Positions 1 through 64,000 of a stretch of DNA of 64,000 bases are shown here, in pieces (position 1 is the stretch's first letter; the number at the start of each line of letters is the position of its first letter). Under the pieces are notes generated by a model, which had not been told where the DNA came from, did not search any database, and was given only the letters and a program-made list of their open reading frames with translations. The stretch lies in sequence record OZ035744.1; one strand, 5' to 3'. The position numbers were made by a program, and so were the translations under genes. The stretch comes from Felixounavirus LF110P1.

Positions 1-741
1 GCACAGCTTTACACAACTGATTTTAAACCAACCCCTTCAGATATCGGTGCATACACTAAAGCTGAGACTGACCAGAAGATTGCACAGGCAGTAAGTGACT
101 CTACAGACCTTAATAAAATCTATCCAGTAGGTATTGTGACATGGTTTAACAGCAATGTTGACCCTAATACAGCACTTCCTGGTCTAACTTGGACTTACCT
201 GAACAATGGTGTTGGTAGAACTATCAGAATTGCAGCAGCAAACGGTTCAGATGTTGCTACAACAGGTGGTTCAGATTCTGTGACGTTAGCTGTTGGTAAC
301 TTACCATCGCACACCCATAGTTTCTCTGCTACCACTTCATCTTTTGATTATGGTACGAAGGGAACTAACAGTACTGGTGGTCATGCTCACTCTGTAAGTG
401 GTACAACAAGTGCTGCTGGTAACCACGCTCACCACTTAGGTTTGTTATTAGTTAATGGTGGTGATGCTTTGTACGGTTATACAACAGTTGGTAACAATAA
501 GACAAGGACTCTTGACTGGCTTGACAGAACTGATAACAAGTTCCCTAACACTAACACAACTGGTAACCATACACACACATGGTCTGGTACTACAAGCAAC
601 ACTGGTGCTCACACCCACTCTGTAGGTATCGGTGCTCACACTCATACAGTTAGTGGTAACACTGGTGGTACAGGTTCTGGTTCAGCATTTAGTGTTACTA
701 ACCAGTTCTACAAGTTAATGGCTTGGGTAAGAACTGCTTAA
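1..741 (+). CDS. tail fibre protein, C-terminal part (5' end outside window)
   Basis: Frame is open from nt 1 with no stop; Gly/Ser/Thr-rich with repeated H-x-H boxes (SHTHS, GGHAHS, GNHAHH, GNHTHT, GAHTHS, GAHTHT) typical of tail-fibre distal domains. Confidence 0.55.
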
Positions 742-820
742 TCCCTTATTGACTGATTGTTAAGATGGTGTTAATATTCTTTATGGGTATTCTCACCATC
801 TTGGCTGATGAGGTGATTAA

Positions 821-1015
821 ATGCCTACAATCCTAGCAATTCTTCTAAAAAATCTAGGTAGCTTCTTCTGGAAACTCATTTTATCCCTTCTAAGTGAATA
901 CATGATTGAGAAAGTGTTCTTTAAGCTTGCAAGATACCTTGCGAGTAAAACAGACACACCTATTGATGATGAGTTCGTAGATAACTTAGAAAAAGCTTTT
1001 AAGGGGGAGAAATAA
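821..1015 (+). CDS. small membrane protein (hypothetical)
   Basis: 64 aa ORF with hydrophobic N-terminus directly after tail-fibre gene. Confidence 0.3.
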   Translation: MPTILAILLKNLGSFFWKLILSLLSEYMIEKVFFKLARYLASKTDTPIDDEFVDNLEKAFKGEK

Positions 1016-1387
1016 ATGAAGTGGCTAGAGGAAGCTTTTAAAAATAATATTGGTGCAATTGTAATTGGTATTTTTAGTGTTATTGGGATGTATACCACTA
1101 TGCAAGTTTCAAGTGGTAAACAAGAAGTGTCTGTCACAACAAAGTTACAGCAGCTAGATAATTATTCCAAAAGTAACTATTCAGCTATTCGTGATTTACA
1201 GTCTGACATGAGACTGATTCAGCTAGGGATGGAGAACCAGAAAGTTCAGTTAGAGAATGTTAAGGGTGAAAACGCAAAACTTACCAAAACTCTTGATAAA
1301 TTCTCTGACAGTGTGAATAATCTGGCTCAATCAGTATCAGCCCTCCAAGCTATTACTGAAAAGAACACAAAGAATACTGAAAAATAA
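1016..1387 (+). CDS. membrane-anchored coiled-coil protein (hypothetical)
   Basis: N-terminal TM helix (IGAIVIGIFSVIGMY) then coiled-coil-like region; RBS GGGGAGAAATAA upstream. Confidence 0.35.
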   Translation: MKWLEEAFKNNIGAIVIGIFSVIGMYTTMQVSSGKQEVSVTTKLQQLDNYSKSNYSAIRDLQSDMRLIQLGMENQKVQLENVKGENAKLTKTLDKFSDSVNNLAQSVSALQAITEKNTKNTEK

Positions 1388-1392
1388 AGTTT

Positions 1393-1424
1393 AAGGCTCC
1401 TTTTTACGGGAGCCTTTTTTGTTT
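1393..1424. terminator. bidirectional rho-independent terminator
   Basis: hairpin AAGGCTCC-TTTTTAC-GGGAGCCTT followed by T-run, between convergent genes. Confidence 0.55.
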
Positions 1425-2323
1425 TACTTACCTACTGACAGAGGTGCTTCAATCTTCCCTGCATGTTGGTAGTTGTTAATGCCACCAATAAAATCACTTG
1501 CAGTGAGATGTTTTAGGTCACTTAAAGTGTTAAGTGGGATACCAATCTCAAAAGTTGGTGCATGGAACTCTTCATTGTTCATCAGTTCATAAACCTGCTT
1601 CATATGGTTCTGATAAATCTGAGTATCTCCAAAGACACCTATCAAATATCGTGGAGTGTATCCAGTCATCTTACAAAGGACTTCCAGAATAAAACCATAA
1701 GATGCAATGTTAAACGGAAGCCCTAAAAAGGTGTCTACAGAACGCTGATACCATTGTAAGTCAACTTCACCCTCGTTGGTGATATAAATCTGAAACAGAA
1801 CATGACAAGGTGCTAAAGCCATTGAGTTTGCTGCAATATCTGCTGCATTCCAAGCGTTAACAAGCATGTAACGGTCTGTGATATCACCCTTCATCTTCGC
1901 TACTAAGGTCTCTAACTGGTCTACAACACAACCATCATGACCCTCAAAGTTTCTCCACTGAACCCCGTAGATTCTACCACCTGCATCCTCTAACCAGTCT
2001 TGTTCAGAGGAATAATTAGAGCTTAACCAGCGTTTAAAATCATCTGACCAGATAGTCCAGCGTTCCCCATCATTTTCACCCCAAGTACGGTAACGAAGTT
2101 CACCAAGTTTATTCTCACCATTCAGGAACCATAAAGCTTCCCCAATAACTTGCCGTGTAAACACCTGTTTAGATGTTAAGAGTGGGAAACCAGTTCGCAT
2201 ATCAAAACGAAACTGTGGTGGAGCAAATGCAGAGATAACATCTCCAGTTCGTGTAGTACGCAGTTCACCAACGGATAAAACATGGTTCAGGATATTTTTG
2301 TAACTCAAATCAGCTTGTGACAT
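1424..2323 (-). CDS. td: thymidylate synthase
   Basis: 299 aa; ThyA-like motifs (FLGLPFNIASYG, PCHVLFQ), thyA-typical length. Confidence 0.9.
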   Translation of the reverse strand: MSQADLSYKNILNHVLSVGELRTTRTGDVISAFAPPQFRFDMRTGFPLLTSKQVFTRQVIGEALWFLNGENKLGELRYRTWGENDGERWTIWSDDFKRWLSSNYSSEQDWLEDAGGRIYGVQWRNFEGHDGCVVDQLETLVAKMKGDITDRYMLVNAWNAADIAANSMALAPCHVLFQIYITNEGEVDLQWYQRSVDTFLGLPFNIASYGFILEVLCKMTGYTPRYLIGVFGDTQIYQNHMKQVYELMNNEEFHAPTFEIGIPLNTLSDLKHLTASDFIGGINNYQHAGKIEAPLSVGK

Positions 2324-2324
2324 A

Positions 2325-2870
2325 TCAAAAGTGTCCTTTTACTTGTGGAACATAAATTTCAAAGGTTGCTTTACCATCATCCGATGGCCTTGACTGTACC
2401 TTTGCAAATACACGGCTATCATACAGCTTCTCAAAGAAGTTTTCAAAAGGTAAATGCACAGTGGCCTCTTCAGTAACTTTATGGAAGACTGTATGGAACA
2501 CCACACCAGCATACGGTAAAGCATTGACAAGGACACCTGCACCACCAATTACAAAGACATCTTCATCAATAGAGCTATCAAGATACTTCAAAAATGCTCC
2601 AAATGACTCTTTACTGGCTTTAGCATACATTACATCATCTTTGCCAAAGTCTATGCCTAAGTATGGTACAGAATTTGTTAAGATTAGGTTTGCACGTTCT
2701 GGTAGAGGTTTACTACCCAGAGTCTTAAAAGTCTCATTACCCATCACTACTAAGTTATTTTTAGTGAGTCTCTTAAACTCTTGCATGTCCTGTTTATGTC
2801 GAGGCCACGGCATACCAGTTGGAGTACCAAACTCACCATTTTCACCACTTGCAAAGATTAATTTAATCAT
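2325..2870 (-). CDS. frd: dihydrofolate reductase
   Basis: 181 aa; DHFR-like N-terminus (MIKLIFA...GMPW), VMGNETF and VIGGAGV motifs; immediately upstream of td as in many phages. Confidence 0.85.
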   Translation of the reverse strand: MIKLIFASGENGEFGTPTGMPWPRHKQDMQEFKRLTKNNLVVMGNETFKTLGSKPLPERANLILTNSVPYLGIDFGKDDVMYAKASKESFGAFLKYLDSSIDEDVFVIGGAGVLVNALPYAGVVFHTVFHKVTEEATVHLPFENFFEKLYDSRVFAKVQSRPSDDGKATFEIYVPQVKGHF

Positions 2871-3127
2871 TTTGTAAATCCTTTCTTAATGAACCAGTTG
2901 ATAACACTCTTCACAACTTTACTACGATGGTAGATAAAATGTGGAGAGGGTTGGTATGAACCATAAGCCCAGAAAGCGATAATTTCATTACACCCTGTGC
3001 ATCGGGTACTTTCTTCAGCAATATGACCGTTGACTATTTCACTTACCTCACCTTGTAAGTCTGTACACCCGCAATGTGGACAACGGATAGGTGTTCCATC
3101 AGACTCATAGCAGTGTTCAATTTTCAT
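2867..3127 (-). CDS. zinc-ribbon protein (hypothetical)
   Basis: 86 aa with CPHCGC...CTGCNE cysteine pairs. Confidence 0.4.
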   Translation of the reverse strand: MKIEHCYESDGTPIRCPHCGCTDLQGEVSEIVNGHIAEESTRCTGCNEIIAFWAYGSYQPSPHFIYHRSKVVKSVINWFIKKGFTK

Positions 3128-3643
3128 CTATTTAACCTCAAAAACTGGTTCAAGAACCAATATAAAGTCTACACAGTCATCTTCTTCATCCAGAATACCA
3201 TCAAAGTTCTTAGGTACAAAGTCGAAGAGGCTCATAGAATATCGGTCAGAAGTAACCCTGATAGTGTTCCCTATATTCTCTACAGTTAATATTGTACGGC
3301 TTTCTGTTACCTCACTTAGAAGATTACTCACAAAGTCATCTAAGAAGTGTTTCATCAGTGACTTGAAGCCTTTAGGGTAATCTGTACCAGAGTATGTTTC
3401 AATCTGAGGAACAAGCTTAACATTTATACTAGTCTTTGTTAAGAACGTTTTAGAGAACATGCTATCAGGTAGCTTACAAACAGTCTTTCCAGTACCTTCA
3501 TGTTCAATCTCAACAAAACCAGCTTCGTCGCCACATGTAACTATTTTAAAAGATGCTTCATTCTCATACTGTGAAGCCATAAACTTTTTAAGCATTTCTT
3601 TAAGGAAATCTGCATGAGCATCTTGTAAGTAGATATCAATCAT
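3128..3643 (-). CDS. hypothetical protein
   Basis: 171 aa ORF, tightly packed in minus-strand operon. Confidence 0.4.
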   Translation of the reverse strand: MIDIYLQDAHADFLKEMLKKFMASQYENEASFKIVTCGDEAGFVEIEHEGTGKTVCKLPDSMFSKTFLTKTSINVKLVPQIETYSGTDYPKGFKSLMKHFLDDFVSNLLSEVTESRTILTVENIGNTIRVTSDRYSMSLFDFVPKNFDGILDEEDDCVDFILVLEPVFEVK

Positions 3644-3656
3644 AGTTAATCACCTA

Positions 3657-4016
3657 TTATGGGAACAAGCACTTAATGTCATCGTTTTTGAAAACAAAAC
3701 TTGTGTAGTTGTGACCATCAACATCCAACCAAACAGCCTGAACATCCACACCATCAAGATTGTGGTAAAGTTCTTTGATGAAGTGGTCTTTCACAATCTG
3801 ACTGCTAGTTGTTTCCAGCTTAATGTTCGAGATTGCTGAACCTACAGCCATATAGCCCATGACACGTTTCTTTTCAGTATGCTTAATCTTACCATCTTTG
3901 TAAGCCATAATGAGACTGGAAAGAATCTTCACACCGTAATACTTTTCAAGGTGAGTAGGTACACCATAAAAGCCTAATGCGAAGTTTTCAGAGTGGATAA
4001 TGTTTTCACGTTTCAT
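3657..4016 (-). CDS. hypothetical protein
   Basis: 119 aa ORF. Confidence 0.4.
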   Translation of the reverse strand: MKRENIIHSENFALGFYGVPTHLEKYYGVKILSSLIMAYKDGKIKHTEKKRVMGYMAVGSAISNIKLETTSSQIVKDHFIKELYHNLDGVDVQAVWLDVDGHNYTSFVFKNDDIKCLFP

Positions 4017-4017
4017 A

Positions 4018-4347
4018 TTAATCTGCCAGCCTTAAATTGAAATTAACACCAAATTTTTCACATACCCCCAACATATACTCAAGGGAAACATTCCCAGTGA
4101 GGTGGATTATGTTGGATACACGAGCCTGAGAGATACCACAAATTTTAGCAACTTGCTCTTGAGAAAGACCTCTGGATTTAATCTCTCTCTTAAAACGATG
4201 TGCAACGAAGTCTCTCATTTCGTCTACATCCATTGGACAAATATAACTCTCCATTTCAGCCTCTCTATCAGCCTCCCAATCATCTTGTGGGGCATAAGGG
4301 TCAAAAACCTCATTCATCTTTCTTCTTCCGTTTGCGTGAAGTGTCAA
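4018..4347 (-). CDS. HTH (XRE-like) DNA-binding protein
   Basis: C-terminal helix-turn-helix-like segment LSQEQVAKICGISQARVSNI. Confidence 0.45.
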   Translation of the reverse strand: MTLHANGRRKMNEVFDPYAPQDDWEADREAEMESYICPMDVDEMRDFVAHRFKREIKSRGLSQEQVAKICGISQARVSNIIHLTGNVSLEYMLGVCEKFGVNFNLRLAD

Positions 4348-4522
4348 TCAATGAGTCTATGTTAGTAGCCCTGACCTTTTCACGTTCATCGTTAAGATAA
4401 TCGTCAAGAGCCTTTTCAATCTGTGAATCATCTTGACAGATAACTGTAAAGACTGTAAAGCCGTCTGTATCGTCAATTATCTTACCATAACCGCTTCTGG
4501 GATGTAACTTTTTAAGAGCCAT
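4310..4522 (-). CDS. hypothetical protein
   Basis: 70 aa ORF. Confidence 0.3.
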   Translation of the reverse strand: MALKKLHPRSGYGKIIDDTDGFTVFTVICQDDSQIEKALDDYLNDEREKVRATNIDSLIDTSRKRKKKDE

Positions 4523-4523
4523 A

Positions 4524-4907
4524 TCAAATACCTGTGCAGCTTCTGTTTTCTAAGAAATACTCAACACCATACATAGCTTTTTGCATCAAATCTTCTTTAA
4601 ACTGGATACGATGGTTGAGCATAGCCTGTACATCAATATCATCACGGTGTTTCTCTTTAATGTTTGCAGATTGCAGGAAATACTCTGCAAGAACACGATA
4701 CTGGTAGTCAGTCACCTTATCAGTCATCTCTGTTAAAGACTCTTCAGAGATGGGTTTAAGTAACTCACCTTTAGATAACGCAACACCTTTTACAATCTGG
4801 CAAGTGTCTTCTGGAACACCTGATAAGTCCACATTTGGAAGTTCTGTTGCATTGACTGGTAAGTTCATTGCCATAACCATTGCAGTAGCTAATAAAATCT
4901 TTTTCAT
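4524..4907 (-). CDS. secreted protein with signal peptide (hypothetical)
   Basis: N-terminus MKKILLATAMVMAMNLPVNA is a classic Sec signal peptide. Confidence 0.45.
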   Translation of the reverse strand: MKKILLATAMVMAMNLPVNATELPNVDLSGVPEDTCQIVKGVALSKGELLKPISEESLTEMTDKVTDYQYRVLAEYFLQSANIKEKHRDDIDVQAMLNHRIQFKEDLMQKAMYGVEYFLENRSCTGI

Positions 4908-5331
4908 AATGACCTCAAAGTTATATTAAATTTTGTATTACATTGAGTATAAAAATAAGCTATAACACCTGACTTGTCAACAGATTTTATAGCTTATTTG
5001 GCAGATTTTTTATAAGGCTACTGCCATCCTTCCATACATTACCTAACCAAGCCTAACATCACACAACCAGACCGAGCCGCACCCCGCCTTATTAAAAGAC
5101 CCTCTTAAAGACCTTTTAAAAAGGTAAGTCTCATTTTAATGTAGTTGAGACTAACTACCCATACCATACCTTACACCGCCGTACCACACCGAACATCACC
5201 AAACCATACCAAGCCAGAGCCTACTGTACCATACCGAACATCACTTAAAAACCCTCTTAGAAGACTCTTAAGTGATGCTGGTGAGTACCCGTTGGTTTAT
5301 GCTGCTCAGTATACTCACCAAATTTTCTATG

Positions 5332-5520
5332 TCAACAACTTTCTAATAAAGTTTTATGAAGACTTTGCTTAACAACCCGCCTCACATGCCTATGCTCTTT
5401 CTTAATAAAGAGTGACCTCTTCTTGACAGAGCGCCTATTCTTGTAAGTATTACTAGGATACTTATCATGAACCGGACAACAACTCCCCGGATTTGTAAAC
5501 TTGATAATCTCTCTTTTCAC
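5332..5520 (-). CDS. small basic protein (hypothetical)
   Basis: 62 aa, Lys/Arg-rich, abuts ligase gene. Confidence 0.3.
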   Translation of the reverse strand: MKREIIKFTNPGSCCPVHDKYPSNTYKNRRSVKKRSLFIKKEHRHVRRVVKQSLHKTLLESC

Positions 5521-6623
5521 TATTCATAATCCCTAATAACTAGCCCTACAGGGAACTGTAAAGACCCCTTACGAGTCATCTTCTGGAACTGAACCGTTAA
5601 AGGTTTCCCGATAAACTCTTCAGGATGTTCAGCAAGATACTGTTTCTTCTCGTGTGTAGTTTTCCATGAGACATCTACAAAGACGTTAGGAAGAGTCTCT
5701 ACAACGAACTTGCCATGACCACGTTTATCGGTCTTTACACCAGTCACTTTAAACTCTTCAGTGTGCATCTTCTTGTGCTTAATCAAGAAGTATGAACGGT
5801 GACCACACTCGTAGAAAGATTCTTCAGAGATTGAGCGGTACATTGCACCTTCAAACTTAGCTTCAACCCACTTATCATGAGCTTCATCAAACTCTTCCCA
5901 AGAATTTACACGACGAGACTTAACAGGGACAACTTTACAGCCATCTCTAAAGTCATTCAATGGTGAAGTCTCAATAATATCTCTACGCTCAGGCCACGTC
6001 TTAGTACTATCACAGATATCGTACCAGTAAAACTTAAGTAAATGTCTGTCAGGATTGTCTTCATTTTTAATCATGGAGACAATATCTTCTAAGTCCAACC
6101 CATGAGCATAGATTTCACCATCAAATTCATCAACATCTTTATGGAGCCTTAACATTGCCATAATGTCAGGTATTAGTTCAGTAGGTATTTTGTAAACAGT
6201 ATTCTCACGAGAATATGCTGTAAATACACTACCAATGCTTAAGTGCCTTGAAATCCTACAACGGACACCATCAAGTTTCGGTTGAGCATCAGCAGGGAAC
6301 TTCAGATACTTTGCATGGCTAACCTTTGCAGCATCATGAGCAAGTTGTACACCAACCTTCTCAGTGTTCTGTGCAGACTCTTTTGTGTAAGCATAACCTT
6401 TGCGGTCAACTTGCTTTTTATACTTAGCAGCAACTTCAAAGAGAGCTTGCTGTTCAGCATTACGCTCATTCTTTTTACCGATGTTCTTAGTCTCTGCTGT
6501 GTACTCTTCAAACATCATCTTACCATTTTCTTTACCGTAGGTTGTGATAACTTTGTCACCTACAGAAACACATGACCAGACATTGAAAGAGCCATCTTTA
6601 TTTTGTTTGTACAGTATTGTCAT
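5520..6623 (-). CDS. ATP-dependent DNA ligase
   Basis: adenylation motif PKLDGVRCR (KxDG); start placed at internal ATG (MTILYKQNK) preceded by GAGGA RBS rather than the track start 6659. Confidence 0.85.
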   Translation of the reverse strand: MTILYKQNKDGSFNVWSCVSVGDKVITTYGKENGKMMFEEYTAETKNIGKKNERNAEQQALFEVAAKYKKQVDRKGYAYTKESAQNTEKVGVQLAHDAAKVSHAKYLKFPADAQPKLDGVRCRISRHLSIGSVFTAYSRENTVYKIPTELIPDIMAMLRLHKDVDEFDGEIYAHGLDLEDIVSMIKNEDNPDRHLLKFYWYDICDSTKTWPERRDIIETSPLNDFRDGCKVVPVKSRRVNSWEEFDEAHDKWVEAKFEGAMYRSISEESFYECGHRSYFLIKHKKMHTEEFKVTGVKTDKRGHGKFVVETLPNVFVDVSWKTTHEKKQYLAEHPEEFIGKPLTVQFQKMTRKGSLQFPVGLVIRDYE

Positions 6624-6624
6624 T

Positions 6625-6816
6625 TTATTCCTCTGAGTGATACCAAGTATTGCAAGCATTACATGCGTAAAGCTCTAAGTCATTTTTATCCGGTTTATGA
6701 AAGCAGTTTGCTCCGCAGTGGCAACGGAATGGCCTTCCACCAACTGTCAGGATGAAGGATTGAACCTTTCCATCAGGAGTTCGTACAGCATTTTTATGCT
6801 TATCTTCTTTGTTCAT
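6625..6816 (-). CDS. zinc-finger small protein (hypothetical)
   Basis: 63 aa with CHCGANC...CNACN cysteine clusters. Confidence 0.4.
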   Translation of the reverse strand: MNKEDKHKNAVRTPDGKVQSFILTVGGRPFRCHCGANCFHKPDKNDLELYACNACNTWYHSEE

Positions 6817-7019
6817 TTTCTCTTACCACCAACCTCTACGTCGATAACTTGAACATCGCCAGCAACATCAAACTTATGAATGATGCTTTCCACAGTGTAA
6901 GTCCAACCATCAATGCGAACCAACTCACCTTCTCGTGGGACGATTGGATTACGTTGAGCTACGGTTGTAGTGGAGTGAACAACATCATAACAATAGATAT
7001 AGTTTACTAGGACTTCCAT
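6813..7019 (-). CDS. hypothetical protein
   Basis: 68 aa ORF overlapping neighbours by 4 nt. Confidence 0.4.
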   Translation of the reverse strand: MEVLVNYIYCYDVVHSTTTVAQRNPIVPREGELVRIDGWTYTVESIIHKFDVAGDVQVIDVEVGGKRK

Positions 7020-7028
7020 ATCTTCACC

Positions 7029-7283
7029 TTAAAAGAATAAGTCAGATGCTTTTGGGTTGATTAAACTCATGCAGTTTTGAAGCATGGCTTCATTGTACCC
7101 ATCTTGGCAAACTACGTAGAGTTTATCGAAAGTTTCTTTTGATGCTGGGGAGACTGATAACTCTTGGCATACACTAAGATACCATTCGTAATCTAAGCCT
7201 CTGCTCCAAGCGTCAGCGATTAGGGATGTAGCTTTGTCTTTGCTTCTGATAACTTCATCAGACTTTTCAATTTTACTGTTCAC
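7029..7283 (-). CDS. hypothetical protein
   Basis: 84 aa ORF. Confidence 0.4.
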   Translation of the reverse strand: MNSKIEKSDEVIRSKDKATSLIADAWSRGLDYEWYLSVCQELSVSPASKETFDKLYVVCQDGYNEAMLQNCMSLINPKASDLFF

Positions 7284-7445
7284 GATGTTCTACCTCTCTG
7301 TACGTTCGTCGATAGTTTATAATAAGCTGTGCTAACTCGTTGCTTTTAACATCTGAACGTAGCAGTTGCCAATCAAAACCTTTACCGACTCTTCCATATA
7401 AGCTAAATAATTTTACTTTGCGTTTCATTTTGGTACTCCCAATAC

Positions 7446-7658
7446 TCAGAGGCCAATACTAATACGTTCACCCTTGAGGACTCCTGTACGGTCTCTTACA
7501 ATCTTACCGTCAACAATAAGGATATGCGCAGACTTTAAAGATTCACTATTAAAACCTTTTACGAACTTACTAGGCATCACCACAATAAGCATCTCTTGAA
7601 TCAACTCTGGAGTGTAGCAGTTGTCGTGAAGTTGTTGGATAACGTCTGCAAGTTTCAT
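7446..7658 (-). CDS. hypothetical protein
   Basis: 70 aa ORF. Confidence 0.35.
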   Translation of the reverse strand: MKLADVIQQLHDNCYTPELIQEMLIVVMPSKFVKGFNSESLKSAHILIVDGKIVRDRTGVLKGERISIGL

Positions 7659-7709
7659 ATAACCTCCTATATCAGATATTGTATAAGGTACTCTTCCATG
7701 AGCACCTTG

Positions 7710-8273
7710 TCAAGATAGTTTTGCAAACTCTCCGTGGAGTTTCACAGCAGCTTCACAGTAAGCTTTATGGGCTTCTTCAGGGGTGTCAAACATACCAAGA
7801 TGATAGTTTTTACCTTGTAAACGAATCATTGCTCTAAATCTTACACCTATCTTCTGCACACCTTTTGGCAACCCAGATAGGGACTTTCTTGACCGATTGC
7901 AAGAGTTTTGTGAAGCTGTACAAACCCTTAAATTCAAGTACCTATTGTCCCAACCATCACCATTCTTATGGTCAACCTGTAAGGTTTTATCAGGCAGGTA
8001 TCCATCCACATATAGTATTGCTAGACGGTTAGCTTGGTAGCCTTTACCATCAAGCAATAACTGAACAGACTTGTGACCGTCTGTGTTTATCCTATAATTT
8101 CCTGCCTTTTTACCTCCAAAACGAGAGTTGAAGTTCTTATTGCCTCGTGATACCGGCTCTCTAAACTTCCAAGTAAAGACCCCTGTTTCGGGGTCGTAGT
8201 CCAATAGCTCCTTAAGACGAATTTCTGTAATCATTTCAACACCATCAATGTACTTCCAACCAGCTCTTACCAA
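7710..8273 (-). CDS. HNH homing endonuclease with AP2-like DNA-binding domain
   Basis: HNH-like core (QVDHKNGDGWDNRYLNLRVCTASQN) plus C-terminal AP2-like segment (GVRFRAMIRLQGKNYHLGMFDTPEEAHKAY); overlaps 3' end of DNA polymerase gene. Confidence 0.6.
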   Translation of the reverse strand: MVRAGWKYIDGVEMITEIRLKELLDYDPETGVFTWKFREPVSRGNKNFNSRFGGKKAGNYRINTDGHKSVQLLLDGKGYQANRLAILYVDGYLPDKTLQVDHKNGDGWDNRYLNLRVCTASQNSCNRSRKSLSGLPKGVQKIGVRFRAMIRLQGKNYHLGMFDTPEEAHKAYCEAAVKLHGEFAKLS

Positions 8274-10944
8274 CCTTACCTGTGCCAGTTACAAGTGTCT
8301 CACTCTTCAAACCTAAATTCTTAGATGCCTGACCATACATCCAGTCAGTTATGGCTTTAACTTCTTGAGTCATACTTTCTGGGCATTCCCAACTGTTTTC
8401 ATCGTGGTATGCCAGCAAAAGCCTAGCACCAATTGCTGGTTTTCGTCCATTTAATTTTGTCAGTCCTTCTTCACATGCTCTTCTACAAGCAAGGTTAATT
8501 GCCTCATTTTGAATCTGAGCCTCCGAACCCATAAGCAAATAATTCAATAACTTATGTGGAGATTTGCACCACAACCAAGCTCCAGCAACTTTTACAAAGC
8601 CCCCTTTAGAGATTGCAGCAGTCTTACCAAATACCTCTTCAAGTGCCTTTTTAGTTGCTTTGTAGTCAGCTTCCAAGTCATCTAGCAGCTTTTTAATTTT
8701 AGGCAAACGAATAAAGTAAGTCTGTTTAGTCAGCGCACCTTCCTGAGTAGTTGCAGCCTTAATCGTCTTAGCAAACTTCTCATCACCTGCACCGAACAGC
8801 AGTGCATAGATACCATTCTTAGCTTTCTTACGACCCTTGCTAATCTCATGAAGAAGATTCTCATCCTGAGTAGCTCGACAAGTCAAGATGTCCTGCTCAT
8901 CGTTCAAGTTAAAGTAAATACTGTTCAGTGTATGTGCATCAGTCCCTGAATAGACAACGTACAGGTCATTCTCAGAGTCATAGCGAAGGTACTTATCAAT
9001 CTCTGGGTTGAGGTACTCATCAAAGTGTTTACAGTAATAGCGTCCATCTTCTTGACGAATGAACTCAATTTCTTCTTTACCTTGCGTTACCGCTTTGGTG
9101 AAGTCTTTATCACCCATAAAGTTACAAAGAAGAACTAGCTGGGCTGAGTTCATATCTACAGAGACAACGTTAGTACCTTCCTCACAAATCCACACTGCCC
9201 TCATTGGTTCCCCATAGACAGCAGCACCAGATGGTACGTTTACAATACCATACTGTGTCATACGTCCAGTTGAAGTACCAAACACCATTGCACCAGCACT
9301 AAGGCGACCATCAGGACGAATCTGGTTCAACCAACCTTTTTCATCATCCTTTGAGTTCTCAATAGTTCTGCGTCGGTGCATCAAAGTGTAGTATTTAGCA
9401 ATCTTCTGTCCAAGCTCACCTTCAATCGTATCGTAAGATGATTCAGTAAGTTTTGGTGAAGTACGGATTAAGCAAGGCTCAAGCAAATCTGTGTACTTCT
9501 TCACAGACCAGTTATGCTCAATGTACTGGACGCCTTCGTGTTCAACATAACTCAAACCACACCGCTCAACCATTTCCTGCCACTTAGGATGCTTTGTAAT
9601 CATCTTTTTATTGTCTTTGAAACGACAAACTTTGACAGGGCGACCATCAGAGTCTTTCTTGTAGTTCCAGTCATCTGGAATCCAACCAACTGATTTCAAG
9701 TAGTCTTTAACAACTGCTACCTGAGTCATACGAGAAACTTCAAACTCAATTGGTGTATATGGTGCATCAATCAAACCTGTGTAGCGACTTGACTCAAGTT
9801 CAAAGTGGTTAACAACGTGGCTGTTATAGTACTTCACAGTTTTGACTGTTTTTACTGGCTTCCAGTCTTTGCATTTCTTGCCAATCTTTGCGTTCAACTC
9901 ATTGCAAATTGCACGAGCATCCTTCATTGCTACAAAGCCTTCCTTGTACTCTTCACCAGTTACAGTGTTGGTTGGTGTATAGCAATTCCTTTTTTCAATG
10001 TTAAAAATCTTTGTAGTTGGCTTACCAAATGGTTTGATTTCGTATGTCTGCATCTCGCCATTACGTACCTGCTGACGATACTTTGTCTTAGGGTACTTGG
10101 TAATTCTTTTCAGTCCATCTGCATGACCAAATGTTTCAACATACTCATTCCAAGCTTTTGCAAACTCTTCTCCAGTGACTTTACCTTTGGTCTTAATAGT
10201 TGGAGGTAGATGTGGTTCAACCTCTGAAGCAAGCTCATTAGTCAACTTGTCAAGTTCCTTTACATGGAACTCCATAAGCTCTTTATCAGCTTTCCAACCA
10301 TTGATAGCTTGTTGACTCATCCAGAAAGATGTTTCTTTAGCTCGCATGTAGGTTTCATAAGTGTCTATGCCACACTTCTTAAGCTTGAGATACTCATTAT
10401 CAAGTGCCCGTTTAGTTTTGGCGTTAATACGGATATCTTCTACAACACGAGTGAAGATTTCTGCATTCCACACACCCCAATGTTCAATCTCTGGTTTACG
10501 AACACCGACACGAGCACCCCATGCAGCCAAACCATGAGCACCTTTATAACCCTTTGGAGTTGGTCTATCCATCCACTGAACACGAGACTGGATAAGAGAA
10601 TCCTGAAAGAAATTACTCCACGGTTTACACTTTGGATTATCAAAGTTCCATAAATCGGGTGCAATGTGATTGAAAACCCACCAGTCATAACCAAGACCAT
10701 TATGAATGCAAAGACGTTTTGCCTTTAACGCAAACTCAATACCTTCACGTAAGCCACCCTTAATGTACTTGGTATACTTGTGACCGAGGATAGGCTCATC
10801 TGTAAAGACCCATACAGGTGGCTCTTCATCGTCAGATTTATAGTCTGCGAAAGCCATTACGTGCACTTTAGTGAACTCAAGGAGTAAACCATCAGTTTCT
10901 GTATCACCAACTAAATGTAAGTTTTTAAAATCTACGTTTTCCAT
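8245..10944 (-). CDS. DNA polymerase, family A, with 3'-5' exonuclease domain
   Basis: exo motif VGDTETDG at N-terminus; motif B-like KNGIYALLFGAG; motif C LLAYHDE; start placed at MENVDF (GAGGGAG RBS) rather than track start 10974. Confidence 0.9.
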   Translation of the reverse strand: MENVDFKNLHLVGDTETDGLLLEFTKVHVMAFADYKSDDEEPPVWVFTDEPILGHKYTKYIKGGLREGIEFALKAKRLCIHNGLGYDWWVFNHIAPDLWNFDNPKCKPWSNFFQDSLIQSRVQWMDRPTPKGYKGAHGLAAWGARVGVRKPEIEHWGVWNAEIFTRVVEDIRINAKTKRALDNEYLKLKKCGIDTYETYMRAKETSFWMSQQAINGWKADKELMEFHVKELDKLTNELASEVEPHLPPTIKTKGKVTGEEFAKAWNEYVETFGHADGLKRITKYPKTKYRQQVRNGEMQTYEIKPFGKPTTKIFNIEKRNCYTPTNTVTGEEYKEGFVAMKDARAICNELNAKIGKKCKDWKPVKTVKTVKYYNSHVVNHFELESSRYTGLIDAPYTPIEFEVSRMTQVAVVKDYLKSVGWIPDDWNYKKDSDGRPVKVCRFKDNKKMITKHPKWQEMVERCGLSYVEHEGVQYIEHNWSVKKYTDLLEPCLIRTSPKLTESSYDTIEGELGQKIAKYYTLMHRRRTIENSKDDEKGWLNQIRPDGRLSAGAMVFGTSTGRMTQYGIVNVPSGAAVYGEPMRAVWICEEGTNVVSVDMNSAQLVLLCNFMGDKDFTKAVTQGKEEIEFIRQEDGRYYCKHFDEYLNPEIDKYLRYDSENDLYVVYSGTDAHTLNSIYFNLNDEQDILTCRATQDENLLHEISKGRKKAKNGIYALLFGAGDEKFAKTIKAATTQEGALTKQTYFIRLPKIKKLLDDLEADYKATKKALEEVFGKTAAISKGGFVKVAGAWLWCKSPHKLLNYLLMGSEAQIQNEAINLACRRACEEGLTKLNGRKPAIGARLLLAYHDENSWECPESMTQEVKAITDWMYGQASKNLGLKSETLVTGTGKVGKSWLEVH

Positions 10945-10995
10945 TTTTACTCCCTCTAAAATCATTAACCTCATACATTACTGCAAAAAATTATA

Positions 10996-11032
10996 AAAAG
11001 CAAGTTGACAATGCACTTGACAAGGTGTTAAT
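10996..11032 (+). promoter_or_regulatory. sigma70-like promoter with tandem TTGACA boxes
   Basis: TTGACAATGCACTTGACAAGGTG-TTAATC; near-identical element recurs at 55813. Confidence 0.45.
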
Positions 11033-11201
11033 CTTTGCGAAGTGGGTTTTTACTTAAAAGGTTACTTAACAGTTTAACTATACAGATACTTTAAATCTCT
11101 TAAAAGATTATTTAATAGCTTTTAAAAAGCTTTAAAGTATAACGTATAGAATACGTTAAGATAAAAGATTAAAACTTAATAGTTACTTAAAAGAGGCTTA
11201 C

Positions 11202-11624
11202 ATGCAGAAAATGTTTGTTCACCCAGACATAGCTGACTTTGTTAGAGCTTTGCAGAAGTTGGAAGAACTTGACATTGCTGCTCAACGGGAATATGCTCAC
11301 CATCACAGGAGAATGGTTGATATACAACATGAAATAGAGTTGTCTGAAAACTATGAAGATGACTTAAAATGCTCTGTATTTGAGCATATGAAAGATGTTG
11401 CTACAGCAAGACGTAAAGCTAAAGACACAGTTGCTTTACTAGATTCTCTTAAAAAGAGGTTGCAAAGTGGTACAGACCTGTGTAATCTAGCGTCACTGAT
11501 TAACGATGTTGAAACTTCTTGGGATAGGCACTATTATCCACGTTCTGAAAAGACACTTGACTTTTCTTCATCAGAAAACTTAAAATGTTCTAGAAAGAAA
11601 CTTAACCAACTGAGAGAGAAATAA
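11202..11624 (+). CDS. hypothetical protein
   Basis: 140 aa ORF, first gene of plus-strand operon. Confidence 0.45.
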   Translation: MQKMFVHPDIADFVRALQKLEELDIAAQREYAHHHRRMVDIQHEIELSENYEDDLKCSVFEHMKDVATARRKAKDTVALLDSLKKRLQSGTDLCNLASLINDVETSWDRHYYPRSEKTLDFSSSENLKCSRKKLNQLREK

Positions 11625-11625
11625 T

Positions 11626-12438
11626 ATGAATATCAATGTGGAACAGATGCTTGAAGAGAAAGGTGTTGATGAAGCATTCTTAATCAATGCCGTAGAAAGC
11701 ATGGCTATGATTCTTCGTGGAAATAACTACACAGAACAGTTTATGCCTGCAAGCTACAACTTACCTGAAGACAAGTCTGATAGTAGTGCTTTTGCAGAGC
11801 AGGTTAATATGATGCTGTGTGACAAAACGCTTGCTTTAGCATCTATCGTTGTAGGTGTCGATGCTCTTGCAGAGTTCATTTTTTATGAGATGCAGAAAAA
11901 TGACTATATTGCCATGACATCTGAAGAAAAAGACTCGCTGCTGCTCTTAGATAATGATGAGCTAGTTGGCCTGTTAATTTCTTCAACGAGTGCTGTTATG
12001 GCTGCTCTTGAGAAGCGTATGAATGAGAAGTTGTCACGGTATGAAAAACTTGATTGGGGCGTAGAAGAATTAAACCCACGAATCAAAGAGATTATCCAGC
12101 AAACCAAAGCTTCTTTGGAAGAAGCTGTGAAAGATGATTATGTAGCTGGCATAGAACCACTACAGGTGAAAGTTGCATTGATGATGCCAGCTATCTCTAC
12201 GATGATGAATATCGTTGCATTAATCCAGCTTTCACAGATGATGGGTACAACCATCGAGTTCATTGAGAGTATGACTGGTGGTGTCAGTATGCAAGCAATC
12301 AATGATGTTTTGGTGAGCATTGGAGCTTCAATCATTGAAGAGAAACTGCGCATTAACTTTGGTGACGATTTTGTGAAGCAAATCGCAGCTATGGCTGAAA
12401 AAGAACACTCACAGATTACCACTGAACAACTGCACTGA
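11626..12438 (+). CDS. hypothetical protein
   Basis: 270 aa ORF. Confidence 0.45.
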   Translation: MNINVEQMLEEKGVDEAFLINAVESMAMILRGNNYTEQFMPASYNLPEDKSDSSAFAEQVNMMLCDKTLALASIVVGVDALAEFIFYEMQKNDYIAMTSEEKDSLLLLDNDELVGLLISSTSAVMAALEKRMNEKLSRYEKLDWGVEELNPRIKEIIQQTKASLEEAVKDDYVAGIEPLQVKVALMMPAISTMMNIVALIQLSQMMGTTIEFIESMTGGVSMQAINDVLVSIGASIIEEKLRINFGDDFVKQIAAMAEKEHSQITTEQLH

Positions 12439-12456
12439 GTTTTTATAAATATTACA

Positions 12457-12481
12457 AGCCTCCTTAGTTGGGGGCTTTTTA
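12457..12481 (+). terminator. rho-independent terminator
   Basis: AGCCTCC-TTAGTT-GGGGGCT hairpin then TTTTT. Confidence 0.45.
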
Positions 12482-12499
12482 GTAATTAAGGGAGATAGA

Positions 12500-13243
12500 A
12501 TGAGTAATATTATCGCATTTACTGGAAAGGCACGCTCTGGAAAAGACACCTCATGTTCTATTGTGAAGAACATCTTAGAGGATGAGTACGGCTACAATGT
12601 TGCTGTAATGGCCTTTGCAGACAACCTTAAAATGTCTGCATCAAAGATATTTGACCTGACTTGGAATGACCTGTATGGTGAAACTAAAGAGACTCCACAG
12701 GTATTTGACTTATCATATCCTGAACTGATGTTTAAAGTTACGGAAGCTATGGAGTTCACCTTCAGAGATGAACGTTACCATATGGACTTCAAGCTTATGT
12801 CAGAGTTAACCGGACGATTAATCATGGAGCTTAAGAAGGTTGCTAAACCTACCCTATTAACACGTCTGGGATTTAGTAAAAAGTATAAATTCTCATCAAG
12901 ACAAATTCAACAGATTTGGGGTACTGAAGTTGTCCGTAAAGTAATGGGCGACAAGTTCTGGTCTAAAGACCTTGAAAAAAGAATGGTTAGATTCCATGAA
13001 ATGTGCTCACTTAGAAATCAATATGGTTTTGTCTTAATCAGTGATTTAAGATTTGACTCTGAAGCTGAATGGCTGAGTAGATTTGCACACCAAACTATTG
13101 AAGTAAAAAGAGACAATGTGGACAAAGTTTCATCACATGTTTCAGAAAATGGGATTTCTACAAAATATGAGCGTGACATTATTCATAATAATGGTACTCT
13201 TGCAGACCTTGAGAACAAGCTAAGAGCCATCATTAAAGTTTAA
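12500..13243 (+). CDS. deoxynucleoside monophosphate kinase
   Basis: N-terminal P-loop IAFTGKARSGKDT resembles T4 gp1 dNMP kinase N-terminus. Confidence 0.65.
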   Translation: MSNIIAFTGKARSGKDTSCSIVKNILEDEYGYNVAVMAFADNLKMSASKIFDLTWNDLYGETKETPQVFDLSYPELMFKVTEAMEFTFRDERYHMDFKLMSELTGRLIMELKKVAKPTLLTRLGFSKKYKFSSRQIQQIWGTEVVRKVMGDKFWSKDLEKRMVRFHEMCSLRNQYGFVLISDLRFDSEAEWLSRFAHQTIEVKRDNVDKVSSHVSENGISTKYERDIIHNNGTLADLENKLRAIIKV

Positions 13244-13251
13244 AAGAGAGA

Positions 13252-13452
13252 ATGAAGATGAGAGTAAAAGACAATTTTAAAGTTATTGACCACCGTTTAG
13301 TGGAACTCTCATCTCTTTCCAATGAGGTAATGATTGAACGTCTTAAGAGAGTTGAATCACGAAGGAAAGAGATTGCAGATGAAATTCATGAACTGGACAA
13401 GATTGAAAATGGATTGAAGGCAGAACTACAACGAAGAGGTGCTAATGTCTAA
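13252..13452 (+). CDS. hypothetical protein
   Basis: 66 aa coiled-coil-like ORF. Confidence 0.4.
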   Translation: MKMRVKDNFKVIDHRLVELSSLSNEVMIERLKRVESRRKEIADEIHELDKIENGLKAELQRRGANV

Positions 13453-15430
13453 AGGTCGTAAATTGAAAGAGGCTGGTCAGTTTGTTGGTCATTGCGCATG
13501 TCCACGTTGTGGTTCATCAGATGCTGGTTCAATCTATCATCATGACGATGATTCTTATTCAATGACTTGCTTTAGTTGTAACAAAGGTTTCCCAGAGTGG
13601 GATTTTGATAAAGGACAAATCGTGAGCACTTATTCTACTGGTTCAGACAATAAAAACCGTACTTTCCGTGGAATGGATTTAGACGATGTAAAAGAAAACC
13701 TAGAAGCAATGGACTTGAAAGATAGGAAGATTCCTGCAAAAGTCCTTGAACGCTTAGGTATCAAGGTTGACATTGACAGTGATGGTGAAATTGACGCGCA
13801 TTTCTATCCAACTTACAAACGTAATGAAGATGGTAAGCTAGAGCACGTTGGCTACCGTGTTCGTCACCGTTACCCAGAAGACCATCCAAAAGAACACCTA
13901 CGAGGTAAGTTAAAAGACTTTTCTGGTGGTGTTGGAGACATTAAAGGTGAACTGGCAATGTTCGGTTCATGGATTGCTCCAGAAGGTGGTAACCGTCTAT
14001 TCATCTGGGAAGGTGAGATGGAATGTGCGACAGCAATCTATATGACTTCTCTTGCGATTAAGGATAAATCTCGTCGTAAGAATTACTGTCACGTATCTGT
14101 TCCATCAGGTGCAAACATCAAGTCTATCAAAGATAACTATCAGTACATTACATCATTTGATGAGATTTACTTGTGCTTTGATAACGATGAAGCAGGTGCT
14201 AAAGCCACTAAAGAGGCTGCTGGTATCCTACCTATTGAGAAGGTTCGTTTATTCCAGTATCCAGAAGGCGTAAAAGACCTTAACGAGTGGTGGACAAAGT
14301 TCTATAAAGAGAAAGACACAGTTCTGGAAGGATTTAAGCAGCGTATCTACAATGCACCTCGTTACTGTCCTGCTGGTATCAAGAACTTTGCAGATGGTTT
14401 TGAGGCAATGAAGAATCGTGGTCAGATTCCATTGATTCCTTTCCCAGAATCTTTCGGAGATTTGAACAGGCTGACTTATGGTGGTTACGGTTTAGGTGAG
14501 ATTACAACTATTGCAGCACCATCTTCAGTAGGTAAGTCAGCTTACACTCGTGAGATGATTTATTCAGCTTGGAAAGAAACTGATTATAATATCGGTGTAA
14601 TTCCTGTAGAAGATACCTATGAAGAGTTGATGGAGATGCTCTGTGCAATCCACCTGAGCAAGCAGATTTCTGAGATTCCTTATGACGAACGTGATTGGGA
14701 TGAATTGAAGAAGGCACACGCAGAACTGTCTAAGGGTCGTCGTATCCACATCGTTGACCATCAAGGGGCAATTGACCAAGATAACTTGCTGGAGTTTGTT
14801 GACTATCTTGTTAACAGCTTAGACTGTAAGATTATTATTCTTGACCCTATTACGTTGGCTCTGTCACGTTCAGATACGGATGAAGAGGAAGTTTTATCTG
14901 AGCTATTGCGTCGTTGCAAACGCTACCAGTATGCACAGGTGAACGTCTGTCACGTTCGTAAGAGTGCAGGTGGTCAGAAGGCTAACTCCGAAGGTGGAGA
15001 TATCTCTGAAGAGGATATTAAAGGTTCTGGTGCGTATTTCCAGATTTCTATGAACAACATTCTATTAATGCGTAACAAGGTTGACCCAGACCCTGTTAAG
15101 AAAAACTTGACAAAAATCAAGTTAACTAAATGCCGTCGTCATGGTAAGTCAACAGGTATTGCTGGTCATACTTGGTACAATCCAGATACAGGACGTCTCA
15201 TTAAAGCCTCTGGTTGTGGAGTTGACATTGATGGTGCAGCAGAAAATATTCGCCAACAGTTTGGTATTGGTGAAGCTGAAGACCATTACGATGACTCTTT
15301 GCCACATTATGAGGATGAAGTGTTTGACCGTGAGACTGGTGAAGTCTATACTGAAGAGCAGCGTCAAAGCTCAACGATTCCACCTGTATTAAGTGAGGAT
15401 GCAGATGACTGCCCGTTCGAAACTGAGTGA
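13445..15430 (+). CDS. primase-helicase (T7 gp4-like)
   Basis: N-terminal zinc ribbon CPRCGSSD...CFSCNKG; Walker A GEITTIAAPSSVGKSAYT; DnaB-like helicase C-terminal half. Confidence 0.85.
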   Translation: MSKGRKLKEAGQFVGHCACPRCGSSDAGSIYHHDDDSYSMTCFSCNKGFPEWDFDKGQIVSTYSTGSDNKNRTFRGMDLDDVKENLEAMDLKDRKIPAKVLERLGIKVDIDSDGEIDAHFYPTYKRNEDGKLEHVGYRVRHRYPEDHPKEHLRGKLKDFSGGVGDIKGELAMFGSWIAPEGGNRLFIWEGEMECATAIYMTSLAIKDKSRRKNYCHVSVPSGANIKSIKDNYQYITSFDEIYLCFDNDEAGAKATKEAAGILPIEKVRLFQYPEGVKDLNEWWTKFYKEKDTVLEGFKQRIYNAPRYCPAGIKNFADGFEAMKNRGQIPLIPFPESFGDLNRLTYGGYGLGEITTIAAPSSVGKSAYTREMIYSAWKETDYNIGVIPVEDTYEELMEMLCAIHLSKQISEIPYDERDWDELKKAHAELSKGRRIHIVDHQGAIDQDNLLEFVDYLVNSLDCKIIILDPITLALSRSDTDEEEVLSELLRRCKRYQYAQVNVCHVRKSAGGQKANSEGGDISEEDIKGSGAYFQISMNNILLMRNKVDPDPVKKNLTKIKLTKCRRHGKSTGIAGHTWYNPDTGRLIKASGCGVDIDGAAENIRQQFGIGEAEDHYDDSLPHYEDEVFDRETGEVYTEEQRQSSTIPPVLSEDADDCPFETE

Positions 15431-15682
15431 TAGCTATAAAAGAGAGGGGTTCACACCCTTATTTGAAGAAAAAAGTTTAAATAAATTTCATGAAGAGTGT
15501 TTGACAAAGATTGATAGGTTCTATAGAATGCTCCACATGAAATGCGATGGAGAAGTTGAAATAGAACAGCAGTTCCATCAAAGTATGATTACAGTCATCA
15601 TTACACTGCCTCAGCATAATATTGGTTGGCTGTTTATAATGAAAGAAAATGTGTTTGAATATCAAGTATATCGGAGAATATC

Positions 15683-15832
15683 ATGAAACACTCTAAAGCA
15701 TTTGAAAAAGTTTTTGGGGATTCCTTAAAAGCCACTGCTGGAAAACCAGCAAAATACTATGAAGAAAAACGTGTAAGAACTGGAAAAACTGCACGTAAAG
15801 CAGCTTCTAAAGATAAGCACAACTTCCAGTAA
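15683..15832 (+). CDS. small basic protein (hypothetical)
   Basis: 49 aa ORF with GGAGA RBS; not in the 60 aa track. Confidence 0.3.
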   Translation: MKHSKAFEKVFGDSLKATAGKPAKYYEEKRVRTGKTARKAASKDKHNFQ

Positions 15833-15904
15833 TTAGTATTTGACAATAGAGTATCAACAAATTAGAATTGGTACTCTTCATAAATTGAGATAGAGGTTTA
15901 AATA

Positions 15905-16762
15905 ATGTCTAAAGTTGTTAAAATGAAAGCTCCGGTAGAGAAGTACAACGGTACTGAACGTCAAACTCTGCGTTACCTGCTGAAAGATGTCTGGTTTTAT
16001 TACCTGAACACTTCACCACGTCCGGGAAAAGGTAAGTCTATTGATAAGAAATTCCCAGGCAAGGACTGTAACTACAGCGTATCAATTCTGGCAGAAGACG
16101 GTAACAAACTGTTTAAAGAGTTTACTAAGTCTAAGAAAAACCCAGAGGGTTGGGATAAAGTTACCACTGAAGCAGTTGATGCAGACGACTTCGAAGAGAA
16201 GTTTGGTTGTAAACCACCTTTTGAAGCAGACACTTACTACATCTTGAAAGTAAGTCGTGCAGCAGCTTATAAAGATGGTGCTGTATGGACAGCTAAACAG
16301 TCATTCCCTGTAATGCTGATTGAAGAAGTAAACGGTAAACGTGTAGCTGTTAAACAGCCGATGAAGAAAATCAAAGCTCAAGCATCTGATAAGCATGAAG
16401 ATGATAAGAACTATGATGTAATTCATCCAGATATTGCAGTTGGTAACGGTTCTTTTGGTAGTGTGATTCTTTCTACTCACTTCTACACTTTTGAGAACAA
16501 TGTTCTGACTAAACCTATTCAGGAACAGTTTATCATTGATACTCTTGTACCTTACACTGGTGGTAACGGTGCTAATGGTGAACCTGAACTGGATGAAGAT
16601 GAACTGGCTATGCTTGGTCTTGATGGTGTCGAAGATAACGGTGAAATCACTGAAGAAGACGCAACAGACCATAAATCTTCGAATGATTCTGATGATGGTG
16701 ATGATGAAGATTTGCCAGACCCAGATGACGAAGAGGATGAAGACTTCGATACAGAAGATTAA
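15905..16762 (+). CDS. single-stranded DNA-binding protein (candidate)
   Basis: 285 aa with strongly acidic C-terminal tail (DSDDGDDEDLPDPDDEEDEDFDTED), position between helicase and exonuclease. Confidence 0.5.
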   Translation: MSKVVKMKAPVEKYNGTERQTLRYLLKDVWFYYLNTSPRPGKGKSIDKKFPGKDCNYSVSILAEDGNKLFKEFTKSKKNPEGWDKVTTEAVDADDFEEKFGCKPPFEADTYYILKVSRAAAYKDGAVWTAKQSFPVMLIEEVNGKRVAVKQPMKKIKAQASDKHEDDKNYDVIHPDIAVGNGSFGSVILSTHFYTFENNVLTKPIQEQFIIDTLVPYTGGNGANGEPELDEDELAMLGLDGVEDNGEITEEDATDHKSSNDSDDGDDEDLPDPDDEEDEDFDTED

Positions 16763-16779
16763 TCTCTAAAGTTACTTTA

Positions 16780-16808
16780 AAGCCCTGTACTCCGTATGGG
16801 GCTTTTTC
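16780..16808 (+). terminator. rho-independent terminator
   Basis: AGCCC...GGGGCT hairpin then TTTTT. Confidence 0.45.
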
Positions 16809-16823
16809 ATATGGAGAGCCATA

Positions 16824-17864
16824 ATGGAGAAGTACACATTAACAAAACTTCCCGATTCAGTTACACATGTTTTTATTGACTCTGACAGTATTGCCTATAA
16901 AGGTGCTTGTGTAGTTGAGAAATCAAAATATAAATACGTCAATAAACTCACAGCAGAAGAATCTGAGCCATTTGATAATGCGAAAGATGCTGCAAGATGG
17001 TTAGCAGACCAGAGAATCCTTGTGGAAGAACTTGGCCTGACATTTGATGAAGATGAATGGGAAAGACAGACTTGGAAAGAAGCTAAGAGTGAAAAAGAAG
17101 CTATCATGGCTACTCAACAGGTGCTTCAGGAATGGCTTAAGATTGTTGGTAAAGAAAGAACTTGGGTAGGCTATTTAACAGAGAAAGGTGTGCATAAACA
17201 TAAAGACATTAAAGGTCTTGAGCACCAATATCAAGGTAACCGTAAAGATGCTGTCACACCAACACACTTAGTTGCTTGTCGTGAATACCTTTTATCCAGA
17301 CCAGAGTTCAAGCTCTTAAAGGGGGGCTTCGAAGCCGATTCAATCGTAATTGCTAAAGCTGAAAAGATGGGTAAGAAGGCTGCTCTTATGAGTATTGATA
17401 AAGACCTTCGACAAGCTGAAGGAACTTATTGTATTGATATGACTTATGAAAAATCACCACTAATCTTTATTGCTGATAATAATGTTGGTGATATCTGGGA
17501 TTGTCCTATCAAATCAAAACCAAAAGCTGCAAAAACAGTTGGTGTAGGTTTTAAGTTCTTATGCTATCAGGCTGTTGCTGGAGATAATGCAGACAACTAC
17601 TTCGGACTTAAAGGTGCTGGTAAAGTAGCTGTGATGAATGCTTTAGATGGTAAAGAGACCTACAAAGAGTGTCTTGATGCTATCTATGAACTCTATGCTA
17701 AAAAAGACTCTTATACCTATGTGTCATGGGATGGACAGACTGTTACAAAGACACCGTTAGAGTTAATGGAACAGCATTTCTGGATAGCATATCAAGAGAG
17801 AAATCCAAAAGACAATTTCTCTTTCAAGAAATATAATTGGGAGCCGTGTATGAATGAAGATTAA
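16824..17864 (+). CDS. 5'-3' exonuclease / flap endonuclease-like protein
   Basis: H3TH-like motif AGDNADNYFGLKGAGKVAV; acidic clusters; placement in replication module. Confidence 0.55.
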   Translation: MEKYTLTKLPDSVTHVFIDSDSIAYKGACVVEKSKYKYVNKLTAEESEPFDNAKDAARWLADQRILVEELGLTFDEDEWERQTWKEAKSEKEAIMATQQVLQEWLKIVGKERTWVGYLTEKGVHKHKDIKGLEHQYQGNRKDAVTPTHLVACREYLLSRPEFKLLKGGFEADSIVIAKAEKMGKKAALMSIDKDLRQAEGTYCIDMTYEKSPLIFIADNNVGDIWDCPIKSKPKAAKTVGVGFKFLCYQAVAGDNADNYFGLKGAGKVAVMNALDGKETYKECLDAIYELYAKKDSYTYVSWDGQTVTKTPLELMEQHFWIAYQERNPKDNFSFKKYNWEPCMNED

Positions 17865-18351
17865 AGGATTTGGCAATTGCCCTACCTACGGTCATTGGGT
17901 ATCTTTATGTGGGGAAGTTGACCCCACTAAACATTTTGGCTTTGTCTATTTAGTACACTGTAAGAAGACTGGACAATATTATATAGGAAAGAAACAGCTT
18001 AACAGTGTGACCAAAAGAAAAGTTGCTGGGAAGACTCGGAAGAAGGTAGTCACTAAGGAAAGTGATTGGATGACTTACGAAACCTCTTCTGAGTATATTA
18101 AAAAAGATATTGAGAGCTTTGGAAAAGAATTTTTTGACTTTTACATTATTCAGACCTACTACACAAAAGGTGGCCTAGTCTATGGTGAAGCAAACCTTCA
18201 ACATAAATTCGATGTAATGACAAAAAGGATTGACTCGAAGCTCAGACTCTTCTACAATGCCAATATTGCAGCAATTAAGTTTATTACTAAAGAAACTTAT
18301 GAAGATGCTGAAAAAAGAATCCATAAGGTAATGAAAGCAAATTGTGCTTGA
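17854..18351 (+). CDS. GIY-YIG-like endonuclease (candidate)
   Basis: GFVYLVHCKKTGQYYIGKK resembles the GIY-(x10)-YIG motif. Confidence 0.4.
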   Translation: MKIKGFGNCPTYGHWVSLCGEVDPTKHFGFVYLVHCKKTGQYYIGKKQLNSVTKRKVAGKTRKKVVTKESDWMTYETSSEYIKKDIESFGKEFFDFYIIQTYYTKGGLVYGEANLQHKFDVMTKRIDSKLRLFYNANIAAIKFITKETYEDAEKRIHKVMKANCA

Positions 18352-18372
18352 TAACTATTGAGAGAGAATAAA

Positions 18373-18603
18373 ATGTTTAACAAAAGTAAAGCTGTGAGTC
18401 ATGTAGCAAAAGTTGACAGTAAGATTGAAGAACTTGAGCGCATTCTTGCAAATGCTAGAGAGTCAATAATTAAAGAAGTTGAAGCTGTTGAATCACAAAT
18501 GCAGCATCTAATGCTTAAACGCCAAGAGCTACGTGAGCATCTGGAATATATTGAAACACGAGAGCTAAAGGTTAACAGATTTTTAAGGAGTCCAAATGTT
18601 TAA
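18373..18603 (+). CDS. hypothetical protein
   Basis: start at ATG after GAGAG RBS; coiled-coil-like. Confidence 0.4.
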   Translation: MFNKSKAVSHVAKVDSKIEELERILANARESIIKEVEAVESQMQHLMLKRQELREHLEYIETRELKVNRFLRSPNV

Positions 18604-19351
18604 CTCAAGAGAAGCAGTAAAAAACTGGAATCTTCGTTGTGGAAACACTCAAAAGAAACCTTACAGTGATGAGTATTGGGAATCTTTAAAATCCCAGTCT
18701 CTGTGTATGCTGGAAGAAGCAAAAGAGCTTGTAAAAGCAATTGAAGAGAAAGACCCCATTGAGACACTGGATGCTCAGGCAGATTTGCAATATGTTCTTG
18801 ACGGTTTGATTTACCTGTCACAACATGACCATAACGGTGCTATGAAAGCTGTTTGCCGTAATAATGACCTGAAGTACACAGATGACTATGAAGAAGCTTT
18901 AAAACGTCTTGCAGATATTGAGAAGCGTACTGGTCAAGAGTGTATTATCAGAATGTCAGTAGTTGATGGTAAAGAGTGGTATGCCATTGTTCGTGCAGCA
19001 GATGGGAAGATTATGAAGCAATCGAATCTCCCTAAAGTACAGCTTGGTGAATACATTGTAGAACTTGAAAGCCAAGAACTTTTTGTGGTAGTATCTGAGA
19101 CATGCGTTATCTGCAAAGGTATTGTAGATAGTTTAAAGGATTTGGGTGTAGATGGTTTTGTAGAAGTTAATCCAATTACCTCTAAAGCAGATAAAGACTT
19201 CTGTAAAGAGAATGGACTATGGATTGCAGATATTGTCTATTATGATGGTGAGCAGTTCCATGTAACCTCATACCCGAAACTGAATTATGATGCTAATAAC
19301 CTGAAGTGCTGGTTAAAAGGGGTTGGTTATAATGGATTCACAGAACATTAA
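18596..19351 (+). CDS. hypothetical protein
   Basis: 251 aa ORF. Confidence 0.45.
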   Translation: MFNSREAVKNWNLRCGNTQKKPYSDEYWESLKSQSLCMLEEAKELVKAIEEKDPIETLDAQADLQYVLDGLIYLSQHDHNGAMKAVCRNNDLKYTDDYEEALKRLADIEKRTGQECIIRMSVVDGKEWYAIVRAADGKIMKQSNLPKVQLGEYIVELESQELFVVVSETCVICKGIVDSLKDLGVDGFVEVNPITSKADKDFCKENGLWIADIVYYDGEQFHVTSYPKLNYDANNLKCWLKGVGYNGFTEH

Positions 19352-19655
19352 TAAAGAGGGTGTGGCTCAGAAGAGCCACTTCTCAAACTACAATATTTCT
19401 ATGACGGTGTTCATGAATGACCCGTTACTAGAAAAATATGGTGAGACTCCAGATACACTTCTGGACAATGAACAAGTTTTAAAAGCAGTCCTGTACAAAT
19501 ATGGGATTGATATTGAGAAAGAATATTCCTTTGAAATCTGCCAACACAGGAATACTTTCGGTAAAGTTGTGATGGCTCCACTCTTTATGGGTGTAGAAAG
19601 GACTGACTATGGTTGGTTATATCTAAAAAGAAACTTGGAGAAATACCGTGTCTAA
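19323..19655 (+). CDS. hypothetical protein
   Basis: 110 aa ORF. Confidence 0.4.
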   Translation: MVIMDSQNINKEGVAQKSHFSNYNISMTVFMNDPLLEKYGETPDTLLDNEQVLKAVLYKYGIDIEKEYSFEICQHRNTFGKVVMAPLFMGVERTDYGWLYLKRNLEKYRV

Positions 19656-19986
19656 AGCAAAAAAGCTATCTTATGATGATATTGTCTCAGGTGCTAAGTT
19701 AGGCGTTGACAGCCTCGGACAAGATGTTAAGCACGGGGACACAGTTATGTACTGTGATGACCGAAGAGGTAGAAGTGCAATCTTGTTTGGAAGAATTGTT
19801 TGCAAGATGCGAGGCAATTACGTTGTTGCAGACATGGATGTGAACGTTACACAAAAACTTGAAACACTTATGGATGATAATACATCATCATGGTTCCCCC
19901 TGAACTGTATGCACACTTCTTCAGTCACAAAAGTAAGTGATAAGTTTTACGATATGTGGCAGAATGAGCAAATTTTCAAGATTTAA
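19648..19986 (+). CDS. hypothetical protein
   Basis: 112 aa ORF. Confidence 0.4.
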   Translation: MSKAKKLSYDDIVSGAKLGVDSLGQDVKHGDTVMYCDDRRGRSAILFGRIVCKMRGNYVVADMDVNVTQKLETLMDDNTSSWFPLNCMHTSSVTKVSDKFYDMWQNEQIFKI

Positions 19987-19990
19987 ACTA

Positions 19991-20015
19991 GGGAGCCTCT
20001 TCGGAGGCTCTTTTC
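19991..20015 (+). terminator. rho-independent terminator
   Basis: GGGAGCCTC-TTCG-GAGGCTC hairpin then TTTT. Confidence 0.55.
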
Positions 20016-20032
20016 ATCTGTAGGATTCAAAA

Positions 20033-22267
20033 ATGATTAAGACAATTAAAAAATCAAACGGTACAGTAGTAAGCTTTGACCCAGAAAGACTGAATAAGTG
20101 GGCATCATGGGCAGATAAACGTGGAATTATCTGGTCAGAAGTCACTATGGAAGCTATGAAACGTGTCTATGAGGGTTGCACTACAAAAGAGATGCACCAA
20201 GCCATGATTGATGTTTGTGTTGATAAACAAACTCAAGAGTACTCAGATATGGCTGGACGACTACTTTTGGGTATTATCTACAAAGAAGCATTTGGAGGCT
20301 TTACTAAGGTTCCTACGCTGGTTACCTTCGTTAAAAATATGGAGAGAGCAGGACTTTGGGAGAAGATGGACTACTCACAGGAAGAGCTTGAATACCTGCA
20401 AGGTTACATTGTGCACTCAAAAGATATCTCTTACGGTTATGCAGTCTTGAAACAGTTCAGAGACAAGTATGGTATCCGTGATATTAAAACGGGAAGACTT
20501 TTTGAGTCACCACAATTTATGTTTATGGGTATGGCTATGAAAGCCTTTGAGAAGCAACCAAAGCACCGTAGATTACAAGATGTTATCAAGCTGTACACTT
20601 ACCTATCTGACCTGAAGATTAACGCTCCTACACCTTATCTGAATGGTTTAAGGGCCACTAAATCAGGTTATGCGTCATGCTGTTTGATTAAGGCAAATGA
20701 CACTGCCGAATCTCTCGGTATTGCTGCAAAGGTTGCTTATGATATGACTACAAAGCAAGCTGGCATTGGGATGCTGATGGAGACTCGTACTATTGGTGAT
20801 GGTATCCGTCAAAATACTATTGAGCACATGGGTAAACTACCTTATTACAAGCTTGTACGCTCATCTGTAGAGGCAAACAAACAGAAGAGTCGTGGTGGTT
20901 CAGCTAATAACTTCTACACTGCTCTAGACCCGCAGATTGAAGATTTACTGCGTTTGAAGCACCCTACAACGGTTCCTTCTAAACGTATTAATGAGATGGA
21001 CTACTCATTCGGCACAAACGATTATTTCTGGCAGTGTGTTCAGTATGATACAGATTGGTTGCTATTCTCTTACAAAGATGCACCAAAACTCTATGACATG
21101 TTCTACACAGCATCTGCTGATGAGTTTGCTATGGCAGTTGGTCACGCAGTGCATTCAGGTGTTAAGCACAGACGAGTAAAGGCTCGTGAAATTGCTAAAC
21201 TGTTTATCCAGCAGCGTTATGCAACAGGTCGTGTGTACCCATTCTTCACGAATAATGCAAACACACATACACCATTTAAAGAGCCTTTGAAGATGTCAAA
21301 TCTTTGTATGGAAATTGTATTGCCAGTGTATGGTTTTGAGAAAGAGACAGACCTTTACAGAGATGATGCTGTGAAAGAGGATGGTGAGGTGGCTCTTTGC
21401 TTCCTAGCTAGTTTGGTTGCAGGGAGAATTTCAGAAGATGAATACGCTGACGTTGCTTATTATGCTCTTGCAATGGTTGACTCCGTTATTGACCTTATGG
21501 ATTATCCGTATCCGTCGATGCGTAACCACGTTCAGAAGCGTCGTTCTGTTGGGATTGGCCTTACAAATGTGGCTCATTACCTTGCGAAGAACTACGTGAA
21601 CTACTCTTCACGAGCAGGTAAAACGAAACTTCATGAACTGGCAGAGATGCACTCTTACTATCTGCATGAAGCCTCTCTGAGACTTGCTAAAGAACGTGGC
21701 GTGCCAGAGTACATGAAGTTCACTAAGTATCCTGAAGGCTGGGTTCCTCCAAAGACAGCTAACAAGAAGATTGATGAAAAGCATGATGCAAAACTACGAT
21801 ATGATTGGGATGACTTAGCACAACGTATCAAAGAAAATGGTGGAATCCGAAACTCTGTATTAGAAGCTTACATGCCTAATGAGAGTTCTTCACTGGCAAC
21901 CAATACGACAAACGGCTTGTATCCAATTCGTGACTTTATTTTAACTAAAAAGTCTGCAACTGGTAACGTACTGTTTATTGTTCCAGATTATGAAGAGTTG
22001 AAGTATGTATATGAAATTGCTTGGGGTATTGACACCTTTGACCTGATTGATTGTTATGCAATTGTTCAAAAGTTCACTGGTCAAGCTATCTCTTCAGATT
22101 TCTATGTTGACTACGCAAAAGCTAAGAAGGTATCATTGGCTCAAGCTTTGAAGTACATGATTTATGCCAACTCGGTAGGTATGAAAACCATGTACTACCT
22201 TAACAGTCGCATTGGTGTAGGTAAATCTGCACTGCAAGATGCTTATTGCGAGGGTTGTGGTGTTTAG
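20033..22267 (+). CDS. nrdA: ribonucleotide reductase class Ia, alpha subunit
   Basis: 744 aa; NrdA-typical length; active-site motif NLCMEIVLP; C-terminal CEGCGV-type tail. Confidence 0.9.
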   Translation: MIKTIKKSNGTVVSFDPERLNKWASWADKRGIIWSEVTMEAMKRVYEGCTTKEMHQAMIDVCVDKQTQEYSDMAGRLLLGIIYKEAFGGFTKVPTLVTFVKNMERAGLWEKMDYSQEELEYLQGYIVHSKDISYGYAVLKQFRDKYGIRDIKTGRLFESPQFMFMGMAMKAFEKQPKHRRLQDVIKLYTYLSDLKINAPTPYLNGLRATKSGYASCCLIKANDTAESLGIAAKVAYDMTTKQAGIGMLMETRTIGDGIRQNTIEHMGKLPYYKLVRSSVEANKQKSRGGSANNFYTALDPQIEDLLRLKHPTTVPSKRINEMDYSFGTNDYFWQCVQYDTDWLLFSYKDAPKLYDMFYTASADEFAMAVGHAVHSGVKHRRVKAREIAKLFIQQRYATGRVYPFFTNNANTHTPFKEPLKMSNLCMEIVLPVYGFEKETDLYRDDAVKEDGEVALCFLASLVAGRISEDEYADVAYYALAMVDSVIDLMDYPYPSMRNHVQKRRSVGIGLTNVAHYLAKNYVNYSSRAGKTKLHELAEMHSYYLHEASLRLAKERGVPEYMKFTKYPEGWVPPKTANKKIDEKHDAKLRYDWDDLAQRIKENGGIRNSVLEAYMPNESSSLATNTTNGLYPIRDFILTKKSATGNVLFIVPDYEELKYVYEIAWGIDTFDLIDCYAIVQKFTGQAISSDFYVDYAKAKKVSLAQALKYMIYANSVGMKTMYYLNSRIGVGKSALQDAYCEGCGV

Positions 22268-22322
22268 TTTTAACAACTATGAGGGTCGTAAAAGACCCTC
22301 TAAAAATAACTTTGGAGAGACC

Positions 22323-22580
22323 ATGAAAGATTTAATAGAAAAACATGAGCGACCAATATACTTGCTCTACAAACCCCGCAAAGCATTGTACTATGTGAGC
22401 AGCACAGGTATCATGATAAAGCAGAATAATGACTTATGGGTCACTGGAGCCTCTTACATCTCTACAGCAGACGGTAAAATCTACGCAAGACCTTATGAGA
22501 TGTTCAACAAAGAAAATTGGGAAGTTTTAGACAGAAAACAAGCCTTAGAAATGATAAAGAAAGGAGAAATCACGCTATGA
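22323..22580 (+). CDS. hypothetical protein
   Basis: start placed at MKDLIEK after GGAGAGA RBS; intergenic hairpin GAGGGTC...GACCCTC upstream. Confidence 0.4.
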   Translation: MKDLIEKHERPIYLLYKPRKALYYVSSTGIMIKQNNDLWVTGASYISTADGKIYARPYEMFNKENWEVLDRKQALEMIKKGEITL

Positions 22581-23650
22581 TTAACCAGCACCCAATCTTT
22601 TTAGGTGGTGAGAGAAAAACTTTTGACTCACTTAATAAACACTACCCAAAAATCTTTGAACTTTATAAACAACAAAAAGCACAAGACTGGTCAGAAGATG
22701 AGTTCCCTTTTGAACAATCACGTCTTGATTTTGAGAGTGTCCCAGCATCAATGTCAGGTGTAATGCTTGAGATTCTTAAGTGGCAGTGGGAAGCAGATAC
22801 TCAAGTTGCTAAGAGCTTGGCATTTGCCTTTGCACCATTTATCTCTGATGACATCTATGCAACTGCAATTATGAAGCAGTCTGAGATTGAAAACCTACAT
22901 GCCCTTACTTACTCAGAGATTGTAAGGCAATGTATTAAAAACCCTGAAACAATCTTAGATGAGATTAACCAGAATATTGCTGTACAAGACCGATTAAAAA
23001 CTGTGAATCGTGTTCTTGAAGAATTGCTGGACGAAGGTATAAACTATCGGCTAAGTTATGTCCGTGACTCACTTCTGGATAAAGACCCTTTACACTTCCA
23101 TAAAGTGATTCTAAAAGGTCTATTTGCAGTGACTGCACTTGAAGGTATATCCTTTATGGCATCCTTTGCATGTACTTTTGCACTTGATGCTCAAGATAAA
23201 TTTCAGGGTATTGCTCAAGCTGTCCAGAAAATTATGCTTGATGAAATCCTTCACACTAAAATTGATATTGAAGTTTTAAAAGAAACTTTAAGAGATGATG
23301 AGTGGCAAAAAGCTTTCCAACAAATTCTTCCAGAGATTAAAGTAATCTTAGATGAAGTAGTTGAAAGCGAAGAGAAATGGTCGTATTATATCTTCTCCGA
23401 AGGACGCGCTGTAGTTGGATTAAATACAAAGCTTCTTCATGAGTGGGTTTACTATAATGCTGCCCCACTGTATGATATGTTTGGCATTCCCAGAGATTTT
23501 GTAGCTCCTAAAGAACCACCTTTGAAGTATATGATTAAGAAGATGGAAATTGATAAAGAGCAGAATGCTAATCAGGAGCAACAGAACGGTGCGTATTTAT
23601 TGAATACTGTTGTAGATGATTTGAATAGTGGATTTTTAGAGGTTCCTTAA
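22578..23650 (+). CDS. nrdB: ribonucleotide reductase class Ia, beta subunit
   Basis: about 357 aa following nrdA; start placed at MINQHPIF after AAAGGAGAAA RBS. Confidence 0.85.
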
Positions 23651-23892
23651 TGACTTATGTAATTTACTCCAAAACTGGATGCCCTCAGTGTGAGACTGCA
23701 AAGAATTTTGCAAAAGCTCGTGGTATTGACCATGTTGTAAGAATGTTAGGACAGGATTATGAACTGTCAGACCTGATGGATATTGCACAGATGCCAGTTC
23801 GTCAGATGCCATTCATCATGAAAACTGACGGTCAAAACCTAAAACCTGTTGGAACGCTACAGAATTTTATGGCAGAGGTGAATAATGCTTAA
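23650..23892 (+). CDS. glutaredoxin/NrdH-like redoxin
   Basis: 80 aa with CPQC active-site motif, adjacent to nrdB. Confidence 0.65.
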   Translation: MTYVIYSKTGCPQCETAKNFAKARGIDHVVRMLGQDYELSDLMDIAQMPVRQMPFIMKTDGQNLKPVGTLQNFMAEVNNA

Positions 23893-24091
23893 ACGCCTTT
23901 GGGAAGGTTTAGTTGTTGATGCACCAGCTATTGTGATTGGTATGCTTGTTGTTAACCTATTTACTGATTTTGAACAAGGTTCATTGTTTGGAGCCATGTT
24001 ACTATGGGTTATCTTTGAAATATTAGAAATACAGTTAGGCATCACTGAAAAACTAAGAGAACTCTTTTCGAAGTTTTCTAAAAAGATTTAA
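23885..24091 (+). CDS. small membrane protein (hypothetical)
   Basis: 68 aa with two hydrophobic segments. Confidence 0.35.
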   Translation: MLKRLWEGLVVDAPAIVIGMLVVNLFTDFEQGSLFGAMLLWVIFEILEIQLGITEKLRELFSKFSKKI

Positions 24092-24098
24092 AATGAAA

Positions 24099-24121
24099 GG
24101 GTCTCTTCGGAGACCTTTTTA
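24099..24121 (+). terminator. rho-independent terminator
   Basis: GGGTCTC-TTCG-GAGACC then TTTTT. Confidence 0.55.
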
Positions 24122-24139
24122 GTATGCAAAGGAGCAATA

Positions 24140-26284
24140 ATGAACAAAGTACAGATTATTAAAAAGAATGGCTCACTTGAAGAACCTGATATCAAAAAAG
24201 TTTTAGCAGCAGTCACAAAGTCAGCTAACAGAGTTGGTTATAAAGAGCTTCCACCAGATGTTACTCAAGCTCTTGAGTCAGCATTTATGAGGATTCTGGT
24301 AAAGTCCACTAAGCAGAATAATTTGCTAATTTCGGTAAATGATATTCACAGTATTGTTGAGGGTGCTTTGGCAGAAGTCAATCACGAGATTTATGAGTCT
24401 TACTCAACATATAGAAATTACCGTAAAGAGGTTGCTCAAAATTGGGATGAACTCTACCAGAAGACTAAAGATACACTCTTCTTAGGTGACCGAGAAAACG
24501 CTAATTTTGACAGCAGTTTAATTTCTACAAAAGGTTCAATTATTCGTGGTTATCTGACTAAAGAAATCTTTAAACAGTACCATTTAACACCAGAGGAACT
24601 TGAAGCCATTGAAAAAGGGTTTATCTACATCCATGATTTAAGAGACCTAATTTTTGGTGGTATCAACTGTTGCCTGTTTGACATTGGTAAAGTCCTGAAA
24701 GGTGGCTTTGAAATGTCTGGCATCGAATATTGTGAACCGAAGTCTGTACTGTCAGCCTTACAGGTTATTGGTGATGTAGTTCTTTCAGCAACTGCACAGC
24801 AATTTGGTGGCTTTACTTTAGCAGAGATTGATAAGGTACTTGTACCGTATGCTAAGAAGTCTCTACACTATCATGCTGAGAAAGCAGCATCTTATGGTAT
24901 TCCTAAAGAACATTACCACAATTATGTCATGGAGCAGCTACAGATTGAACTGACTCAGGGTTTCCAGTCACTTGAAATGAAACTAAACACTGTACCTTGT
25001 AGTCGTGGGGATTTTGCATTCACAACTTTGACATTCGGGTTACTTGACTCAGATATGTCCAATGAAGATAACCGACTGCAATACATGATTGCAAGTACTC
25101 TCCTAGATGTTCGTATGAATGGACAAGGTAAGAGCAAGAAGCCTGTTGTATTCCCTAAACTGGTTTATATTTATGACCAGAAGAGACACGATGAGAATAT
25201 CTGTCAAGGCCACCTGTACAGTAAAGCTATTGAGTGTTGCTCTAAAGCAATGTATCCAGACTTCTTAAGTGTATCTGGTCATGGTGCTGTAGCAGAGGCT
25301 TTTGAGCGTTCTGGTAAGGTTATTTCACCAATGGGTTGCAGAGCTTTCTTGTCTCCATATCTTAATGAGGATGGGGAAGAGTTCTACGTTGGTCGTGCTA
25401 ACATTGGTGCTGTATCTTTGAACTTACCAATGATTTACCAGTATTCTAAAGAGAATGGATTAGACTTCTGGACAGAACTTGATAAATATCTCGAAATGAT
25501 TCGTAGCTTCCATAAGAAACGCTACGAAATGATTGCTAATATGCCAGCAAGTTCTAACCCTCTTGCATTCACACAAGGTGGTCTGTACAAAGGAACTAAG
25601 AAACCTACTGACAAGGTTGGTTGGGATATTGTGAAGTCCTTCACAGCTTCTTTTGGTGTTACTGCGCTTGATGAGTTGTCTGTTCTTGCTGAAGGTAAAC
25701 GACTTCATGAAGTTGGAAGCTATAGTTTTGCATATGATGTTCTGGCATACATCAACATGAAAACCGAAGAGTTTAAAAATGAAGATGGCTTCTTATATGC
25801 CGTCTATGGTACTCCAGCAGAATCACTATGTGGGACTCAGCTAAAACAGTTCAGAGATATGTTTGGGGTTATCAAAGGTGTTTCCGATAAGGAATACTTT
25901 ACAAACAGTTTCCATATGAATGTTGCAGCAGACATCTCGCCATTTGAGAAGCAGGACTTAGAAGAGCCATTCTTCCATATCTGTAGAGGCGGTAGAATCC
26001 AGTATGTAAGAGTAGCTAACCCAGAAAACTTAACAGCACTTAAAAGTTGTATTACAAGAGGGATGTTGAAAGGTTTCTATCAGGGGCTTAACTTTGACTT
26101 AGCAATCTGTGAACATTGTGGTAACAGACCAAAGGCTGATGTTGAAGAATGTGAGGTTTGCCATTCACATGATATCTCTGTGATTAACAGGGTGTGTGGG
26201 TATCTTGGATGGACTAAGATTAAAGGTGAATCCCGAATGAACGATGCAAAAATCGCTGAGATTCGTGATAGAGTCTCTATGTAA
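24140..26284 (+). CDS. nrdD: anaerobic ribonucleotide reductase (class III)
   Basis: 714 aa; N-terminal ATP-cone-like segment; C-terminal Zn/glycyl-radical region CEHCGN...CEVCHSHD...RVCGYLGW. Confidence 0.9.
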   Translation: MNKVQIIKKNGSLEEPDIKKVLAAVTKSANRVGYKELPPDVTQALESAFMRILVKSTKQNNLLISVNDIHSIVEGALAEVNHEIYESYSTYRNYRKEVAQNWDELYQKTKDTLFLGDRENANFDSSLISTKGSIIRGYLTKEIFKQYHLTPEELEAIEKGFIYIHDLRDLIFGGINCCLFDIGKVLKGGFEMSGIEYCEPKSVLSALQVIGDVVLSATAQQFGGFTLAEIDKVLVPYAKKSLHYHAEKAASYGIPKEHYHNYVMEQLQIELTQGFQSLEMKLNTVPCSRGDFAFTTLTFGLLDSDMSNEDNRLQYMIASTLLDVRMNGQGKSKKPVVFPKLVYIYDQKRHDENICQGHLYSKAIECCSKAMYPDFLSVSGHGAVAEAFERSGKVISPMGCRAFLSPYLNEDGEEFYVGRANIGAVSLNLPMIYQYSKENGLDFWTELDKYLEMIRSFHKKRYEMIANMPASSNPLAFTQGGLYKGTKKPTDKVGWDIVKSFTASFGVTALDELSVLAEGKRLHEVGSYSFAYDVLAYINMKTEEFKNEDGFLYAVYGTPAESLCGTQLKQFRDMFGVIKGVSDKEYFTNSFHMNVAADISPFEKQDLEEPFFHICRGGRIQYVRVANPENLTALKSCITRGMLKGFYQGLNFDLAICEHCGNRPKADVEECEVCHSHDISVINRVCGYLGWTKIKGESRMNDAKIAEIRDRVSM

Positions 26285-26294
26285 AACTTGACAA

Positions 26295-26336
26295 GGTGAT
26301 GTGGGTCTTGATAGGCTTACATCACCTTTTTTTTTA
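26295..26336 (+). terminator. rho-independent terminator
   Basis: GGTGATGT...ACATCACC hairpin followed by T9. Confidence 0.6.
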
Positions 26337-26441
26337 TTGGATGTTAGATATGGCAGAGAGTATTATTGGGTTGTTCATAGGTTCTGTCTTACTAGGGTTC
26401 TTTTTAGGACTCTCTTATTGTGAATTGAAAGGTAAGTTAAA

Positions 26442-26642
26442 ATGCTTAAGATATCAAAAGCGTTGATATACATACTCCATATTCTAGTCTTCTTCTTTGG
26501 GGTTAGTGTTATGGTATGGGGTTTTTCAGACCCACAATGGAGTTTATCATATCATGGTCAGATGGATTTATGGTCATGCTTCAAACCATTTTTAGGGTTA
26601 GCTATAGCATTCAGTGCATTACCAACTAAGGTGAAATTATGA
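26442..26642 (+). CDS. small membrane protein (hypothetical)
   Basis: 66 aa, hydrophobic. Confidence 0.35.
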   Translation: MLKISKALIYILHILVFFFGVSVMVWGFSDPQWSLSYHGQMDLWSCFKPFLGLAIAFSALPTKVKL

Positions 26643-27034
26643 TTAAGTTGAGTCAAAAACAGTTAGAGTGGATTAAAGACTATGCCTCAGAGTGTGGCTC
26701 TTGTGAAAAGAATCACGTAAGATATTCAACATTCCACACGGTCTTCACATTGTATATCGGCGACAATGTTCTAAGTGATTCTGTAGAAGATGGTGTAGCA
26801 TTGCCTAATGAATTGCTTGACAAATTAGCTGTAGTCACTGGAACTTGGTCTGAAGAAGACGGTCATGAACTATCTAACGATATTGTCTTCTACAGTCTTG
26901 AAAACATCATGAATCCAGAGTACATTATGCTAATGACTTGCGCACAAGATTGTGTACCATTACAAAACTTCATTAAAGAGCACTGTGAAGAATTTATTAC
27001 TAAACAGGTTCCTTGTCAGGTGGTGTTTGAATGA
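26639..27034 (+). CDS. hypothetical protein
   Basis: 131 aa ORF. Confidence 0.4.
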   Translation: MIKLSQKQLEWIKDYASECGSCEKNHVRYSTFHTVFTLYIGDNVLSDSVEDGVALPNELLDKLAVVTGTWSEEDGHELSNDIVFYSLENIMNPEYIMLMTCAQDCVPLQNFIKEHCEEFITKQVPCQVVFE

Positions 27035-27330
27035 GTAAAACAATTCGAAGAAAAGGTTTAAAGAACGTTCATGGATTTTATGAGTGGAGAAATGAGGTAC
27101 GTAACAGAGAAAATGCTTCAGAGGTCTACTACCACTCTGATATGATGTCCAGAAAAGGTGGCTTTTACGACTTCACAAGTCAGCCTTGTAGAGAGATTAA
27201 GAAGGCTACTAAACGTCTTACAAGAACACAAATAAGGCAGCTTTCTAAGACATCCTTCTTAGATGAAGACTTTGACATTGATAGTAAGTCTCCAAAGAAA
27301 GCTGCTAAGAACACTTATATGTATTGGTGA
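27031..27330 (+). CDS. hypothetical protein
   Basis: 99 aa basic ORF. Confidence 0.4.
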   Translation: MSKTIRRKGLKNVHGFYEWRNEVRNRENASEVYYHSDMMSRKGGFYDFTSQPCREIKKATKRLTRTQIRQLSKTSFLDEDFDIDSKSPKKAAKNTYMYW

Positions 27331-27339
27331 GGTAACTAG

Positions 27340-27825
27340 ATGAATTACATGGAGATTAGACCATTTGACACAGCTAATGGTGAAGGGGTTCGTGTAAGCC
27401 TCTTCGTAGCTGGTTGTAAGCATCACTGTGAAGGCTGCTTTAACAGGGAGTCTTGGAAGTTTAATGCTGGTAAAGAGTTTACTTATGCAAACCTTTACGG
27501 GATTCTAAGACTTTTGGAAGATGATTCTTTAAGTGGTCTATCTATTCTCGGTGGAGAACCACTGGATGACCGTAATGTTGAAGAGGTCACAAAAATTTGC
27601 CAGAAGGTAAAGTCTATCTACCCAGAGAAGTCTATATGGCTCTGGACAGGTTTTCAACTACACGAAAAGATTCACTTAGATGTGATGAAATATGTTGACG
27701 TGGTGATTGATGGTAAGTATGATTCATCTAAACCAACAGTTAAACCGTATCGTGGTTCTGATAACCAAAACCTCTGGAGAAAAGAGTATGGATGGCAAGG
27801 CGATTGTCAGTGGAGAGCCGAGTAG
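27340..27825 (+). CDS. nrdG: anaerobic RNR activating enzyme (radical SAM)
   Basis: 161 aa; cysteine cluster CKHHCEGC near N-terminus; downstream of nrdD. Confidence 0.85.
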   Translation: MNYMEIRPFDTANGEGVRVSLFVAGCKHHCEGCFNRESWKFNAGKEFTYANLYGILRLLEDDSLSGLSILGGEPLDDRNVEEVTKICQKVKSIYPEKSIWLWTGFQLHEKIHLDVMKYVDVVIDGKYDSSKPTVKPYRGSDNQNLWRKEYGWQGDCQWRAE

Positions 27826-28108
27826 CGGTGGATTCAAACGCGGTGAGTTTGTTATGTCGTACTGTAACATGTCACTATTTGGTAGCTACAAAGTAAATCC
27901 AGAAACCATTGAAGAGTGGAAAGTCTATACTAAAAGTCTGTTTGACTCCACTGGTATGGAAGCATTGAAATGTATTGAGGATGCTGGAGTATTTAAAGTA
28001 AAATACAAAGCACATTTCTCAAATTTTTACGCGACAAACTTACGTGTTGATGATAAAGTTGTCTCAGTTACTGAAGAAGAACTTAATAAGTTCTGTATTA
28101 AACTTTAA
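27788..28108 (+). CDS. hypothetical protein
   Basis: ORF overlapping end of nrdG; start uncertain (track start 27707). Confidence 0.3.
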   Translation: MDGKAIVSGEPSSGGFKRGEFVMSYCNMSLFGSYKVNPETIEEWKVYTKSLFDSTGMEALKCIEDAGVFKVKYKAHFSNFYATNLRVDDKVVSVTEEELNKFCIKL

Positions 28109-28122
28109 TGAGAGAGACTAAA

Positions 28123-28389
28123 ATGGGAATTTTAGGTAATATGAAATCTGGCTTCTTGAAGGCACTGGCAAAAGCAGCAGCAATCATTTCTATAACTGGA
28201 AAGCAGGTTGGTGTAGATGCTTCAGCAGTTGCACAAGTTCTTACAAGCCAAATTGAACAGCAACCTTACATCTATGTAGGCCGTGGCAAAGGTGGTAAGA
28301 AACAAGCCCACCGTCCGTCTGGTGCAGCAGCTATTAAACGAGCAGCTAAGAAAGCTCGTAACCGTAAACGTAATAAGAAGGCTAAATAA
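28123..28389 (+). CDS. small basic protein (hypothetical)
   Basis: highly basic C-terminus KKARNRKRNKKAK. Confidence 0.4.
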   Translation: MGILGNMKSGFLKALAKAAAIISITGKQVGVDASAVAQVLTSQIEQQPYIYVGRGKGGKKQAHRPSGAAAIKRAAKKARNRKRNKKAK

Positions 28390-28391
28390 TC

Positions 28392-28712
28392 ATGAGCAAA
28401 GTTTATAACACTCGCAAATTACAGATTTTCGTACTGTGCCAGTTTATGGCTAAAGAGTATAACTTCTACTATTGCGGCACAGGTTTTATTAGTGATGATG
28501 ATGGCTCATACCTCCCATTCAAAGAAGCTGTAAAGCTCTTTAATGAAGAGAAAAGCTCTAAGAAAGATATTGAAAAGGTTAAGCTAACCTACAGCAAGAA
28601 AGATAAGAAGATTATCTGCCTAGATAACTTTGTAAAAGTTACTGGAGAAGCAAAAGAGTTTATGGATGAGAGTGAGATTTCATTCACAAGCATCTTGAAA
28701 GTAGCTCAGTAA
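28392..28712 (+). CDS. hypothetical protein
   Basis: 106 aa ORF. Confidence 0.4.
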   Translation: MSKVYNTRKLQIFVLCQFMAKEYNFYYCGTGFISDDDGSYLPFKEAVKLFNEEKSSKKDIEKVKLTYSKKDKKIICLDNFVKVTGEAKEFMDESEISFTSILKVAQ

Positions 28713-28725
28713 ACAGATACTATAA

Positions 28726-28752
28726 GGGAACTGTAAAGGTTCCCTTTTTATT
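28726..28752 (+). terminator. rho-independent terminator
   Basis: GGGAAC-TGTAAAG-GTTCCC then TTTTT. Confidence 0.55.
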
Positions 28753-28763
28753 TTGGAGATGAT

Positions 28764-29279
28764 ATGTATCTGTCAAACCTAAAACGTTCTGCTGCAATGT
28801 CAGTGCTAAGACTCAGCTTTGAGGAACGTCAAGAGTTCATTGACTCCCACCAATACGACCCCTCAAACTCCAATCACATGATTCTCTGGAATCGTGAAAG
28901 TACTCGTGAAAGAGCACTATTCCGTTATTACCCACACTACACTATAGATAACCTGTATGAATTGTTTGTTGTGAAGAACACCATTACAGTGCTCAATAAA
29001 CTTTGCAGATACACAGGCAGTCAATCCTTCACATTAGGCCATCACAAACCTGTTACAAAGGGTGGTGAGCATCACTGTGCAAACTGGTTTATTCAGACTA
29101 AACTTGATAACCAGAAGCAAGGGGATAACCTTCTAAGCACCCCTAAGATGACCTACGAAGAGCAAGAGAAATATATCAAAAATAATATGCCAGATGTGCT
29201 TGACAACCACTATACAGATTTGGCAATATCTCTCCTGTTGAAGTTCGAGACAGTTTATAGGGCAACTTACAATGGCTAA
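28764..29279 (+). CDS. HNH-like endonuclease (candidate)
   Basis: GHHKPVTKGGEHHCANW...N segment loosely resembles an HNH motif. Confidence 0.3.
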   Translation: MYLSNLKRSAAMSVLRLSFEERQEFIDSHQYDPSNSNHMILWNRESTRERALFRYYPHYTIDNLYELFVVKNTITVLNKLCRYTGSQSFTLGHHKPVTKGGEHHCANWFIQTKLDNQKQGDNLLSTPKMTYEEQEKYIKNNMPDVLDNHYTDLAISLLLKFETVYRATYNG

Positions 29280-29550
29280 AGAAAAGTGGGAGATTTTACC
29301 ATTAGTCAGTGAAGGTGGTAATGGTTGTGAGATGTACATGATACGTGGTCATGTTCCAGAACCAATTGCGCTTGAGATGGTAAACAACTTTACAGATGGT
29401 TCTTACAAAGACTTAGGAGAGCCAACTATAAAGCATCAATGGGTAAAGCCTGTACCAGACAGCACAGGTAACTGTAGTGTACTTTACCACGTTGTAGACC
29501 CTGTAAAATGCAAATCTGCAATGGCAGTAACAAACGTAACCTTTGATTGA
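29272..29550 (+). CDS. hypothetical protein
   Basis: 92 aa ORF. Confidence 0.4.
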   Translation: MAKEKWEILPLVSEGGNGCEMYMIRGHVPEPIALEMVNNFTDGSYKDLGEPTIKHQWVKPVPDSTGNCSVLYHVVDPVKCKSAMAVTNVTFD

Positions 29551-29565
29551 GATAGAGAGAAAACT

Positions 29566-30447
29566 ATGAAAACTGTTATTGAAGCCGTCATCACCGCACA
29601 AGAGAAATTCTTCCACACAGAAAAATTTAACATCATCCAATTCCCATCTGGAGAAATTGGTGGAAACTTCTCTGAAGATTTTGTTAAGTTTGCTGAGCGT
29701 AATGCTGGTAAGATTGATAATGTTATATTTACTGTACAGGGGTATGACAAAGATACACTGTTTGCATTAGCTTTGGCTAAGGATGCCGTTGACAGTCTTG
29801 TTCCCCAGAAATCAGCGATGAAAACCGTTGTTTTCGGGTTCTTACCAAATGCTCGATATGACCGCCACATGTTCAAAGGTGATGCAGCAGCACTGAAAGT
29901 CTTTGCCAACCTCGTTAATGCAATGGGTTTTGATGCAGTATGTGCTCTTGACCCTCACAGTAATGTTGCAGAAAACTTATTTAAGTGTTTTCAGAGCATG
30001 AAGCAAAAAGATGTGGCAGTACACTTTGCAAGTGACCCACGCATTGATTTCTTAGTAGCCCCAGATGCAGGTGCAGCTAAGAAGACTGAAGATGCCGCTA
30101 AAGAGGTGGATAAACCATATATCACAATGTCTAAAGTGCGTAACCTTAAGACTGGTGAAATTACTGGTATGCGAATCCTTGATGATGTTGATTTGACAGA
30201 TAAAACCGTCATGATTCTGGATGATATTTGTGATGGTGGGCGAACCTTCATAGAGGCAGCTAAACATCTTCGTGAAGCAGGTGCAAAACGTGTGGAACTC
30301 TATGTAACTCATGGTATTTTCTCTAAAGGTGTTGAAAACTTACTTGACAATGGTATTGACCATATCTACACTACAAACTCTTTGGGTGAAGCTAAAGACC
30401 GTGGCTTAACACATTACGCCCAAGTTACTGTAGTAACTATTGATTGA
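29566..30447 (+). CDS. ribose-phosphate pyrophosphokinase-like protein (PRPP synthetase family; candidate ADP-ribose pyrophosphokinase)
   Basis: 293 aa; phosphoribosyltransferase-type PRPP-binding loop VMILDDICDGGRTF; Prs-like length. Confidence 0.7.
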   Translation: MKTVIEAVITAQEKFFHTEKFNIIQFPSGEIGGNFSEDFVKFAERNAGKIDNVIFTVQGYDKDTLFALALAKDAVDSLVPQKSAMKTVVFGFLPNARYDRHMFKGDAAALKVFANLVNAMGFDAVCALDPHSNVAENLFKCFQSMKQKDVAVHFASDPRIDFLVAPDAGAAKKTEDAAKEVDKPYITMSKVRNLKTGEITGMRILDDVDLTDKTVMILDDICDGGRTFIEAAKHLREAGAKRVELYVTHGIFSKGVENLLDNGIDHIYTTNSLGEAKDRGLTHYAQVTVVTID

Positions 30448-30456
30448 AACTTTATA

Positions 30457-30478
30457 GGGGCTTGAAAGCCCCATTTTG
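30457..30478 (+). terminator. rho-independent terminator / intergenic hairpin
   Basis: GGGGCTTGAAAGCCCC then ATTTTG. Confidence 0.45.
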
Positions 30479-30492
30479 AGAGAGATTAAAAG

Positions 30493-32274
30493 ATGACTAA
30501 ATCACTTTATGCCGTACCAGCAGGTTTAAACGCAGATGCTTACAAATCTGGTCATGTTTACCAGTATCCTAGTGCAACAGAGTACTTGATGTTCAACCTG
30601 ACACCACGTAGTGACAAATGGTTTAACAGCCCTTTGGCAATTGACGGTGTAGTGGCTTTTGGTATTCAACGTTTCGTTAAAGATTACTTGATAGACCATT
30701 GGAACGCCACTTTCTTTGAACGTGACAAAAAAGAAGCAATTGACGAAATCTTAGAAGTCATGAACGGTGTTCTGGGCAAAGATGCTATTGGTCGAGAGCA
30801 TTGGGAAGCACTTCACGACTTAGGTTATCTGCCAGTCGAAGTATACGCTGTAGAAGAAGGCACAGTTGTTCCGATGCGTGTCCCAATGATTGTATTCCAG
30901 AACACTGTTTCAGGTTTCCATTGGGTAGCGGGGTATCTGGAAGATGCTTTCTCTGCTGAGATTTGGAAGGCTTGTACCATTGCAACTATTGCATTGCACT
31001 ACAAACGTATCTGTAAGAAGTGGGCTGACCTCACTTGTGACAACGACTTCCATTTACCTTATCAGTGCCATGACTTTGCTATGCGTGGTATGTCCGGCTT
31101 TACTGATGACGCATTTAACGCTGTAGGTCACTTAACCAGCTTTAAAGGAACTGATAGCTTCCCTGCTGTATACACTGCTAAACGAATCTATGGTCAGTCT
31201 TACCCAATCTCTGATATTGGTAGTTCTGTACCAGCCACTGAACACTCTGTAATGTGTGCAAACATTGCTTGGGAAGGTGGTAATGAATTGATTGAAGATG
31301 AAAGACGCTTTAAAGGTGAGTTACAAACCTTCCGTCGTTTTTTAACAGAAACTTACCCAACTGGTATTGCAAGTGTTGTTTCAGATACTTATAATTTCTG
31401 GAGAACTGTATCAGTCATATTACCAGAACTCCGTAAAGAGATTATGGAACGCAATGGCAAACTGGTAATTCGTCCTGATTCTGGAGACCCTGTGCATATT
31501 GTCACAGGATACAAAGCAATCCATTTAGAGTGTGCTAAAAAGGCTTATTACGAACACTTAAGCAAGCTTGAAGCCAGCGACACAATGTTGAATGCTGTTC
31601 TGAACATGAAGCTTGAAAACATCAATTATGGTATTGCTGGATGGCTACTGTCAGAAGGCTACGAAATGGTTGTTGACAGAGAAGACTTTGAAGTTGCTGA
31701 TACAGTACTGCTGAAGAATGCTTATATGGTTGGTTCTGCAAACGTTGTAACACGTCCTGTAGCAGAGATTGATGGAGCTATTAAGACCCTGTATAACATC
31801 TTCGGAGGGACTATCAACTCTAAAGGATTCAAGGTACTGGATGAGCATATCGGCCTTATCTATGGTGACTCTATCACGCTGGAACGTGCAAACGAAATCC
31901 TGAAGCGCCTTTATGAAATGGGTTTTGCAAGCTCTAACGTGGTGTTTGGTGTAGGCTCTTACACTTACCAGTACATGACTCGTGACACATTTGCATTTGC
32001 TGTCAAAGCAACTCTTGCAAGCATTGGTGGTAAAGAGATTATGCTTGCAAAAGACCCTAAAACAGATAGCGGTGTTAAGAAATCTGCCTTTGGTGGTGTA
32101 GCGCCTATGTGGGACGGTGATAAACTGAAAGCTGTAGATGGCTACGGATTCCAGAGTTTTGCAGATGTACTTGACCACCAAGCTTGTGCTTTACGTTTAG
32201 TCTTTAGTGACTCTGAGCAGTTTGGTTACACAACTCTTGGTGATATTCGAAATAATATTGACAAGCAGCTTTAA
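30493..32274 (+). CDS. nicotinamide phosphoribosyltransferase-like protein (NadV/NAMPT family)
   Basis: 593 aa with NAMPT-like N-terminus (MTKSLYAVPAGLNADAYKSGH) and length; adjacent to Prs-like gene. Confidence 0.75.
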   Translation: MTKSLYAVPAGLNADAYKSGHVYQYPSATEYLMFNLTPRSDKWFNSPLAIDGVVAFGIQRFVKDYLIDHWNATFFERDKKEAIDEILEVMNGVLGKDAIGREHWEALHDLGYLPVEVYAVEEGTVVPMRVPMIVFQNTVSGFHWVAGYLEDAFSAEIWKACTIATIALHYKRICKKWADLTCDNDFHLPYQCHDFAMRGMSGFTDDAFNAVGHLTSFKGTDSFPAVYTAKRIYGQSYPISDIGSSVPATEHSVMCANIAWEGGNELIEDERRFKGELQTFRRFLTETYPTGIASVVSDTYNFWRTVSVILPELRKEIMERNGKLVIRPDSGDPVHIVTGYKAIHLECAKKAYYEHLSKLEASDTMLNAVLNMKLENINYGIAGWLLSEGYEMVVDREDFEVADTVLLKNAYMVGSANVVTRPVAEIDGAIKTLYNIFGGTINSKGFKVLDEHIGLIYGDSITLERANEILKRLYEMGFASSNVVFGVGSYTYQYMTRDTFAFAVKATLASIGGKEIMLAKDPKTDSGVKKSAFGGVAPMWDGDKLKAVDGYGFQSFADVLDHQACALRLVFSDSEQFGYTTLGDIRNNIDKQL

Positions 32275-32288
32275 AAGTATATGATAAG

Positions 32289-32312
32289 AGGCTCCCGTAG
32301 GAGCCTCTTTAA
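32289..32312 (+). terminator. rho-independent terminator
   Basis: GAGGCTCC-CGTA-GGAGCCTC then TTT. Confidence 0.55.
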
Positions 32313-32327
32313 TTTCTGGAGAAAACT

Positions 32328-32663
32328 ATGAAAATCAAAGAGATGAACATCAACATTGTCTTAGAAGAACGTTGGGAGAACATCAATAAGCCTGAAGATG
32401 GCCATAAGTTCCTTAACAAAATTTTAGTAGCAGCTAAAGAAGAACTGACTGGTAAGATTGCAGCAGCAATCACAATAAAGGTCTGCGTAAAAGGTCTTCC
32501 AGACAATCACCAATTTGCACTTGACGAGTTTAAAGGAAGCTTCTACAATCCAAACAAACAGATGCTTGAAAGTAACTTTGCAGTGTCTACAAGTATCGTT
32601 CATGACAGAAGCTTTATCCTTTACAAGAATATGAGAGGTGAGTCATGCAAGCATATTGGATAG
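32328..32663 (+). CDS. hypothetical protein
   Basis: 111 aa ORF. Confidence 0.4.
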   Translation: MKIKEMNINIVLEERWENINKPEDGHKFLNKILVAAKEELTGKIAAAITIKVCVKGLPDNHQFALDEFKGSFYNPNKQMLESNFAVSTSIVHDRSFILYKNMRGESCKHIG

Positions 32664-32821
32664 AAATTTTGCTGTCACTTGGTAGTGTAGCAGTATTTGT
32701 TTACCTCCTTTGTAAGTACTTTGCAGAGCACAAAAAATGTGACTACTGTAATGGAGAGGGGTACATAAGGGCAGGATGTTGCCCTATGTGTGGTGGTTCT
32801 GGTAAAATGTTTAATAAGTAA
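32645..32821 (+). CDS. small membrane zinc-ribbon protein (hypothetical)
   Basis: 58 aa ORF (below track cutoff): hydrophobic N-terminus then CDYCNG...CPMCGG. Confidence 0.35.
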   Translation: MQAYWIEILLSLGSVAVFVYLLCKYFAEHKKCDYCNGEGYIRAGCCPMCGGSGKMFNK

Positions 32822-32849
32822 TTTAACAGTAAACTGAGAGGAAAGTATT

Positions 32850-35216
32850 ATGCGCATGGTAAATGACCACGCAGAAGTGATTAAGAGTTCAACTTCTTTA
32901 GAGACGTCTCAAGCACAGATTACAATGACACCTGAGATGTTCAGCCTTTTGAGTTCTGGTGTGTATACCTTTAAAGAAAGGGCAGTGATTCGTGAACTGT
33001 CATGTAACGCAGTAGATGCTCAGAAAGAAGCTGGAAAAGAGAACATCCCATTCCATGTGCATTTACCTACTCGTTTTGAGCCTTACTTCGAAGTTCGTGA
33101 TTTTGGAACTGGATTGACTCATGATAAAGTTATGAGTTTGTACCTAAACTATGGAGCTTCTACGAAGAATGACTCTAATGACTACATTGGTGCAATGGGT
33201 ATCGGCTCAAAGTCACCATTTGCAATTGCTCAGTCATTCACAGTATCTAGTTATGTTGACGGTGTTGTTAATAAGTACTCTGTTTATCTTGAGAATGGTA
33301 TCCCTCAAGTAACTAAGCTGACAACTAACCAAACAAAAGAACCTAATGGTTTAGCTGTACGTGTGGCAGTTGCTGACCACCGTATCTCAAAGTTCTTTGA
33401 AGAAGCTGGGAATGTGTACTCATACTTCACTGTAAAACCAGAAAGTAATATTGAGTACGACGATGTATTAGCAGATATGAACGTAATTGCCCGTGAAGAA
33501 GGTGTTTATGAGGCCATGATTCATAAGCACAGCTGGCGTTCTAGTGATAACAGGACAGAGTTTAATGTGGTGATGGGTAACATTGCCTATCCAGTGAACA
33601 TGGAAGCGTTACTTGGTGATGATTTCTTCAAAGTCTTGCCAGAGTTTTTCCGTAGGAGCGTAGACCTTGTAAACATCTACATGCCTATTGGTTCAGTTGC
33701 TATTGCAGCTTCTCGTGAAGCATTGCAGATGAATGACACGACAAAAAATGTTATCATTGAGGCTACTAAAAAGATAACTGAAGCCATTACAAAGGATGTT
33801 ATCAAGAAAGTTAATAGCCAACCTACACTCATGGATGCTGCACAGGCTTATGCTGAGTTACGTTTGAACTCACGAGAGATGTTTAATGCTGTGTGTCCAA
33901 AGCTAGAGTGGGGTGGCGTTAAGCTTGATTCTCTGGAAGAAGAATTGCTAAACATTCGTCGTGGAATTATCTACGCAGAAGACGGCTCAGTCATTTACGA
34001 ACGTGACGGTAAAGGTAATATTAAGGTTGATAGGAACGGGAACAATATCCCTAAAGTAGATTATCTTTATGACCCAGTTGCTTATGTCAAGTTTAACTCT
34101 TTAGAGAGTAAGATTCGTGCAACAGCACTATCCTACACTCAAGAGGCGAGCATGTTCAACATCTTTGGTGCAATGCGCAAAAGCCAGATTGGACAGTTTT
34201 TGTTCGTGATTAATGACCGTCGAAATAAAAATGGCACTGAGAAGACTGTTGGGCGTAACCAAATCTTGCGTGGTGCATGTCGAGACTATGCAAGTGAGTC
34301 TAGTCTGTTTCACAGATACAATGGTATTGTCTTTGTATTCTCGACTGAAAAAGAGTTAGATGACTTAATCAATCTGCACAAACTTGATAAAAGTTTGTTA
34401 AAGATTGTGAAAATGTCTGATAAGGAGCACCATTACCAGCGTAAAGAAGCTGTAAGAGGTGTTGTAAAACTCTGGAAAGCTGTTCCAGCAGAAGGTGTAG
34501 CTTCCTATAAAGAGGTTTCAGAAGACTTTGATACAATTGAAGAGCCTCAGCTTTACATTAAGGCAGTTGGTGACACAGTTGATGGCGAATGTTTTTGCTC
34601 ATCTCCAGAAGATGTAGCCAAGTCAGTTGCTAATGTTACAGGGAAGACAGTCTATGTTTTCCGAAAAGCAAATTGGAAAAAGATACCAGAAGACTGGATT
34701 GAAGTAGATGAGAAACTCTTGAACGATAGCTTAACTGATGTTCATTGGATTAATCATAACAGGTATATGACACGTATCTATATGAATGGTGTCCTTGACC
34801 TTACAAGCAGTTGGATTATTGCCAGAAACTTTACGTTCAATAACAGGAAGATTTCTCGTGGCTATTGCTATTCACGGGATACAAACAAAACTATCTTCCT
34901 AGAAGGTAATGAAGAGGCTGTAGAGGCAATGTTTGGTAAAATCCAGTATGTTGCTGCACCATTTGCATACACTTACACTATTAGTGTGTTGAAAACTTTG
35001 AAAGATTGTCTTGACAACGATACAAAGCTTTACAAGAAAATTAAGAAAGCTGGTGACCGTATGGTTATTAAGGTGACAAACTACCTTTCAAAAAGAAAAC
35101 AAGAAAACTTCTTGCTTTCCCATTTAGATTGGAATAAAGTGTCACCCATCGAAGTGAGTAAGTTCTTAGGTTTTGATGTGAAGTGTGTTCCAGAAGGAAC
35201 TACAGTTTACGATTAA
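32850..35216 (+). CDS. rIIA: rIIA-like protein (GHKL ATPase fold)
   Basis: 788 aa; N-terminal Bergerat-fold motifs (ELSCNAVDA, DFGTGL, MGIGSKS); followed by rIIB homologue. Confidence 0.7.
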   Translation: MRMVNDHAEVIKSSTSLETSQAQITMTPEMFSLLSSGVYTFKERAVIRELSCNAVDAQKEAGKENIPFHVHLPTRFEPYFEVRDFGTGLTHDKVMSLYLNYGASTKNDSNDYIGAMGIGSKSPFAIAQSFTVSSYVDGVVNKYSVYLENGIPQVTKLTTNQTKEPNGLAVRVAVADHRISKFFEEAGNVYSYFTVKPESNIEYDDVLADMNVIAREEGVYEAMIHKHSWRSSDNRTEFNVVMGNIAYPVNMEALLGDDFFKVLPEFFRRSVDLVNIYMPIGSVAIAASREALQMNDTTKNVIIEATKKITEAITKDVIKKVNSQPTLMDAAQAYAELRLNSREMFNAVCPKLEWGGVKLDSLEEELLNIRRGIIYAEDGSVIYERDGKGNIKVDRNGNNIPKVDYLYDPVAYVKFNSLESKIRATALSYTQEASMFNIFGAMRKSQIGQFLFVINDRRNKNGTEKTVGRNQILRGACRDYASESSLFHRYNGIVFVFSTEKELDDLINLHKLDKSLLKIVKMSDKEHHYQRKEAVRGVVKLWKAVPAEGVASYKEVSEDFDTIEEPQLYIKAVGDTVDGECFCSSPEDVAKSVANVTGKTVYVFRKANWKKIPEDWIEVDEKLLNDSLTDVHWINHNRYMTRIYMNGVLDLTSSWIIARNFTFNNRKISRGYCYSRDTNKTIFLEGNEEAVEAMFGKIQYVAAPFAYTYTISVLKTLKDCLDNDTKLYKKIKKAGDRMVIKVTNYLSKRKQENFLLSHLDWNKVSPIEVSKFLGFDVKCVPEGTTVYD

Positions 35217-35295
35217 AGTGTTTGACAAGGGGCTTCAAAGCCCCTTAGAATATCCTCACAAAATGATTTATTAACTAACAAGAGAGAGTAATAAG

Positions 35296-36405
35296 ATGAC
35301 TACTAAAACTAAAGCACAGATTGACGCAGAAATTTACAAACTGGTTAAAGAAGGTAAGCTGACTAAAACAGCTATTGCACAGAAATTTAATACTTCAACC
35401 CGTTCAGTCGGTCGTGCTGTAGAGCGTCATGAAGCAACATTAAAAGGGAATAAGAAGGTAACTTCTACACCAGCTACGAAGACTTTGAAACAAGTTGCTA
35501 AGACCTTTAAGAAGAAAGCTGGAAAACCAGTTGAAAAGGTAGTTAAAGACGCTGTACAGAAAGCTCCAGTAAATAAACTGCACGAAGCTATGCAGAAAGA
35601 TGACAAGATTGAGTACATGATTACTGGTGATTCTGTAATTATGACTTATGGTTCAGAATCTGAAATTGTTGAGTCTACTCATCCGAACTATCAAGAGATT
35701 GTAGTTCATGTTGTGAAAGGTGAGTTCAAGAAAGCATTTGAACTGATGAACATTCGTAAGTCTATCGAAAACTTCACGCAGGGAGCTATCACAATCAAAG
35801 GTGATAAGCTATTCTACGGTGCTGTTGAGATGCGTTCTACTCTGGTTGACCGTATACTTCACATGATGAAGACTGGTGATAAAGGTTTTGAACGACTTGT
35901 AATGTTCTTCGAAAAACTGATGGAAAACCCATCTAAAGATTCTGTAGAACAACTTTGGGGATTCATATCTCACCTTGATGTTGAAATTGATGAAGAAGGC
36001 TACATCATTGGTTGGAAGAAAGTCTCTACTCGTGAAGGCAAGCTGGTTGACTCCCGCACCTGCAAAGTACCTAATGATTTGGGTAACATTGTAGAAATGC
36101 CACGTTGGATGGTTGATAATAACCGTAACGTGACTTGCTCTCAAGGTCTTCACGTTGGTGCTTGGGATTATGTTCGTTACTTCTCAGGTGATACAATTCT
36201 GAAGGTTCGTGTCCATCCACGAGACGTTGTATCCGTACCAACTGATTACAACGATATGAAGATGCGCTCGTCTCGTTATGAAGTTGCAGCAATCGTTGAT
36301 AATCAACGTAAAGTACTGAAAGCATGGGATGGCAAGACTGAAGCTTTGCATGTCATCGTTGGTACTGCTGGAGAACTTATCTCTGAGCGTAAACGTGAAA
36401 TCTAA
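35296..36405 (+). CDS. rIIB: rIIB-like protein
   Basis: 369 aa; segments recalled as conserved in T4 rIIB (LFYGAVEMRSTLVDRIL, CSQGLHV, VRVHPRDVVSVPTDYNDMKMRSSRYEV). Confidence 0.7.
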   Translation: MTTKTKAQIDAEIYKLVKEGKLTKTAIAQKFNTSTRSVGRAVERHEATLKGNKKVTSTPATKTLKQVAKTFKKKAGKPVEKVVKDAVQKAPVNKLHEAMQKDDKIEYMITGDSVIMTYGSESEIVESTHPNYQEIVVHVVKGEFKKAFELMNIRKSIENFTQGAITIKGDKLFYGAVEMRSTLVDRILHMMKTGDKGFERLVMFFEKLMENPSKDSVEQLWGFISHLDVEIDEEGYIIGWKKVSTREGKLVDSRTCKVPNDLGNIVEMPRWMVDNNRNVTCSQGLHVGAWDYVRYFSGDTILKVRVHPRDVVSVPTDYNDMKMRSSRYEVAAIVDNQRKVLKAWDGKTEALHVIVGTAGELISERKREI

Positions 36406-36422
36406 TAAGTAATTTCTTAAAA

Positions 36423-36446
36423 GGCTGCTTCGGCGGCCTTTTTTAT
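36423..36446 (+). terminator. rho-independent terminator
   Basis: GGCTGC-TTCG-GCGGCC then TTTTTT. Confidence 0.6.
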
Positions 36447-36505
36447 TTGTATTTTGTGCAGAGTGCTGTATAATTGTTGTCACGATAAACTAAACAGGAG
36501 AACCA

Positions 36506-37054
36506 ATGAAGAAATTGATTCTAGGTTTGTGCTTAATGTTTACAGCACACTTATCTTATGCAGTTGACTGCCCAGAGCTATCAATTAGCCAAAAAGTAAA
36601 CATGTTAAAAGCTTACCAGTATGGTGAGAACAACATGGGTAAAGGTTGGGGTATCACTCTAGCTGCTATAGCCTTACAAGAGTCAGAGTTAGGTCTGAAG
36701 GTAGAGAATAAAAAGACACATGATTATGGTATTTTCCAGAATCACTTGAAGACTGTTGTAAAGCGTAACAAAATTAGCCCTAATGTGGCTAAAAAGAAAC
36801 TCTTAAAAGACTTTGACTATGCTGCAAAGGAAACGCACAAAGAGCTTGAGTTTTGGACAAAGGTACATGGTCAGCCAAAGTCAAAGAAGACTTTACAAAA
36901 AGTTTTAGCATCATATAATGCTGGGTATTCGTACAGAATCCCTAAAGCTAAGAAGTATTCTCAAGATGTCTATAACAACATGAAAGTTATTGCTCAATGT
37001 GAATTTGCAACAAACATTTCTAAGGTAAATCATGAAAAAATTAAGAAAGTCTGA
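36506..37054 (+). CDS. secreted lytic transglycosylase-like protein (candidate)
   Basis: signal peptide MKKLILGLCLMFTAHLSYA; SLT-like motifs ALQESELGL, GIFQN, SYNAG. Confidence 0.45.
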   Translation: MKKLILGLCLMFTAHLSYAVDCPELSISQKVNMLKAYQYGENNMGKGWGITLAAIALQESELGLKVENKKTHDYGIFQNHLKTVVKRNKISPNVAKKKLLKDFDYAAKETHKELEFWTKVHGQPKSKKTLQKVLASYNAGYSYRIPKAKKYSQDVYNNMKVIAQCEFATNISKVNHEKIKKV

Positions 37055-37727
37055 TGAAGTACTGTGTCATGCTTATGACTTACATCCTCATGAGTTAGGT
37101 CTTAATTCCTGTGTATGGACTCCAGAACAGTGTAGGGATTTTGAAGACACTGCAAGAGAAGTTGTATGTTCACTCGAAGAGTTCCACACATCAGAGCCAA
37201 TTGTGAATGTTGTAGATAAAGAGACTGGACAAACTATAGGCGTAAGTCGTGATAGCTTAGTCATAGTCAATAAAGACCTTGTAGAAAAAGGTAACCTTAT
37301 CTTAGCAGACATTGATGGTGTTCTTACAAATTTTAATCACGAAGATTGCTCAACGGAATTGATTGATGGGTCATTTTCACAGTACACTAATTTGCTTGAC
37401 TCTGTAAGTGCAAAGCCGACGTATGTTTTCAATATCATTGATGCAATTGCTAATCATGCTGCCATTGGACTCTTGACAGCTAGAGGTGAATCTCAGAGAA
37501 TCCCTACTGAGATGTTTTTAAGGCATTACATAGAGCATGATTACATGCTTTTTATGCGTGGTTTTGGAACTAACTCTATAAGTGCAGAAAGTTTGAAAGT
37601 GAGGATGATTCAGTCTTGCATTCTGCCTTACTTTAATATAGTATGTTTTATAGAAGACACAGAGAAGAATGTGCAGAAGGTGAACAGAATCCTTCCACAC
37701 ATCAAAACCATGTTAGTTAAACATTGA
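37032..37727 (+). CDS. hypothetical protein
   Basis: 231 aa ORF. Confidence 0.4.
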   Translation: MKKLRKSDEVLCHAYDLHPHELGLNSCVWTPEQCRDFEDTAREVVCSLEEFHTSEPIVNVVDKETGQTIGVSRDSLVIVNKDLVEKGNLILADIDGVLTNFNHEDCSTELIDGSFSQYTNLLDSVSAKPTYVFNIIDAIANHAAIGLLTARGESQRIPTEMFLRHYIEHDYMLFMRGFGTNSISAESLKVRMIQSCILPYFNIVCFIEDTEKNVQKVNRILPHIKTMLVKH

Positions 37728-37737
37728 GAGAAAACTT

Positions 37738-38202
37738 ATGAACAATATCATTACGGTAGCACTGGACGTTACGGCAAACAAATCTGAAGTAGTTCGTAAC
37801 ATTATCAAGAGCAACTTTGAGGGTAAAATCTTCCGTGCTGTCAACGTAAAAGCAGACGGTAACATCCGAGAGTATCGTGCTCTTTTGAATGTTAAGAAAC
37901 ACGTAAAGGGTTCTGGCTCAACCACAGCACACAAAGAAAACCTGATGACTATCTATGATATGGGGATGGCTTCAGAATTAGGTGCTGAAGGTATCGTTAA
38001 AGAAGGTGCTCCGTATCGCTCTTTCAATCTGGAAACTGCTCTTATGCTTTCCTTTACAAGTGGTTCTAAAACAACTACTTATCTCTTTACTGATGCTGCA
38101 ACGGTATCTGCTATCAAGGATAGCACTGTCAAAGCTGGGGTAGCTGCTGCTGCAAAAGCTTCTTCGATGGCTGCAAATGTCCTTGCTAAAGTCCTCGGTT
38201 AA
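37738..38202 (+). CDS. hypothetical protein
   Basis: 154 aa ORF. Confidence 0.4.
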   Translation: MNNIITVALDVTANKSEVVRNIIKSNFEGKIFRAVNVKADGNIREYRALLNVKKHVKGSGSTTAHKENLMTIYDMGMASELGAEGIVKEGAPYRSFNLETALMLSFTSGSKTTTYLFTDAATVSAIKDSTVKAGVAAAAKASSMAANVLAKVLG

Positions 38203-38214
38203 GGTTAAGATACA

Positions 38215-38236
38215 GGCTCCTTCGGGAGCCTTTTTC
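38215..38236 (+). terminator. rho-independent terminator
   Basis: GGCTCC-TTCG-GGAGCC then TTTTT. Confidence 0.6.
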
Positions 38237-38254
38237 ATTTCAGGAGATTGTTAA

Positions 38255-38602
38255 ATGACATTTAAAGAGTTCTGTCAAGCTACTTTCATAATTGTTTTCT
38301 TAGTTGGGGCAGGTGTCTGGGGAGGATACTCTTACAGAGACTATCAAGTTGCTGAAACTGAGCTAAACAATCAAAAGCTCATAAGTGTTGCTAAAGATGC
38401 TTATCAGGAAGGATTAGTCACACTGAGCACCAATTACAAAAATGATTTGAAAGATGTGCTTGCTAAGAATAAGCATACAAAAGAGGTACTAACATATGAA
38501 AAAACTAAGCCAGAGTTTTATAATGTTTGTGTTACTGATAACTATGTCAGGGTGTTCAACGAACAAAGTGAACAGTACATTCAAAAACTCCCAAGTAAGT
38601 GA
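38255..38602 (+). CDS. i-spanin-like protein (candidate)
   Basis: N-terminal TM helix (FIIVFLVGAGVWGGY) with periplasmic-type remainder; next ORF is embedded out of frame. Confidence 0.4.
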   Translation: MTFKEFCQATFIIVFLVGAGVWGGYSYRDYQVAETELNNQKLISVAKDAYQEGLVTLSTNYKNDLKDVLAKNKHTKEVLTYEKTKPEFYNVCVTDNYVRVFNEQSEQYIQKLPSK

Positions 38603-38765
38603 GAGTGATAAGTACACTCAAGAAGAGTCACGGTATATCATCAAAGGCAACACAGGCAGCGATGTAGCAGAAGCACTTGAGTTCTACCGTGACGGCTTTT
38701 ACCAGTGTACAATTAAAGCTAATAACCTTATTGACATGATTTTATTAGGGAATAAGCAGCAATGA
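38496..38765 (+). CDS. o-spanin-like lipoprotein (candidate)
   Basis: lipoprotein signal with lipobox (LLITMSGC); starts inside previous ORF in another frame. Confidence 0.4.
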   Translation: MKKLSQSFIMFVLLITMSGCSTNKVNSTFKNSQVSESDKYTQEESRYIIKGNTGSDVAEALEFYRDGFYQCTIKANNLIDMILLGNKQQ

Positions 38766-39031
38766 CAGAGAATCAAGACACTTTCTATGTAGAAGGTTAC
38801 TTACTGTTACCACGACCAAAAGAAACTTATATGCGAATCGACTTCTTACCAACCATTATGGATAATGTGATGTGTCATATCTTTATGCAAGGTGTCACAG
38901 CACAGCTTAAGCATGTTGGTAAAGAGTGCAAAATAAAGGTTGACACTCATCCAGAAATCAAAGAGAATCACTACACATGGTTCTTACCAGATTCTAAAGA
39001 AATCTTAGCAGTTCTTAAAACGAGGAAGTAA
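38762..39031 (+). CDS. hypothetical protein
   Basis: 89 aa ORF. Confidence 0.4.
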   Translation: MTENQDTFYVEGYLLLPRPKETYMRIDFLPTIMDNVMCHIFMQGVTAQLKHVGKECKIKVDTHPEIKENHYTWFLPDSKEILAVLKTRK

Positions 39032-39033
39032 CT

Positions 39034-46749: not shown

Positions 46750-48300
46750 TCCTTATACAATCTCTTTCCATCACCTTTCCAGAATCTTCCCACTGATTCG
46801 ATAGAACCTATCTCATACCTTAAAAGCAATAACTCTATAGTCTACGCTATAACCTCTTATCAAATCAACTTAAATATAAGCCCATAACCCGAAAGGGAAG
46901 GGCAACCGTTTAAACGCTCTATAAAGCTCTATAACAGCCTTATCAACCTAACTTAAGGGATTGCATTAACTCACCCTTAAAAGCCCTTTATAAAGCTTCT
47001 CAGAGACTTAAAAGAATCTTATAAGGGTGTAAGCTTTATTATCTCGTTAGCTATCTTGTGAACTACTAAACAAGCCCCTTGATAGTAACTGAAAAGTATG
47101 TTATAGGGGCTATAAAGTAGCTTAAAAGTTGCTTAAAAGTTACGTAAATGCTAGCCCCCTTAACATTCTCTTAACAATTTCTTAACAATCCCTACATAGT
47201 TATGCTTTTAAGGCACTTGTTAGCAACTTGTTAGCCCCTTGTTAAATCTCTGTTACAACCATGTAAAAGCCTTGTAAGAGTCTTTGACATAGCCTTAAAA
47301 GCTCCTGTAAAGCCCTATAAAGAGGTATCTGTACAGTTGGGGTGTAATTACTAGGAAGTGACTTAAAAGAGCTTATAAGGGGCTATAGAGAGCTTTTAAG
47401 AGGGCTATTTAGAGAATCACTAAGAAAGAGAGGGAACGATAAGAAAAGAGATAGTGACCATGTTAATAGCTTGTTAAAAAGATTAAATACTTGTTAGAAA
47501 CTTGTTAATTATCTTAACAAAATAACTCTTTAAAATTAACTTGTTAGCTCTTGTTAGTCATCTGTTAAGATTCTGTAAAGCTTACTCAGCACTTGTTAAG
47601 AGACTGTTACGCTCTTGTTAGTTCTGTTAAGAATCTATTAAGACCTTTGAAGAGTTGTTAAGAAGGTGTTAGAACTGTTAAGAGATTGTTAAGGATATTT
47701 TAAAATTTTGCAAAGTACTTGTAAGGGAGCTGTTAAGGGCTACCAAGCAGATATACATCTTCTACAGATATTTTTGAGTTCCTTCAAAGACCCTAAAAAA
47801 TGACTTGATAGTCCTATTTTATAAAAATTTTAAGATTCTGAATAATTACCTATACAGCCTTTTAAAAATACAGGTAATAACAGGCTTATAAGATACCTTG
47901 TTAGTACCGTGTTAGACCTTGTGAGATAAGGTCTGTGAAGATATTCCTGTTAAGTTTGTTAAAACAGTCTATATAGAGGCTTAGTAATACCTAGTGAACA
48001 CCTATAGAGGGTATCATAGCTTACCTAGAGATTAAGAGGTGTATAGGAGCTTCTAAGAGGGTGTAGAGGGATGGTTAAGGTGATTGTATAGGTTGTTAAG
48101 AAGGCTTGTTAGAAGAGTGTTTAGATGGCTATTTAGAAGGGCTATACAGAGGGCTATTGAGACCACTAGATAGTTACTAAGATACTATATAGTACTATAT
48201 AACTATATAGAGAGTAAGATTAAGAAGGTTGTTAAGAAGGATAGATATTTTGTTCACATATGATGGTGACCCAGAGGTTGGGACAACCGATAAAATTTTA
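46750..48300. repeat. ORF-free array of phased degenerate 8-mers (YTGTTARG, CTTAAAAG, CTATAAAG and reverse complements) at about 10-12 bp spacing
   Basis: dozens of copies, e.g. CTTGTTAG 47540, 47550; CTGTTAAG 47562; CTTGTTAAG 47592; CTTGTTAG 47614; CTGTTAAG 47624; inverted CTTAACA run 47160-47190; no ORF of 60 aa or more on either strand. Confidence 0.7.
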
Positions 48301-48342
48301 TAAAAGTAAAAAGCCCCCAATTAAGGAGGCTCTTAAGATATT

Positions 48343-48966
48343 TTAAATCAGTGTTTCCAGAACTGTTTTTAGTGATGACTTGGTTGTCTGATAAAAATGA
48401 GTAAAGCCATTGTTGTTATCAAATACCTGCATCATGATATCATCTCCCTTGATTGGGTACACTCGGATATCATAGTGAAAACCATTAAAGACACAAGAAC
48501 CACTACAGAATGTACTAAAGTCAGCCACTGAGATATACTCTTCATGTCCTGTGATTTTTATACAAACACCTTTACTCGGTCTCTTAGGATTGATATCTTG
48601 CATCACAGACATACTCTGTCCACCAAGAGATACCATAGTGACCACTTTACGGTTCTTCTGTCTAAAGTACATCTTAACTTTCTGCAAAGTGTCTTCATAG
48701 AATGGATAAGACCTTTCTACAAAGATTCCTTCAAGTGGCTCTTTACCATTTTCAACTTCTCTGTTATGCCGTACTGCAAAGATAATTTGTTCGAACCAGT
48801 CAAGATTTTCTTCGGAGAGTGCTTCCCGAACATCCTTCCAGTCAAGTACTAAGTAGTTACCTTCAACTTCTTTTAAGTTATCTTTTTCCATATCTATCAC
48901 ACCATTATCGTAAAACTTGATATTCTGGTACTGCGAATTTATTACTATTGTTCTTGATGAGGTCAT
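48343..48966 (-). CDS. hypothetical protein
   Basis: 207 aa ORF, last gene of minus-strand block. Confidence 0.45.
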   Translation of the reverse strand: MTSSRTIVINSQYQNIKFYDNGVIDMEKDNLKEVEGNYLVLDWKDVREALSEENLDWFEQIIFAVRHNREVENGKEPLEGIFVERSYPFYEDTLQKVKMYFRQKNRKVVTMVSLGGQSMSVMQDINPKRPSKGVCIKITGHEEYISVADFSTFCSGSCVFNGFHYDIRVYPIKGDDIMMQVFDNNNGFTHFYQTTKSSLKTVLETLI

Positions 48967-49369
48967 CCTCTGAAACTAAAAATGTAATACCACATAAGTG
49001 TCTGTAACGACTATCATACTCGAATATCTTAAACAGATATTTACCATCATGATAAACCTGTTGCACTTCACCTTCTGCAACAATCTCGCCTGTAATAAAA
49101 TTTTTTAGTTTATACACATTACCAACTTTAGGTACTGTTTTCATCTCAGGCTCTTTTAGTGCTACACCTATTTTTGCATCACCGAGTAAATGAGAACTCT
49201 CAAAAGCTACGTGTTTCATATAAGCTTCTGAGCATTCCCAGATAAAACAATGTACAAGAACCTTAGCAGCATGTCTTGAACAGTTCAACTTATCACAAAT
49301 TTCTGTGTACATCTCATCTTTAGTTGAGTTGTCAAGCATTGCTCTTTGCACTATCTCTTTTACTTTCAT
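48905..49369 (-). CDS. hypothetical protein
   Basis: 154 aa ORF. Confidence 0.4.
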   Translation of the reverse strand: MKVKEIVQRAMLDNSTKDEMYTEICDKLNCSRHAAKVLVHCFIWECSEAYMKHVAFESSHLLGDAKIGVALKEPEMKTVPKVGNVYKLKNFITGEIVAEGEVQQVYHDGKYLFKIFEYDSRYRHLCGITFLVSEDDLIKNNSNKFAVPEYQVLR

Positions 49370-49787
49370 AAGCTCTCCGAATAACCCTATTAAACATTTC
49401 TAAAGTCAGCTTTCCAGATTCTAAATGTGGCATGATGAGTTTTAAAGCTTTTTCAACATCATTCACAACATCTATTATACCTTCTGCATAGGCTTCTACA
49501 AGGATATCTTTTACGTTTTGTTGGTTACCTTTTTGTGGTATCACTAGACGCATATCAAAATCATTTGCTTGAGGATGGTCACTGCCACGCCAATAACCCT
49601 CTTTGTTAAAGCTGATGTAGTTACCGTGGTAAAAGTGTATACCATTAACTTTAAACTTTTCCAGTACAAGGCATTGAATGGGGTATTCAGTATCCCAATC
49701 CCTGACTCCTAGAACCTTCACTGTTGCGATATACTTCTGTGTTTTTGCATCTATGATGTCAAGTTCTTGACCAGCTATGATTTGCAT
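49332..49787 (-). CDS. hypothetical protein
   Basis: 151 aa ORF. Confidence 0.4.
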   Translation of the reverse strand: MQIIAGQELDIIDAKTQKYIATVKVLGVRDWDTEYPIQCLVLEKFKVNGIHFYHGNYISFNKEGYWRGSDHPQANDFDMRLVIPQKGNQQNVKDILVEAYAEGIIDVVNDVEKALKLIMPHLESGKLTLEMFNRVIRRAYESKRDSAKSNA

Positions 49788-49840
49788 ATTCGCTACCTTC
49801 TAAGTTTCTACAAAGGGGCTATCAAGTAACCCCTAAGTTA

Positions 49841-50086
49841 TTACTCAGACTTTTCAGTCTTCTTATCGGATTTCTTACTAGTCTTCTTCTCAGCTTTCTG
49901 CTCAGGTTCCTTCTCAGAAGTTGCCTTGATAACCATATCAAGAAGCTCTGATAAGTCACTCTTCAGCAAAGTAACAGGCTGCTCGTTGTAGAAGTTTTTG
50001 TCAAGATAAACTTTGAACTCTTCTATAGAAGGAAATCCAAAAATTGGTACAGGTGTCTTAATCATTTTTAGTTTCTCCATAAGCAT
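49841..50086 (-). CDS. hypothetical protein with basic C-terminus
   Basis: 81 aa; C-terminal KKTSKKSDKKTEKSE. Confidence 0.4.
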   Translation of the reverse strand: MLMEKLKMIKTPVPIFGFPSIEEFKVYLDKNFYNEQPVTLLKSDLSELLDMVIKATSEKEPEQKAEKKTSKKSDKKTEKSE

Positions 50087-50140
50087 CTTTCAAGATTGCC
50101 TTGTTAATCATTTCAGCGATTGCAAAACGAACACATACAG

Positions 50141-50644
50141 CTATAATTGTAGGTTGCATTCTTTACTTACCTCTTCAAGTTTAATCTCAGAGTCCTTAAG
50201 TCGTTTCTTATGAACTCTGAATCTTATTAGTGAGATGATGATACCAGCTAAAGGAACAGCATACAAGTACCAAACATCATGTACCTTTGCAGTAATCTGT
50301 GTGATAGTTAAATCTTGAGCTATGTAACTGATTGCTGATACGGCTAGTAATGTTGCTAAGAAGAAAACCAGTATCATAGCAATATTCAGACAACCTCTGG
50401 CATGGTATTCATGCTTAATGCACTTATTCTTCTCTTCAACAACCCTGTTGTAGTCGTTTGTAAAGTCTCTGTAGAAAGCTTTTAAGTATTCTTGAGTGTA
50501 GCCTTCAAAGCAACCTGTGCCGTACCAATAATCACCACCAAAGTGTGCTATGATACCGGTATCCCCATTTGGTTTGGTTACTCTCAAAGAGGTGTGATGA
50601 CGAGTATCCTGATAATCTATCTTATATCTTTCTTCGTAAATCAT
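50141..50644 (-). CDS. membrane protein (possible holin-like)
   Basis: 167 aa with two hydrophobic helices (ILVFFLATLLAVSAI, AVPLAGIIISLI); same strand block as lysozyme. Confidence 0.3.
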   Translation of the reverse strand: MIYEERYKIDYQDTRHHTSLRVTKPNGDTGIIAHFGGDYWYGTGCFEGYTQEYLKAFYRDFTNDYNRVVEEKNKCIKHEYHARGCLNIAMILVFFLATLLAVSAISYIAQDLTITQITAKVHDVWYLYAVPLAGIIISLIRFRVHKKRLKDSEIKLEEVSKECNLQL

Positions 50645-50859
50645 TTTCCAACCCCTCTCAATCGTTTATTCCACTCAAGGTCAACAAGTCTTTGCAGGAC
50701 TTTCCCTCTAGGTGTTACACCTTTTAAATCTGCATCGTAGCAACGGTAAAAGTCACCTTCAGCGTGTTTACCATAGCACTTTCTTATATTCTGACTTCTA
50801 CGATATTGCTCTAACAGGGACAGTTTGTAGTAATCTTCAACTGTAGTTAGCTTTTTCAT
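50641..50859 (-). CDS. hypothetical protein
   Basis: 72 aa ORF. Confidence 0.35.
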   Translation of the reverse strand: MKKLTTVEDYYKLSLLEQYRRSQNIRKCYGKHAEGDFYRCYDADLKGVTPRGKVLQRLVDLEWNKRLRGVGK

Positions 50860-50942
50860 TCTTTCACCATGAATCCTCTTAAGAAACTAAAAAGGGAACT
50901 ACCTCTCGATAGCTCCCATCATAGTTAACATTGTATATTTGG

Positions 50943-51524
50943 TCAAGAGTATTTTTTAGGCAGTAATGCGCTACGTTTGTTACTCTCTTCACTCAATAGT
51001 GCGATAAATTCGTCGCCTTTACCTTTCCACGGGCTGAATGAAGGGATATGTTCGCGGATAGCCTCAATCACTGTTTTAAGTGCTGTGTTCTTCATCCACC
51101 AATCAGAATCTGCTGATGCTACCACGTAGTATCCACCGTCATCAGTTAAAATTGGCTCTGAAATACATGGTGAAATCAAAGTGGTGATGATTGAACCGTT
51201 GTTCATGTAGTATGTGCGCTTCATAACCTTTTCAAGAAGCTTGTGAAGGTCACCAAACAGTGTTACAAGTTCTTTGTGGTCGATGTCTTTTTCGAGGCTT
51301 GCTCGATACTTCAATAGTGCAGCATCAACCTCTCTGTCATTGAATTTGAAGTACTGGACTTCATCAACAAGGCAAACACTGATATTGTTCACATTCATAG
51401 TCAACTTACAAACTTTTGCAGGAGAGTTGATGCTTGGTTGAAAAAGTGCAATACACCCTTCAATATTTCCAAAATGTTGTACCAGTGTTACTTGTGGAGT
51501 AATATTCTGTTGCTCTTCGGACAT
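50943..51524 (-). CDS. hypothetical protein
   Basis: 193 aa ORF. Confidence 0.4.
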   Translation of the reverse strand: MSEEQQNITPQVTLVQHFGNIEGCIALFQPSINSPAKVCKLTMNVNNISVCLVDEVQYFKFNDREVDAALLKYRASLEKDIDHKELVTLFGDLHKLLEKVMKRTYYMNNGSIITTLISPCISEPILTDDGGYYVVASADSDWWMKNTALKTVIEAIREHIPSFSPWKGKGDEFIALLSEESNKRSALLPKKYS

Positions 51525-51868
51525 TACAGTTTCCTCATTAAATACTTTTTAAGTTGTGTGTTAGGTTTCTCAAAAACTTCTATAGAAGATATCTTGACAG
51601 ATTCACCACGCATACCTGTGTGTTTGAATATATAGTACTCTAACATCCCTATGTACTTTGCTGGTAAGTCATGCTTGACATATACCGTCACAGAATCTTC
51701 AAACTCAACAACCTTTGTACCATCTTTGTAGTTAAACTCTTTAGGATGGTTGTAGTTGTCTATATCGTACATTAAGAAGAGTCTTTTACGTTGTAAGTCA
51801 AGCTTATTTGTTAAAGACTCTTTGATATCTGAGAAGTTTTTGTACACTGTGACATGGAGCTTACTCAT
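51524..51868 (-). CDS. hypothetical protein
   Basis: 114 aa ORF. Confidence 0.4.
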   Translation of the reverse strand: MSKLHVTVYKNFSDIKESLTNKLDLQRKRLFLMYDIDNYNHPKEFNYKDGTKVVEFEDSVTVYVKHDLPAKYIGMLEYYIFKHTGMRGESVKISSIEVFEKPNTQLKKYLMRKL

Positions 51869-52154
51869 CGTTAAACTCTCTGACGAAGAAATAGTTGACT
51901 TTGTTATTACCTACCATAAGGTCAAAGCAGGTATTCTCAAAAGGTTTGTTGTAGGCATCATATGAAGTGTACGTATCAGCTACTTGCTTAGTAGTGAGCT
52001 TTTTACTTGATGGATTTAAGAGGCCACCATACAGTTTCTTGATAGCCTCTTCTACAACAGACCAGATGATTTCGTCAGTAATTTCTTCGTACAGGTCAAG
52101 TTCACGCTCTAGTGAGAAGTCACAAATAGGGAAAATAACCTGTACTTTACTCAT
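51861..52154 (-). CDS. hypothetical protein
   Basis: 97 aa ORF. Confidence 0.4.
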   Translation of the reverse strand: MSKVQVIFPICDFSLERELDLYEEITDEIIWSVVEEAIKKLYGGLLNPSSKKLTTKQVADTYTSYDAYNKPFENTCFDLMVGNNKVNYFFVREFNDE

Positions 52155-52549
52155 TAACGAATTACCTGTGAGACTTGAATTGCTTCAGTTACTGACAAGT
52201 CACCTACTTTCTCTTCTTTGATAAAGGTGAAGGTAAGTTCAACAGGCTCTCGCTCTTCTTGCTCAACTGGAATACCATTAAGCTCATCAAAGATTGATTG
52301 GGTTGTCCAATCTTCACCACCATCTGGGTAGTGGATTGCGTAAAGTGGAAACTCTAAATTATACCAAGCAAAAACAGGGCAACCATCTGCATCATCTCGA
52401 CATCTGTGGAGATATGTGTTTGTACCTTCAAAATGCAAATGGAGATTACCATTCTTCTCAAATAGAAGAGCATCTTGCAGGTCTAGTTCCTCATTTTCGC
52501 TGTAACGGCTGACATCAACCTTAACATGGATATGACTGTTATTATTCAT
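52154..52549 (-). CDS. hypothetical protein
   Basis: 131 aa ORF. Confidence 0.4.
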   Translation of the reverse strand: MNNNSHIHVKVDVSRYSENEELDLQDALLFEKNGNLHLHFEGTNTYLHRCRDDADGCPVFAWYNLEFPLYAIHYPDGGEDWTTQSIFDELNGIPVEQEEREPVELTFTFIKEEKVGDLSVTEAIQVSQVIR

Positions 52550-52940
52550 AAAAACCTCTCTCTGCTTGTTCGATTTTTGCTCTTAAAATTTCGCAATGTT
52601 GTAAATGGTAGTTAGCTTCTTGTTCATGTGTTGCTAACTGCCTTTCCAGAACAGTTTTATAGTAACCTGCAAGTTGCTCTTTTGTCAACGGGTGTTCTGA
52701 AATAATATCCAGTCCACTTTCGCCAAGAGGGTTGAATTGTCCATGCTCATTGACATTGTAAGTCTCAAACTTGAACAGACCATTGTTCACAGACTCAATA
52801 GGCGACAGCTCAACAAGCTCTACAGTAAACCGTGTATATACCTTGTCACCTCTTGAAACCACATTGCTTCCGACAATGCGTACAAGCGAGCCATTACGAG
52901 TGTACTTAAAAGTTCCAAAGTCACTAGCCCAAAGCTTCAT
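52542..52940 (-). CDS. hypothetical protein
   Basis: 132 aa ORF. Confidence 0.4.
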   Translation of the reverse strand: MKLWASDFGTFKYTRNGSLVRIVGSNVVSRGDKVYTRFTVELVELSPIESVNNGLFKFETYNVNEHGQFNPLGESGLDIISEHPLTKEQLAGYYKTVLERQLATHEQEANYHLQHCEILRAKIEQAERGFYE

Positions 52941-52965
52941 AGTTTTCTCCTTAGAAAATAAAAAA

Positions 52966-52990
52966 GGCTCCCGAAGGAGCCTATGAAGAT
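52966..52990 (-). terminator. rho-independent terminator (minus strand)
   Basis: GGCTCC-CGAA-GGAGCC hairpin; A-run on plus strand gives T-run on minus strand after lysozyme gene. Confidence 0.55.
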
Positions 52991-52991
52991 A

Positions 52992-53456
52992 TTACTTTGG
53001 ATATACACTGTCAAGATAAATGTCAGCTTCCATTCTACGTCTGTTTTTCAGGCCGTTTGAAGTGACCTTCTTACCTTTTACTGTAACCTTGTTCCACCAC
53101 TGCATAGCTTCTGCACAACCGACCTTATTACCAGCATTGTGGCGCTTGATAAATGTAGAGTCCTGCATAGCTGTGATACCAATGTTGTATGTTTCACTTA
53201 CAAGTGCATCAAACTCATTCTGAGAAGTTGGAACCTTGATGGCTTTGTTCACTGCTGCAACGAACTTTTCAACATCTGCAAGAAGATACTGTTCAGCTTG
53301 TTCAGCGGTAATCTTCATACCCATCTTAACAGGTTTTCCGTCAATACGGATTGTCCCATACCCAATTGTTGGGATTCCGGCAGAGTCTTCGTAAGCCTCT
53401 AACTTCAGACCTTCGAAGAACTTAATAGCATCTAAACCTTTTCTTGAGAGTTGCAT
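52992..53456 (-). CDS. lysozyme (glycoside hydrolase family 24, endolysin)
   Basis: N-terminus FEGLKLEAYEDSAGIPTIGYGT matches the GH24 phage-lysozyme signature (catalytic E, TIGxG). Confidence 0.8.
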   Translation of the reverse strand: MQLSRKGLDAIKFFEGLKLEAYEDSAGIPTIGYGTIRIDGKPVKMGMKITAEQAEQYLLADVEKFVAAVNKAIKVPTSQNEFDALVSETYNIGITAMQDSTFIKRHNAGNKVGCAEAMQWWNKVTVKGKKVTSNGLKNRRRMEADIYLDSVYPK

Positions 53457-54340
53457 TATGCCTCCCCTGCTGGATTAACTGTAACTGTTGCTGCATTAGA
53501 TGTTACAGAGCCACCTGCGCCAGTCACTACACAGGTGTAGCTTCCTGCATCAGCAGCGGTTGCACCTTCTTTGGTGTAAGTTGCAGCAGTTGCGTCTGGG
53601 ATGACTTCCTCACCTTTCTTCCACTGATAACCTGTCGCACCTGTTGCCACAACATTCAGTGTTAAGGTCTCACCTTCAGTGATTTCTTGATTGGTTGGTT
53701 GCTGAGTGATTACCGGAAGTGCATTCACAGTCACTGTTGCTGCATCTGAGGTAACACTTGTTCCACCCTCTCCAGATACAACACAAGTGTATGAACCAGC
53801 GTCAGAAGGTGCTACTGACTGTTTTGTGTAAGTTGCAGAATTGGCACTAGGGATGTCCTCACCATCCTTCTTCCACTGATATCCAGTGGCGTTAGTTGCT
53901 AGAATGCTTAGAGTAAGTGTACCCCCTTCATTTACTGTTTGATTGGTTGGTTGCTGAGTGATTGTTGGTGGTGTGATGACATCTTTCAACTTAGCATTCA
54001 ACATTGAGAACGGCTTAACTCTTGCCAACCATTCACAGTAAATTGTGTCAACATCTTTACCATTGATGATTGCATACTGCAAATCCATGAAGAAATCAGC
54101 AGTTCTCATCTGTGCACCAACACTGTAAAGCAATTCATCACTAAATGGAACTTTGTAGTCTGGTTTGTAGTCAAACTTCTCAACTTCTGCAATATCAGCT
54201 TCAGGCCAATATGAACTATAGGTAAGTGGTAAAATAGCCTCTTGATATGTTCTAAAATCATATCTCTTACCAACCTTTACGTTTGCAATGAAGCCCTTCA
54301 CAAACTCTTTAAAGTCTGGGTAAGTCTTTGCTTTAATCAT
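53456..54340 (-). CDS. Ig-like domain protein (two tandem Ig-like repeats)
   Basis: two about 90-aa repeats (ITQQPTNQ...GYQWKK...AGSYTCVV); N-terminal 120 aa paralogous to the upstream ORF. Confidence 0.6.
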   Translation of the reverse strand: MIKAKTYPDFKEFVKGFIANVKVGKRYDFRTYQEAILPLTYSSYWPEADIAEVEKFDYKPDYKVPFSDELLYSVGAQMRTADFFMDLQYAIINGKDVDTIYCEWLARVKPFSMLNAKLKDVITPPTITQQPTNQTVNEGGTLTLSILATNATGYQWKKDGEDIPSANSATYTKQSVAPSDAGSYTCVVSGEGGTSVTSDAATVTVNALPVITQQPTNQEITEGETLTLNVVATGATGYQWKKGEEVIPDATAATYTKEGATAADAGSYTCVVTGAGGSVTSNAATVTVNPAGEA

Positions 54341-54708
54341 TTCTTTTTAGCCTCTAAATGTGCGTTTAGTCCAAAATAACCTTTGTGATGCGGAGATACA
54401 TCACCAACAACAATACCTTTAACCTTATAGCCTTTACCAATTACATACTGGATATCCATAAGGAATCTTCCAAGTCCAACAATATGGAACATTGGATATA
54501 ATAGGTTCTCAGAATCTGGAATATTGATTTCAGGTTTGTAGGTACGCTGTTCGATTGTTGGTGTAATATCTTCTTCAGGCCATTTGCTGAGTCTCCATGT
54601 CAAAGGTGTTGGGATAACATCATTAAGGTTGTACCTTTCACCATTTTGCACGGAATTGATATAGGATTGTAGGAAGCAATAAAAGTCTTTTGCACTCTTA
54701 GCTTTCAT
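54337..54708 (-). CDS. hypothetical protein, paralogue of N-terminal domain of the Ig-like protein
   Basis: MKAKSAKDFYCFLQSYINSV... aligns with MIKAKTYPDFKEFVKGFIANV... of the 53456-54340 product. Confidence 0.5.
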   Translation of the reverse strand: MKAKSAKDFYCFLQSYINSVQNGERYNLNDVIPTPLTWRLSKWPEEDITPTIEQRTYKPEINIPDSENLLYPMFHIVGLGRFLMDIQYVIGKGYKVKGIVVGDVSPHHKGYFGLNAHLEAKKK

Positions 54709-54755
54709 TAAATATCCTTATAAATAGTTAAAGGGGCATCAGCCCCTATTCACAC

Positions 54756-55346
54756 TTAAGCTTTGGTCTTAAGTAGGTTCTTAAGTTTTTTAAGATTCAT
54801 ACTCTCATCAAACTTAAAACCAAATCCATTGACATAATCAATGAACTCGGATTTCTTACTGAGTGACAATGCGTAACTCATATCAAAGTTATTACTTGTT
54901 TCTGCGTCTGGACTAGAGTTCACATCAAATGAAATTTCTGTAGGCTCTTGCTTACTCTTTCTCATGTTATCAACCAACAAACATGTATAATTTGCTGGAT
55001 AGAAATTTACACTACCATCAACGTAGCTGTACTTATTATTATGGATAAGGTTGGAAAATACCTTAAGGAATGTTTCTGAGTCGTGGCAAACAAGTTTGAA
55101 TTGGCTGCTCTCTCCAAGCGCAACTAATGAGTACGGACTTTCACTATCAAAGTCATAATTTTGATTCGATGCCGTTACTGTTACACGCATCAAGTTATTA
55201 GCAATAGTCTTCTGTTTAAAAGAATTTTGAACATAGTGAAGACCTCTATCACACTGATTGACTAGCTCTTTAAGCAGGTCATTTGCATATGGTGAATTAA
55301 TTGATACAGAGCCATCACTATTGTAATTAAAACTTACTGTTAACAT
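54756..55346 (-). CDS. hypothetical protein
   Basis: 196 aa ORF. Confidence 0.4.
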   Translation of the reverse strand: MLTVSFNYNSDGSVSINSPYANDLLKELVNQCDRGLHYVQNSFKQKTIANNLMRVTVTASNQNYDFDSESPYSLVALGESSQFKLVCHDSETFLKVFSNLIHNNKYSYVDGSVNFYPANYTCLLVDNMRKSKQEPTEISFDVNSSPDAETSNNFDMSYALSLSKKSEFIDYVNGFGFKFDESMNLKKLKNLLKTKA

Positions 55347-55573
55347 TTTTCAGTTCTCCTGCGGTTTATAATTTTGCTGCAATAGAGAAACGAAGTAAAC
55401 TCACTGGAAGAAACCATTAAGTGTTGTTCACTAGATTGAGCCATTGCCCTGAAATACATTCCAGTCAAAGCATCATAGTGACTATTCTTTCCAATTGAGG
55501 TTATATAGCCATGACTCTTTGCAGTTTGATATAAATCTATAATATCTGCGATTTCTAATTGGGAACTACACAT
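55340..55573 (-). CDS. hypothetical protein
   Basis: 77 aa ORF, first in minus-strand block. Confidence 0.3.
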   Translation of the reverse strand: MCSSQLEIADIIDLYQTAKSHGYITSIGKNSHYDALTGMYFRAMAQSSEQHLMVSSSEFTSFLYCSKIINRRRTEKC

Positions 55574-55812
55574 AGATAATCCTCTTGTCTTCTGTAATTT
55601 TGAAAGAACAGGTACAGACCAATTTCAGAGGATGAATAGTAGATTAACTCTACCCTTTTTGATTCCTTACAGTGATTGGTATTCTTACCTTTCTTCGGTT
55701 TATTTGATTTTCTCATTAAGTCTCCTTTGTAGAACAAGGCAGACCTACAGCTTTAAGTAAGATGGTACAGTAATCCATACAACAAGTCAAGAACTATTGC
55801 AAGTTAAAAAAG

Positions 55813-55850
55813 TTGTTGACAAAGTACTTGACAAGGTGTAGGCTTATAAA
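55813..55850 (+). promoter_or_regulatory. sigma70-like promoter with tandem TTGACA boxes
   Basis: TTGACAAAGTACTTGACAAGGTG-TAGGCT; near-duplicate of the element at 10996; divergent intergenic region. Confidence 0.45.
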
Positions 55851-55965
55851 TACTTAGAAGATAACTTAAAAGGTTCCTCTAAAAAGGCTATTTAAACAGA
55901 TATCTTTCTGGATATCTATCTTTTATCTTAAAAGCCTTTTAAGAGGTCTTATAAGAGGCATACCA

Positions 55966-56337
55966 ATGAAAAACAGAACAAACAAAGGCCAGTTTAAAAA
56001 AGGCCAGTCTGGAAACCCATCTGGAAGACCAAAAGGCTCTCGTAACAAAAGCTCACTTGTAAAAGCTCAACTGACCATTGATAATTCTGCTGAGTTTGCT
56101 GCAAAGTTGTTTGAGGCGGTTGTTACAAGGGATGCTGCTAAGCTTGCAGAGTTCGGTTTGACGACTGACGATGTAAACCTGAAGTCGATGATGGAGGCTG
56201 GTAAAACCATCATGACTCACTCAGCAGGTGAGATGAAAGCGATTGCAGCAGACACTAAGAAGACCCCTGATAATGGTGGTCAGTCTCAGACAGATAACAA
56301 ACCAACGTTCTCTGCTGTAGCGACTCTCAAAAAATAA
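55966..56337 (+). CDS. hypothetical protein with basic Gly-rich N-terminus
   Basis: MKNRTNKGQFKKGQSGNPSGRPKGSRNK. Confidence 0.45.
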   Translation: MKNRTNKGQFKKGQSGNPSGRPKGSRNKSSLVKAQLTIDNSAEFAAKLFEAVVTRDAAKLAEFGLTTDDVNLKSMMEAGKTIMTHSAGEMKAIAADTKKTPDNGGQSQTDNKPTFSAVATLKK

Positions 56338-56418
56338 TTTTAAAAGGTGTTGACAGACTCTACAAAGTTGCTCTAAAGTCTGTCACATCAAACAACAAAT
56401 GAGAGAAGAGAGTAAAAT

Positions 56419-57834
56419 ATGAGCGAGTTATTTAAACATGCGCACCTTCATGCAGGTCGAACTGAAAATGGTGCTGTAAACCATACTTCATCAATGTCTG
56501 CTTTAGTAGATTTTTATAAAGCTGCTGGTTCAAGTCGTAGCAATGTAGAAATCTTACCAGACCTTTTCTATAAAGCTTTGCATGAGGATGTTGATGTTGC
56601 AGTTCGTATTTTACTGCATATGCGAGATGTACGAGAAGGTATGGGTGAGCGTAAAGCTTTCCGAACTGTTTTACTTCAAGCGATTGAAGATAAAGTTTTA
56701 GAGCCTACGCAGGTTCTTCGCATTATGGATAAGATTGCAGAACTTGGTCGTTTTGATGACTTCAAAATCTTCGTAGGTACTCGTTTCGAGACAGATGCCT
56801 TCAAACATTTAGAAGCAGCATTACTAGACCCTGCAACAGCAGGTTTGGCGGCTAAGTGGTTACCACGAGTCAAACCACGTCATAAGAAGTTTGTAAAACG
56901 TTTCTGCAAGTTTGCCAACTTGAGTGAGAAAGAGTACCGCACACTGTTGTCTGCACTATCTGATACAGTTGAGCAAAAAATCTCTGCTAATGAGTTTGGT
57001 AAGATTGACTACAGTAAGATTCCTTCACTTGCTGCTGCACGTTACCAAAAACTGTTTAACCGCAAAGATGGAGAACGCTACAAAGCTTACATCGAGTCCT
57101 TATCAAAGGGTGAGACTAAGATTAATGCTGGTGCTGTTTACCCATACGATGTAATTAAATCTGTTAAGCATGGTAATGCAGATGTTGCTAATGAGCAGTG
57201 GAAAGCACTACCAAACTGGATGGCAGAGGGTGAAAACATCTTGTGTATGTCTGATGTTTCAAGCTCAATGTCTTGGGTGAATTTTGGTTCAATTACTGCT
57301 CTTGATATTGGTGTTTCACTTGCATTGTATGTAGCAGAACGTAATACAGGTTGCTTTAAGAATGAGTTGATGGTTTATTCAACAAACCCTCACTTCATCG
57401 AACTGAGTGGTGATTTACGAAACCGTCATCGTCAGGTGATGCGACACGTTGAATATGGCTCAACTAACTTACAAGCAGCTTTTGACCGTATTCTTGAAAC
57501 AGGTAAAAGAAACAACTTGACTCAGAAAGATATGCCAAGTAAGCTTATCATCTTCTCCGATATGGAGTTCAATCAGGTTGATGGAGCTAACGGTCGTACA
57601 AACTTTGAAGCAATTCGTAGTAAGTACAAAAAAGCTGGATACGAAATGCCTCAACTGGTATTCTGGTACTTAGCAAACCGTAATGGTACTTGCGAAGTGT
57701 CTGTTAAGGATAACGGTGTAGCAATGGTATCTGGTTTTTCTCCAGCTACTTTAAAAGCTCTGCTTGGTGGTGAGAAGTTTGACCCAATCAGCGTAATGCT
57801 CAAAGCAGTAATGATTGACCGTTATATCTGGTAA
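56419..57834 (+). CDS. vWA-domain protein with Ro60-like architecture (helical N-terminal domain plus C-terminal von Willebrand A domain)
   Basis: MIDAS motif DVSSS (DxSxS) in ILCMSDVSSSMSW, with later GSTNLQAAF and IIFSDMEF; about 270 aa helical N-terminal region. Confidence 0.55.
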   Translation: MSELFKHAHLHAGRTENGAVNHTSSMSALVDFYKAAGSSRSNVEILPDLFYKALHEDVDVAVRILLHMRDVREGMGERKAFRTVLLQAIEDKVLEPTQVLRIMDKIAELGRFDDFKIFVGTRFETDAFKHLEAALLDPATAGLAAKWLPRVKPRHKKFVKRFCKFANLSEKEYRTLLSALSDTVEQKISANEFGKIDYSKIPSLAAARYQKLFNRKDGERYKAYIESLSKGETKINAGAVYPYDVIKSVKHGNADVANEQWKALPNWMAEGENILCMSDVSSSMSWVNFGSITALDIGVSLALYVAERNTGCFKNELMVYSTNPHFIELSGDLRNRHRQVMRHVEYGSTNLQAAFDRILETGKRNNLTQKDMPSKLIIFSDMEFNQVDGANGRTNFEAIRSKYKKAGYEMPQLVFWYLANRNGTCEVSVKDNGVAMVSGFSPATLKALLGGEKFDPISVMLKAVMIDRYIW

Positions 57835-57852
57835 AAAGTTTTAAAAAGGGTA

Positions 57853-57881
57853 TTGACAATGTGTTTGATACCCTTTAATAT
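57853..57881 (+). promoter_or_regulatory. sigma70-like promoter ahead of tRNA cluster
   Basis: TTGACA - 17 nt - TAATAT. Confidence 0.5.
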
Positions 57882-57999
57882 GTTCTACATAGAAACGAAA
57901 TGAGAGCTTTTCTAAGATACTGAAAAATATTTTAAAAAAGTTCTTGACAACCACTAAAAAATAATGTTAAAGTGGTTACATAGAGTTTGAAAAGTTTAT

Positions 58000-58076
58000 C
58001 TCTGTTTAGCTCAGCTTGGTAGAGCGTTCCGTTTGGGGCGGTAAGGCCGGAGGTTCAAGTCCTCCAACAGAGACCA
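58000..58076 (+). tRNA. tRNA-Pro (anticodon TGG), CCA encoded
   Basis: cloverleaf by hand: acceptor CTCTGTT/AACAGAG, T-arm GGAGG-TTCAAGT-CCTCC, anticodon loop TTTGGGG. Confidence 0.6.
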
Positions 58077-58083
58077 AATTAAT

Positions 58084-58158
58084 GTTCCAGTAGACAAAAT
58101 GGTAAAGTCACCACTCTTTCAAAGTGGATATCTGAGGGTTCAAATCCCTTCTGGAACG
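58084..58158 (+). tRNA. tRNA-Glu (anticodon TTC)
   Basis: acceptor GTTCCAG/CTGGAAC, anticodon stem CCACT/AGTGG, loop CTTTCAA, T-loop GGTTCAAATCC. Confidence 0.6.
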
Positions 58159-58165
58159 CCAGTTT

Positions 58166-58240
58166 TGACAGAAGACCAATTACAGCAAACTTAATCTACT
58201 CATCTGACACGAAATCGGACAAAGAAGATATTTGGTCTGG
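58166..58240 (+). repeat. inter-tRNA repeat copy 1 (CAGAAGACC-N3-TACAGCAA ... GGTCTGG)
   Basis: family of at least four copies between tRNAs (58166, 58335, 58725, 58811); possible fifth at about 61115. Confidence 0.5.
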
Positions 58241-58251
58241 TCATTGAGAAT

Positions 58252-58325
58252 TGCGGGTATAGAGAAAGGGCGTCTCACATGTCTCATTAGCATGGTATCG
58301 GCAGGTTCGACTCCTGCACCCGCCT
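58252..58325 (+). tRNA. tRNA-Met (anticodon CAT), initiator-like 1:72 mismatch
   Basis: T-arm GCAGG-TTCGACT-CCTGC, anticodon loop CTCATTA, D-stem GAGA/TCTC. Confidence 0.6.
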
Positions 58326-58334
58326 CCAATTTTG

Positions 58335-58392
58335 CAGAAGACCGTATTCAGCAACAAAATACTTTTTGCGGATAAAAGAAAAAACACGGTCT
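58335..58392 (+). repeat. inter-tRNA repeat copy 2
   Basis: GCAGAAGACCGTATTCAGCAA...CGGTCTGG. Confidence 0.5.
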
Positions 58393-58405
58393 GGCAATGT
58401 ATTAA

Positions 58406-58479
58406 GGTTAGGAAGCACATAAGGTATGTGCGGTCGCCTGTTAAGCGAATGGCACAGGGTTCGAATCCCTGACTAACCG
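58406..58479 (+). tRNA. tRNA-Asn (anticodon GTT)
   Basis: T-loop GGGTTCGAATCCC, anticodon loop CTGTTAA, acceptor GGTTAGG/ACTAACC. Confidence 0.6.
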
Positions 58480-58491
58480 CCAAATTTAAAT

Positions 58492-58576
58492 GTGTCGTTA
58501 TCCCGTAGATGGTAGCGGTGGGGACTGTAAATCCCTTGTCATTGAGACTCGGTAGGTTCGACTCCTACACGACACA
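58492..58576 (+). tRNA. tRNA-Tyr (anticodon GTA), long variable arm
   Basis: 85 nt; anticodon loop CTGTAAA; T-arm GTAGG-TTCGACT-CCTAC; acceptor GTGTCGT/ACGACAC. Confidence 0.6.
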
Positions 58577-58584
58577 CCAATAAA

Positions 58585-58659
58585 GGTTATGTAGTTTAAT
58601 TTGGTTAAAATACTCCCCTGTCACGGGAGATGATGAGGGTTCAAATCCCTTCGTAACCG
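58585..58659 (+). tRNA. tRNA-Asp (anticodon GTC)
   Basis: anticodon stem CTCCC/GGGAG, loop CTGTCAC; T-loop GGGTTCAAATCCC. Confidence 0.6.
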
Positions 58660-58724
58660 CCAATTTTGAGAGGGCTATTTAGCCCCTCCCTTAAAGAGTT
58701 CTTACGAGTATTCTTTAAAGGAGC

Positions 58725-58797
58725 AGAAGACCAAATACAGCAAGAATGTATGAAATTTCAAGCCAATTTAATTTTGAAAATTTAAAACTTGGTCTGG
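58725..58797 (+). repeat. inter-tRNA repeat copy 3
   Basis: CAGAAGACCAAATACAGCAA...TTGGTCTGG. Confidence 0.5.
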
Positions 58798-58810
58798 CTC
58801 AACAAATTTA

Positions 58811-58942
58811 CAGAAGACCGTTTACAGCAAAACTTAAACAATCTATTTCTCCGGTAAAGAAAAGGCGAAGGTTCGATTCCTTCACTCGGCAGATGTCGAG
58901 TTGGTGTAATGGTAGCACTTAAGATGATAAACAACGGTCTGG
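58811..58942 (+). repeat. inter-tRNA repeat copy 4 (extended, contains tRNA-like T-arm and D-arm fragments)
   Basis: CAGAAGACCGTTTACAGCAA ... GCGAAGGTTCGATTCCTTC ... GTTGGTGTAATGGTAGCAC ... CGGTCTGG. Confidence 0.45.
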
Positions 58943-58943
58943 T

Positions 58944-59086
58944 AATTATCTTTGTAGATAAGTTATTAAGCTTACCTGTGAGTATGCGACCACAAAGGGT
59001 GAAAGGGTAAATTCTAGATTTAAACCCAACAAGGCACATCGCTACAGACCTTAAGCAAGTCTGGGTAGCTTATCTACAAAGATAAT
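58944..59086 (+). ncRNA. candidate structured RNA: 17-bp perfect inverted repeat enclosing about 110 nt
   Basis: TTATCTTTGTAGATAAG (58944) pairs with CTTATCTACAAAGATAA (59069); no ORF; sits between tRNAs. Confidence 0.3.
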
Positions 59087-59091
59087 TTAAT

Positions 59092-59165
59092 GGAAGTGTA
59101 GCAGAATGGTGATGCGGCAGACTTTTAATCTGACAGGCGATGGGTTCGAATCCCTCCACTTCTAC
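59092..59165 (+). tRNA. tRNA-Lys (anticodon TTT)
   Basis: acceptor GGAAGTG/CACTTCT, loop CTTTTAA, T-loop GGGTTCGAATCCC; paralogue of tRNA at 60757. Confidence 0.55.
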
Positions 59166-59172
59166 CAATATG

Positions 59173-59246
59173 GTTCAGTCGCAGATAAGGTAATGCAGGG
59201 GTTTCATAAGCCCTATGAATGTGGGTTCGATTCCCATCTGAACCTC
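59173..59246 (+). tRNA. tRNA-Met or Ile2 (anticodon CAT)
   Basis: acceptor GGTTCAG/CTGAACC (perfect), loop TTCATAA, T-loop GGGTTCGATTCCC. Confidence 0.55.
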
Positions 59247-59251
59247 CAATT

Positions 59252-59323
59252 GTGGGTTAGCATAAATGGTAATGCAAACGGCTGATAACCGTTAGAAGAG
59301 GGTTCGATACCCTCACCTACAAC
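59252..59323 (+). tRNA. tRNA-Ile (anticodon GAT)
   Basis: anticodon stem AACGG/CCGTT, loop CTGATAA; T-arm GAGGG-TTCGATA-CCCTC. Confidence 0.6.
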
Positions 59324-59341
59324 CAATTTCAATAAAGTTGT

Positions 59342-59370
59342 TGACATTGAGATGTGACTACTTTATAGTA
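59342..59370 (+). promoter_or_regulatory. sigma70-like promoter inside tRNA cluster
   Basis: TTGACA - 17 nt - TATAGT. Confidence 0.5.
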
Positions 59371-59661
59371 GATAAAATAATTCATAATATGTATAATTCA
59401 AACACCAATACATGAGCGTTAGACGTAACACAATGTGGGGAAATTTGTTGTACATATTCTGAATAGTTTTCGTTGCGTAGCGTCTATTTTGCAAATTTAA
59501 AATAAATGCAAACGACAATGTTTTTCTGGCAGTAGCTTGATAGGCTAAACACCAGTGAGGTCTTCCAATCCCTCATCAAAGAATTTGGCGTACTAGCCCA
59601 CGGTATGATTAATAAAGTGGGCATCTTTAAGGGCTTTCTAAGAGAGTCTTTAAAGATTAAT

Positions 59662-59735
59662 GCACCCTTAGTTCAATTGGATAGAGCAACGGTCTTCTAA
59701 ATCGTTAGTTACAGGTTCGAATCCTGTAGGGTGTA
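59662..59735 (+). tRNA. tRNA-Arg (anticodon TCT)
   Basis: acceptor GCACCCT/AGGGTGT, D-arm GTTC...GAGC, loop CTTCTAA, T-loop AGGTTCGAATCCT. Confidence 0.6.
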
Positions 59736-59880
59736 CCAATTAGTTAGCAGATTACTTAGACGACCTTAGCGGGTCTTCCTGTAGGGAGGTGGTCTGTATC
59801 TCATGTTTTCCAGAACATGTAAATAATCTGAGAAGGGGCTTTACAGTGTTGAGATAATACGGTAAGCTTCGAATTATAGT

Positions 59881-59960
59881 ATGGGACGATGTTAAGACTC
59901 TAAGGCATGAGCAACGGCTTCCAACACCGTTTCAAAGGGGTTCAACTCCTCCGTCCCATG
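59881..59960 (+). tRNA. tRNA, isotype uncertain (possibly Trp, anticodon CCA), atypical extended D region
   Basis: perfect acceptor ATGGGAC/GTCCCAT, T-loop GGGTTCAACTCC, CCA encoded; D-arm does not fold canonically by hand. Confidence 0.4.
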
Positions 59961-59976
59961 CCAAAGATTGTTTCGG

Positions 59977-60060
59977 AGAGAGTGGCGGTCAACGGAGACC
60001 AACCAGCCTTGAAAACTGGTGCTGCTGGAAACGGTACGGGTTCGACTCCTGCACTCTCTG
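59977..60060 (+). tRNA. tRNA-Ser (anticodon TGA), long variable arm
   Basis: 84 nt; acceptor AGAGAGT/ACTCTCT; D-stem GGTC/GACC; loop CTTGAAA; 16-nt variable region; T-loop TTCGACT; CCA encoded. Confidence 0.5.
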
Positions 60061-60087
60061 CCAAAATGATTTTTTAAGGTGATGATT

Positions 60088-60429
60088 ATGAAGAAAGGTT
60101 CAGTAGGTGAAATTGCTACACAATTAGCTTTCCTCAAAAGAGGTTATGAAGTGTATTCACCAGCTACAGATAATGCAAAGTATGACTTTCTAGTTCACAA
60201 AGATGGTTTGATTGAGACTGTTGAGGTAAAATCAACCTCAGTCAAAAGAGGTGAACTTTGGAGAGTGCAACTGAAAAGAGTTCGTTCTAACAAGAATGAA
60301 AATAGAATAATGAATTTTGATAACTCTCAAGTTGATTACTTAGCTGTTTACATTGAACCACTTGATAAAGTCATCATCTACAAAGCTAAAGATATCAAGT
60401 CTAAGACTGAACTTAGCTTAAAGATTTAA
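60088..60429 (+). CDS. small protein embedded in tRNA cluster (possible PD-(D/E)xK-type nuclease)
   Basis: about 113 aa; D...E-x-K-like arrangement (DFLVHKDGLIETVEVK); RBS AAGGTGA. Confidence 0.3.
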   Translation: MKKGSVGEIATQLAFLKRGYEVYSPATDNAKYDFLVHKDGLIETVEVKSTSVKRGELWRVQLKRVRSNKNENRIMNFDNSQVDYLAVYIEPLDKVIIYKAKDIKSKTELSLKI

Positions 60430-60671
60430 TACTCCGTCCATGCTTGTTCGCATTGTCGGTTTATCCCTCGTGTTGTCGTACACACTGATAAAGCACCTAG
60501 TAGGTGTCACGGAGAAGAGATAGTATCAAGCTCTCCAAAGGTTCTAGTCACCGGATTAAACAAGACTATGCAAAGGCCTTCTTAGGTCTTTTTAGAGGGC
60601 TTCTAAGGTTATTACAGCTTGTTGTGGAACCTTGTTGCTTAGGTTCTTAGAAGTTCTCTAAAAAGATTTAA

Positions 60672-60746
60672 TGGGAGATTGACGGTAATTGGTAAACCTA
60701 CCATCCTTAGAAGTTGGTGTTTGAGGGTTCGAATCCCTTGTCTCCT
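60672..60746 (+). tRNA. tRNA, probably Leu (anticodon TAG), short variable arm
   Basis: acceptor GGGAGAT/GTCTCCT (with G-U), D-loop AATTGGTA, loop CTTAGAA, T-loop GGGTTCGAATCCC. Confidence 0.45.
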
Positions 60747-60756
60747 ACCAAATTAA

Positions 60757-60829
60757 TGCAGGTGTAGCAAAATGGTTATGCGGCTGACTCTTAATCAGTA
60801 AGACGATGGGTTCAATTCCCTCCACCTGT
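60757..60829 (+). tRNA. tRNA-Lys (anticodon CTT)
   Basis: anticodon stem GCTGA/TCAGT, loop CTCTTAA; T-loop GGGTTCAATTCCC. Confidence 0.55.
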
Positions 60830-60838
60830 ACCATACAT

Positions 60839-60911
60839 TGGGGATGTAGTTTACATGGTTAAAACATAAGTTTTGCAAACTTAAGTACAGGGTTCAATTC
60901 CCTGCTTCTCC
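60839..60911 (+). tRNA. tRNA-Ala (anticodon TGC)
   Basis: anticodon stem TAAGT/ACTTA, loop TTTGCAA; T-loop GGGTTCAATTCCC. Confidence 0.6.
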
Positions 60912-60920
60912 ACCAATTAG

Positions 60921-60992
60921 TGCATCCATAGTTTAAACGGGAAAATTACAGTCTTCCAAACTGAGGTTGAGGGTTCGATTCCCTCTGGATGC
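60921..60992 (+). tRNA. tRNA-Gly (anticodon TCC)
   Basis: perfect acceptor GCATCCA/TGGATGC; loop CTTCCAA; T-loop GGGTTCGATTCCC. Confidence 0.6.
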
Positions 60993-61002
60993 TCCAAATT
61001 AA

Positions 61003-61076
61003 TGCTGCTTTCGTATAATTGGCTATTACACATCCCTTGTAAGGATGGAAATGCGGGTTCGAGTCCTGTGAGCAGC
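61003..61076 (+). tRNA. tRNA-Thr (anticodon TGT)
   Basis: anticodon stem CATCC/GGATG, loop CTTGTAA; T-loop GGGTTCGAGTCC. Confidence 0.6.
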
Positions 61077-61080
61077 ACCA

Positions 61081-61172
61081 ATTCAGAGGTCAAGTGAAAG
61101 ACCGCTGGTGTCAACTGAAGACCGTAACAAATTCCACGGAGTTGAGTTAGCGGCACAACTTCAGACCTCTTT
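61081..61172 (+). other. intergenic inverted-repeat element (AGAGGTC ... GACCTCT) containing a GAAGACC motif
   Basis: CAGAGGTCAAGTGAAAGACCGCTGGTGTCAACTGAAGACCG...CAACTTCAGACCTCT; no ORF. Confidence 0.3.
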
Positions 61173-61174
61173 CA

Positions 61175-61246
61175 CACTCGCTTAGTTTATATGGTAAAAC
61201 ATCACCCTTACAAGATGAAGAAAAAGGTTCAAGTCCTTTAGTGAGT
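61175..61246 (+). tRNA. tRNA-Val (anticodon TAC)
   Basis: loop CTTACAA; T-arm AAAGG-TTCAAGT-CCTTT; acceptor ACTCGCT/AGTGAGT. Confidence 0.5.
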
Positions 61247-61250
61247 ACCA

Positions 61251-61325
61251 TGTTCCAGTATCCCAATTGGCAGAGGATGCAAGCTCAAACCTTGTATTAG
61301 TGACGGTTCGAATCCGTCTTGGAAC
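61251..61325 (+). tRNA. tRNA, probably Leu (anticodon CAA), short variable arm
   Basis: acceptor GTTCCAG/TTGGAAC; D-loop AATTGGCAGA; stem GCAAG/CTTGT, loop CTCAAAC; T-arm GACGG-TTCGAAT-CCGTC. Confidence 0.45.
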
Positions 61326-61333
61326 ACCAATTT

Positions 61334-61406
61334 TGCAGGATTAGTTCAAATGGATAGAGCAACAGTCTACGAAGCTGTTAATAGGGGTTCGAATCCCTTA
61401 TCCTGC
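61334..61406 (+). tRNA. tRNA-Arg (anticodon ACG)
   Basis: perfect acceptor GCAGGAT/ATCCTGC; loop CTACGAA; T-loop GGGTTCGAATCCC. Confidence 0.6.
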
Positions 61407-61428
61407 GCCAGATAAAAAAGGTGATACT

Positions 61429-61671
61429 ATGCAAACATTAACAGTAGTTGAACATGAAAACTGTGAGAGTATTGAGTTTGTCAGGGTCATTGGTGTTGAA
61501 CACCACATTTTCTTAAAAGTGGGATACTTATGTGACCCCGCTAGAGTAGAAAGATTTATACGTGATTGTTTTGGTGGTAGACATCTGAAGAGTGTTATTT
61601 TTGAGACAGTTTTACCAGAAGGTTTAGAAACGAATAATAACATTTACCTCCTTACGAGGATTAGACAATGA
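61429..61671 (+). CDS. hypothetical protein (within tRNA cluster)
   Basis: 80 aa ORF with AAAGGTGA RBS. Confidence 0.4.
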   Translation: MQTLTVVEHENCESIEFVRVIGVEHHIFLKVGYLCDPARVERFIRDCFGGRHLKSVIFETVLPEGLETNNNIYLLTRIRQ

Positions 61672-62225
61672 GATACTTAAAGTATGCTTCATGGATTTTC
61701 CTAGCTTTGCTAGAACCATTAGCAGCAACCTTAGCAGTTATCTTAGCACCTTTCGTAGTTCCATTTTACAGTGAGAAGAAAGGCCACTTACCTTTCGGAT
61801 TTAGATGGATGGAGACATATGACAACCCAATTGATGGTGACGAAGGTCATATCGAACGATGGGCTAAGATTAGAAAGATTGGTAAGCTGGGTGTCTACAT
61901 GCAGAGAGTCGGATGGCTCTGGAGAAACAAAGCTTATAACTTCTCTTACCATGTATTAGGAAGAGATGTAAAAGATGTTACTAAGTGGAAAGGTAATATC
62001 AACGTAAGTTCTGACCCTGAAGATAATCAGACAGGTTATCTCCTAATGTGGAACAGTAATGCTTGGGGATTATTCGCTTTTATCCCATCAATTAAAGTCT
62101 TTGGTAAACAGTTTTACTGGAGAATTTATATTGGATGGAAACTAAAAAGTGTTGTCCCAGAAGAAAGAGCATTCTCAAGGGAAAGAGTTATGTTGGCATT
62201 CTTTATTCATCCACTGAGAAAGTAA
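61668..62225 (+). CDS. hypothetical membrane-associated protein (within tRNA cluster)
   Basis: 185 aa; N-terminal hydrophobic helix (WIFLALLEPLAATLAVILAPFVVPF). Confidence 0.45.
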   Translation: MRYLKYASWIFLALLEPLAATLAVILAPFVVPFYSEKKGHLPFGFRWMETYDNPIDGDEGHIERWAKIRKIGKLGVYMQRVGWLWRNKAYNFSYHVLGRDVKDVTKWKGNINVSSDPEDNQTGYLLMWNSNAWGLFAFIPSIKVFGKQFYWRIYIGWKLKSVVPEERAFSRERVMLAFFIHPLRK

Positions 62226-62232
62226 AGATTTA

Positions 62233-62305
62233 AAGGGGATTAGTTTACAAGGTTAAAACCTCGGTCTTTGAAATCGAAGAAGTTGGTTCAATTCCAACAT
62301 CCCCC
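62233..62305 (+). tRNA. tRNA-Gln (anticodon TTG)
   Basis: D-stem GTTT/AAAC; anticodon stem TCGGT/ATCGA, loop CTTTGAA; T-arm GTTGG-TTCAATT-CCAAC. Confidence 0.55.
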
Positions 62306-62310
62306 GCCAA

Positions 62311-62386
62311 TGCTCCATTACTCCAATTGGCAGAGAGGCCAGACTTAAAATCTGTGTTATGTATCGGTTCGAATCCGATATGGAGT
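62311..62386 (+). tRNA. tRNA, probably Leu (anticodon TAA), short variable arm
   Basis: paralogue of tRNA at 61251 (same D-loop AATTGGCAGA); loop CTTAAAA; T-arm ATCGG-TTCGAAT-CCGAT. Confidence 0.45.
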
Positions 62387-62394
62387 ACCAAATT

Positions 62395-62467
62395 TAGCGG
62401 TATAGCATAACTGGCAATGCAACAGTCTCTGAAGCTGTCCTATTAAGGTTCAAATCCTTATGCCGCT
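62395..62467 (+). tRNA. tRNA-Gln (anticodon CTG)
   Basis: acceptor AGCGGTA/TGCCGCT; stem ACAGT/GCTGT, loop CTCTGAA; T-loop AGGTTCAAATCCT. Confidence 0.5.
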
Positions 62468-62502
62468 GCCACTTCTAAGGGTTCTTACGAGAGTCCTTAA
62501 AT

Positions 62503-62574
62503 GTGGCCTTATCATAAATGGTAATGACCCATGCTGTGAACATGGTCTATACGGGTTCAAATCCCGTAGGTCAC
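62503..62574 (+). tRNA. tRNA-His (anticodon GTG)
   Basis: anticodon stem CCATG/CATGG, loop CTGTGAA; T-arm ACGGG-TTCAAAT-CCCGT. Confidence 0.6.
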
Positions 62575-62582
62575 CCCAATTT

Positions 62583-62657
62583 ATAGTCCAAGTAGCTTAT
62601 ATGGTTAAAGCGCGTGTCTGAAAAACATGAGAAGAGGGTTCAAATCCCACTGGACTA
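62583..62657 (+). tRNA. tRNA-Phe (anticodon GAA)
   Basis: perfect acceptor TAGTCCA/TGGACTA; stem CGTGT/ACATG, loop CTGAAAA; T-loop GGGTTCAAATCCC. Confidence 0.55.
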
Positions 62658-62676
62658 CCAATTTCAAAGGTGCTTA

Positions 62677-63411
62677 ATGAAAGAGATGACAGAACAAGGT
62701 AAGGAGATTTTTAATCTCTTAAAAACCGGTAAAGGGTTTTCTAACCCACTTATTACTGGTGCAGCAGTTCTCGGTGGAACCGTAGCTGCTTCTACATCAC
62801 TTGTAAGCTCTATTAGTTCTGTAACAGACCCTACAATGCAGGAGAAACTTGTTGCTGCTGGACTTACAACAGTCCTTCTAAACAGCTTTACAACAAGCCT
62901 TACAAGCACTACAGCAACTACTAAGACCCTGACAGACTACGGTCAAAAATCTATTGATGAGTTTTCATCACGTATGCAGGTAGCAAAGGGATATTCCAAT
63001 GTTATGGGTGCAGCAGGAGAACAAGTTGGTTGTACACCGTTCAGTGGTATTATGGGTGTTGCTACAGAATATGGTCAAAAAGCTATTGATACGATTAACA
63101 GTACACTAGAGAGTGTTAACGATGTATTAAGTTACTTACAAGACGCTATTGACAAGGGTCTTGATACTGTTTCTGATTTAGCTAACCAAGCTGTCAGTAA
63201 GATTAATGAAGGTATCTCAAAGATTACAGCTTATGCAGATGAAGTTGTGCAGATGATTGAAGAAGAAGCTGCCCTTATTGCAGAGTACCTTAAAACGAAT
63301 ATCAATGGGTTCTTAGCAGGTATCTTACCAGACTGGTTTGATGATGCCTGTAAAACTGGTGTAATTGACACTATTGCAACACCAGAAATGAAGAACGCAT
63401 TACAGAAATAA
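62677..63411 (+). CDS. Ser/Thr-rich hypothetical protein
   Basis: track ORF 62614-63411 begins inside tRNA-Phe; more likely start is the internal ATG (MKEMTEQ) after AAAGGTG. Confidence 0.45.
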   Translation: MKEMTEQGKEIFNLLKTGKGFSNPLITGAAVLGGTVAASTSLVSSISSVTDPTMQEKLVAAGLTTVLLNSFTTSLTSTTATTKTLTDYGQKSIDEFSSRMQVAKGYSNVMGAAGEQVGCTPFSGIMGVATEYGQKAIDTINSTLESVNDVLSYLQDAIDKGLDTVSDLANQAVSKINEGISKITAYADEVVQMIEEEAALIAEYLKTNINGFLAGILPDWFDDACKTGVIDTIATPEMKNALQK

Positions 63412-63430
63412 TGGAAGATTAACCCTAAAA

Positions 63431-63505
63431 GGTAAGGGAGCAGTTTGCTAAACTGCCAGTAGCTGAGAAATCGGTGTGCCAGTTCAAGTCTGGTATCTTC
63501 CTCCA
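63431..63505 (+). other. tRNA-like element (T-arm plus CCA end, non-canonical 5' half)
   Basis: T-arm GCCAG-TTCAAGT-CTGGT and 3' ATCTTCC-T-CCA, but upstream forms a 7-bp hairpin GCAGTTT/AAACTGC instead of D and anticodon arms. Confidence 0.3.
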
Positions 63506-63509
63506 ATTT

Positions 63510-63582
63510 GAATCCGTGACAGAAATGGCTATGTGCCTGTCTGCAAAACAGGTTTATAAGGGTTCGAGTCCCTTCGGATTCT
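63510..63582 (+). tRNA. tRNA-Cys (anticodon GCA)
   Basis: perfect acceptor GAATCCG/CGGATTC; stem CCTGT/ACAGG, loop CTGCAAA; T-loop GGGTTCGAGTCCC. Confidence 0.6.

Positions 63583-64000: not shown

Follow-up and report, generated by a model that had tools for sequence, protein, structure and literature searches.

The window, a stretch of 64,000 nt from a Felixounavirus (Felix O1-like) phage genome, carries two kinds of predicted nuclease genes between positions 7710 and 18351, one after the gene for a family A DNA polymerase and one after the gene for a 5′–3′ exonuclease, and further on a third ORF with an HNH-like motif. The three ORFs (7710–8273, 17854–18351, and 28764–29279) had been singled out in an earlier note on this DNA and are all found where it placed them. 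The features are:

7710–8234, minus strand: putative free-standing HNH-AP2 homing endonuclease gene, allele A, from domain matches; likely coding sequence from the ATG at 8234 to the TGA at 7712–7710
7710–8273, minus strand: the same gene as a mechanically called ORF of 187 amino acids, extending to a TTG at 8273
7902–8036, minus strand: HNH_3 catalytic core, residues 80–124 of the 187-residue ORF, VDHKNGDGWDNRYLNLRVCTASQN (Pfam HNH_3; alignment to I-HmuI)
7731–7838, minus strand: predicted AP2-like DNA-binding domain, residues 146–181 (Pfam AP2 under cutoff; AP2/ERF matches in the PDB)
7710–7815, minus strand: 3′ end of the HNH gene, about 88%–97% identical in nucleotides across all four otherwise dissimilar alleles at the site
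7719–8243, no strand assigned: insertion of about 525 nt relative to empty-site relatives, with edges ambiguous by a few nucleotides (junction alignment with L004, L018, L020, L022, and L024)
8245–10974, minus strand: family A DNA polymerase gene with no interruption, encoding 909 amino acids (domain matches; no intron by Rfam)
8245–8475, minus strand: last ~230 nt of the polymerase gene, an allele block shared only with loci L002, L003, L006, L016, and L033
8476–9225, minus strand: wider mosaic zone in the 3′ third of the polymerase gene, where a second set of relatives falls to 75%–80% nucleotide identity from polymerase nt ~1750 on
16824–17864, plus strand: FEN-type 5′–3′ exonuclease gene (phrog_107)
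17850–17864, plus strand: exonuclease/GIY-YIG junction, unoccupied in the window; another HNH-AP2 homing endonuclease gene lies there in 13 of 31 related loci
17854–18351, plus strand: SegE-type GIY-YIG nuclease gene, apparently resident, 165 amino acids, catalytic domain only (Pfam, conservation, synteny)
28764–29279, plus strand: conserved gene of unknown function (phrog_3500) for a protein of 171 amino acids that carries an invariant HNH-like motif; full length in most records

The comparison set consists of 31 IMG/VR loci and two GenBank loci, together with GenBank phage records, 216 of which are recognized as close relatives via the GIY-YIG gene. Domain matches are read against the curated Pfam cutoffs (24.8 bits for HNH_3, 33.3 bits for AP2, and 25 bits for SegE_GIY-YIG, PF19835).

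In the HMM search that the earlier note had proposed, the 187-residue ORF matches HNH_3 above the cutoff (E = 7.5e-12, 45.1 bits) and AP2 below it (E = 7.6e-5, 23.4 bits); it also matches phrog_99, "HNH endonuclease," with E = 1.5e-58. The catalytic stretch VDHKNGDGWDNRYLNLRVCTASQN aligns with VDHKDGNKDNNLSTNLRWVTQKIN of I-HmuI (PDB 1U3E; E = 1.5e-4). The loss of catalytic residues, raised beforehand as an argument against a nuclease, is not observed in this ORF: the catalytic D-H, the metal-ligand Asn, and the C-terminal Asn of the HNH core are in register with I-HmuI and are kept in all alleles at the site (protein alignment). The C terminus aligns with plant AP2/ERF domains in the PDB (E = 0.02–0.4), those of ERF096 and WRI1 giving E = 0.02–0.04, and is likely an AP2 domain scoring under the curated Pfam threshold. 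The gene had been described as overlapping the 3′ end of the polymerase gene. Such an overlap, of 29 nt, arises for the mechanical ORF only when translation is taken to begin at its first TTG, at 8273; the likely start, the ATG at 8234, lies past the polymerase stop. Because the alleles in relatives start to align around this ATG, 10 nt past the polymerase stop, and the BASEL annotation of a relative has the same spacing, the overlap is probably an artifact of ORF calling.

At this site in the 31 IMG/VR and two GenBank loci, allele A occurs in four, other alleles occur in about 15, and the site is empty in 12, so that the gene is missing in about a third of close relatives (12/31 loci). Allele A is found over at least 80% of its length in 26 GenBank phage records, against 142 with at least the shared 3′ end, and its copies are 85%–97% identical in nucleotides. 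In other relatives, three non-orthologous HNH alleles replace it at the same site. The four alleles have a common C terminus, TPEEAHKAYCEAA[VI]KLHGEFAKLS (protein alignment). Where the site is empty, the block TTGACAAGGTGCTCATGG... upstream of the next gene comes no more than ~7 nt past the polymerase stop.

No intron was found in the polymerase gene of the window by Rfam search, and the site at which some relatives carry a group I intron (~8798–8804, between KNGIYA and LLFGAG of motif B) is empty. Across Felixounavirus loci, nt 1–1750 of the polymerase gene are 93%–100% identical; at the 3′ end, identity drops to 61%–85% behind breakpoints at ~nt 2500 or ~nt 1750, and nt 2420–2700 occur in at least seven allele classes, shuffled with respect to the HNH alleles. 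The mosaic stretch beside the HNH gene is sharp-edged and spans 230–900 nt of the polymerase gene. In the window, a sharp breakpoint sets off the block at 8245–8475, which differs from that of empty-site relatives by ~25%–30%; its protein is still ~90% identical and keeps polymerase motif C (YHDE). We infer that this block is a gene-conversion tract. The HNH alleles and the polymerase 3′ alleles are not strictly linked (L003 and L006 have the polymerase allele of the window with HNH allele C), which argues for many recombination events and not one.

With its sporadic presence, alleles that interchange at one site, a precise and discrete insertion with an intact empty site, and flanking mosaicism in the polymerase 3′ end, the HNH-AP2 gene behaves as a selfish, free-standing, and probably active homing endonuclease, in agreement with the earlier note. 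In a mixed infection, the HNH enzyme would nick or cut the 3′ region of the polymerase gene in a genome without the HNH gene, and recombinational repair would then copy into the recipient genome both the HNH gene and a stretch of polymerase sequence that varies in length. The ~100 nt at the 3′ end common to all HNH alleles could serve as the downstream homology arm in allele exchange.

The trends are different for the GIY-YIG gene. The ORF was noted as overlapping the 3′ end of the exonuclease gene, and its ATG does so by 11 nt, with a GGGAG Shine–Dalgarno sequence upstream. This start overlap suggests translational coupling with the exonuclease gene, and the protein is probably cotranslated with the FEN-type exonuclease. 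The 165-residue protein matches SegE_GIY-YIG with E = 9.4e-28 (97.4 bits). The GIY and YIG tyrosines (Y32 and Y43), the catalytic Glu (E112), and the structural Asn (N135) are present, and all family invariants (G29, Y32, Y43, G45, K47, W72, Y75, S78, E112, and N135) are kept in alignments of 160 and 40 sequences. A second or DNA-binding domain was not found in this protein: the Pfam match covers residues 21–138 and the family matches cover residues ~11–160 of 165.

The gene is full length in 216/216 megablast matches, and tblastn finds it at ≥60% identity in 296 records, against 275 records matching the replication region. It directly follows the exonuclease gene in 32/32 loci covering the region, Erwinia phages included, and is also present in all other Ounavirinae examined. 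Its dN/dS is 0.023, compared with 0.018 for the polymerase, 0.016 for the primase-helicase, and 0.07 for the exonuclease, and its amino acid identity to the Erwinia phages (62%) is higher than those of the polymerase (57%) and the exonuclease (54%). The gene thus lacks three marks of a Seg-type homing endonuclease (a separate DNA-binding region, sporadic distribution, and relaxed constraint). The comparison across related phages, which the earlier note had set as decisive, goes against its view of this gene as mobile.

The exonuclease/GIY-YIG junction is mosaic in some relatives, over the 3′ end of the exonuclease gene and nt 1–100 of the GIY-YIG gene. The mosaic tracks the inserted HNH gene, or its scar in L032, and not the presence or absence of the GIY-YIG gene; by these alignments the junction is a recombination hotspot in relatives, owing to a different HNH gene that is missing from the window.

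The association with exonucleases recurs outside the subfamily. In roseophage DSS3_PM1, the GIY-YIG homolog overlaps a 5′–3′ exonuclease gene. Among 30 dereplicated environmental viral loci, an exonuclease is the immediate upstream neighbor in 12/29, and these 12 belong to non-homologous families (10 Cas4-domain and two FEN-type); a gp2.5-like SSB is often also upstream. Cyanophage and Menderavirus homologs do not adjoin an exonuclease gene. The family numbers 1359 cluster representatives (E ≤ 1e-3). About half of the proteins in the wider family (225–390 amino acids) have C-terminal extensions, as in true Seg endonucleases. The annotation of the relative Bas63, a careful one, contains no further resolvase or endonuclease.

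The gene at 28764 had been proposed as a weaker HNH candidate among the free-standing endonucleases. As an HNH candidate it stays a weak one: the 171-residue protein has a weak match to phrog_2214, "HNH endonuclease" (E = 2.4e-4), and an invariant motif, LGHHxPxxxGGxHHxxNWxIQxxxDNQ; there is no Pfam HNH match at E ≤ 0.1, and a PDB profile search found no HNH protein. As a homing element it is rejected, being full length in 203/207 matching phage records and not sporadic.

We consider it quite likely, from these sequence comparisons, that the interval holds a mobile HNH-AP2 homing endonuclease gene after the polymerase gene and a non-mobile GIY-YIG nuclease gene of the replication module after the exonuclease gene, with the 28764 gene a conserved one with an HNH-like motif and no homing element. 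The GIY-YIG gene is best read as a fixed, vertically inherited nuclease gene because of its universal presence, fixed position, purifying selection, kept invariants, and recurrent placement after an exonuclease gene. With lower confidence, the endonuclease would work with the 5′–3′ exonuclease, helping, for instance, to break down host DNA or to process branched replication or recombination intermediates, and a role like that of T7 gp3 may be proposed from the gene neighborhood. More generally, and tentatively, the 165-residue protein may represent a large family of catalytic-domain-only SegE-like nucleases with a housekeeping function in T7-type replication modules (SSB, 5′–3′ exonuclease, GIY-YIG), endonuclease partners of FEN- or Cas4-type exonucleases in host-DNA breakdown or debranching of replication intermediates; it would then be related to homing endonucleases but domesticated, and would take the place that endonuclease I has in T7.

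A homing element that had swept to fixation could likewise be universally present. In that case the former homing endonuclease might now be a weapon against co-infecting foreign phages, as in T4 Seg marker or partial exclusion. The SegE-type family, the intact catalytic residues under strong selection, and the two-domain, Seg-like proteins in the wider family fit this idea, and the chimeric nuclease of ICP1 is reported as an earlier case of phages domesticating homing-type nucleases (PMC8263062). We regard it as unlikely: no DNA-binding domain is recognizable and thus there is no evident basis for specificity, conservation equals that of core replication proteins, and the neighborhood with exonuclease and SSB recurs in very different phages, which points to DNA metabolism. 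Still less probable is the view, taken in the earlier note, that both genes are currently mobile by intron-less homing. Both do have bona fide homing-endonuclease-type catalytic domains, some GenBank records call the second a "GIY-YIG homing endonuclease," and the junction beside it is mosaic in some relatives; against this stand its presence in each relative examined, syntenic and full length (frameshifted in EC6), the low dN/dS, the single domain, and a mosaic that goes with the HNH gene or its scar. The frameshifted copy of phage EC6 (the gene is either dispensable there or affected by a sequencing error) could suggest an inactive relic, which is hardly credible with all family-invariant residues kept, a dN/dS of 0.023, and 62% identity held across genera. 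Equally implausible is a housekeeping role of the HNH-AP2 gene, for example as a packaging or replication cofactor: some phage HNH proteins serve terminases, and the ORF is intact, without stop codons, and under purifying selection (dN/dS of 0.09–0.24 against other allele-A copies), but this dN/dS is 4–10 times that of neighboring core genes, no terminase gene is nearby, and the gene is missing or replaced by non-orthologous alleles in near-identical phages.

The polymerase 3′ end of the genus is a clear natural case in which a single essential gene is contested by several mobile elements: a group I intron at motif B and, past the stop codon, four HNH alleles that can replace one another. The sharp gene-conversion tracts that they leave will be a source of error in polymerase-based phylogenies and in the typing of these phages, which are of use in therapy or biocontrol. 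The names given to the GIY-YIG gene in Felix O1-like phages and to its homologs in cyanophages, of which there are hundreds, are wrong or misleading ("NAD synthetase," "homing endonuclease," "baseplate hub assembly protein"). These results leave the general picture of homing endonucleases as it was.

HNH homing endonucleases in Felix O1 are already published, with six free-standing copies reported (PMC3185647), and relatives such as ekra, warpig, LMP33, and Bas63 are annotated in GenBank with an "HNH endonuclease" or "putative homing endonuclease." These share with the window the genus, the gene family (phrog_99), and the locus after the polymerase gene, and nothing essential differs; the present analysis adds a census of the alleles, an exact junction, and a map of the mosaic at the 3′ end of the polymerase gene. 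Homing-endonuclease "infestation" and gene conversion in large coliphage genomes are described for the BASEL collection (PMC8594841), with the same abrupt local drops of identity beside such genes as at the 3′ ends of the polymerase and exonuclease genes here; in that paper the drops are treated as a nuisance for phylogeny and these loci are not mapped.

The nicking HNH homing endonuclease I-HmuI, from Bacillus phage SPO1, shares the HNH_3-type catalytic motif with the protein of the window, and in both cases there is an association with a DNA polymerase gene of the phage. The gene for I-HmuI lies within a group I intron and its product has a different C-terminal DNA-binding module, whereas the gene of the window is free-standing with an AP2-like end. 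T4 SegE, SegF, and SegG are free-standing GIY-YIG enzymes responsible for intron-less homing and marker exclusion; they have an extra DNA-binding region, and their distribution in T-even phages is sporadic. The 165-residue protein matches the Pfam model of the SegE catalytic domain, but it consists of that domain only, is universal in the subfamily, and is constrained like a core gene. T4 endonuclease II (DenA) is a small non-homing GIY-YIG enzyme, and T7 endonuclease I (gp3) acts with the exonuclease gp6. No sequence match to either was obtained for the GIY-YIG protein, and the analogy comes from the gene neighborhood: it is likewise a small nuclease with a single domain, encoded in a cluster of early or replication genes, and its neighbors are a FEN exonuclease like gp6, a primase-helicase of the T7 type, and a family A polymerase.

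Comparison at the nucleotide level of the 12 kb around the endonuclease genes gives 275 matching phage records, nearly all from Felixounavirus (the Felix O1-like myoviruses of Escherichia, Salmonella, and Shigella) or other Ounavirinae; in 214 of them at least 80% of the 12-kb query is covered, at 90%–97% identity. Felixounavirus sequence, 92%–94% identical to the window, is present also in GU169904 (Staphylococcus phage SA1) and MG065664 (Campylobacter phage A132); both deposits are probably chimeric or mislabelled. At 58000–63582, the window has 24 clustered tRNA genes, as is typical of Felix O1-like phages. The three ORFs singled out in the earlier note (HNH, GIY-YIG, and the gene at 28764) are all present, the first two within a replication module made up as follows.

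Replication module (interval 7710–18351)
7710–18351, minus strand: ligase gene, small ORFs, HNH gene, family A polymerase gene
7710–18351, plus strand: two genes of unknown function, dNMP kinase gene, T7-type primase-helicase gene
7710–18351, plus strand: gene of a 285-aa acidic-tailed protein, FEN-type 5′–3′ exonuclease gene, GIY-YIG gene, MazG-like gene

Profiles matched by the 187-aa ORF at 7710..8273 (minus strand) are Pfam HNH_3 (E = 7.5e-12), phrog_99 (E = 1.5e-58), and, under the curated cutoff, Pfam AP2 (E = 7.6e-5). Alignments pair its catalytic part with I-HmuI, a homing endonuclease of solved structure, and its C-terminal part with plant AP2/ERF domains. The overlap with the polymerase gene that had been proposed depends on the start codon: it amounts to 29 nt if the first TTG is used, but disappears with the ATG at 8234, which lies 10 nt past the polymerase stop and would give a protein of 174 aa. 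The HNH alleles of relatives start aligning near that ATG, and Bas63 in the BASEL annotation has exactly the same 10-nt spacing. Compared with the other copies of the same allele (allele A), the gene has no stop codons and a dN/dS of 0.09–0.24, and is therefore maintained; the D-H...N...N catalytic positions are kept in all HNH alleles. About 40 nt inside the coding sequence, a perfect 6-bp GC-rich hairpin (GACCCCGAAACAGGGGTC, 8178–8195, minus strand) may be incidental and not regulatory, since it encodes the conserved DPETGV motif.

Allele A is found over most of its length in only 26 GenBank phage records, and a further ∼116 match only the last 63–107 nt. The site after the polymerase gene was compared in 31 IMG/VR loci around polymerase homologues and two GenBank loci: it carries allele A in four, another HNH-AP2 allele (B, C, or D, 39%–53% identical to A) in about fifteen, and no gene in twelve. 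In the empty genomes, the polymerase stop is followed within ∼7 nt by a conserved block (TTGACAAGGTGCTCATGG...) before the next gene. In the junction alignment, the window has ∼525 extra nt (7719–8243) exactly between the polymerase stop and that block, and the HNH stop codon falls inside the TTGACA of the block. A sigma-70 promoter at this TTGACA can be set aside, as the promoter scan of that strand does not list one and no −10 box is suitably spaced. The same 25 C-terminal residues and the last ∼70–105 nt are common to all four alleles, and this 3′ stretch could serve as a homology arm for recombination between them. Many relatives have, between the HNH gene and a 70-aa gene, an extra segment of ∼200 nt with a 69-aa ORF (MSHRGRTHAAMMKG…); it is absent from the window and is another small indel of the variable zone.

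The end of the polymerase gene itself is a mosaic. Nucleotides 1–1750 are 93%–100% identical to the window across Felixounavirus loci and form a single allele class; over the last 280 nt, at least seven classes are distinguished at a 90% threshold. In six loci with an empty site (L004, L005, L007, L018, L024, and L025), identity is ∼73%–85% past a sharp breakpoint at polymerase nt ∼2500 (window ∼8475). A second group has 75%–80% from nt ∼1750 (window ∼9225). The HNH alleles are shuffled relative to these 3′ classes. Decay would be one reading of the divergent ends; but the protein changes little (the last 110 residues are ∼90% identical in an in-frame C-terminal alignment) and the YHDE of motif C is kept, so that the 3′ alleles look instead like old, divergent sequences swapped by recombination. 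Repeated homing with co-conversion would produce such a pattern. With its alternative alleles, empty sites, and precise junction, and with the polymerase mosaic beside it, the HNH gene is, as far as sequence comparison goes, the mobile homing endonuclease gene that it had been taken for.

Relatives carry sequence at other sites where the window has none.

Unoccupied sites in the window
7655–7660: site of the missing ∼200-nt segment (e.g., L016 13320–13523, L019 14095–14304)
∼8798–8804: equivalent of the intron site in the polymerase gene, unoccupied
∼17850–17864: exonuclease/GIY HNH insertion (L002 11201–11758 and 12 other loci), window allele empty

L019–L023 and L032 have the polymerase gene interrupted at motif B (KNGIYA|LLFGAG). 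The interruption in L032 (12111–12394) is a group I intron without ORF (Rfam Intron_gpI, 62 bits); in L019–L023 it is an insertion of ∼800 nt, which in L019 (12171–12978) contains a 160-aa ORF with an EndoVII/HNH-like motif. In 13 of 31 loci, including that of phage ekra, the exonuclease and GIY-YIG genes are separated by a different HNH-AP2 gene, ∼40% identical to that of the window. Many of the loci with this insertion have lower identity over the 3′ ∼550 nt of the exonuclease gene (73%–87%), and some over the 5′ ∼100 nt of the GIY-YIG gene (77%–79%); L032 has the same diverged exonuclease tract without the HNH gene. In Bas63 (MZ501086), nrdD is annotated as two joined pieces with an intervening intron that contains a “putative homing endonuclease” gene. 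The nrdD of the window (24140..26284) is one uninterrupted ORF of 714 aa, so another intron site is left unoccupied. In the window, the only Rfam hits are tRNAs, with no hit to a group I intron; searches of the 64 kb with HMMs of the GIY family and of all the HNH alleles give no additional copy.

The 171-aa ORF at 28764..29279 (plus strand) had been put forward as a weaker HNH candidate. Pfam gives no HNH match for it; among PHROGs, an HNH family matches weakly (E = 2.4e-4), and the motif HH..GG..HH..N..DN is invariant. The gene can be described as a conserved phrog_3500 gene whose product may have an HNH-like fold. Of 207 matching records, 203 have it at full length, and it is not a homing element; homologs go down to 46%–47% identity, one of them in a Yersinia phage. 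The N-terminus of the protein (LSFEERQEFIDSHQYDPSNSNHMIL, residues 12–56, window 28764–28930) recalls the staphylococcal protein A repeat motif, a likeness that is probably due to chance, with weak matches summed over repeats and E values of at least 1.8 per stretch in a profile search of the PDB.

The 165-aa GIY-YIG ORF at 17854..18351 (plus strand; Pfam SegE_GIY-YIG, E = 9.4e-28) does overlap the exonuclease gene, with its ATG 11 nt inside and a GGGAG ribosome-binding site ahead. Megablast gives 216 matches, each over the full length of the gene (81%–99.8% nt identity). By tblastn, 296 records have at least 60% aa identity, compared with 275 that match the replication region; Suspvirus/Mooglevirus-like phages (86%) and Erwinia phages (62%) are among the 296. 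The gene comes directly after the exonuclease gene in all loci examined that span the region. It is thus universally present and syntenic, which by the earlier note's own reasoning tells against homing; judged from this distribution, the gene is not a mobile element. Within Felixounavirus, its dN/dS (0.023) is close to those of the polymerase (0.018) and primase-helicase (0.016), with the exonuclease at 0.07 and the dNMP kinase at 0.11. Identity to the Erwinia phage copies is higher for the GIY-YIG protein (62%) than for polymerase (57%), exonuclease (54%), MazG (39%), or dNMP kinase (28%). The protein is a catalytic domain only, family matches spanning residues ∼11–160 of the 165. G29, Y32, Y43, G45, K47, W72, Y75, S78, E112, and N135 show no variation in a 40-sequence alignment and little or none across 160 aligned homologs; since all ten are kept in the window, the protein is probably active. 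In Escherichia phage EC6 (NC_027369; L022 2152–2644), the gene is frameshifted into two pieces, both annotated “NAD synthetase”; either it is dispensable in that isolate or there is a sequencing error.

Six HNH homing endonuclease genes and no introns are described in the Felix O1 isolate (PMC3185647), homing endonucleases are listed among the variable genes in comparative Felixounavirus papers (PMC8300805), and homing-endonuclease infestation with gene conversion is reported for large coliphages in the BASEL paper (PMC8594841). Allele A is already annotated in several GenBank records. The HNH part of the earlier note is therefore already known, and the GIY-YIG part is mistaken. What is added here is a locus-level picture of the HNH site (alleles, junction, and breakpoints), and a modest lead, in which the GIY-YIG gene would be a resident, exonuclease-linked nuclease gene.

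An exhaustive profile-free search gives 1359 GIY cluster representatives at E ≤ 1e-3. About half of the best 150 of these have 125–200 aa (domain only); about half have 225–390 aa and are extended at the C-terminus, like the true Seg endonucleases. Domain-only proteins are encoded in ∼400 records of T4-like cyanophages, often under the name “NAD synthetase” (P-SSM2 T4-GC 213), and in Stenotrophomonas phages as well. The homologs of P-SSM2 and Moby, in the loci examined, have no exonuclease gene as an immediate neighbor. In roseophage DSS3_PM1 (Naomviridae), a 42%-identical homolog overlaps the end of a 5′–3′ exonuclease gene. An 11-sequence alignment retrieved 30 dereplicated environmental viral loci with homologs of 39%–51% identity. 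An exonuclease gene lies at most three genes away in 17 of the 30. In 12 of 29, one directly precedes the GIY-YIG gene on the same strand; ten of these are of the Cas4-domain type (phrog_1990) and two of the FEN type (phrog_107). That two nonhomologous exonuclease families hold the same neighboring position points to a functional link between the nuclease and 5′–3′ resection, and is the best evidence for it here. In these loci, a gp2.5-like SSB gene is commonly upstream and a metallophosphoesterase gene downstream of the GIY-YIG gene. The order in the window (285-aa acidic-tailed protein, exonuclease, GIY-YIG) fits this pattern. The 285-aa protein (15905–16762; phrog_3877, without Pfam match) has a strongly acidic C-terminal tail (…DDEEDEDFDTED). 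Its gene, just upstream of the exonuclease gene, is in the place of the gp2.5-like SSB genes of the environmental loci, and the protein may be the SSB of the phage.

The literature search returned nothing relevant on a characterized function of this GIY-YIG subfamily, and sequence and profile searches of the PDB with the protein gave nothing significant. AlphaFold models are of limited confidence (pLDDT 42 from the single sequence, only partly confident with 12 sequences). In the curated Bas63 genome, no other endonuclease or resolvase is listed. In T7, the endonuclease gp3 works alongside the exonuclease gp6. Because of the exonuclease-adjacent placement, and because Bas63 has no other such enzyme listed, we infer that the GIY-YIG protein could be the endonuclease partner of the exonuclease, like gp3 beside gp6 in T7.

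Follow-up and report, generated by a model that had tools for sequence, protein, structure and literature searches.

Does a phage gene pair that combines a Prs-like protein with a NAMPT-like protein encode a conventional nicotinamide salvage route, or the NAD+ reconstitution pathway NARP1, in which the two enzymes act as an ADP-ribose pyrophosphokinase (Adps) and a nicotinamide ADP-ribose transferase (Namat)? Such a pair lies in the window (i.e. the whole 64-kb stretch of DNA that was analysed) from the genome of Felixounavirus LF110P1. The first-pass annotation had described a Prs-family protein directly before a 593-aa NAMPT/NadV-family protein, and the open reading frames (ORFs), Pfam, PHROG and NCBIfam all agree with this description. 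Both ORFs are present where it had placed them, on the plus strand at 29566..30447 (293 aa, Prs-like) and 30493..32274 (593 aa, NAMPT-like), and they are spaced by 45 nt, an adjacency expected of NARP1 genes. We consider it very probable (about 93%) that the pair is a minimal two-gene NARP1 operon of this Felixounavirus, with enzyme activities and an anti-defence phenotype assigned by orthology. The finding is a re-identification of an already known system and not the discovery of a candidate, because the genus Felixounavirus supplied the founding NARP1 example.

That example is Bas63 (Escherichia phage JohannRWettstein). The window is collinear with positions 22,371-87,100 of Bas63 at ∼93% nucleotide identity and has the same gene order, with nrdD/nrdG upstream and rIIA/rIIB downstream of the pair. 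The first predicted protein, Adps, is identical to Bas63_0079 (gp79) at 284 of 293 residues (97%), and the second, Namat, to Bas63_0080 (gp80) at 581 of 593 residues (98%); both alignments are gap-free between proteins of equal length. None of the 9 substitutions in Adps and the 12 in Namat falls on a mapped catalytic or specificity site. Synonymous codon changes outnumber nonsynonymous ones by 31:9 in adps (pN/pS 0.079) and by 91:12 in namat (pN/pS 0.036); both genes are under purifying selection. Bas63 also resembles the window in the genomic position of the pair, the intergenic hairpin, the clamp residues and the Namat insertion described below. It differs in that a 345-bp gene, bas63_0081, lies directly downstream of the pair and is absent in the window. 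Antisense ORFs also occur within adps and namat (e.g. 31651-32181, minus strand, 176 aa), and these were set aside as mechanical ORFs inside well-supported genes.

The Prs-like protein is recognized as a family member by Pfam (Pribosyltran 4e-12 and Pribosyl_synth 2e-9) and PHROG 619 (2.5e-99), and passes the broad subfamily model TIGR01251 (135 bits, cutoff 113). It lies far under every cutoff at the Prs equivalog level, where its best score is 111 vs 296 bits. Its identity is 32% to the structurally characterized ICP1 Adps and 25% to E. coli Prs. The loop VMILDDICDGGRTF corresponds to residues 215-228 and contains the PP loop DDICDGGRT (residues 219-227; 30220..30246, plus strand), a remodelled ATP-donor site whose role in Adps has been described (PMC13586617). 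In the alignment, this loop matches D212-D213-I214-C215-D216...S220 of ICP1 Adps, whereas E. coli Prs has DDMIDTGGT. Residues R97, H131, D167, K190, D219, D220, C222, D223 and F228 are common to ICP1 Adps. The acceptor groove and catalytic hairpin lysine of the latter (i.e. R87, H121, D161, K185, D212, D213 and D216) are all kept, with K190 as the catalytic lysine and counterpart of the essential K185. In ICP1 Adps, the ADP-ribose (ADPR) adenine is clamped by the aromatic residues F18 (from the neighbouring protomer) and F92. These align to H17 and M102, with F15/F16 and F103 adjoining, although the alignment is uncertain in this region at 32% identity. In the alignment, Adps ends ∼20 residues short of the C-terminus of E. 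coli Prs, and the C-terminal alpha11-alpha12 regulatory/filament module of PRPS is absent. The protein thus departs from canonical Prs in its equivalog score, its PP loop and its C-terminus.

The NAMPT-like protein matches Pfam NAPRTase (1.8e-34) and NAMPT_N, PHROG 448 (5e-202), NF006629 (469 bits, cutoff 405) and the SpbetaL1 Namat crystal structures 9w5w/9w5x (E=1.4e-127). The catalytic and NAD+-binding residues of SpbetaL1 Namat have their matches in D15, Y17, F195, R198, D221, A248, R327, D329, G458 and D459, and the ATEHS segment that bears the catalytic histidine is identical in the aligned proteins. The Nampt-like core is present, with the NAM-stacking Phe/Tyr, the hydrogen-bonding Asp, the R306-equivalent Arg and the RPDSGD motif. 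The clamp that confers selectivity for ADPR-PP, composed of the selectivity-clamp helix (SCH) and the stacking residue of the selectivity-clamp loop (SCL), is present as well. The SCH GSYTYQYMTRD (residues 488-498; 31954..31986, plus strand) fits the published Namat signature GSX-phi-X-phi-X-phi-TRD, in which positions 3 and 7 are aromatic (here Y490 and Y494). By contrast, Xcc Nampt (7yqo) has GGALLQKVDRD at this site and a shorter SCL. The SCL PRSDKWFNSPL (residues 38-48; 30604..30636, plus strand) aligns to SpbetaL1 R40 and carries K42-W43, as in Bas63; with a Lys at this site, stacking on the adenine falls to the residue that follows, and Bas63 Namat has been named as an example (PMC12774641). 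The comparison of characterized Adps/Namat with Prs/NadV proteins, which had been suggested as a check, thus found the signatures of the former and not those of Nampt/PRPS.

We then consider the neighbouring genes. The first-pass annotation saw no NMN adenylyltransferase (NMNAT) in the window and noted that one elsewhere in the genome, together with enzyme specificity for ribose-5-phosphate and PRPP, would speak against NARP1. When the NadD and NadR proteins of E. coli and the NadR-like NMNAT of KVP40 served as queries (tblastn and phmmer --max), neither the window nor the complete Bas63 genome yielded a match below E=0.8; a Prs probe used as positive control gave 1e-16. The Bas63 annotation lists no NMNAT, and a NadR tblastn search against all phages returned 773 records, of which the 30 sampled contain no Felixounavirus and are all T5-like, jumbo or KVP40-type. 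Macro, RyR and Nudix domains were not detected in the flanking genes by Pfam hmmscan at E<=0.01, a search that is less sensitive than the published HHpred analysis. The four small flanking genes (28764-29279, 29272-29550, 32328-32663 and 32645-32821) all belong to PHROGs without assigned function. Two upstream genes, encoding 171 and 92 aa, were checked for linkage to NARP1 because they share with adps-namat the interval between two strong terminators. The 92-aa gene is found in Ounavirinae only. The 171-aa gene (PHROG 3500, with weak HNH similarity) is the sole flanking gene with homologues outside Ounavirinae; it was rejected as a NARP1 accessory gene, as its neighbour in Stephanstirmvirinae is a UvrD-type helicase, and neither Adps nor Namat is encoded close by. 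With no accessory gene for a Macro-domain or RyR-domain protein matched on either side, the pair is, judged by its gene content, the minimal two-gene form of NARP1.

In the proposed pathway, a host SIR2, TIR or SEFIR NADase defence would split NAD+ into ADP-ribose and nicotinamide. Adps would transfer the beta,gamma-pyrophosphate of ATP to the distal ribose of ADP-ribose, producing ADPR-PP (and AMP), and Namat would let nicotinamide displace the pyrophosphate of ADPR-PP to give NAD+ and PPi. NAD+ would be regenerated directly, with neither an NMN intermediate nor an NMN adenylyltransferase, and the restored NAD+ pool would permit phage replication. NARP1 was discovered in Bas63_0079/Bas63_0080 by Osterman et al. 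(bioRxiv 10.1101/2024.02.11.579819), who reported that (i) deletion of Bas63 genes 79-80 lowers plating ∼20-fold on SIR2-HerA cells; (ii) the recovery of NAD+ depends on these genes, as does ADPR-PP, a new metabolite; (iii) ADPR-PP is seen solely in wild-type Bas63 infection of defended cells; and (iv) the phenotype is retained in a host without pncC and nadR. ADPR-PP had not previously been described in biology. Both reactions have been shown in vitro with the SpbetaL1, ICP1, DyoEdafos and P. foliorum enzymes; the Bas63-type enzymes are known by in vivo genetics and metabolomics, and the in vitro enzymology comes from more distant homologues. SpbetaL1 NARP1 counters type I Thoeris, DSR1, DSR2 and SEFIR, while Bas63 counters SIR2-HerA.

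A conventional salvage route would use Prs to make PRPP from ribose-5-phosphate and NadV/Nampt to make NMN, leaving host NadR/NadD to complete NAD+. The names used by Pfam, PHROG and NCBIfam fit this reading, as do the pass against NF006629 (469 vs 405 bits), the same names in the GenBank annotations of ∼250 relatives and the ability of SpbetaL1 Namat to make NMN from PRPP, in vitro at about half the rate of human Nampt. However, the Bas63 effect persists without host pncC/nadR, and ADPR-PP is detected in infected defended cells. An Adps homologue used ADPR, and a Namat homologue favoured ADPR-PP when offered both substrates. In the window itself, Namat has the adenine clamp that is absent from Nampt, and Adps has neither a Prs-level equivalog score (111 vs 296 bits) nor the PRPS C-terminal module. 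The salvage reading is already largely refuted for the Bas63 orthologue, and we regard it as very unlikely here. Since Namat homologues retain some PRPP-to-NMN activity in vitro, the window Namat may nevertheless have some NMN output.

An extended or variant pathway could be NARP1-AP, with a Macro-domain ADPR-1''-phosphate phosphatase, RyDEP-coupled NARP1, or NARP2 with an NMNAT. A Macro-domain phosphatase occurs in ∼15% of NARP1 operons, others adjoin a RyR-domain glycosidase, and the pair in the window has four small genes without assigned function beside it. These neighbours, however, show no Macro, RyR or Nudix match (Pfam, E<=0.01, again with hmmscan being less sensitive than HHpred), no NMNAT match exists in the window or Bas63, and the 171-aa gene is unlinked to NARP1 outside Ounavirinae, which makes such a variant highly improbable. 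That LF110P1 carries decaying or inactive copies seems next to negligible, given full-length ORFs, intact catalytic residues at all mapped positions and changes relative to Bas63 that are overwhelmingly synonymous (pN/pS 0.08 and 0.04). The preference for NARP1 (Adps + Namat) over Prs + NadV expressed in the first-pass annotation is thus well borne out by the 97%/98% identity to the Bas63 pair, the same gene order and the presence of the specificity signatures.

The same annotation had assigned each gene its own terminator hairpin, which is correct for namat and only partly so for adps. Downstream of namat, the terminator scan identified a strong intrinsic-terminator-like hairpin that closes the unit (32286..32309, plus strand), with a 10-bp stem followed by the T-rich tail UUAAUUUCU (fold −17.4 kcal/mol, z −3.6). 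The 45-nt gap after adps has only a GC hairpin with a 6-bp stem, GGGGCU-UGAA-AGCCCC, followed by AUUUUGA (30457..30472, plus strand; fold −12.6 kcal/mol, z −2.9), which is under the threshold of the scan and was not called. This intercistronic hairpin is kept in Bas63 and Mooglevirus Sf13 and missing in Kolesnikvirus; it may terminate transcription weakly or in part, or influence RNA stability.

Compared with SpbetaL1 Namat, the window Namat is ∼100 residues longer (76 at 351-426, ∼15 at 258-276 and 4 in the SCL) and has K42-W43 in place of R40. The largest addition is an Ounavirinae-specific insertion of ∼76 residues (351-426; 31543..31770, plus strand) that is unaligned to 9w5w/9w5x and is absent from SpbetaL1 Namat, ICP1 Namat and Nampt. 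It was matched by tblastn in 253 records, all of them Ounavirinae. Its identity is 45% to Mooglevirus Sf13 (vs 82% for the remaining Namat) and 24% to Kolesnikvirus (vs 50%), so by these comparisons the insertion is a fast-diverging part of the protein, with a conserved core GYE[MV]VV..EDF. Searched alone, it gave only noise in Pfam (E<=10) and the PDB sequences, and the searched text of the structural study of Namat (PMC12774641) makes no mention of it. It could be a functional add-on (e.g. an element for regulation, oligomerization or the docking of Adps, or a surface by which a host NARP1 inhibitor is evaded) as opposed to a neutral loop decoration, but we consider a functional role rather doubtful.

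Among the known systems, SpbetaL1 Namat (9w5w, 9w5x; PMC12774641) and ICP1 Adps (PMC13586617) share with the window the catalytic core, the SCH GSxTYQYxTRD, the DDICD motif and the hairpin lysine, while ICP1 Adps differs in its overall sequence (32% identity) and in F18/F92, which do not appear to be conserved in position. NARP2 of Vibrio phage KVP40 (Nampt + NMN adenylyltransferase) is alike in that a phage rebuilds NAD+ via a NAMPT-family enzyme. It requires an NMNAT and uses PRPP as substrate, whereas the window has no NMNAT match, an adjacent Adps and the Namat clamp. NARP1-AP of Vibrio phage Gary (Adps + Macro-domain Adpp + Namat; bioRxiv 10.64898/2026.01.28.702374) shares both core enzymes and differs in its Macro-domain gene, none of which was matched in or beside the operon of the window. 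Cellular PRPP synthetase and Nampt (i.e. E. coli Prs, Xanthomonas 7yqo and human NAMPT) have the same folds and core chemistry. By contrast, E. coli Prs has a DDMID instead of a DDICD PP loop, 25% identity to Adps and a C-terminal regulatory/filament module, and Nampt is without the aromatic SCH residues. Judging by published work, NARP1 of the window should overcome ADPR-releasing defences but not aRES, which produces ADPR-1''-phosphate; rescue from aRES is not expected because there is no Macro-domain gene, as can be inferred from the study of NARP1-AP (bioRxiv 10.64898/2026.01.28.702374).

NARP1 is an established phage counter-defence against SIR2, TIR and SEFIR NADases. Nothing mechanistically new emerges here, because the founding experiments were carried out in Bas63, which belongs to the same genus and whose two proteins are 97-98% identical. 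The labels 'ribose-phosphate pyrophosphokinase' and 'nicotinamide/nicotinate phosphoribosyltransferase' are still used by Pfam, PHROGs, NCBIfam and almost all GenBank records. Automatic annotation therefore hides an anti-defence system carried by hundreds of Felix O1-like phages, among them many proposed for therapy or biocontrol.

The two-gene observation is confirmed: adps (29566–30447, 293 aa) and namat (30493–32274, 593 aa) are open reading frames on the + strand, 45 nt apart, as the first-pass annotation describes them, and the loop quoted there (VMILDDICDGGRTF) occurs in the translation of 29566–30447. Their Prs- and NAMPT-family affiliations are recovered with Pfam, PHROG and NCBIfam. 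Adps matches PF00156 (phosphoribosyltransferase, 4e-12), PF14572 (PRPP-synthetase, 2e-9) and PHROG 619 (2.5e-99); the sole NCBI-type model that it passes is the broad subfamily TIGR01251 (135 bits versus a cutoff of 113), and it falls far below all curated Prs equivalog cutoffs (e.g. 111 versus 296 bits). Namat matches the NAPRTase and NAMPT_N domains (PF04095, 1.8e-34) and PHROG 448 (5e-202), and passes NF006629 (469 versus 405 bits). PHROGs 16547 and 15800 match only its N- and C-terminal halves, perhaps because Namat genes were called as split or truncated in other phages.

The claim that each gene has its own terminator stands for namat, which is followed by a hairpin with a 10-bp stem and a T-rich tail (32286–32309, −17.4 kcal/mol), but not for adps. 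The intercistronic GC hairpin (30457–30472, 6-bp stem, −12.6 kcal/mol) is followed only by AUUUUGA, a weak U-tract, and is not called by the terminator scan. It is kept in Bas63 (Escherichia phage JohannRWettstein) and Mooglevirus Sf13 but is absent from Kolesnikvirus, where the adps–namat spacing is 13 nt; it could attenuate read-through or stabilize the transcript. In the Escherichia phage phiSUSP1 (Suspvirus), a putative homing-endonuclease gene lies between adps and namat (919–1410 of comparison sequence L012), which marks the operon junction as a target for mobile elements.

A stretch of ∼4 kb around the pair has matches in 257 phage records at 80–96% identity, and nearly all named records among them are Felix O1-like phages with Escherichia, Salmonella, Shigella or Citrobacter hosts. 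GU169904.1 ('Staphylococcus phage SA1') and MG065668.1 ('Campylobacter phage A126') also carry Felixounavirus sequence (94–98% identity to the window), probably through contamination or mislabelling of these GenBank entries. Collinearity with BASEL phage Bas63 (MZ501086) runs from 22,371 to the Bas63 end at 87,100 (61,173 of the 64,000 bases of the window aligned, ∼93% identity); the rest of the genome thus corresponds to the Bas63 structural module (terminase through tail fibres). Genes 79 and 80 of Bas63 occupy the same position as the pair, with nrdD/nrdG and a few small genes before them and rIIA/rIIB after them. Gap-free alignments give 97% identity for Adps (284/293) and 98% for Namat (581/593). 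None of the 9 and 12 differences, respectively, falls at a mapped functional site. The nucleotide changes are overwhelmingly synonymous (pN/pS 0.08 for adps and 0.04 for namat), which indicates that both genes are under purifying selection.

The 345-bp gene bas63_0081 (6325–6669 of comparison sequence L001), directly 3′ of namat in Bas63, FSL SP-107 and Tribble, is missing from the window, where the bas63_0082 homologue comes directly after the terminator 3′ of namat (32275–32330). The window nrdD (anaerobic ribonucleotide reductase, 24140–26284) is a single uninterrupted 714-aa reading frame, whereas the Bas63 annotation gives two joined pieces separated by the homing-endonuclease gene bas63_0068; for ∼740 bp of Bas63 in this region (47,827–48,569) the window offers no equivalent. 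The window also has 26 clustered tRNA genes on its + strand (58000–63585), which correspond to the tRNA region at the Bas63 genome end; one of them, tRNA-Arg(acg) (61335–61410), sits in a stretch without a Bas63 match (61335–61667).

NARP1, a phage NAD+ rebuilding pathway, was first found in Bas63 genes 79–80 (Osterman et al., bioRxiv 10.1101/2024.02.11.579819). In that study, their deletion lowered Bas63 plating ∼20-fold on SIR2-HerA cells, they were needed for NAD+ recovery, and ADPR-PP, a previously undescribed metabolite, was seen only with wild-type phage in defended cells. The phenotype was still present in a pncC and nadR host mutant. Purified homologues from SpbetaL1 made ADPR-PP from ADPR and ATP and formed NAD+ from ADPR-PP and nicotinamide, with a preference for ADPR-PP over PRPP. 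Type I Thoeris, DSR1, DSR2 and SEFIR were likewise neutralized by NARP1, whereas type II Thoeris, which acts without NAD+ depletion, was not (bioRxiv 10.1101/2024.02.11.579819).

The SpbetaL1 Namat structure combines a conserved Nampt-like core with an adenine 'selectivity clamp', consisting of a helix motif (GSX-phi-X-phi-X-phi-TRD, with positions 3 and 7 aromatic) and a variable loop contributing a stacking residue (PMC12774641). Alignment to PDB 9w5x, with the same numbering as that paper, places the core positions of the window protein at D15, Y17, F195, R198, D221, A248, R327, D329, G458 and D459, the clamp helix at residues 488–498 (GSYTYQYMTRD, with Y490 and Y494) and the clamp loop at K42–W43. 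Bas63 Namat has the same Lys arrangement, with stacking by the residue after Lys (PMC12774641). By contrast, in a bona fide Nampt from Xanthomonas (7yqo), GGALLQKVDRD takes the place of the clamp helix and the loop is shorter. In ICP1 Adps, the key residues are R87, H121, D161, K185 (an essential hairpin lysine), D212, D213 and D216; its PP loop is remodelled, and the alpha11–alpha12 module at the C terminus of PRPS is lost (PMC13586617). The aligned residues of the window Adps are R97, H131, D167, K190, D219, D220 and D223; its PP loop reads DDICDGGRT versus DDMIDTGGT in E. coli Prs, and in the alignment it stops short of the last ∼20 residues of the latter. The positions of the two phenylalanines that hold the ADPR adenine in ICP1 are not conserved, as they align with H17 and M102, with phenylalanines adjoining, in a part where the alignment has only 32% identity.

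A conventional salvage route, in which the pair would be Prs and NadV, is contradicted by the published genetics of the Bas63 orthologue and by the sequence evidence. An NMNAT elsewhere in the genome, together with enzyme specificity for ribose-5-phosphate and PRPP, had been named beforehand as the refuting observation for NARP1. Six-frame searches by tblastn and by unfiltered phmmer with NadD and NadR of E. coli and the NadR-like NMNAT of KVP40 gave no match better than E = 0.8 in the window, in line with the first-pass annotation, or in the complete Bas63 genome, while E. coli Prs, the positive control, recovered Adps at 1e-16. The Bas63 annotation lists no NMNAT. NadR relatives exist in T5-like phages, jumbo phages and KVP40, and no Felixounavirus is among the phage matches sampled. 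In Klebsiella phage phi1_175008 (Stephanstirmvirinae; 1–1562 of comparison sequence L010), NadR and PnuC, a transporter of nicotinamide riboside, are encoded near each other; this is another type of NAD+ acquisition module in phages, unrelated to the window. The NARP1 interpretation is supported by near-identity to the founding genes, the Namat clamp, the Adps signatures and the lack of an NMNAT match.

Extended forms of NARP1 are known: NARP1-AP adds a Macro-domain ADPR-1''-phosphate phosphatase and overcomes aRES defence, and in another a RyR-domain glycosidase channels cyclic ADPR signals into the pathway. The genes on either side of the pair match PHROGs of unknown function, and none matches Macro, RyR or Nudix domains in a Pfam scan at E ≤ 0.01. 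A 171-aa gene (28764–29279) just upstream of the pair, in the same terminator-bounded unit, belongs to PHROG 3500 and has weak HNH-endonuclease similarity (E = 2e-4). It was ruled out as a NARP1-linked accessory because its ∼40% identical Stephanstirmvirinae homologues adjoin a UvrD-type helicase gene, with no NARP1 genes found nearby; its adjacency in the window thus reflects lineage synteny. The window therefore carries a minimal two-gene NARP1 which, by extension from the NARP1-AP work, should give no protection against aRES.

The window Namat is ∼100 residues longer than the crystallized SpbetaL1 enzyme, a difference due mostly to a 76-residue insertion (residues 351–426; 31543–31770, + strand) that separates the RPDSGDP strand from the GDS loop; SpbetaL1 Namat, ICP1 Namat and Nampt all lack this insertion. 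Its tblastn matches comprise 253 records, all Ounavirinae-type in genome size and naming (Felixounavirus, Mooglevirus and Suspvirus, with a diverged form in Kolesnikvirus). Its rate of divergence is roughly double that of the remainder of Namat (45% versus 82% identity to Sf13; 24% versus 50% to vEam_PM_6), conservation being limited to a short GYE[MV]VV..EDF core. No Pfam family or PDB structure matches it, and the main text of PMC12774641, which modelled Bas63 Namat, does not mention it. The insertion is most likely a tolerated surface decoration, though it may have a functional role.

NARP1 is already known, with its type example from the same genus as the window phage. The value of the present finding lies in annotation, as databases still list the pair as Prs and NAMPT, and in the Namat insertion of the Ounavirinae, so far uncharacterised.

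Follow-up and report, generated by a model that had tools for sequence, protein, structure and literature searches.

The rIIA and rIIB orthologues of Felixounavirus LF110P1, a probable two-protein counter-defence module

Experiments on several phages link the rII genes to the evasion of bacterial defence systems. In T4, insertions in rIIA and rIIB are depleted only when RexAB is present (bioRxiv 10.1101/2025.11.20.689424), and knockdown of rIIA and rIIB in phage SUSP1 lowers plating only on Escherichia coli expressing lambda RexAB (PMC11879866). In phage Bas63, deletion of rIIA or rIIB reduces plating by 10^4–10^5 on hosts carrying qatABCD; each gene is individually required and the defects are restored by complementation (PMC11482910, a preprint). 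The PhageMaP screen of Bas63 described in the same preprint names g84 and g85 as the Qat counters, and not the small ORF that precedes them. The RIIB protein of T6 has a toxic effect on E. coli by itself and is enough to set off a CARD-gasdermin system (PMC10312443). The rII genes of Felix O1 have been annotated since 2010 (PMC3185647), and the breadth of rII across phages has been published (PMC8594841, PMC11879866). Thus the presence of the pair in Felix O1-like phages is already known, and finding it here is a correct but ordinary result.

The window, i.e. the whole stretch of 64,000 nucleotides from Felixounavirus LF110P1 (OZ035744.1), has a nucleotide identity of ~96–97% with many Felixounavirus isolates. 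The two genes are located on the plus strand at 32850..35216 (rIIA, 788 aa) and 35296..36405 (rIIB, 369 aa), exactly as the initial annotation had delimited them. Its placement of the pair downstream of NAD+ genes is also correct, since Pfam locates ribose-phosphate pyrophosphokinase (Prs, 29566..30447) and NAMPT (30493..32274) directly upstream. Pfam likewise identifies the replication genes that it had described, a family A DNA polymerase (8245..10974, minus strand) and a gp4-like primase-helicase with Toprim and DnaB_C domains (13439..15430, plus strand). The order Prs, NAMPT, small ORFs, rIIA, rIIB, a 182-aa ORF and polynucleotide kinase is common to the Felixounavirus phages REP5, Bas63 and FSL SP-107 and to SUSP1, which belongs to a different genus. 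One of the small ORFs (32645-32821, 58 aa) lies 27 nt upstream of rIIA and would encode a membrane-anchored protein with a DnaJ-type zinc finger. It is conserved in, and confined to, 257 records of enterobacterial Ounavirinae, and the T4 rIIA.1 protein belongs to a different family that has neither a membrane helix nor a zinc finger. For these two reasons the 58-aa ORF was rejected as a general component of the rII system.

The spacer between rIIA and rIIB has a promoter-like site, TTGACA-18-TAGAAT (35222..35251, plus strand), which a consensus scan scores at 11 of 12 matches. A 7-bp GC hairpin with a dG of -11.6 kcal/mol fills the spacer of this site, the only such case among the 22 exact TTGACA sites of the window. 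Consensus matches also lie on both sides of the pair. A candidate intrinsic terminator (36419..36442, plus strand), consisting of a 10-bp stem with five GC pairs followed by TTATTTGTAT, lies 14 nt past the rIIB stop codon. At the other end, a TTGACA-16-TATGAT promoter-like site followed by a 10-bp hairpin (32258..32309, plus strand), just past the NAMPT stop codon, is likely to be the upstream boundary of a unit with two small ORFs, rIIA and rIIB.

The 788-aa protein is an orthologue of T4 rIIA. Pairwise BLASTP gives 32% identity over 306 columns (aa 24-317, E=1e-36), an alignment that reaches the N-terminal ~300 residues only, while comparison of the family alignment with T4 rIIA by hhalign extends it to 550 columns with a probability of 100% (E=6.5e-58). 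Both proteins match the same profile, phrog_612 ('RIIA'), LF110P1 rIIA with E=4.9e-188 (its residues 1-770 cover positions 1-716 of the 725 in the profile) and T4 rIIA with E=9e-250. The GHKL-ATPase motifs that had been noticed from the sequence are present in both proteins. The N-box (E49xxxN53xxD56), G1 (D84xGxG88) and G2 (G114xxGxG119) of LF110P1 rIIA have their T4 counterparts at E47, D81 and G117, and these motif residues are invariant in an alignment of 77 family members. The ATP-binding domain (aa 24-200, 32919..33449, plus strand) retains a mean identity of 50% even with distant homologues and matches the NCBIfam HSP90 family (E=2.2e-11, below the trusted threshold). A search of the PDB sequences with the rIIA family profile finds TRAP1 (E=3.4e-5), which the search with the single rIIA sequence did not. 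A transducer-like second domain (aa 201-330, 33450..33839, plus strand) with the invariant residues R289 and E290 completes the ATPase module. With its Bergerat ATP-binding fold and the transducer domain behind it, rIIA belongs to the GHL/MORC branch of the GHKL superfamily; its ATPase module is of the gyrase/Hsp90/MutL/MORC type, and the ATP site is intact. From the invariant residues we infer that rIIA would bind and hydrolyse ATP and would dimerise through its N-terminus in an ATP-dependent manner. The C-terminal region (aa 331-788, 33840..35216, plus strand) is poorly conserved, and no relative was identified for these last 450 residues.

The 369-aa protein is an orthologue of T4 rIIB, with 37% identity between its residues 11-339 and T4 residues 13-312 (BLASTP, E=1e-60) and with E values of about 1e-50 to T2 and other T-even phages in tblastn. 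It matches phrog_609 ('RIIB') with E=4.8e-89, as T4 rIIB does with 6.6e-111. The segments from which it had been recognized are located at aa 268 (MPRW), 281 (CSQGLHV) and 306 (VHPRDVVSVPTDYNDMKMR) and align with MPRTRV, CSRGLHV and VHPRDVVSIPIDYNDAKMR of T4 rIIB. They belong to the C-terminal motifs MPR, C-S-x-G-L-H-V and V-x-P-x-D-V-V-S-V-P...K-M-R, all of which are present; among 79 sequences R270, C281, G284, P308, V312, P315, K322 and R324 are invariant. A predicted helix-turn-helix (HTH) of the sigma region 4/LuxR/DeoR type (aa 6-49, 35311..35442, plus strand) precedes the core (aa 94-338, 35575..36309, plus strand), which consists of a mixed alpha/beta middle domain and a beta-rich C-terminal domain with the segments MPRW, CSQGLHV and VHPRDVV...KMR. 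The core is universal and the most conserved part of the protein, and 42 of 78 homologues do not have the HTH. Neither single-sequence nor profile searches of the PDB sequences found anything for rIIB. The protein combines an optional HTH with a conserved core that has no solved relative.

In the local Pfam and NCBIfam libraries neither protein has a trusted match, only HATPase_c/HSP90 and HTH hits below threshold, so the assignment to the rII family rests on PHROGs, the T4 alignments and structure. Among the rIIB homologues, those down to 32% identity carry a precomputed PF26926 annotation. PADLOC returned only a weak match to TmtA at the level of the GHKL fold, which is uninformative. Of the 1055 positions of the phrog_609 profile, 31-299 align with rIIA and 755-1048 with rIIB, a split that hints at fused proteins; no rIIA-rIIB fusion was found among the top 120 matches of either search, the longest of which were 549 and 816 aa.

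Taken together, we put at roughly 85% the probability that these Felixounavirus orthologues of T4 rIIA and rIIB make up a counter-defence module of two proteins, which the phage can do without on naive hosts but needs for growth on hosts with certain abortive-infection systems, namely lambda RexAB and QatABCD. The initial annotation was correct in its rII identification, and the role that it gave the pair in escape from Rex-type abortive infection is supported by the SUSP1 (PMC11879866) and Bas63 (PMC11482910) experiments; its suggestion of module exchange is not supported as a specific or recent event. By analogy, the role of the LF110P1 pair would be that of the relatives on which these experiments were done. 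LF110P1 rIIA is 97.2% identical to that of Bas63 and 63% to that of SUSP1, and rIIB is 99.2% identical to that of REP5, 82.3% to that of Bas63 and 80% to that of SUSP1. The rIIB differences from Bas63 cluster at aa 61-150, 241-300 and 331-369, and with this patchy divergence the specificity of LF110P1 rIIB could differ.

The components of the two defence systems are unrelated. Of the Rex proteins, RexA binds DNA and RexB has four TM segments (PMC11077077), whereas the Qat system includes an ATPase (QatA), a QueC-like protein (QatC) and a TatD nuclease (QatD) (PMC11482910). Because one rII pair counters both, its most likely action is to eliminate or hide a cellular signal that infection induces and that unrelated defence systems detect; individual inhibition of the effectors is probably not involved. 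By its likeness to structural relatives, rIIA would be an ATP-driven dimerising clamp or remodeller that acts with rIIB. The toxicity of T6 RIIB and its triggering of the CARD-gasdermin system suggest that RIIB either acts on the host cell or can be perceived inside it. The T4 annotation of 'membrane integrity protector' would fit action at the effector level, at the membrane, and counts against a shared signal.

The alternative that survives best, although we regard it as clearly less probable, is built on this last point. According to it, rIIA and rIIB sit peripherally at the inner membrane and block or offset a depolarising effector, the RexB channel or the proposed QatB, leaving sensing unaffected. 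In the classical literature, as in the T4 annotation, the rII proteins are membrane-associated; RexAB works through membrane depolarisation (PMC11879866; bioRxiv 10.1101/2025.11.20.689424), and depolarisation is also what the PhageMaP authors suggest for QatB (PMC11482910). The conserved membrane/zinc-finger ORF just upstream of rIIA in Ounavirinae also speaks for this alternative, but it is not among the genes named by PhageMaP. Moreover, a membrane segment is predicted in neither protein (the maximum 19-residue hydropathy is 1.29 for rIIA and 0.69 for rIIB), and the nearest structural relatives of rIIA are soluble clamps that remodel DNA or client proteins. Direct inhibition of RexB and of the Qat proteins, which are unrelated, would need two specificities. 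The word 'membrane' does not occur in the QatABCD structure paper PMC13279940, and the recent QatABCD structure papers that were searched report no role at the membrane and mention neither rII nor triggers.

A second alternative, proposed earlier (PMC7824862), takes rIIB mainly as a transcription factor. It would adjust phage transcription to the physiology of the host, rIIA would be the partner that depends on ATP, and defence evasion would be an indirect outcome of the altered gene expression. The HTH, which is confidently modelled, is consistent with this. However, more than half of the homologues do without this domain, whereas the core is universal, and rII knockdown or deletion has no phenotype unless a defence system is present (PMC11879866; bioRxiv 10.1101/2025.11.20.689424). 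We consider this reading improbable.

More doubtful still is an elaboration of the shared-signal mechanism into a generic 'signal eraser', in which a MORC/Hsp90-like rIIA clamp and the structurally unprecedented rIIB core would be tethered, as a soluble pair, to the inner membrane by the 58-aa protein. The complex would remove one infection-induced cue read by both RexAB and QatABCD, and the 58-aa product would be a lineage-specific third component. Against such a component, the small ORF was not flagged as a Qat counter in the PhageMaP screen and its distribution is limited to enterobacterial Ounavirinae.

The initial annotation had taken the combination of an rII pair with PolA/gp4-type replication genes to suggest module exchange. 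That the pair was recently acquired by horizontal transfer from a T4-like phage is very improbable, and synteny, composition, the degree of T4 identity and the breadth of the family leave the claim unsupported as a specific or recent event. The T-even rIIB proteins are indeed the closest match outside Ounavirinae, and their alignment spans almost the whole protein, HTH included; the patchy distribution of rII across phage families implies that ancient transfers must have happened, and the locus is mosaic within Felixounavirus, rIIA and rIIB differing in their closeness to Bas63. However, the identity with T4 is just 32–37%, synteny is kept across Ounavirinae genera, and Erwinia and Pectobacterium relatives carry the pair at 55–58% identity. 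The same position of the pair in Felixounavirus and in the genus of SUSP1 indicates that it is ancestral to the subfamily. Comparison with the window and the flanks revealed no compositional signature of foreign origin in the pair; the GC contents of rIIA and rIIB are 0.394 and 0.401 vs 0.387 for the window, and their GC3 values 0.36 and 0.33 vs 0.36 and 0.32 for the neighbouring NAD genes. Homologues of rIIB are present in 2,910 phage records. These span many families that differ in their replication machinery, among them T-even, Vi1-like and jumbo phages, N4-like podoviruses, and Streptomyces and Rhizobium phages, so rII is a widespread accessory module that is not tied to T4-type replication. 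Finally, that the two ORFs are decaying or non-functional remnants, as the annotation of rIIA as two ORFs in the close relative vB_EcoM_ULIM9 and the dispensability of rII on laboratory hosts (PMC11879866) might suggest, appears effectively refuted by their intact, full-length state, the retention of every family-invariant residue and the 97–99% identity with the genes of many isolates and with the functionally tested Bas63 rIIA.

The broader interest lies in the rII family rather than in the LF110P1 window, which adds little. The structural picture, with a GHL/MORC-type rIIA, an optional rIIB HTH, a conserved rIIB core without a solved relative and no membrane segments, narrows the hypotheses that are worth testing. 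The pair and the NAD+-salvage genes next to it mark a counter-defence cluster, which bears on the choice of Felix O1-like phages for therapy and biocontrol.

With GHL/MORC-type ATPases (Hsp90/TRAP1, MORC2/3, SMCHD1, TopoII/VI-B and MutL) rIIA shares the Bergerat fold and transducer, the N-box, G1 and G2 at a sequence identity of about 11–14%, but it does not have their partner domains, i.e. Toprim, CW, coiled coil, the MutL C-terminal endonuclease or the Hsp90 C-terminal dimerisation domain. Among phages, SUSP1 (KT454805) has full-length matches, rIIa and rIIb, in the same neighbourhood, with a homing endonuclease inserted between Prs and NAMPT. The counterparts in Bas63 (JohannRWettstein, MZ501086) are bas63_0084 and bas63_0085, and synteny is identical except that Bas63 has an extra 345-bp ORF after NAMPT and ahead of the small ORFs; this ORF is absent from the window. 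The LF110P1 proteins are longer than those of T4 (788 vs 725 aa for rIIA, 369 vs 312 aa for rIIB), with most of the additional rIIB length in a disordered, Lys-rich linker (aa 53-89), and the 79-nt spacer with its promoter-like site contrasts with a T4 spacer of about 11 nt. T4 rIIA.1 is unrelated to the small ORF that precedes LF110P1 rIIA. What LF110P1 and T4 (NC_000866; rIIA 12..2189, rIIB 167965..168903) have in common is membership of phrog_612 and phrog_609, the GHKL motifs, the rIIB HTH and C-terminal motifs, and an rIIA gene directly upstream of rIIB, both on the plus strand in LF110P1 and in the same order across the genome ends in T4.

The rIIA gene (32850..35216, + strand; 788 aa) and the rIIB gene (35296..36405, + strand; 369 aa) were both found with the positions and lengths of the initial annotation, which had taken them for homologues of the T4 rII proteins. 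GHKL ATP-binding motifs are found at three places in the 788-aa protein (E49xxxN53xxD56, D84xGxG88 and G114xxGxG119) and at equivalent positions in T4 rIIA, and the three conserved segments assigned to rIIB lie at aa 268, 281 and 306, each aligned with its T4 rIIB counterpart. Pairwise BLASTP with T4 is clearly positive for rIIA (32% identity, aa 24-317, E=1e-36), of which it detects the N-terminal third only, and for rIIB (37% identity, aa 11-339, E=1e-60). A profile of 77 rIIA homologues compared with T4 rIIA by hhalign aligns over 550 columns (probability 100%, E=6.5e-58). The PHROGs family for RIIA, phrog_612, is matched in full length by rIIA of the window (4.9e-188) and of T4 (9e-250), and rIIB of both matches phrog_609, the RIIB family. 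The alignments being significant, the objection that the proteins do not align with T4 rIIA and rIIB therefore falls away. The pair is real, rightly identified and already known: the 5-kb region is 95-97.5% identical in nucleotide sequence to dozens of Felixounavirus genomes, including FSL SP-107, ULIM9, REP5, KhF1/2 and UAB_Phi87, most of which already have rIIA and rIIB annotated by name. The phrog_609 profile (1055 positions, labelled RIIB) aligns with rIIA N-termini at ~20-310 and with rIIB at ~750-1049, for T4 and the window alike, which points to rIIA-rIIB fusions, or to merged annotations, within the family; the best 120 matches of the rIIA search and of the rIIB search contain no fused homologue.

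The rIIA model matches TRAP1/Hsp90 (score 19.3, aligned length 331), MORC2 (18.6, 273), MORC3 (18.3, 266), SMCHD1 (17.4, 284), Topo II, Topo IV ParE and Topo VI-B (about 17, 245-357) and MutL (16.2, 249), while histidine kinases score 8 or lower over about 100-120. The aligned lengths indicate that both a Bergerat fold (aa ~24-200) and a transducer-like domain (aa ~201-330) are there, and therefore rIIA is, as modelled, a structural member of the gyrase/Hsp90/MutL/MORC branch, whose members are ATP-driven dimerising clamps. TRAP1 is also matched at the sequence level by the rIIA family profile (E=3.4e-5), the NCBIfam HSP90 match is sub-threshold (2.2e-11), and some homologues carry PF13589. 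The remainder, aa 331-788, is modelled confidently and poorly conserved (12-13% identity to distant members). In the AlphaFold2 model of rIIB (mean pLDDT 85.3), three helices form an N-terminal domain (aa 6-49), which a disordered Lys-rich linker (aa 53-89, pLDDT <50) joins to a middle domain of mixed alpha/beta structure (aa 94-224); the fourth part is a beta-rich C-terminal domain (aa 235-366).

The genomic context described earlier holds in Pfam searches of the window: the NAD+ genes, ribose-phosphate pyrophosphokinase (Prs; 29566..30447, +) and NAMPT (30493..32274, +), a family A polymerase (8245..10974, -) and a gp4-like Toprim+DnaB_C primase-helicase (13439..15430, +). The polymerase is one 909-aa ORF here, and in REP5 (75730-78697 of its record) its annotation is split in two, with an HNH endonuclease after it; Felixounaviruses thus differ in the mobile endonucleases or introns that they carry at this gene. 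A promoter-like site and hairpin, by consensus match only, lie 3' of the NAMPT stop codon (32258-32309), and two small ORFs (32328-32663 and 32645-32821) stand between them and rIIA. Between NAMPT and the 111-aa ORF, Bas63, FSL SP-107 and several other relatives have an extra 345-bp ORF for a hypothetical protein (9509-9853 in the Bas63 locus, 529-873 in locus L010; between 32274 and 32328 in the window), and the window, REP5 and ULIM9 are without it, which accounts for the ~350-bp length difference among megablast matches. The second small ORF (+ strand; 58 aa, MQAYWIEILLSLGSVAVFVYLLCKYFAEHKKCDYCNGEGYIRAGCCPMCGGSGKMFNK) lies 27 nt before rIIA. Its product combines a membrane helix at the N-terminus (hydropathy 2.1) with two zinc-finger motifs of DnaJ type, CxxCxGxG. 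The ORF falls in phrog_3931, its place beside rIIA is conserved in 257 enterobacterial Ounavirinae records, it is unrelated to T4 rIIA.1, and it is not named as a Qat counter in the Bas63 screen (PMC11482910).

The 79-nt spacer between rIIA and rIIB contains a promoter-like TTGACA-18-TAGAAT (35222-35251, +; consensus match only). A perfect 7-bp GC hairpin, AGGGGCTTCAAAGCCCCT (dG -11.6 kcal/mol), takes up its entire 18-nt spacer, an arrangement found at this one of the 22 exact-TTGACA sites in the window; it may serve as a stem-loop embedded in the promoter, or as a 3'-end or processing signal of the rIIA message. Directly 3' of rIIB (36419-36442), a strong hairpin and a T-run resemble a terminator, again by consensus match only. 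In the next ORF (36506-37054, +; 182 aa) the N-terminus, MKKLILGLCLMFTAHLSYA, resembles a signal peptide, and E-S...G-I-F-Q motifs resemble those of lytic transglycosylases; the ORF falls in phrog_600, a Pfam search of it gave no match, and its equivalent in Phage heid is annotated 'putative lysin'.

The suggestion that the pair reflects module exchange finds no support as a specific event. The rII neighbours are the same in REP5, Bas63, FSL SP-107 and SUSP1, the pair is present in Erwinia and Pectobacterium relatives at 55-58% identity, and its GC and GC3 agree with the flanking genes. Its identity to T4 is only 32-37%; the PhageMaP preprint gives 'high sequence homology (>80%)' between Bas63 and T4 RIIA/B (PMC11482910), whereas the near-identical window proteins measure 32% over the N-terminal part of rIIA and 37% for rIIB. 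Homologues of rIIB occur in 2,910 phage records of many families and replication types, a breadth already pointed out in the BASEL (PMC8594841) and CRISPRi-ART (PMC11879866) papers. Within the genus the locus is mosaic: identity to Bas63 is 97.2% for rIIA and 82.3% for rIIB, and REP5 rIIB is 99.2% identical. The rIIB differences from Bas63 cluster at aa 61-150, 241-300 and 331-369 (35296-36405 against 12827-13933 of the Bas63 locus), and this unevenness points to rIIB having undergone recombination or diversifying selection. In Escherichia phage vB_EcoM_ULIM9 (1051-3416 of its locus, 97% identical), rIIA is annotated as two ORFs of 1509 and 804 nt; the split reflects either a gene disrupted in nature or a frameshift introduced by sequencing.

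The analysis establishes the homology, the intactness of a GHL/MORC-type ATP site and the domain architecture, and work on relatives establishes a genetic requirement. By the proposed mechanism rIIA would cycle as an ATP-dependent clamp jointly with rIIB. It is likelier that the pair eliminates or hides one infection-induced signal common to several defences than that it blocks every effector on its own, because a single pair beats two systems with unrelated parts: RexAB, with DNA-binding RexA and the 4-TM protein RexB (PMC11077077), and Qat, with an ATPase, a QueC-like protein and a TatD nuclease (PMC11482910). The leading alternative is the classical view of the pair as a membrane integrity protector, which would work at the level of the effector or the membrane. 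The reading of rIIB as a transcription factor is weakened, since its HTH (aa 6-49) is optional, being missing from 42 of 78 homologues.

The role in Rex escape proposed initially is well supported for this lineage by experiments on relatives, and is broader than Rex. Insertions in T4 rIIA/rIIB are depleted solely in the presence of RexAB (bioRxiv 10.1101/2025.11.20.689424), and RIIB of T6, on its own, is toxic to E. coli and sets off a CARD-gasdermin system (PMC10312443). SUSP1, an Ounavirinae phage of another genus, has the same neighbourhood and rIIA/rIIB 63%/80% identical to those of the window; CRISPRi-ART knockdown of either gene lowers its plating on cells expressing lambda RexAB and has no effect on Rex-free E. 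coli (PMC11879866). For the Felixounavirus Bas63 (JohannRWettstein, MZ501086), the PhageMaP preprint reports that loss of rIIA or rIIB lowers plating 10^4-10^5-fold on a qatABCD host, with restoration by complementation, and that genes 79/80, which encode Prs and NAMPT, act against Sir2-HerA (PMC11482910). Sir2-HerA is an NAD+-depletion defence, and Prs and NAMPT (29566-32274, +) lie directly upstream of the rII locus in the window. By analogy with Bas63, the stretch at 29.5-36.4 kb, with Prs, NAMPT, rIIA and rIIB, makes up a counter-defence cluster.

Follow-up and report, generated by a model that had tools for sequence, protein, structure and literature searches.

The 64,000-nucleotide stretch of DNA analyzed here (Felixounavirus LF110P1, sequence record OZ035744.1; hereafter the window) contains two ORFs, at 38255-38602 and 38496-38765, that overlap in different frames and lie far from the endolysin gene. 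An earlier note read them as an i-spanin/o-spanin unit, raising the question of whether the pair is indeed a two-component spanin and, if so, to which of the known kinds it belongs. Based on our sequence analysis, the two ORFs are very probably the genes of a two-component spanin from a Felix O1-like myovirus. The find is an ordinary one, as the pair is already known and was catalogued in the 2018 spanin census (Kongari 2018, PMC6139136; BMC Bioinformatics 19:326). Both ORFs were recovered exactly where the earlier note had placed them, stop codons included, and the features of the locus are as follows.

38214..38231, + strand: predicted terminator-like GC-rich hairpin, AGGCTCC-TTCG-GGAGCCT, followed by a T-run (scan match).
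38242..38246, + strand: i-spanin Shine-Dalgarno sequence AGGAG, 8 nt before the ATG.
38255..38602, + strand: probable i-spanin gene, 115 aa, with an N-terminal TM helix at about residues 6-24 and a predicted periplasmic, mostly helical domain at residues 28-115.
38483..38487, + strand: o-spanin Shine-Dalgarno sequence GAGGT, 8 nt before the ATG and within the i-spanin coding sequence.
38496..38765, + strand: probable o-spanin gene, an 89-aa precursor with a predicted 19-residue lipoprotein signal peptide and a 70-residue mature part.
38496..38602, + strand: dual-coding overlap of 107 nt, with the two reading frames one apart.

The region is that of a Felixounavirus. In the 3 kb around the pair, identity is 98% to Escherichia phage Andreotti and 90% or more to over 200 Felixounavirus genomes, and GenBank records of near-identical phages annotate an i-spanin and an o-spanin at this locus. 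The first product is identical to Felix O1 p014 at 115 of 115 residues, and the second to p015 at 88 of 89 (E59 here, A59 in Felix O1). In the curated tables of Kongari 2018 (PMC6139136), Felix01 (NC_005282) appears in files 2, 5 and 6 with the architecture 'ovl', an i-spanin p014 of 115 aa at 5330-5678, an o-spanin p015 of 89 aa at 5571-5841, a TMSG lipobox, a 19-residue signal and one periplasmic Cys per subunit. The RBSs marked there for p014 and p015 are the same as those preceding the two ORFs here, and supplementary file 5 gives an equal 107-nt overlap for Felix01 and wV8. With RBSs, overlap, lipobox, signal length and Cys count all equal, nothing of substance differs between the window pair and that of Felix O1, as befits another Felixounavirus isolate.

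Profile searches place the proteins in the same family. The i-spanin matches PHROG 1152 'Rz-like spanin' at 1.1e-41; the o-spanin matches PHROG 4180, labelled 'unknown function', at 1.3e-50 and, weakly, PHROG 456 'Rz-like spanin' (1.6e-4). Both subunits thereby fall by sequence within the JH2/Felix O1 family (PHROG 1152 and PHROG 4180). Kongari 2018 (PMC6139136, Tables 3 and 4) counts 15 members in the overlapped 'JH2' i-spanin family, among them Felix01, wV8, Moogle, Mushroom and phiEco32, and 11 in the 'JH2' o-spanin family. Scans of both proteins against Pfam and NCBIfam matched no spanin model and gave no family above cut-off, the only matches being sub-threshold ones of the lipoprotein signal to unrelated lipoprotein models. 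Together, the matches to p014 and p015, PHROG 1152 and the GenBank labels in near-identical phages support the i-spanin/o-spanin reading.

The N-terminal TM helix that had been noticed in ORF 38255-38602 was found again, as one hydrophobic segment close to the N-terminal end; among 19-residue Kyte-Doolittle windows, the highest mean (1.75) is that of residues 6-24 (FCQATFIIVFLVGAGVWGG). From the lambda and T4 spanins, the protein is inferred to be anchored N-in/C-out in the inner membrane. Its AF2 model has helices at residues 39-59, 65-79, 85-92 and 95-111, at a mean pLDDT of 62.6, which is low confidence; a search of a large protein database gave just 15 close relatives (52-97% identity), a shallow alignment for AF2. 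Kongari 2018 (PMC6139136, file 3) predicts 66% helix for the periplasmic domain of the Felix O1 i-spanin. Thus hydropathy, the modest-confidence AF2 model and the published helix content agree on the N-terminal TMD and largely alpha-helical periplasmic domain that characterize an i-spanin of the two-component class. The earlier note would have given up the assignment if neither a lipobox nor a coiled coil were predicted. The lipobox is present, but supplementary file 4 of Kongari 2018 (PMC6139136) lists zero coiled-coil segments for the i-spanins of Felix01, wV8 and FSL_SP-010; such segments are common in i-spanins but do not occur in all of them. As several other accepted i-spanins likewise score zero in part of that file, the absent coiled coil does not refute a spanin assignment.

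For the second ORF, the start is the first possible start codon past an in-frame stop at 38490. The N-terminus of its product reads MKKLSQSFIMFVLLITMSG/CST, the slash marking the predicted cleavage site, with two Lys in the first seven residues, an uncharged hydrophobic core and TMSG before Cys20. This sequence satisfies a PROSITE PS51257-style pattern rule, in agreement with the lipoprotein signal and Cys lipobox described before. The residue at +2 is Ser and not Asp, as expected of an o-spanin lipobox, and therefore under the +2 rule the protein would carry no inner-membrane retention signal. The mature part of 70 residues has no proline. A low-confidence AF2 model from the single sequence (pLDDT 70.3) has a predicted C-terminal helix and renders the signal peptide as a strand. 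Across the six frames of the window, the lipobox rule is satisfied by three ORFs of at least 40 codons, whereas shuffled sequences contain 1.2 on average. Besides the o-spanin, these are a GTG-start ORF at 62664-62909 and one that starts with TTG and runs antisense to the gene at 53456-54340. Since the lipobox motif alone is not significant against shuffles, the case for the o-spanin rests on its conservation.

ORF 38496-38765 does begin inside ORF 38255-38602 in another frame, namely +1, but the word 'embedded' in the title of the earlier note does not hold: the first ORF stops at 38602 and the second runs on for another 163 nt, to 38765, and the arrangement is therefore overlapped, like LysB/LysC of P2. 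Adjacency of the genes in an embedded, overlapped or separated layout is a mark of two-component spanins, and the overlapped form is the one found here. The shared 107 nt encode residues 81-115 of the i-spanin, which include its most conserved motif, and residues 1-36 of the o-spanin, which take in the signal peptide, the lipobox and the first mature residues. Divergence from Citrobacter phage Mijalis is 0.10 in the overlap versus 0.26 and 0.31 on either side of it, where a single frame is coding, and from SUSP1 0.11 versus 0.22 and 0.24. Substitutions relative to Mijalis fall at codon positions 1/2/3 in the numbers 13/10/39 for the i-spanin-only part and 10/5/34 for the o-spanin-only part; the same position-3 bias is seen in the comparison with SUSP1 (24 of 38 in the o-spanin-only part). 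Given this bias and the conservation, both frames are translated and under purifying selection by the sequence record, with the overlap doubly constrained.

The pair is also retained well beyond Felixounavirus. By tblastn, the i-spanin is found in 401 phage records and the o-spanin in 356, the latter down to about 30% identity. We compared 12 loci from seven genera (Felixounavirus, Mooglevirus, Suspvirus, Kolesnikvirus, Kuravirus, Nonanavirus and Gorganvirus). All 12 have the +1-frame overlap, the lipobox Cys and, in either subunit, one periplasmic Cys; an intact TMD is seen in 11 of them, the KMM4 record being the exception. Kept throughout are an i-spanin C-terminal motif, EK..P.F.N.C.[ST]..Y...[FY]N, which in the window protein is EKTKPEFYNVCVTDNYVRVFNEQ and holds Cys92, and in the o-spanin an MK(K/R)L start and a C-terminal motif, [YF]..C....N.L[IVL][DE], here LEFYRDGFYQCTIKANNLIDMI with Cys71. 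The periplasmic cysteines looked for in a spanin pair are thus Cys92 and Cys71, invariant across the seven genera. In Salmonella phage 9NA the homologous pair lies directly 3' of the holin gene gp56, the endolysin gene gp57 and a membrane protein gene. The i-spanin there, gp59, matches PHROG 1152 at 1.4e-26 and the window i-spanin at a BLASTP E-value of 5e-7; the overlapping lipoprotein ORF is without annotation in the record and is detected by phmmer at 7.5e-10. The position of the 9NA pair in a canonical lysis cassette ties the family to lysis and not to another membrane function.

In the window, the candidate lysis genes are instead scattered, as follows.

52992..53456, - strand: endolysin, a GH24 phage lysozyme of 154 aa (PF00959, 6.6e-41; PHROG 7 endolysin, 7.5e-58).
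36506..37054, + strand: SLT-like protein of 182 aa, predicted to be secreted, with a putative lysis role.
1016..1387, + strand: homologue of the 'putative holin' of Citrobacter phage Moogle, 123 aa with one N-terminal TM helix, 37 kb from the spanin genes.

The GH24 lysozyme that had been placed about 14 kb away on the opposite strand is indeed there, 14.2 kb downstream, and is annotated 'lysin' in phage garuso. The claim of an SLT-like secreted protein 1.7 kb upstream stood in part. ORF 36506-37054 is present with a signal-peptide-like N-terminus and ES, GIFQ and YNAG motifs, which we take to be a family-1 lytic-transglycosylase pattern, but its match to the Pfam SLT model (9.2e-4, 19.2 bits) is below the curated cut-off of 21.3. 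It also matches PHROG 600, labelled unknown function, gave no match in a sequence search of the PDB, and is annotated 'putative lysin' in Andreotti and garuso. ORF 1016-1387 matches CPT_Moogle54 'putative holin' with 90% identity (E 9e-84), has one hydrophobic segment and belongs to PHROG 4038, labelled unknown function; its holin role is putative and follows from that annotation. As PHROG scans of the window's small membrane proteins gave no family annotated as holin, this homology is the sole holin lead in the window.

Locally, the gene order is rIIA, rIIB, the secreted SLT-like protein, polynucleotide kinase, a hypothetical gene, i-spanin, o-spanin, small hypothetical genes and a macro-domain protein. 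The hairpin at 38214-38231 falls between the upstream gene (37738-38202) and the i-spanin RBS, and the equivalent site is annotated 'terminator' in Mijalis. According to the Felix O1 genome paper (PMC3185647), transcription may either pass such terminators by read-through or start anew from downstream promoters. The same paper reports the absence of holin-lysin cassettes and, in a parallel with T4, the lack of a holin gene next to the lysin. The dispersal of lysis genes that the earlier note had suspected is therefore real and already published for Felix O1-like phages, namely Felix O1 (PMC3185647) and Moogle. As is the case for all Felix O1-like phages, the spanin genes are not part of a lysis cassette.

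Other explanations of the locus can be weighed against these data. One of them takes ORF 38496-38765 to be open by chance, leaving the 115-aa protein as the one real product. In its favor, lipobox-like patterns turn up at random about once per window, and several GenBank records omit the ORF or start it internally. ORF 38496-38765 is, however, the sole + strand ORF over 38603-38761 and has a strong RBS, its unique part takes substitutions at its own codon position 3 in 34 of 49 cases against Mijalis and 24 of 38 against SUSP1, and its invariant lipobox Cys persists in the phage records down to about 30% identity. We rejected this reading, the probability of which is as good as nil, as the conservation data contradict it. 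Membership of the true lambda Rz/Rz1 family in a classic embedded arrangement, as the earlier note had it, is also highly improbable. The topology signals are of the same kind, a TMD protein with an out-of-frame lipoprotein, and the PHROG labels carry the generic name 'Rz-like spanin'. However, neither protein found a spanin family in Pfam even at E<=1, where both gave weak, unrelated sub-threshold matches, and the mature o-spanin, proline-free and 70 residues long, is predicted to be helical. Kongari 2018 (PMC6139136) moreover has a separate overlapped JH2 family and no family mixing embedded with other architectures. With the o-spanin stop codon 163 nt beyond that of the i-spanin, the coordinates contradict an embedded layout, and Rz/Rz1 membership was rejected.

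A third reading is a function outside lysis. Under this scenario, the lipoprotein would be of the superinfection-exclusion or receptor-masking type, like Llp of T5 or Cor, next to an unrelated small membrane protein, with the overlap a result of incidental packing. The genes do lie among early/middle-type genes (rIIA, rIIB, polynucleotide kinase, macro-domain protein) and not beside the endolysin, and PHROG 4180, the o-spanin's own family, bears no functional label. Prior experimental spanin work, moreover, was essentially all on lambda Rz/Rz1, to which Kongari 2018 (PMC6139136) adds tests of T4 PseT.3/PseT.2. Incidental packing, however, fits poorly with the same +1 overlap being kept across seven unrelated phage genera, and location loses force given that in T4, too, the spanin genes adjoin pseT and the lysozyme (e) and holin (t) genes are distant. 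The partner protein belongs to a PHROG annotated as spanin, and the conserved C-terminal motifs with an invariant Cys in both proteins are as expected of interacting periplasmic domains. An exclusion lipoprotein is thus distinctly improbable, if less so than the two readings above, and it was rejected on the conserved paired overlap, the holin-endolysin cassette of 9NA and the spanin PHROG.

If the pair is a two-component spanin, as we favor, it would likely act as follows. By its sequence, the i-spanin gene encodes a small protein that is anchored in the membrane at its N-terminus and mostly helical in its C-terminal domain, and the o-spanin is translated from its own RBS inside the i-spanin gene, in the +1 frame, as a lipoprotein precursor. 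The remaining steps are inferred from the lambda Rz/Rz1 and T4 PseT.3/PseT.2 paradigms (Kongari 2018, PMC6139136). Signal peptidase II would cut the o-spanin before Cys20, and the lipidated 70-residue protein would go to the outer membrane, on its inner leaflet, while the i-spanin would sit in the inner membrane and extend its C-terminal domain into the periplasm. The two subunits may then bind each other through their conserved C-terminal motifs, giving a complex that spans the periplasm through the peptidoglycan mesh and may be stabilized by an intermolecular disulfide involving Cys92 and Cys71. Once the holin has acted, the peptidoglycan would be cleared by the GH24 endolysin, whose gene lies 14 kb away, and the freed spanin complexes would collapse and fuse the inner and outer membranes, removing the last barrier to virion release.

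With the pair catalogued in 2018 and the scattered lysis layout of Felix O1 noted since 2010-2015, the locus carries little weight as a discovery. Its practical value is for the annotation of Felixounavirus records, in many of which the GenBank entry begins the o-spanin at an internal codon, so that the signal peptide is lost, labels the wrong ORF or calls the gene 'hypothetical'. As Felix O1-like phages are widely proposed for biocontrol of Salmonella and E. coli, correct annotation of lysis genes has some applied value. Separately, one comparative paper inferred from such annotation that a phage lacks an o-spanin; an intact gene is present there.

Among known systems other than Felix O1 itself, the overlapped prototype, P2 LysB/LysC, has the same architecture as the window pair: toward its 3' end the i-spanin gene contains the +1-frame start of the o-spanin gene, which runs on past the i-spanin stop. 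In sequence it belongs to another family, that of P2 and KS14 as opposed to JH2 (Kongari 2018, PMC6139136). The likeness to lambda Rz/Rz1 would be one of functional logic, in which an inner-membrane type II protein and an out-of-frame outer-membrane lipoprotein, disulfide-linked, act after the endolysin. Rz1 is about 40 residues long and proline-rich, and lies wholly within Rz, whereas the window pair is overlapped and outside a lysis cassette, its o-spanin longer and without proline, and its i-spanin without a predicted coiled coil in the Kongari scan of Felix O1.

The T4 pair PseT.3/PseT.2 resembles the window pair in its surroundings, as it too neighbors a polynucleotide kinase gene, pseT, and is remote from endolysin and holin. 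The proteins are of similar size (117 and 99 aa in the GenBank annotation of T4, 115 and 89 here), and a C-terminal o-spanin helix is predicted in both. The T4 genes, however, are of the separated architecture, sharing only 4 nt, and lie in the opposite order with respect to pseT; in T4 the o-spanin carries two Cys and the i-spanin none, compared with one per subunit here. BLASTP against the T4 proteins gave no alignment for the i-spanin and one in the signal peptide alone for the o-spanin (E 0.032), and the PHROGs differ (739 and 812 in T4, 1152 and 4180 here). By sequence the pair is thus not a member of the T4 family, and the shared pseT neighborhood is therefore positional and does not speak for common descent.

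The pairs of 9NA (Nonanavirus), the Kuraviruses phiEco32 and SU10, the phiEa21-4-like Kolesnikviruses and Gorganvirus resemble the window pair in the PHROG 1152 i-spanin, the +1 overlap, the Cys motifs and the MK(K/R)L start. They differ in being only 25-35% identical to it, and in 9NA the genes form a holin-endolysin-spanin cassette whereas the window pair is isolated. In Kongari 2018 (PMC6139136), 9NA and phiEa21-4 each stand for a family of their own, and the phiEco32 o-spanins are kept apart from JH2 as a group. In our searches, phmmer E-values of 1e-7 to 1e-15, obtained against small per-locus ORF sets, and an alignment of the two Cys-containing C-terminal motifs link the JH2, 9NA, phiEa21-4-like and phiEco32-like pairs, so that the four groups may form one superfamily, a link that is reasonably supported by sequence. 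[quoted passage not shown] That the four groups are one superfamily and that such a bond staples its periplasm-spanning complex is, as a combined proposal, unlikely. The proposed bond would set these spanins apart from those of lambda and T4, for both of which homotypic disulfides have been shown.

The o-spanin (window 38496-38765) is annotated inconsistently among the GenBank records of Felixounavirus genomes, as seen in the loci of four relatives:

L001 5143-5364: Andreotti, o-spanin as annotated from an internal ATG in the GenBank record
L003 22145-22366: garuso, o-spanin as annotated from an internal ATG in the GenBank record
L002 2856-3632: vB_Si_35FD, mislabelled spanin region in the GenBank record
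L015 2097-2366: vB_Si_DR094, o-spanin, intact ORF

In Andreotti and garuso, the annotated o-spanin begins at the equivalent of window position 38544 ('MSGCS...') and, because the start was placed at this internal ATG, is without a signal peptide. The GenBank annotation of vB_Si_35FD gives the name 'i-spanin' to a truncated o-spanin ORF and 'o-spanin' to an unrelated 89-aa ORF downstream, leaving the true i-spanin gene named merely 'hypothetical'. Phage vB_Si_DR094 was published as having an i-spanin only (PMC8300805). That claim is an annotation artefact, since the phage carries an o-spanin ORF identical in sequence to Felix O1 p015, of which an internal fragment alone is annotated, as hypothetical.

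The i-spanin homologue of Citrobacter phage BSwM KMM4 (L010 995-1324) is unannotated in its record and has a scrambled, non-hydrophobic N-terminus (MSSSFCNHFLNRCWCL...). The o-spanin of this phage is intact. The pattern points to a frameshift in the TMD-coding part of the i-spanin gene, which may be genuine or may stem from an error in sequencing.

Upstream of the i-spanin gene lies a possible transcription signal:

38214-38231: terminator-like hairpin and T-run, 24 nt 5' of the i-spanin start codon

The equivalent hairpin site in Citrobacter phage Mijalis bears a terminator annotation. The gap between hairpin and start codon is too short for a promoter, so expression of the spanin genes probably depends either on read-through or on a promoter farther away.

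Two further genes of the window may be involved in lysis:

36506-37054, + strand: secreted 182-aa protein, 'putative lysin' in the annotation of some relatives
1016-1387, + strand: protein of 123 aa, single transmembrane helix at the N-terminus, 90% identity to the annotated 'putative holin' of Citrobacter phage Moogle

For the secreted protein, a sub-threshold match is the sole Pfam support for SLT. Its translation has ES, GIFQ and YNAG motifs, which we take to resemble those of a lytic transglycosylase. The product would be a putative second enzyme of murein degradation, distinct from the GH24 endolysin and carrying a signal peptide of its own, and may act in lysis, in entry or in another process. 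The product of 1016-1387 belongs to PHROG 4038, labelled unknown function. Other holin candidates, gp79, gp116, gp118, gp119 and gp131, were named in the genome paper of Felix O1 (PMC3185647). As these differ from the homologue of the Moogle protein, holin identity in the Felix O1-like group appears unsettled.

Downstream of the spanin region, window 40980-46430 holds two families of repeated intergenic modules of 60-90 nt, located 5' of many small + strand genes. Examples are:

41441-41528, 41913-42000, 42293-42380, 43899-43986: repeat modules
40984-41047, 43633-43696, 44857-44920, 46018-46081: repeat modules

Each combines a conserved AT-rich box (AAAGTACTTTACA or TCAAC-type) with a GC-rich hairpin (GGGGCTTA...TAAGCCCC or GGGGAGGGAATGACCTTCCCC), and the ribosome-binding and start region is likewise conserved (CCTAAACT-GGAG-ATTCAAAAATG). 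The modules have the appearance of promoter/hairpin/RBS cassettes repeated through a region of early genes.

Between these modules and the spanin genes are:

39756-40541, + strand: protein of 261 aa, macro domain at the N-terminus (PF01661, 3.9e-7)
40571-40612: strong terminator-like hairpin, between the macro-domain gene and the repeats that follow

Directly 3' of this gene and hairpin, three to four tandem-like copies of a ~34-nt unit (CTCCAAAGAG...TCATTTTCAAA.TGTGCAG) occupy non-coding DNA (40615-40805). Homologues of the macro-domain protein are annotated 'putative phosphatase' in relatives. The spanin-macro gene neighbourhood recurs in an unrelated podovirus, as Kuravirus SU10 also has a macro-domain gene ('Appr-1-p processing') directly downstream of its homologous spanin pair.
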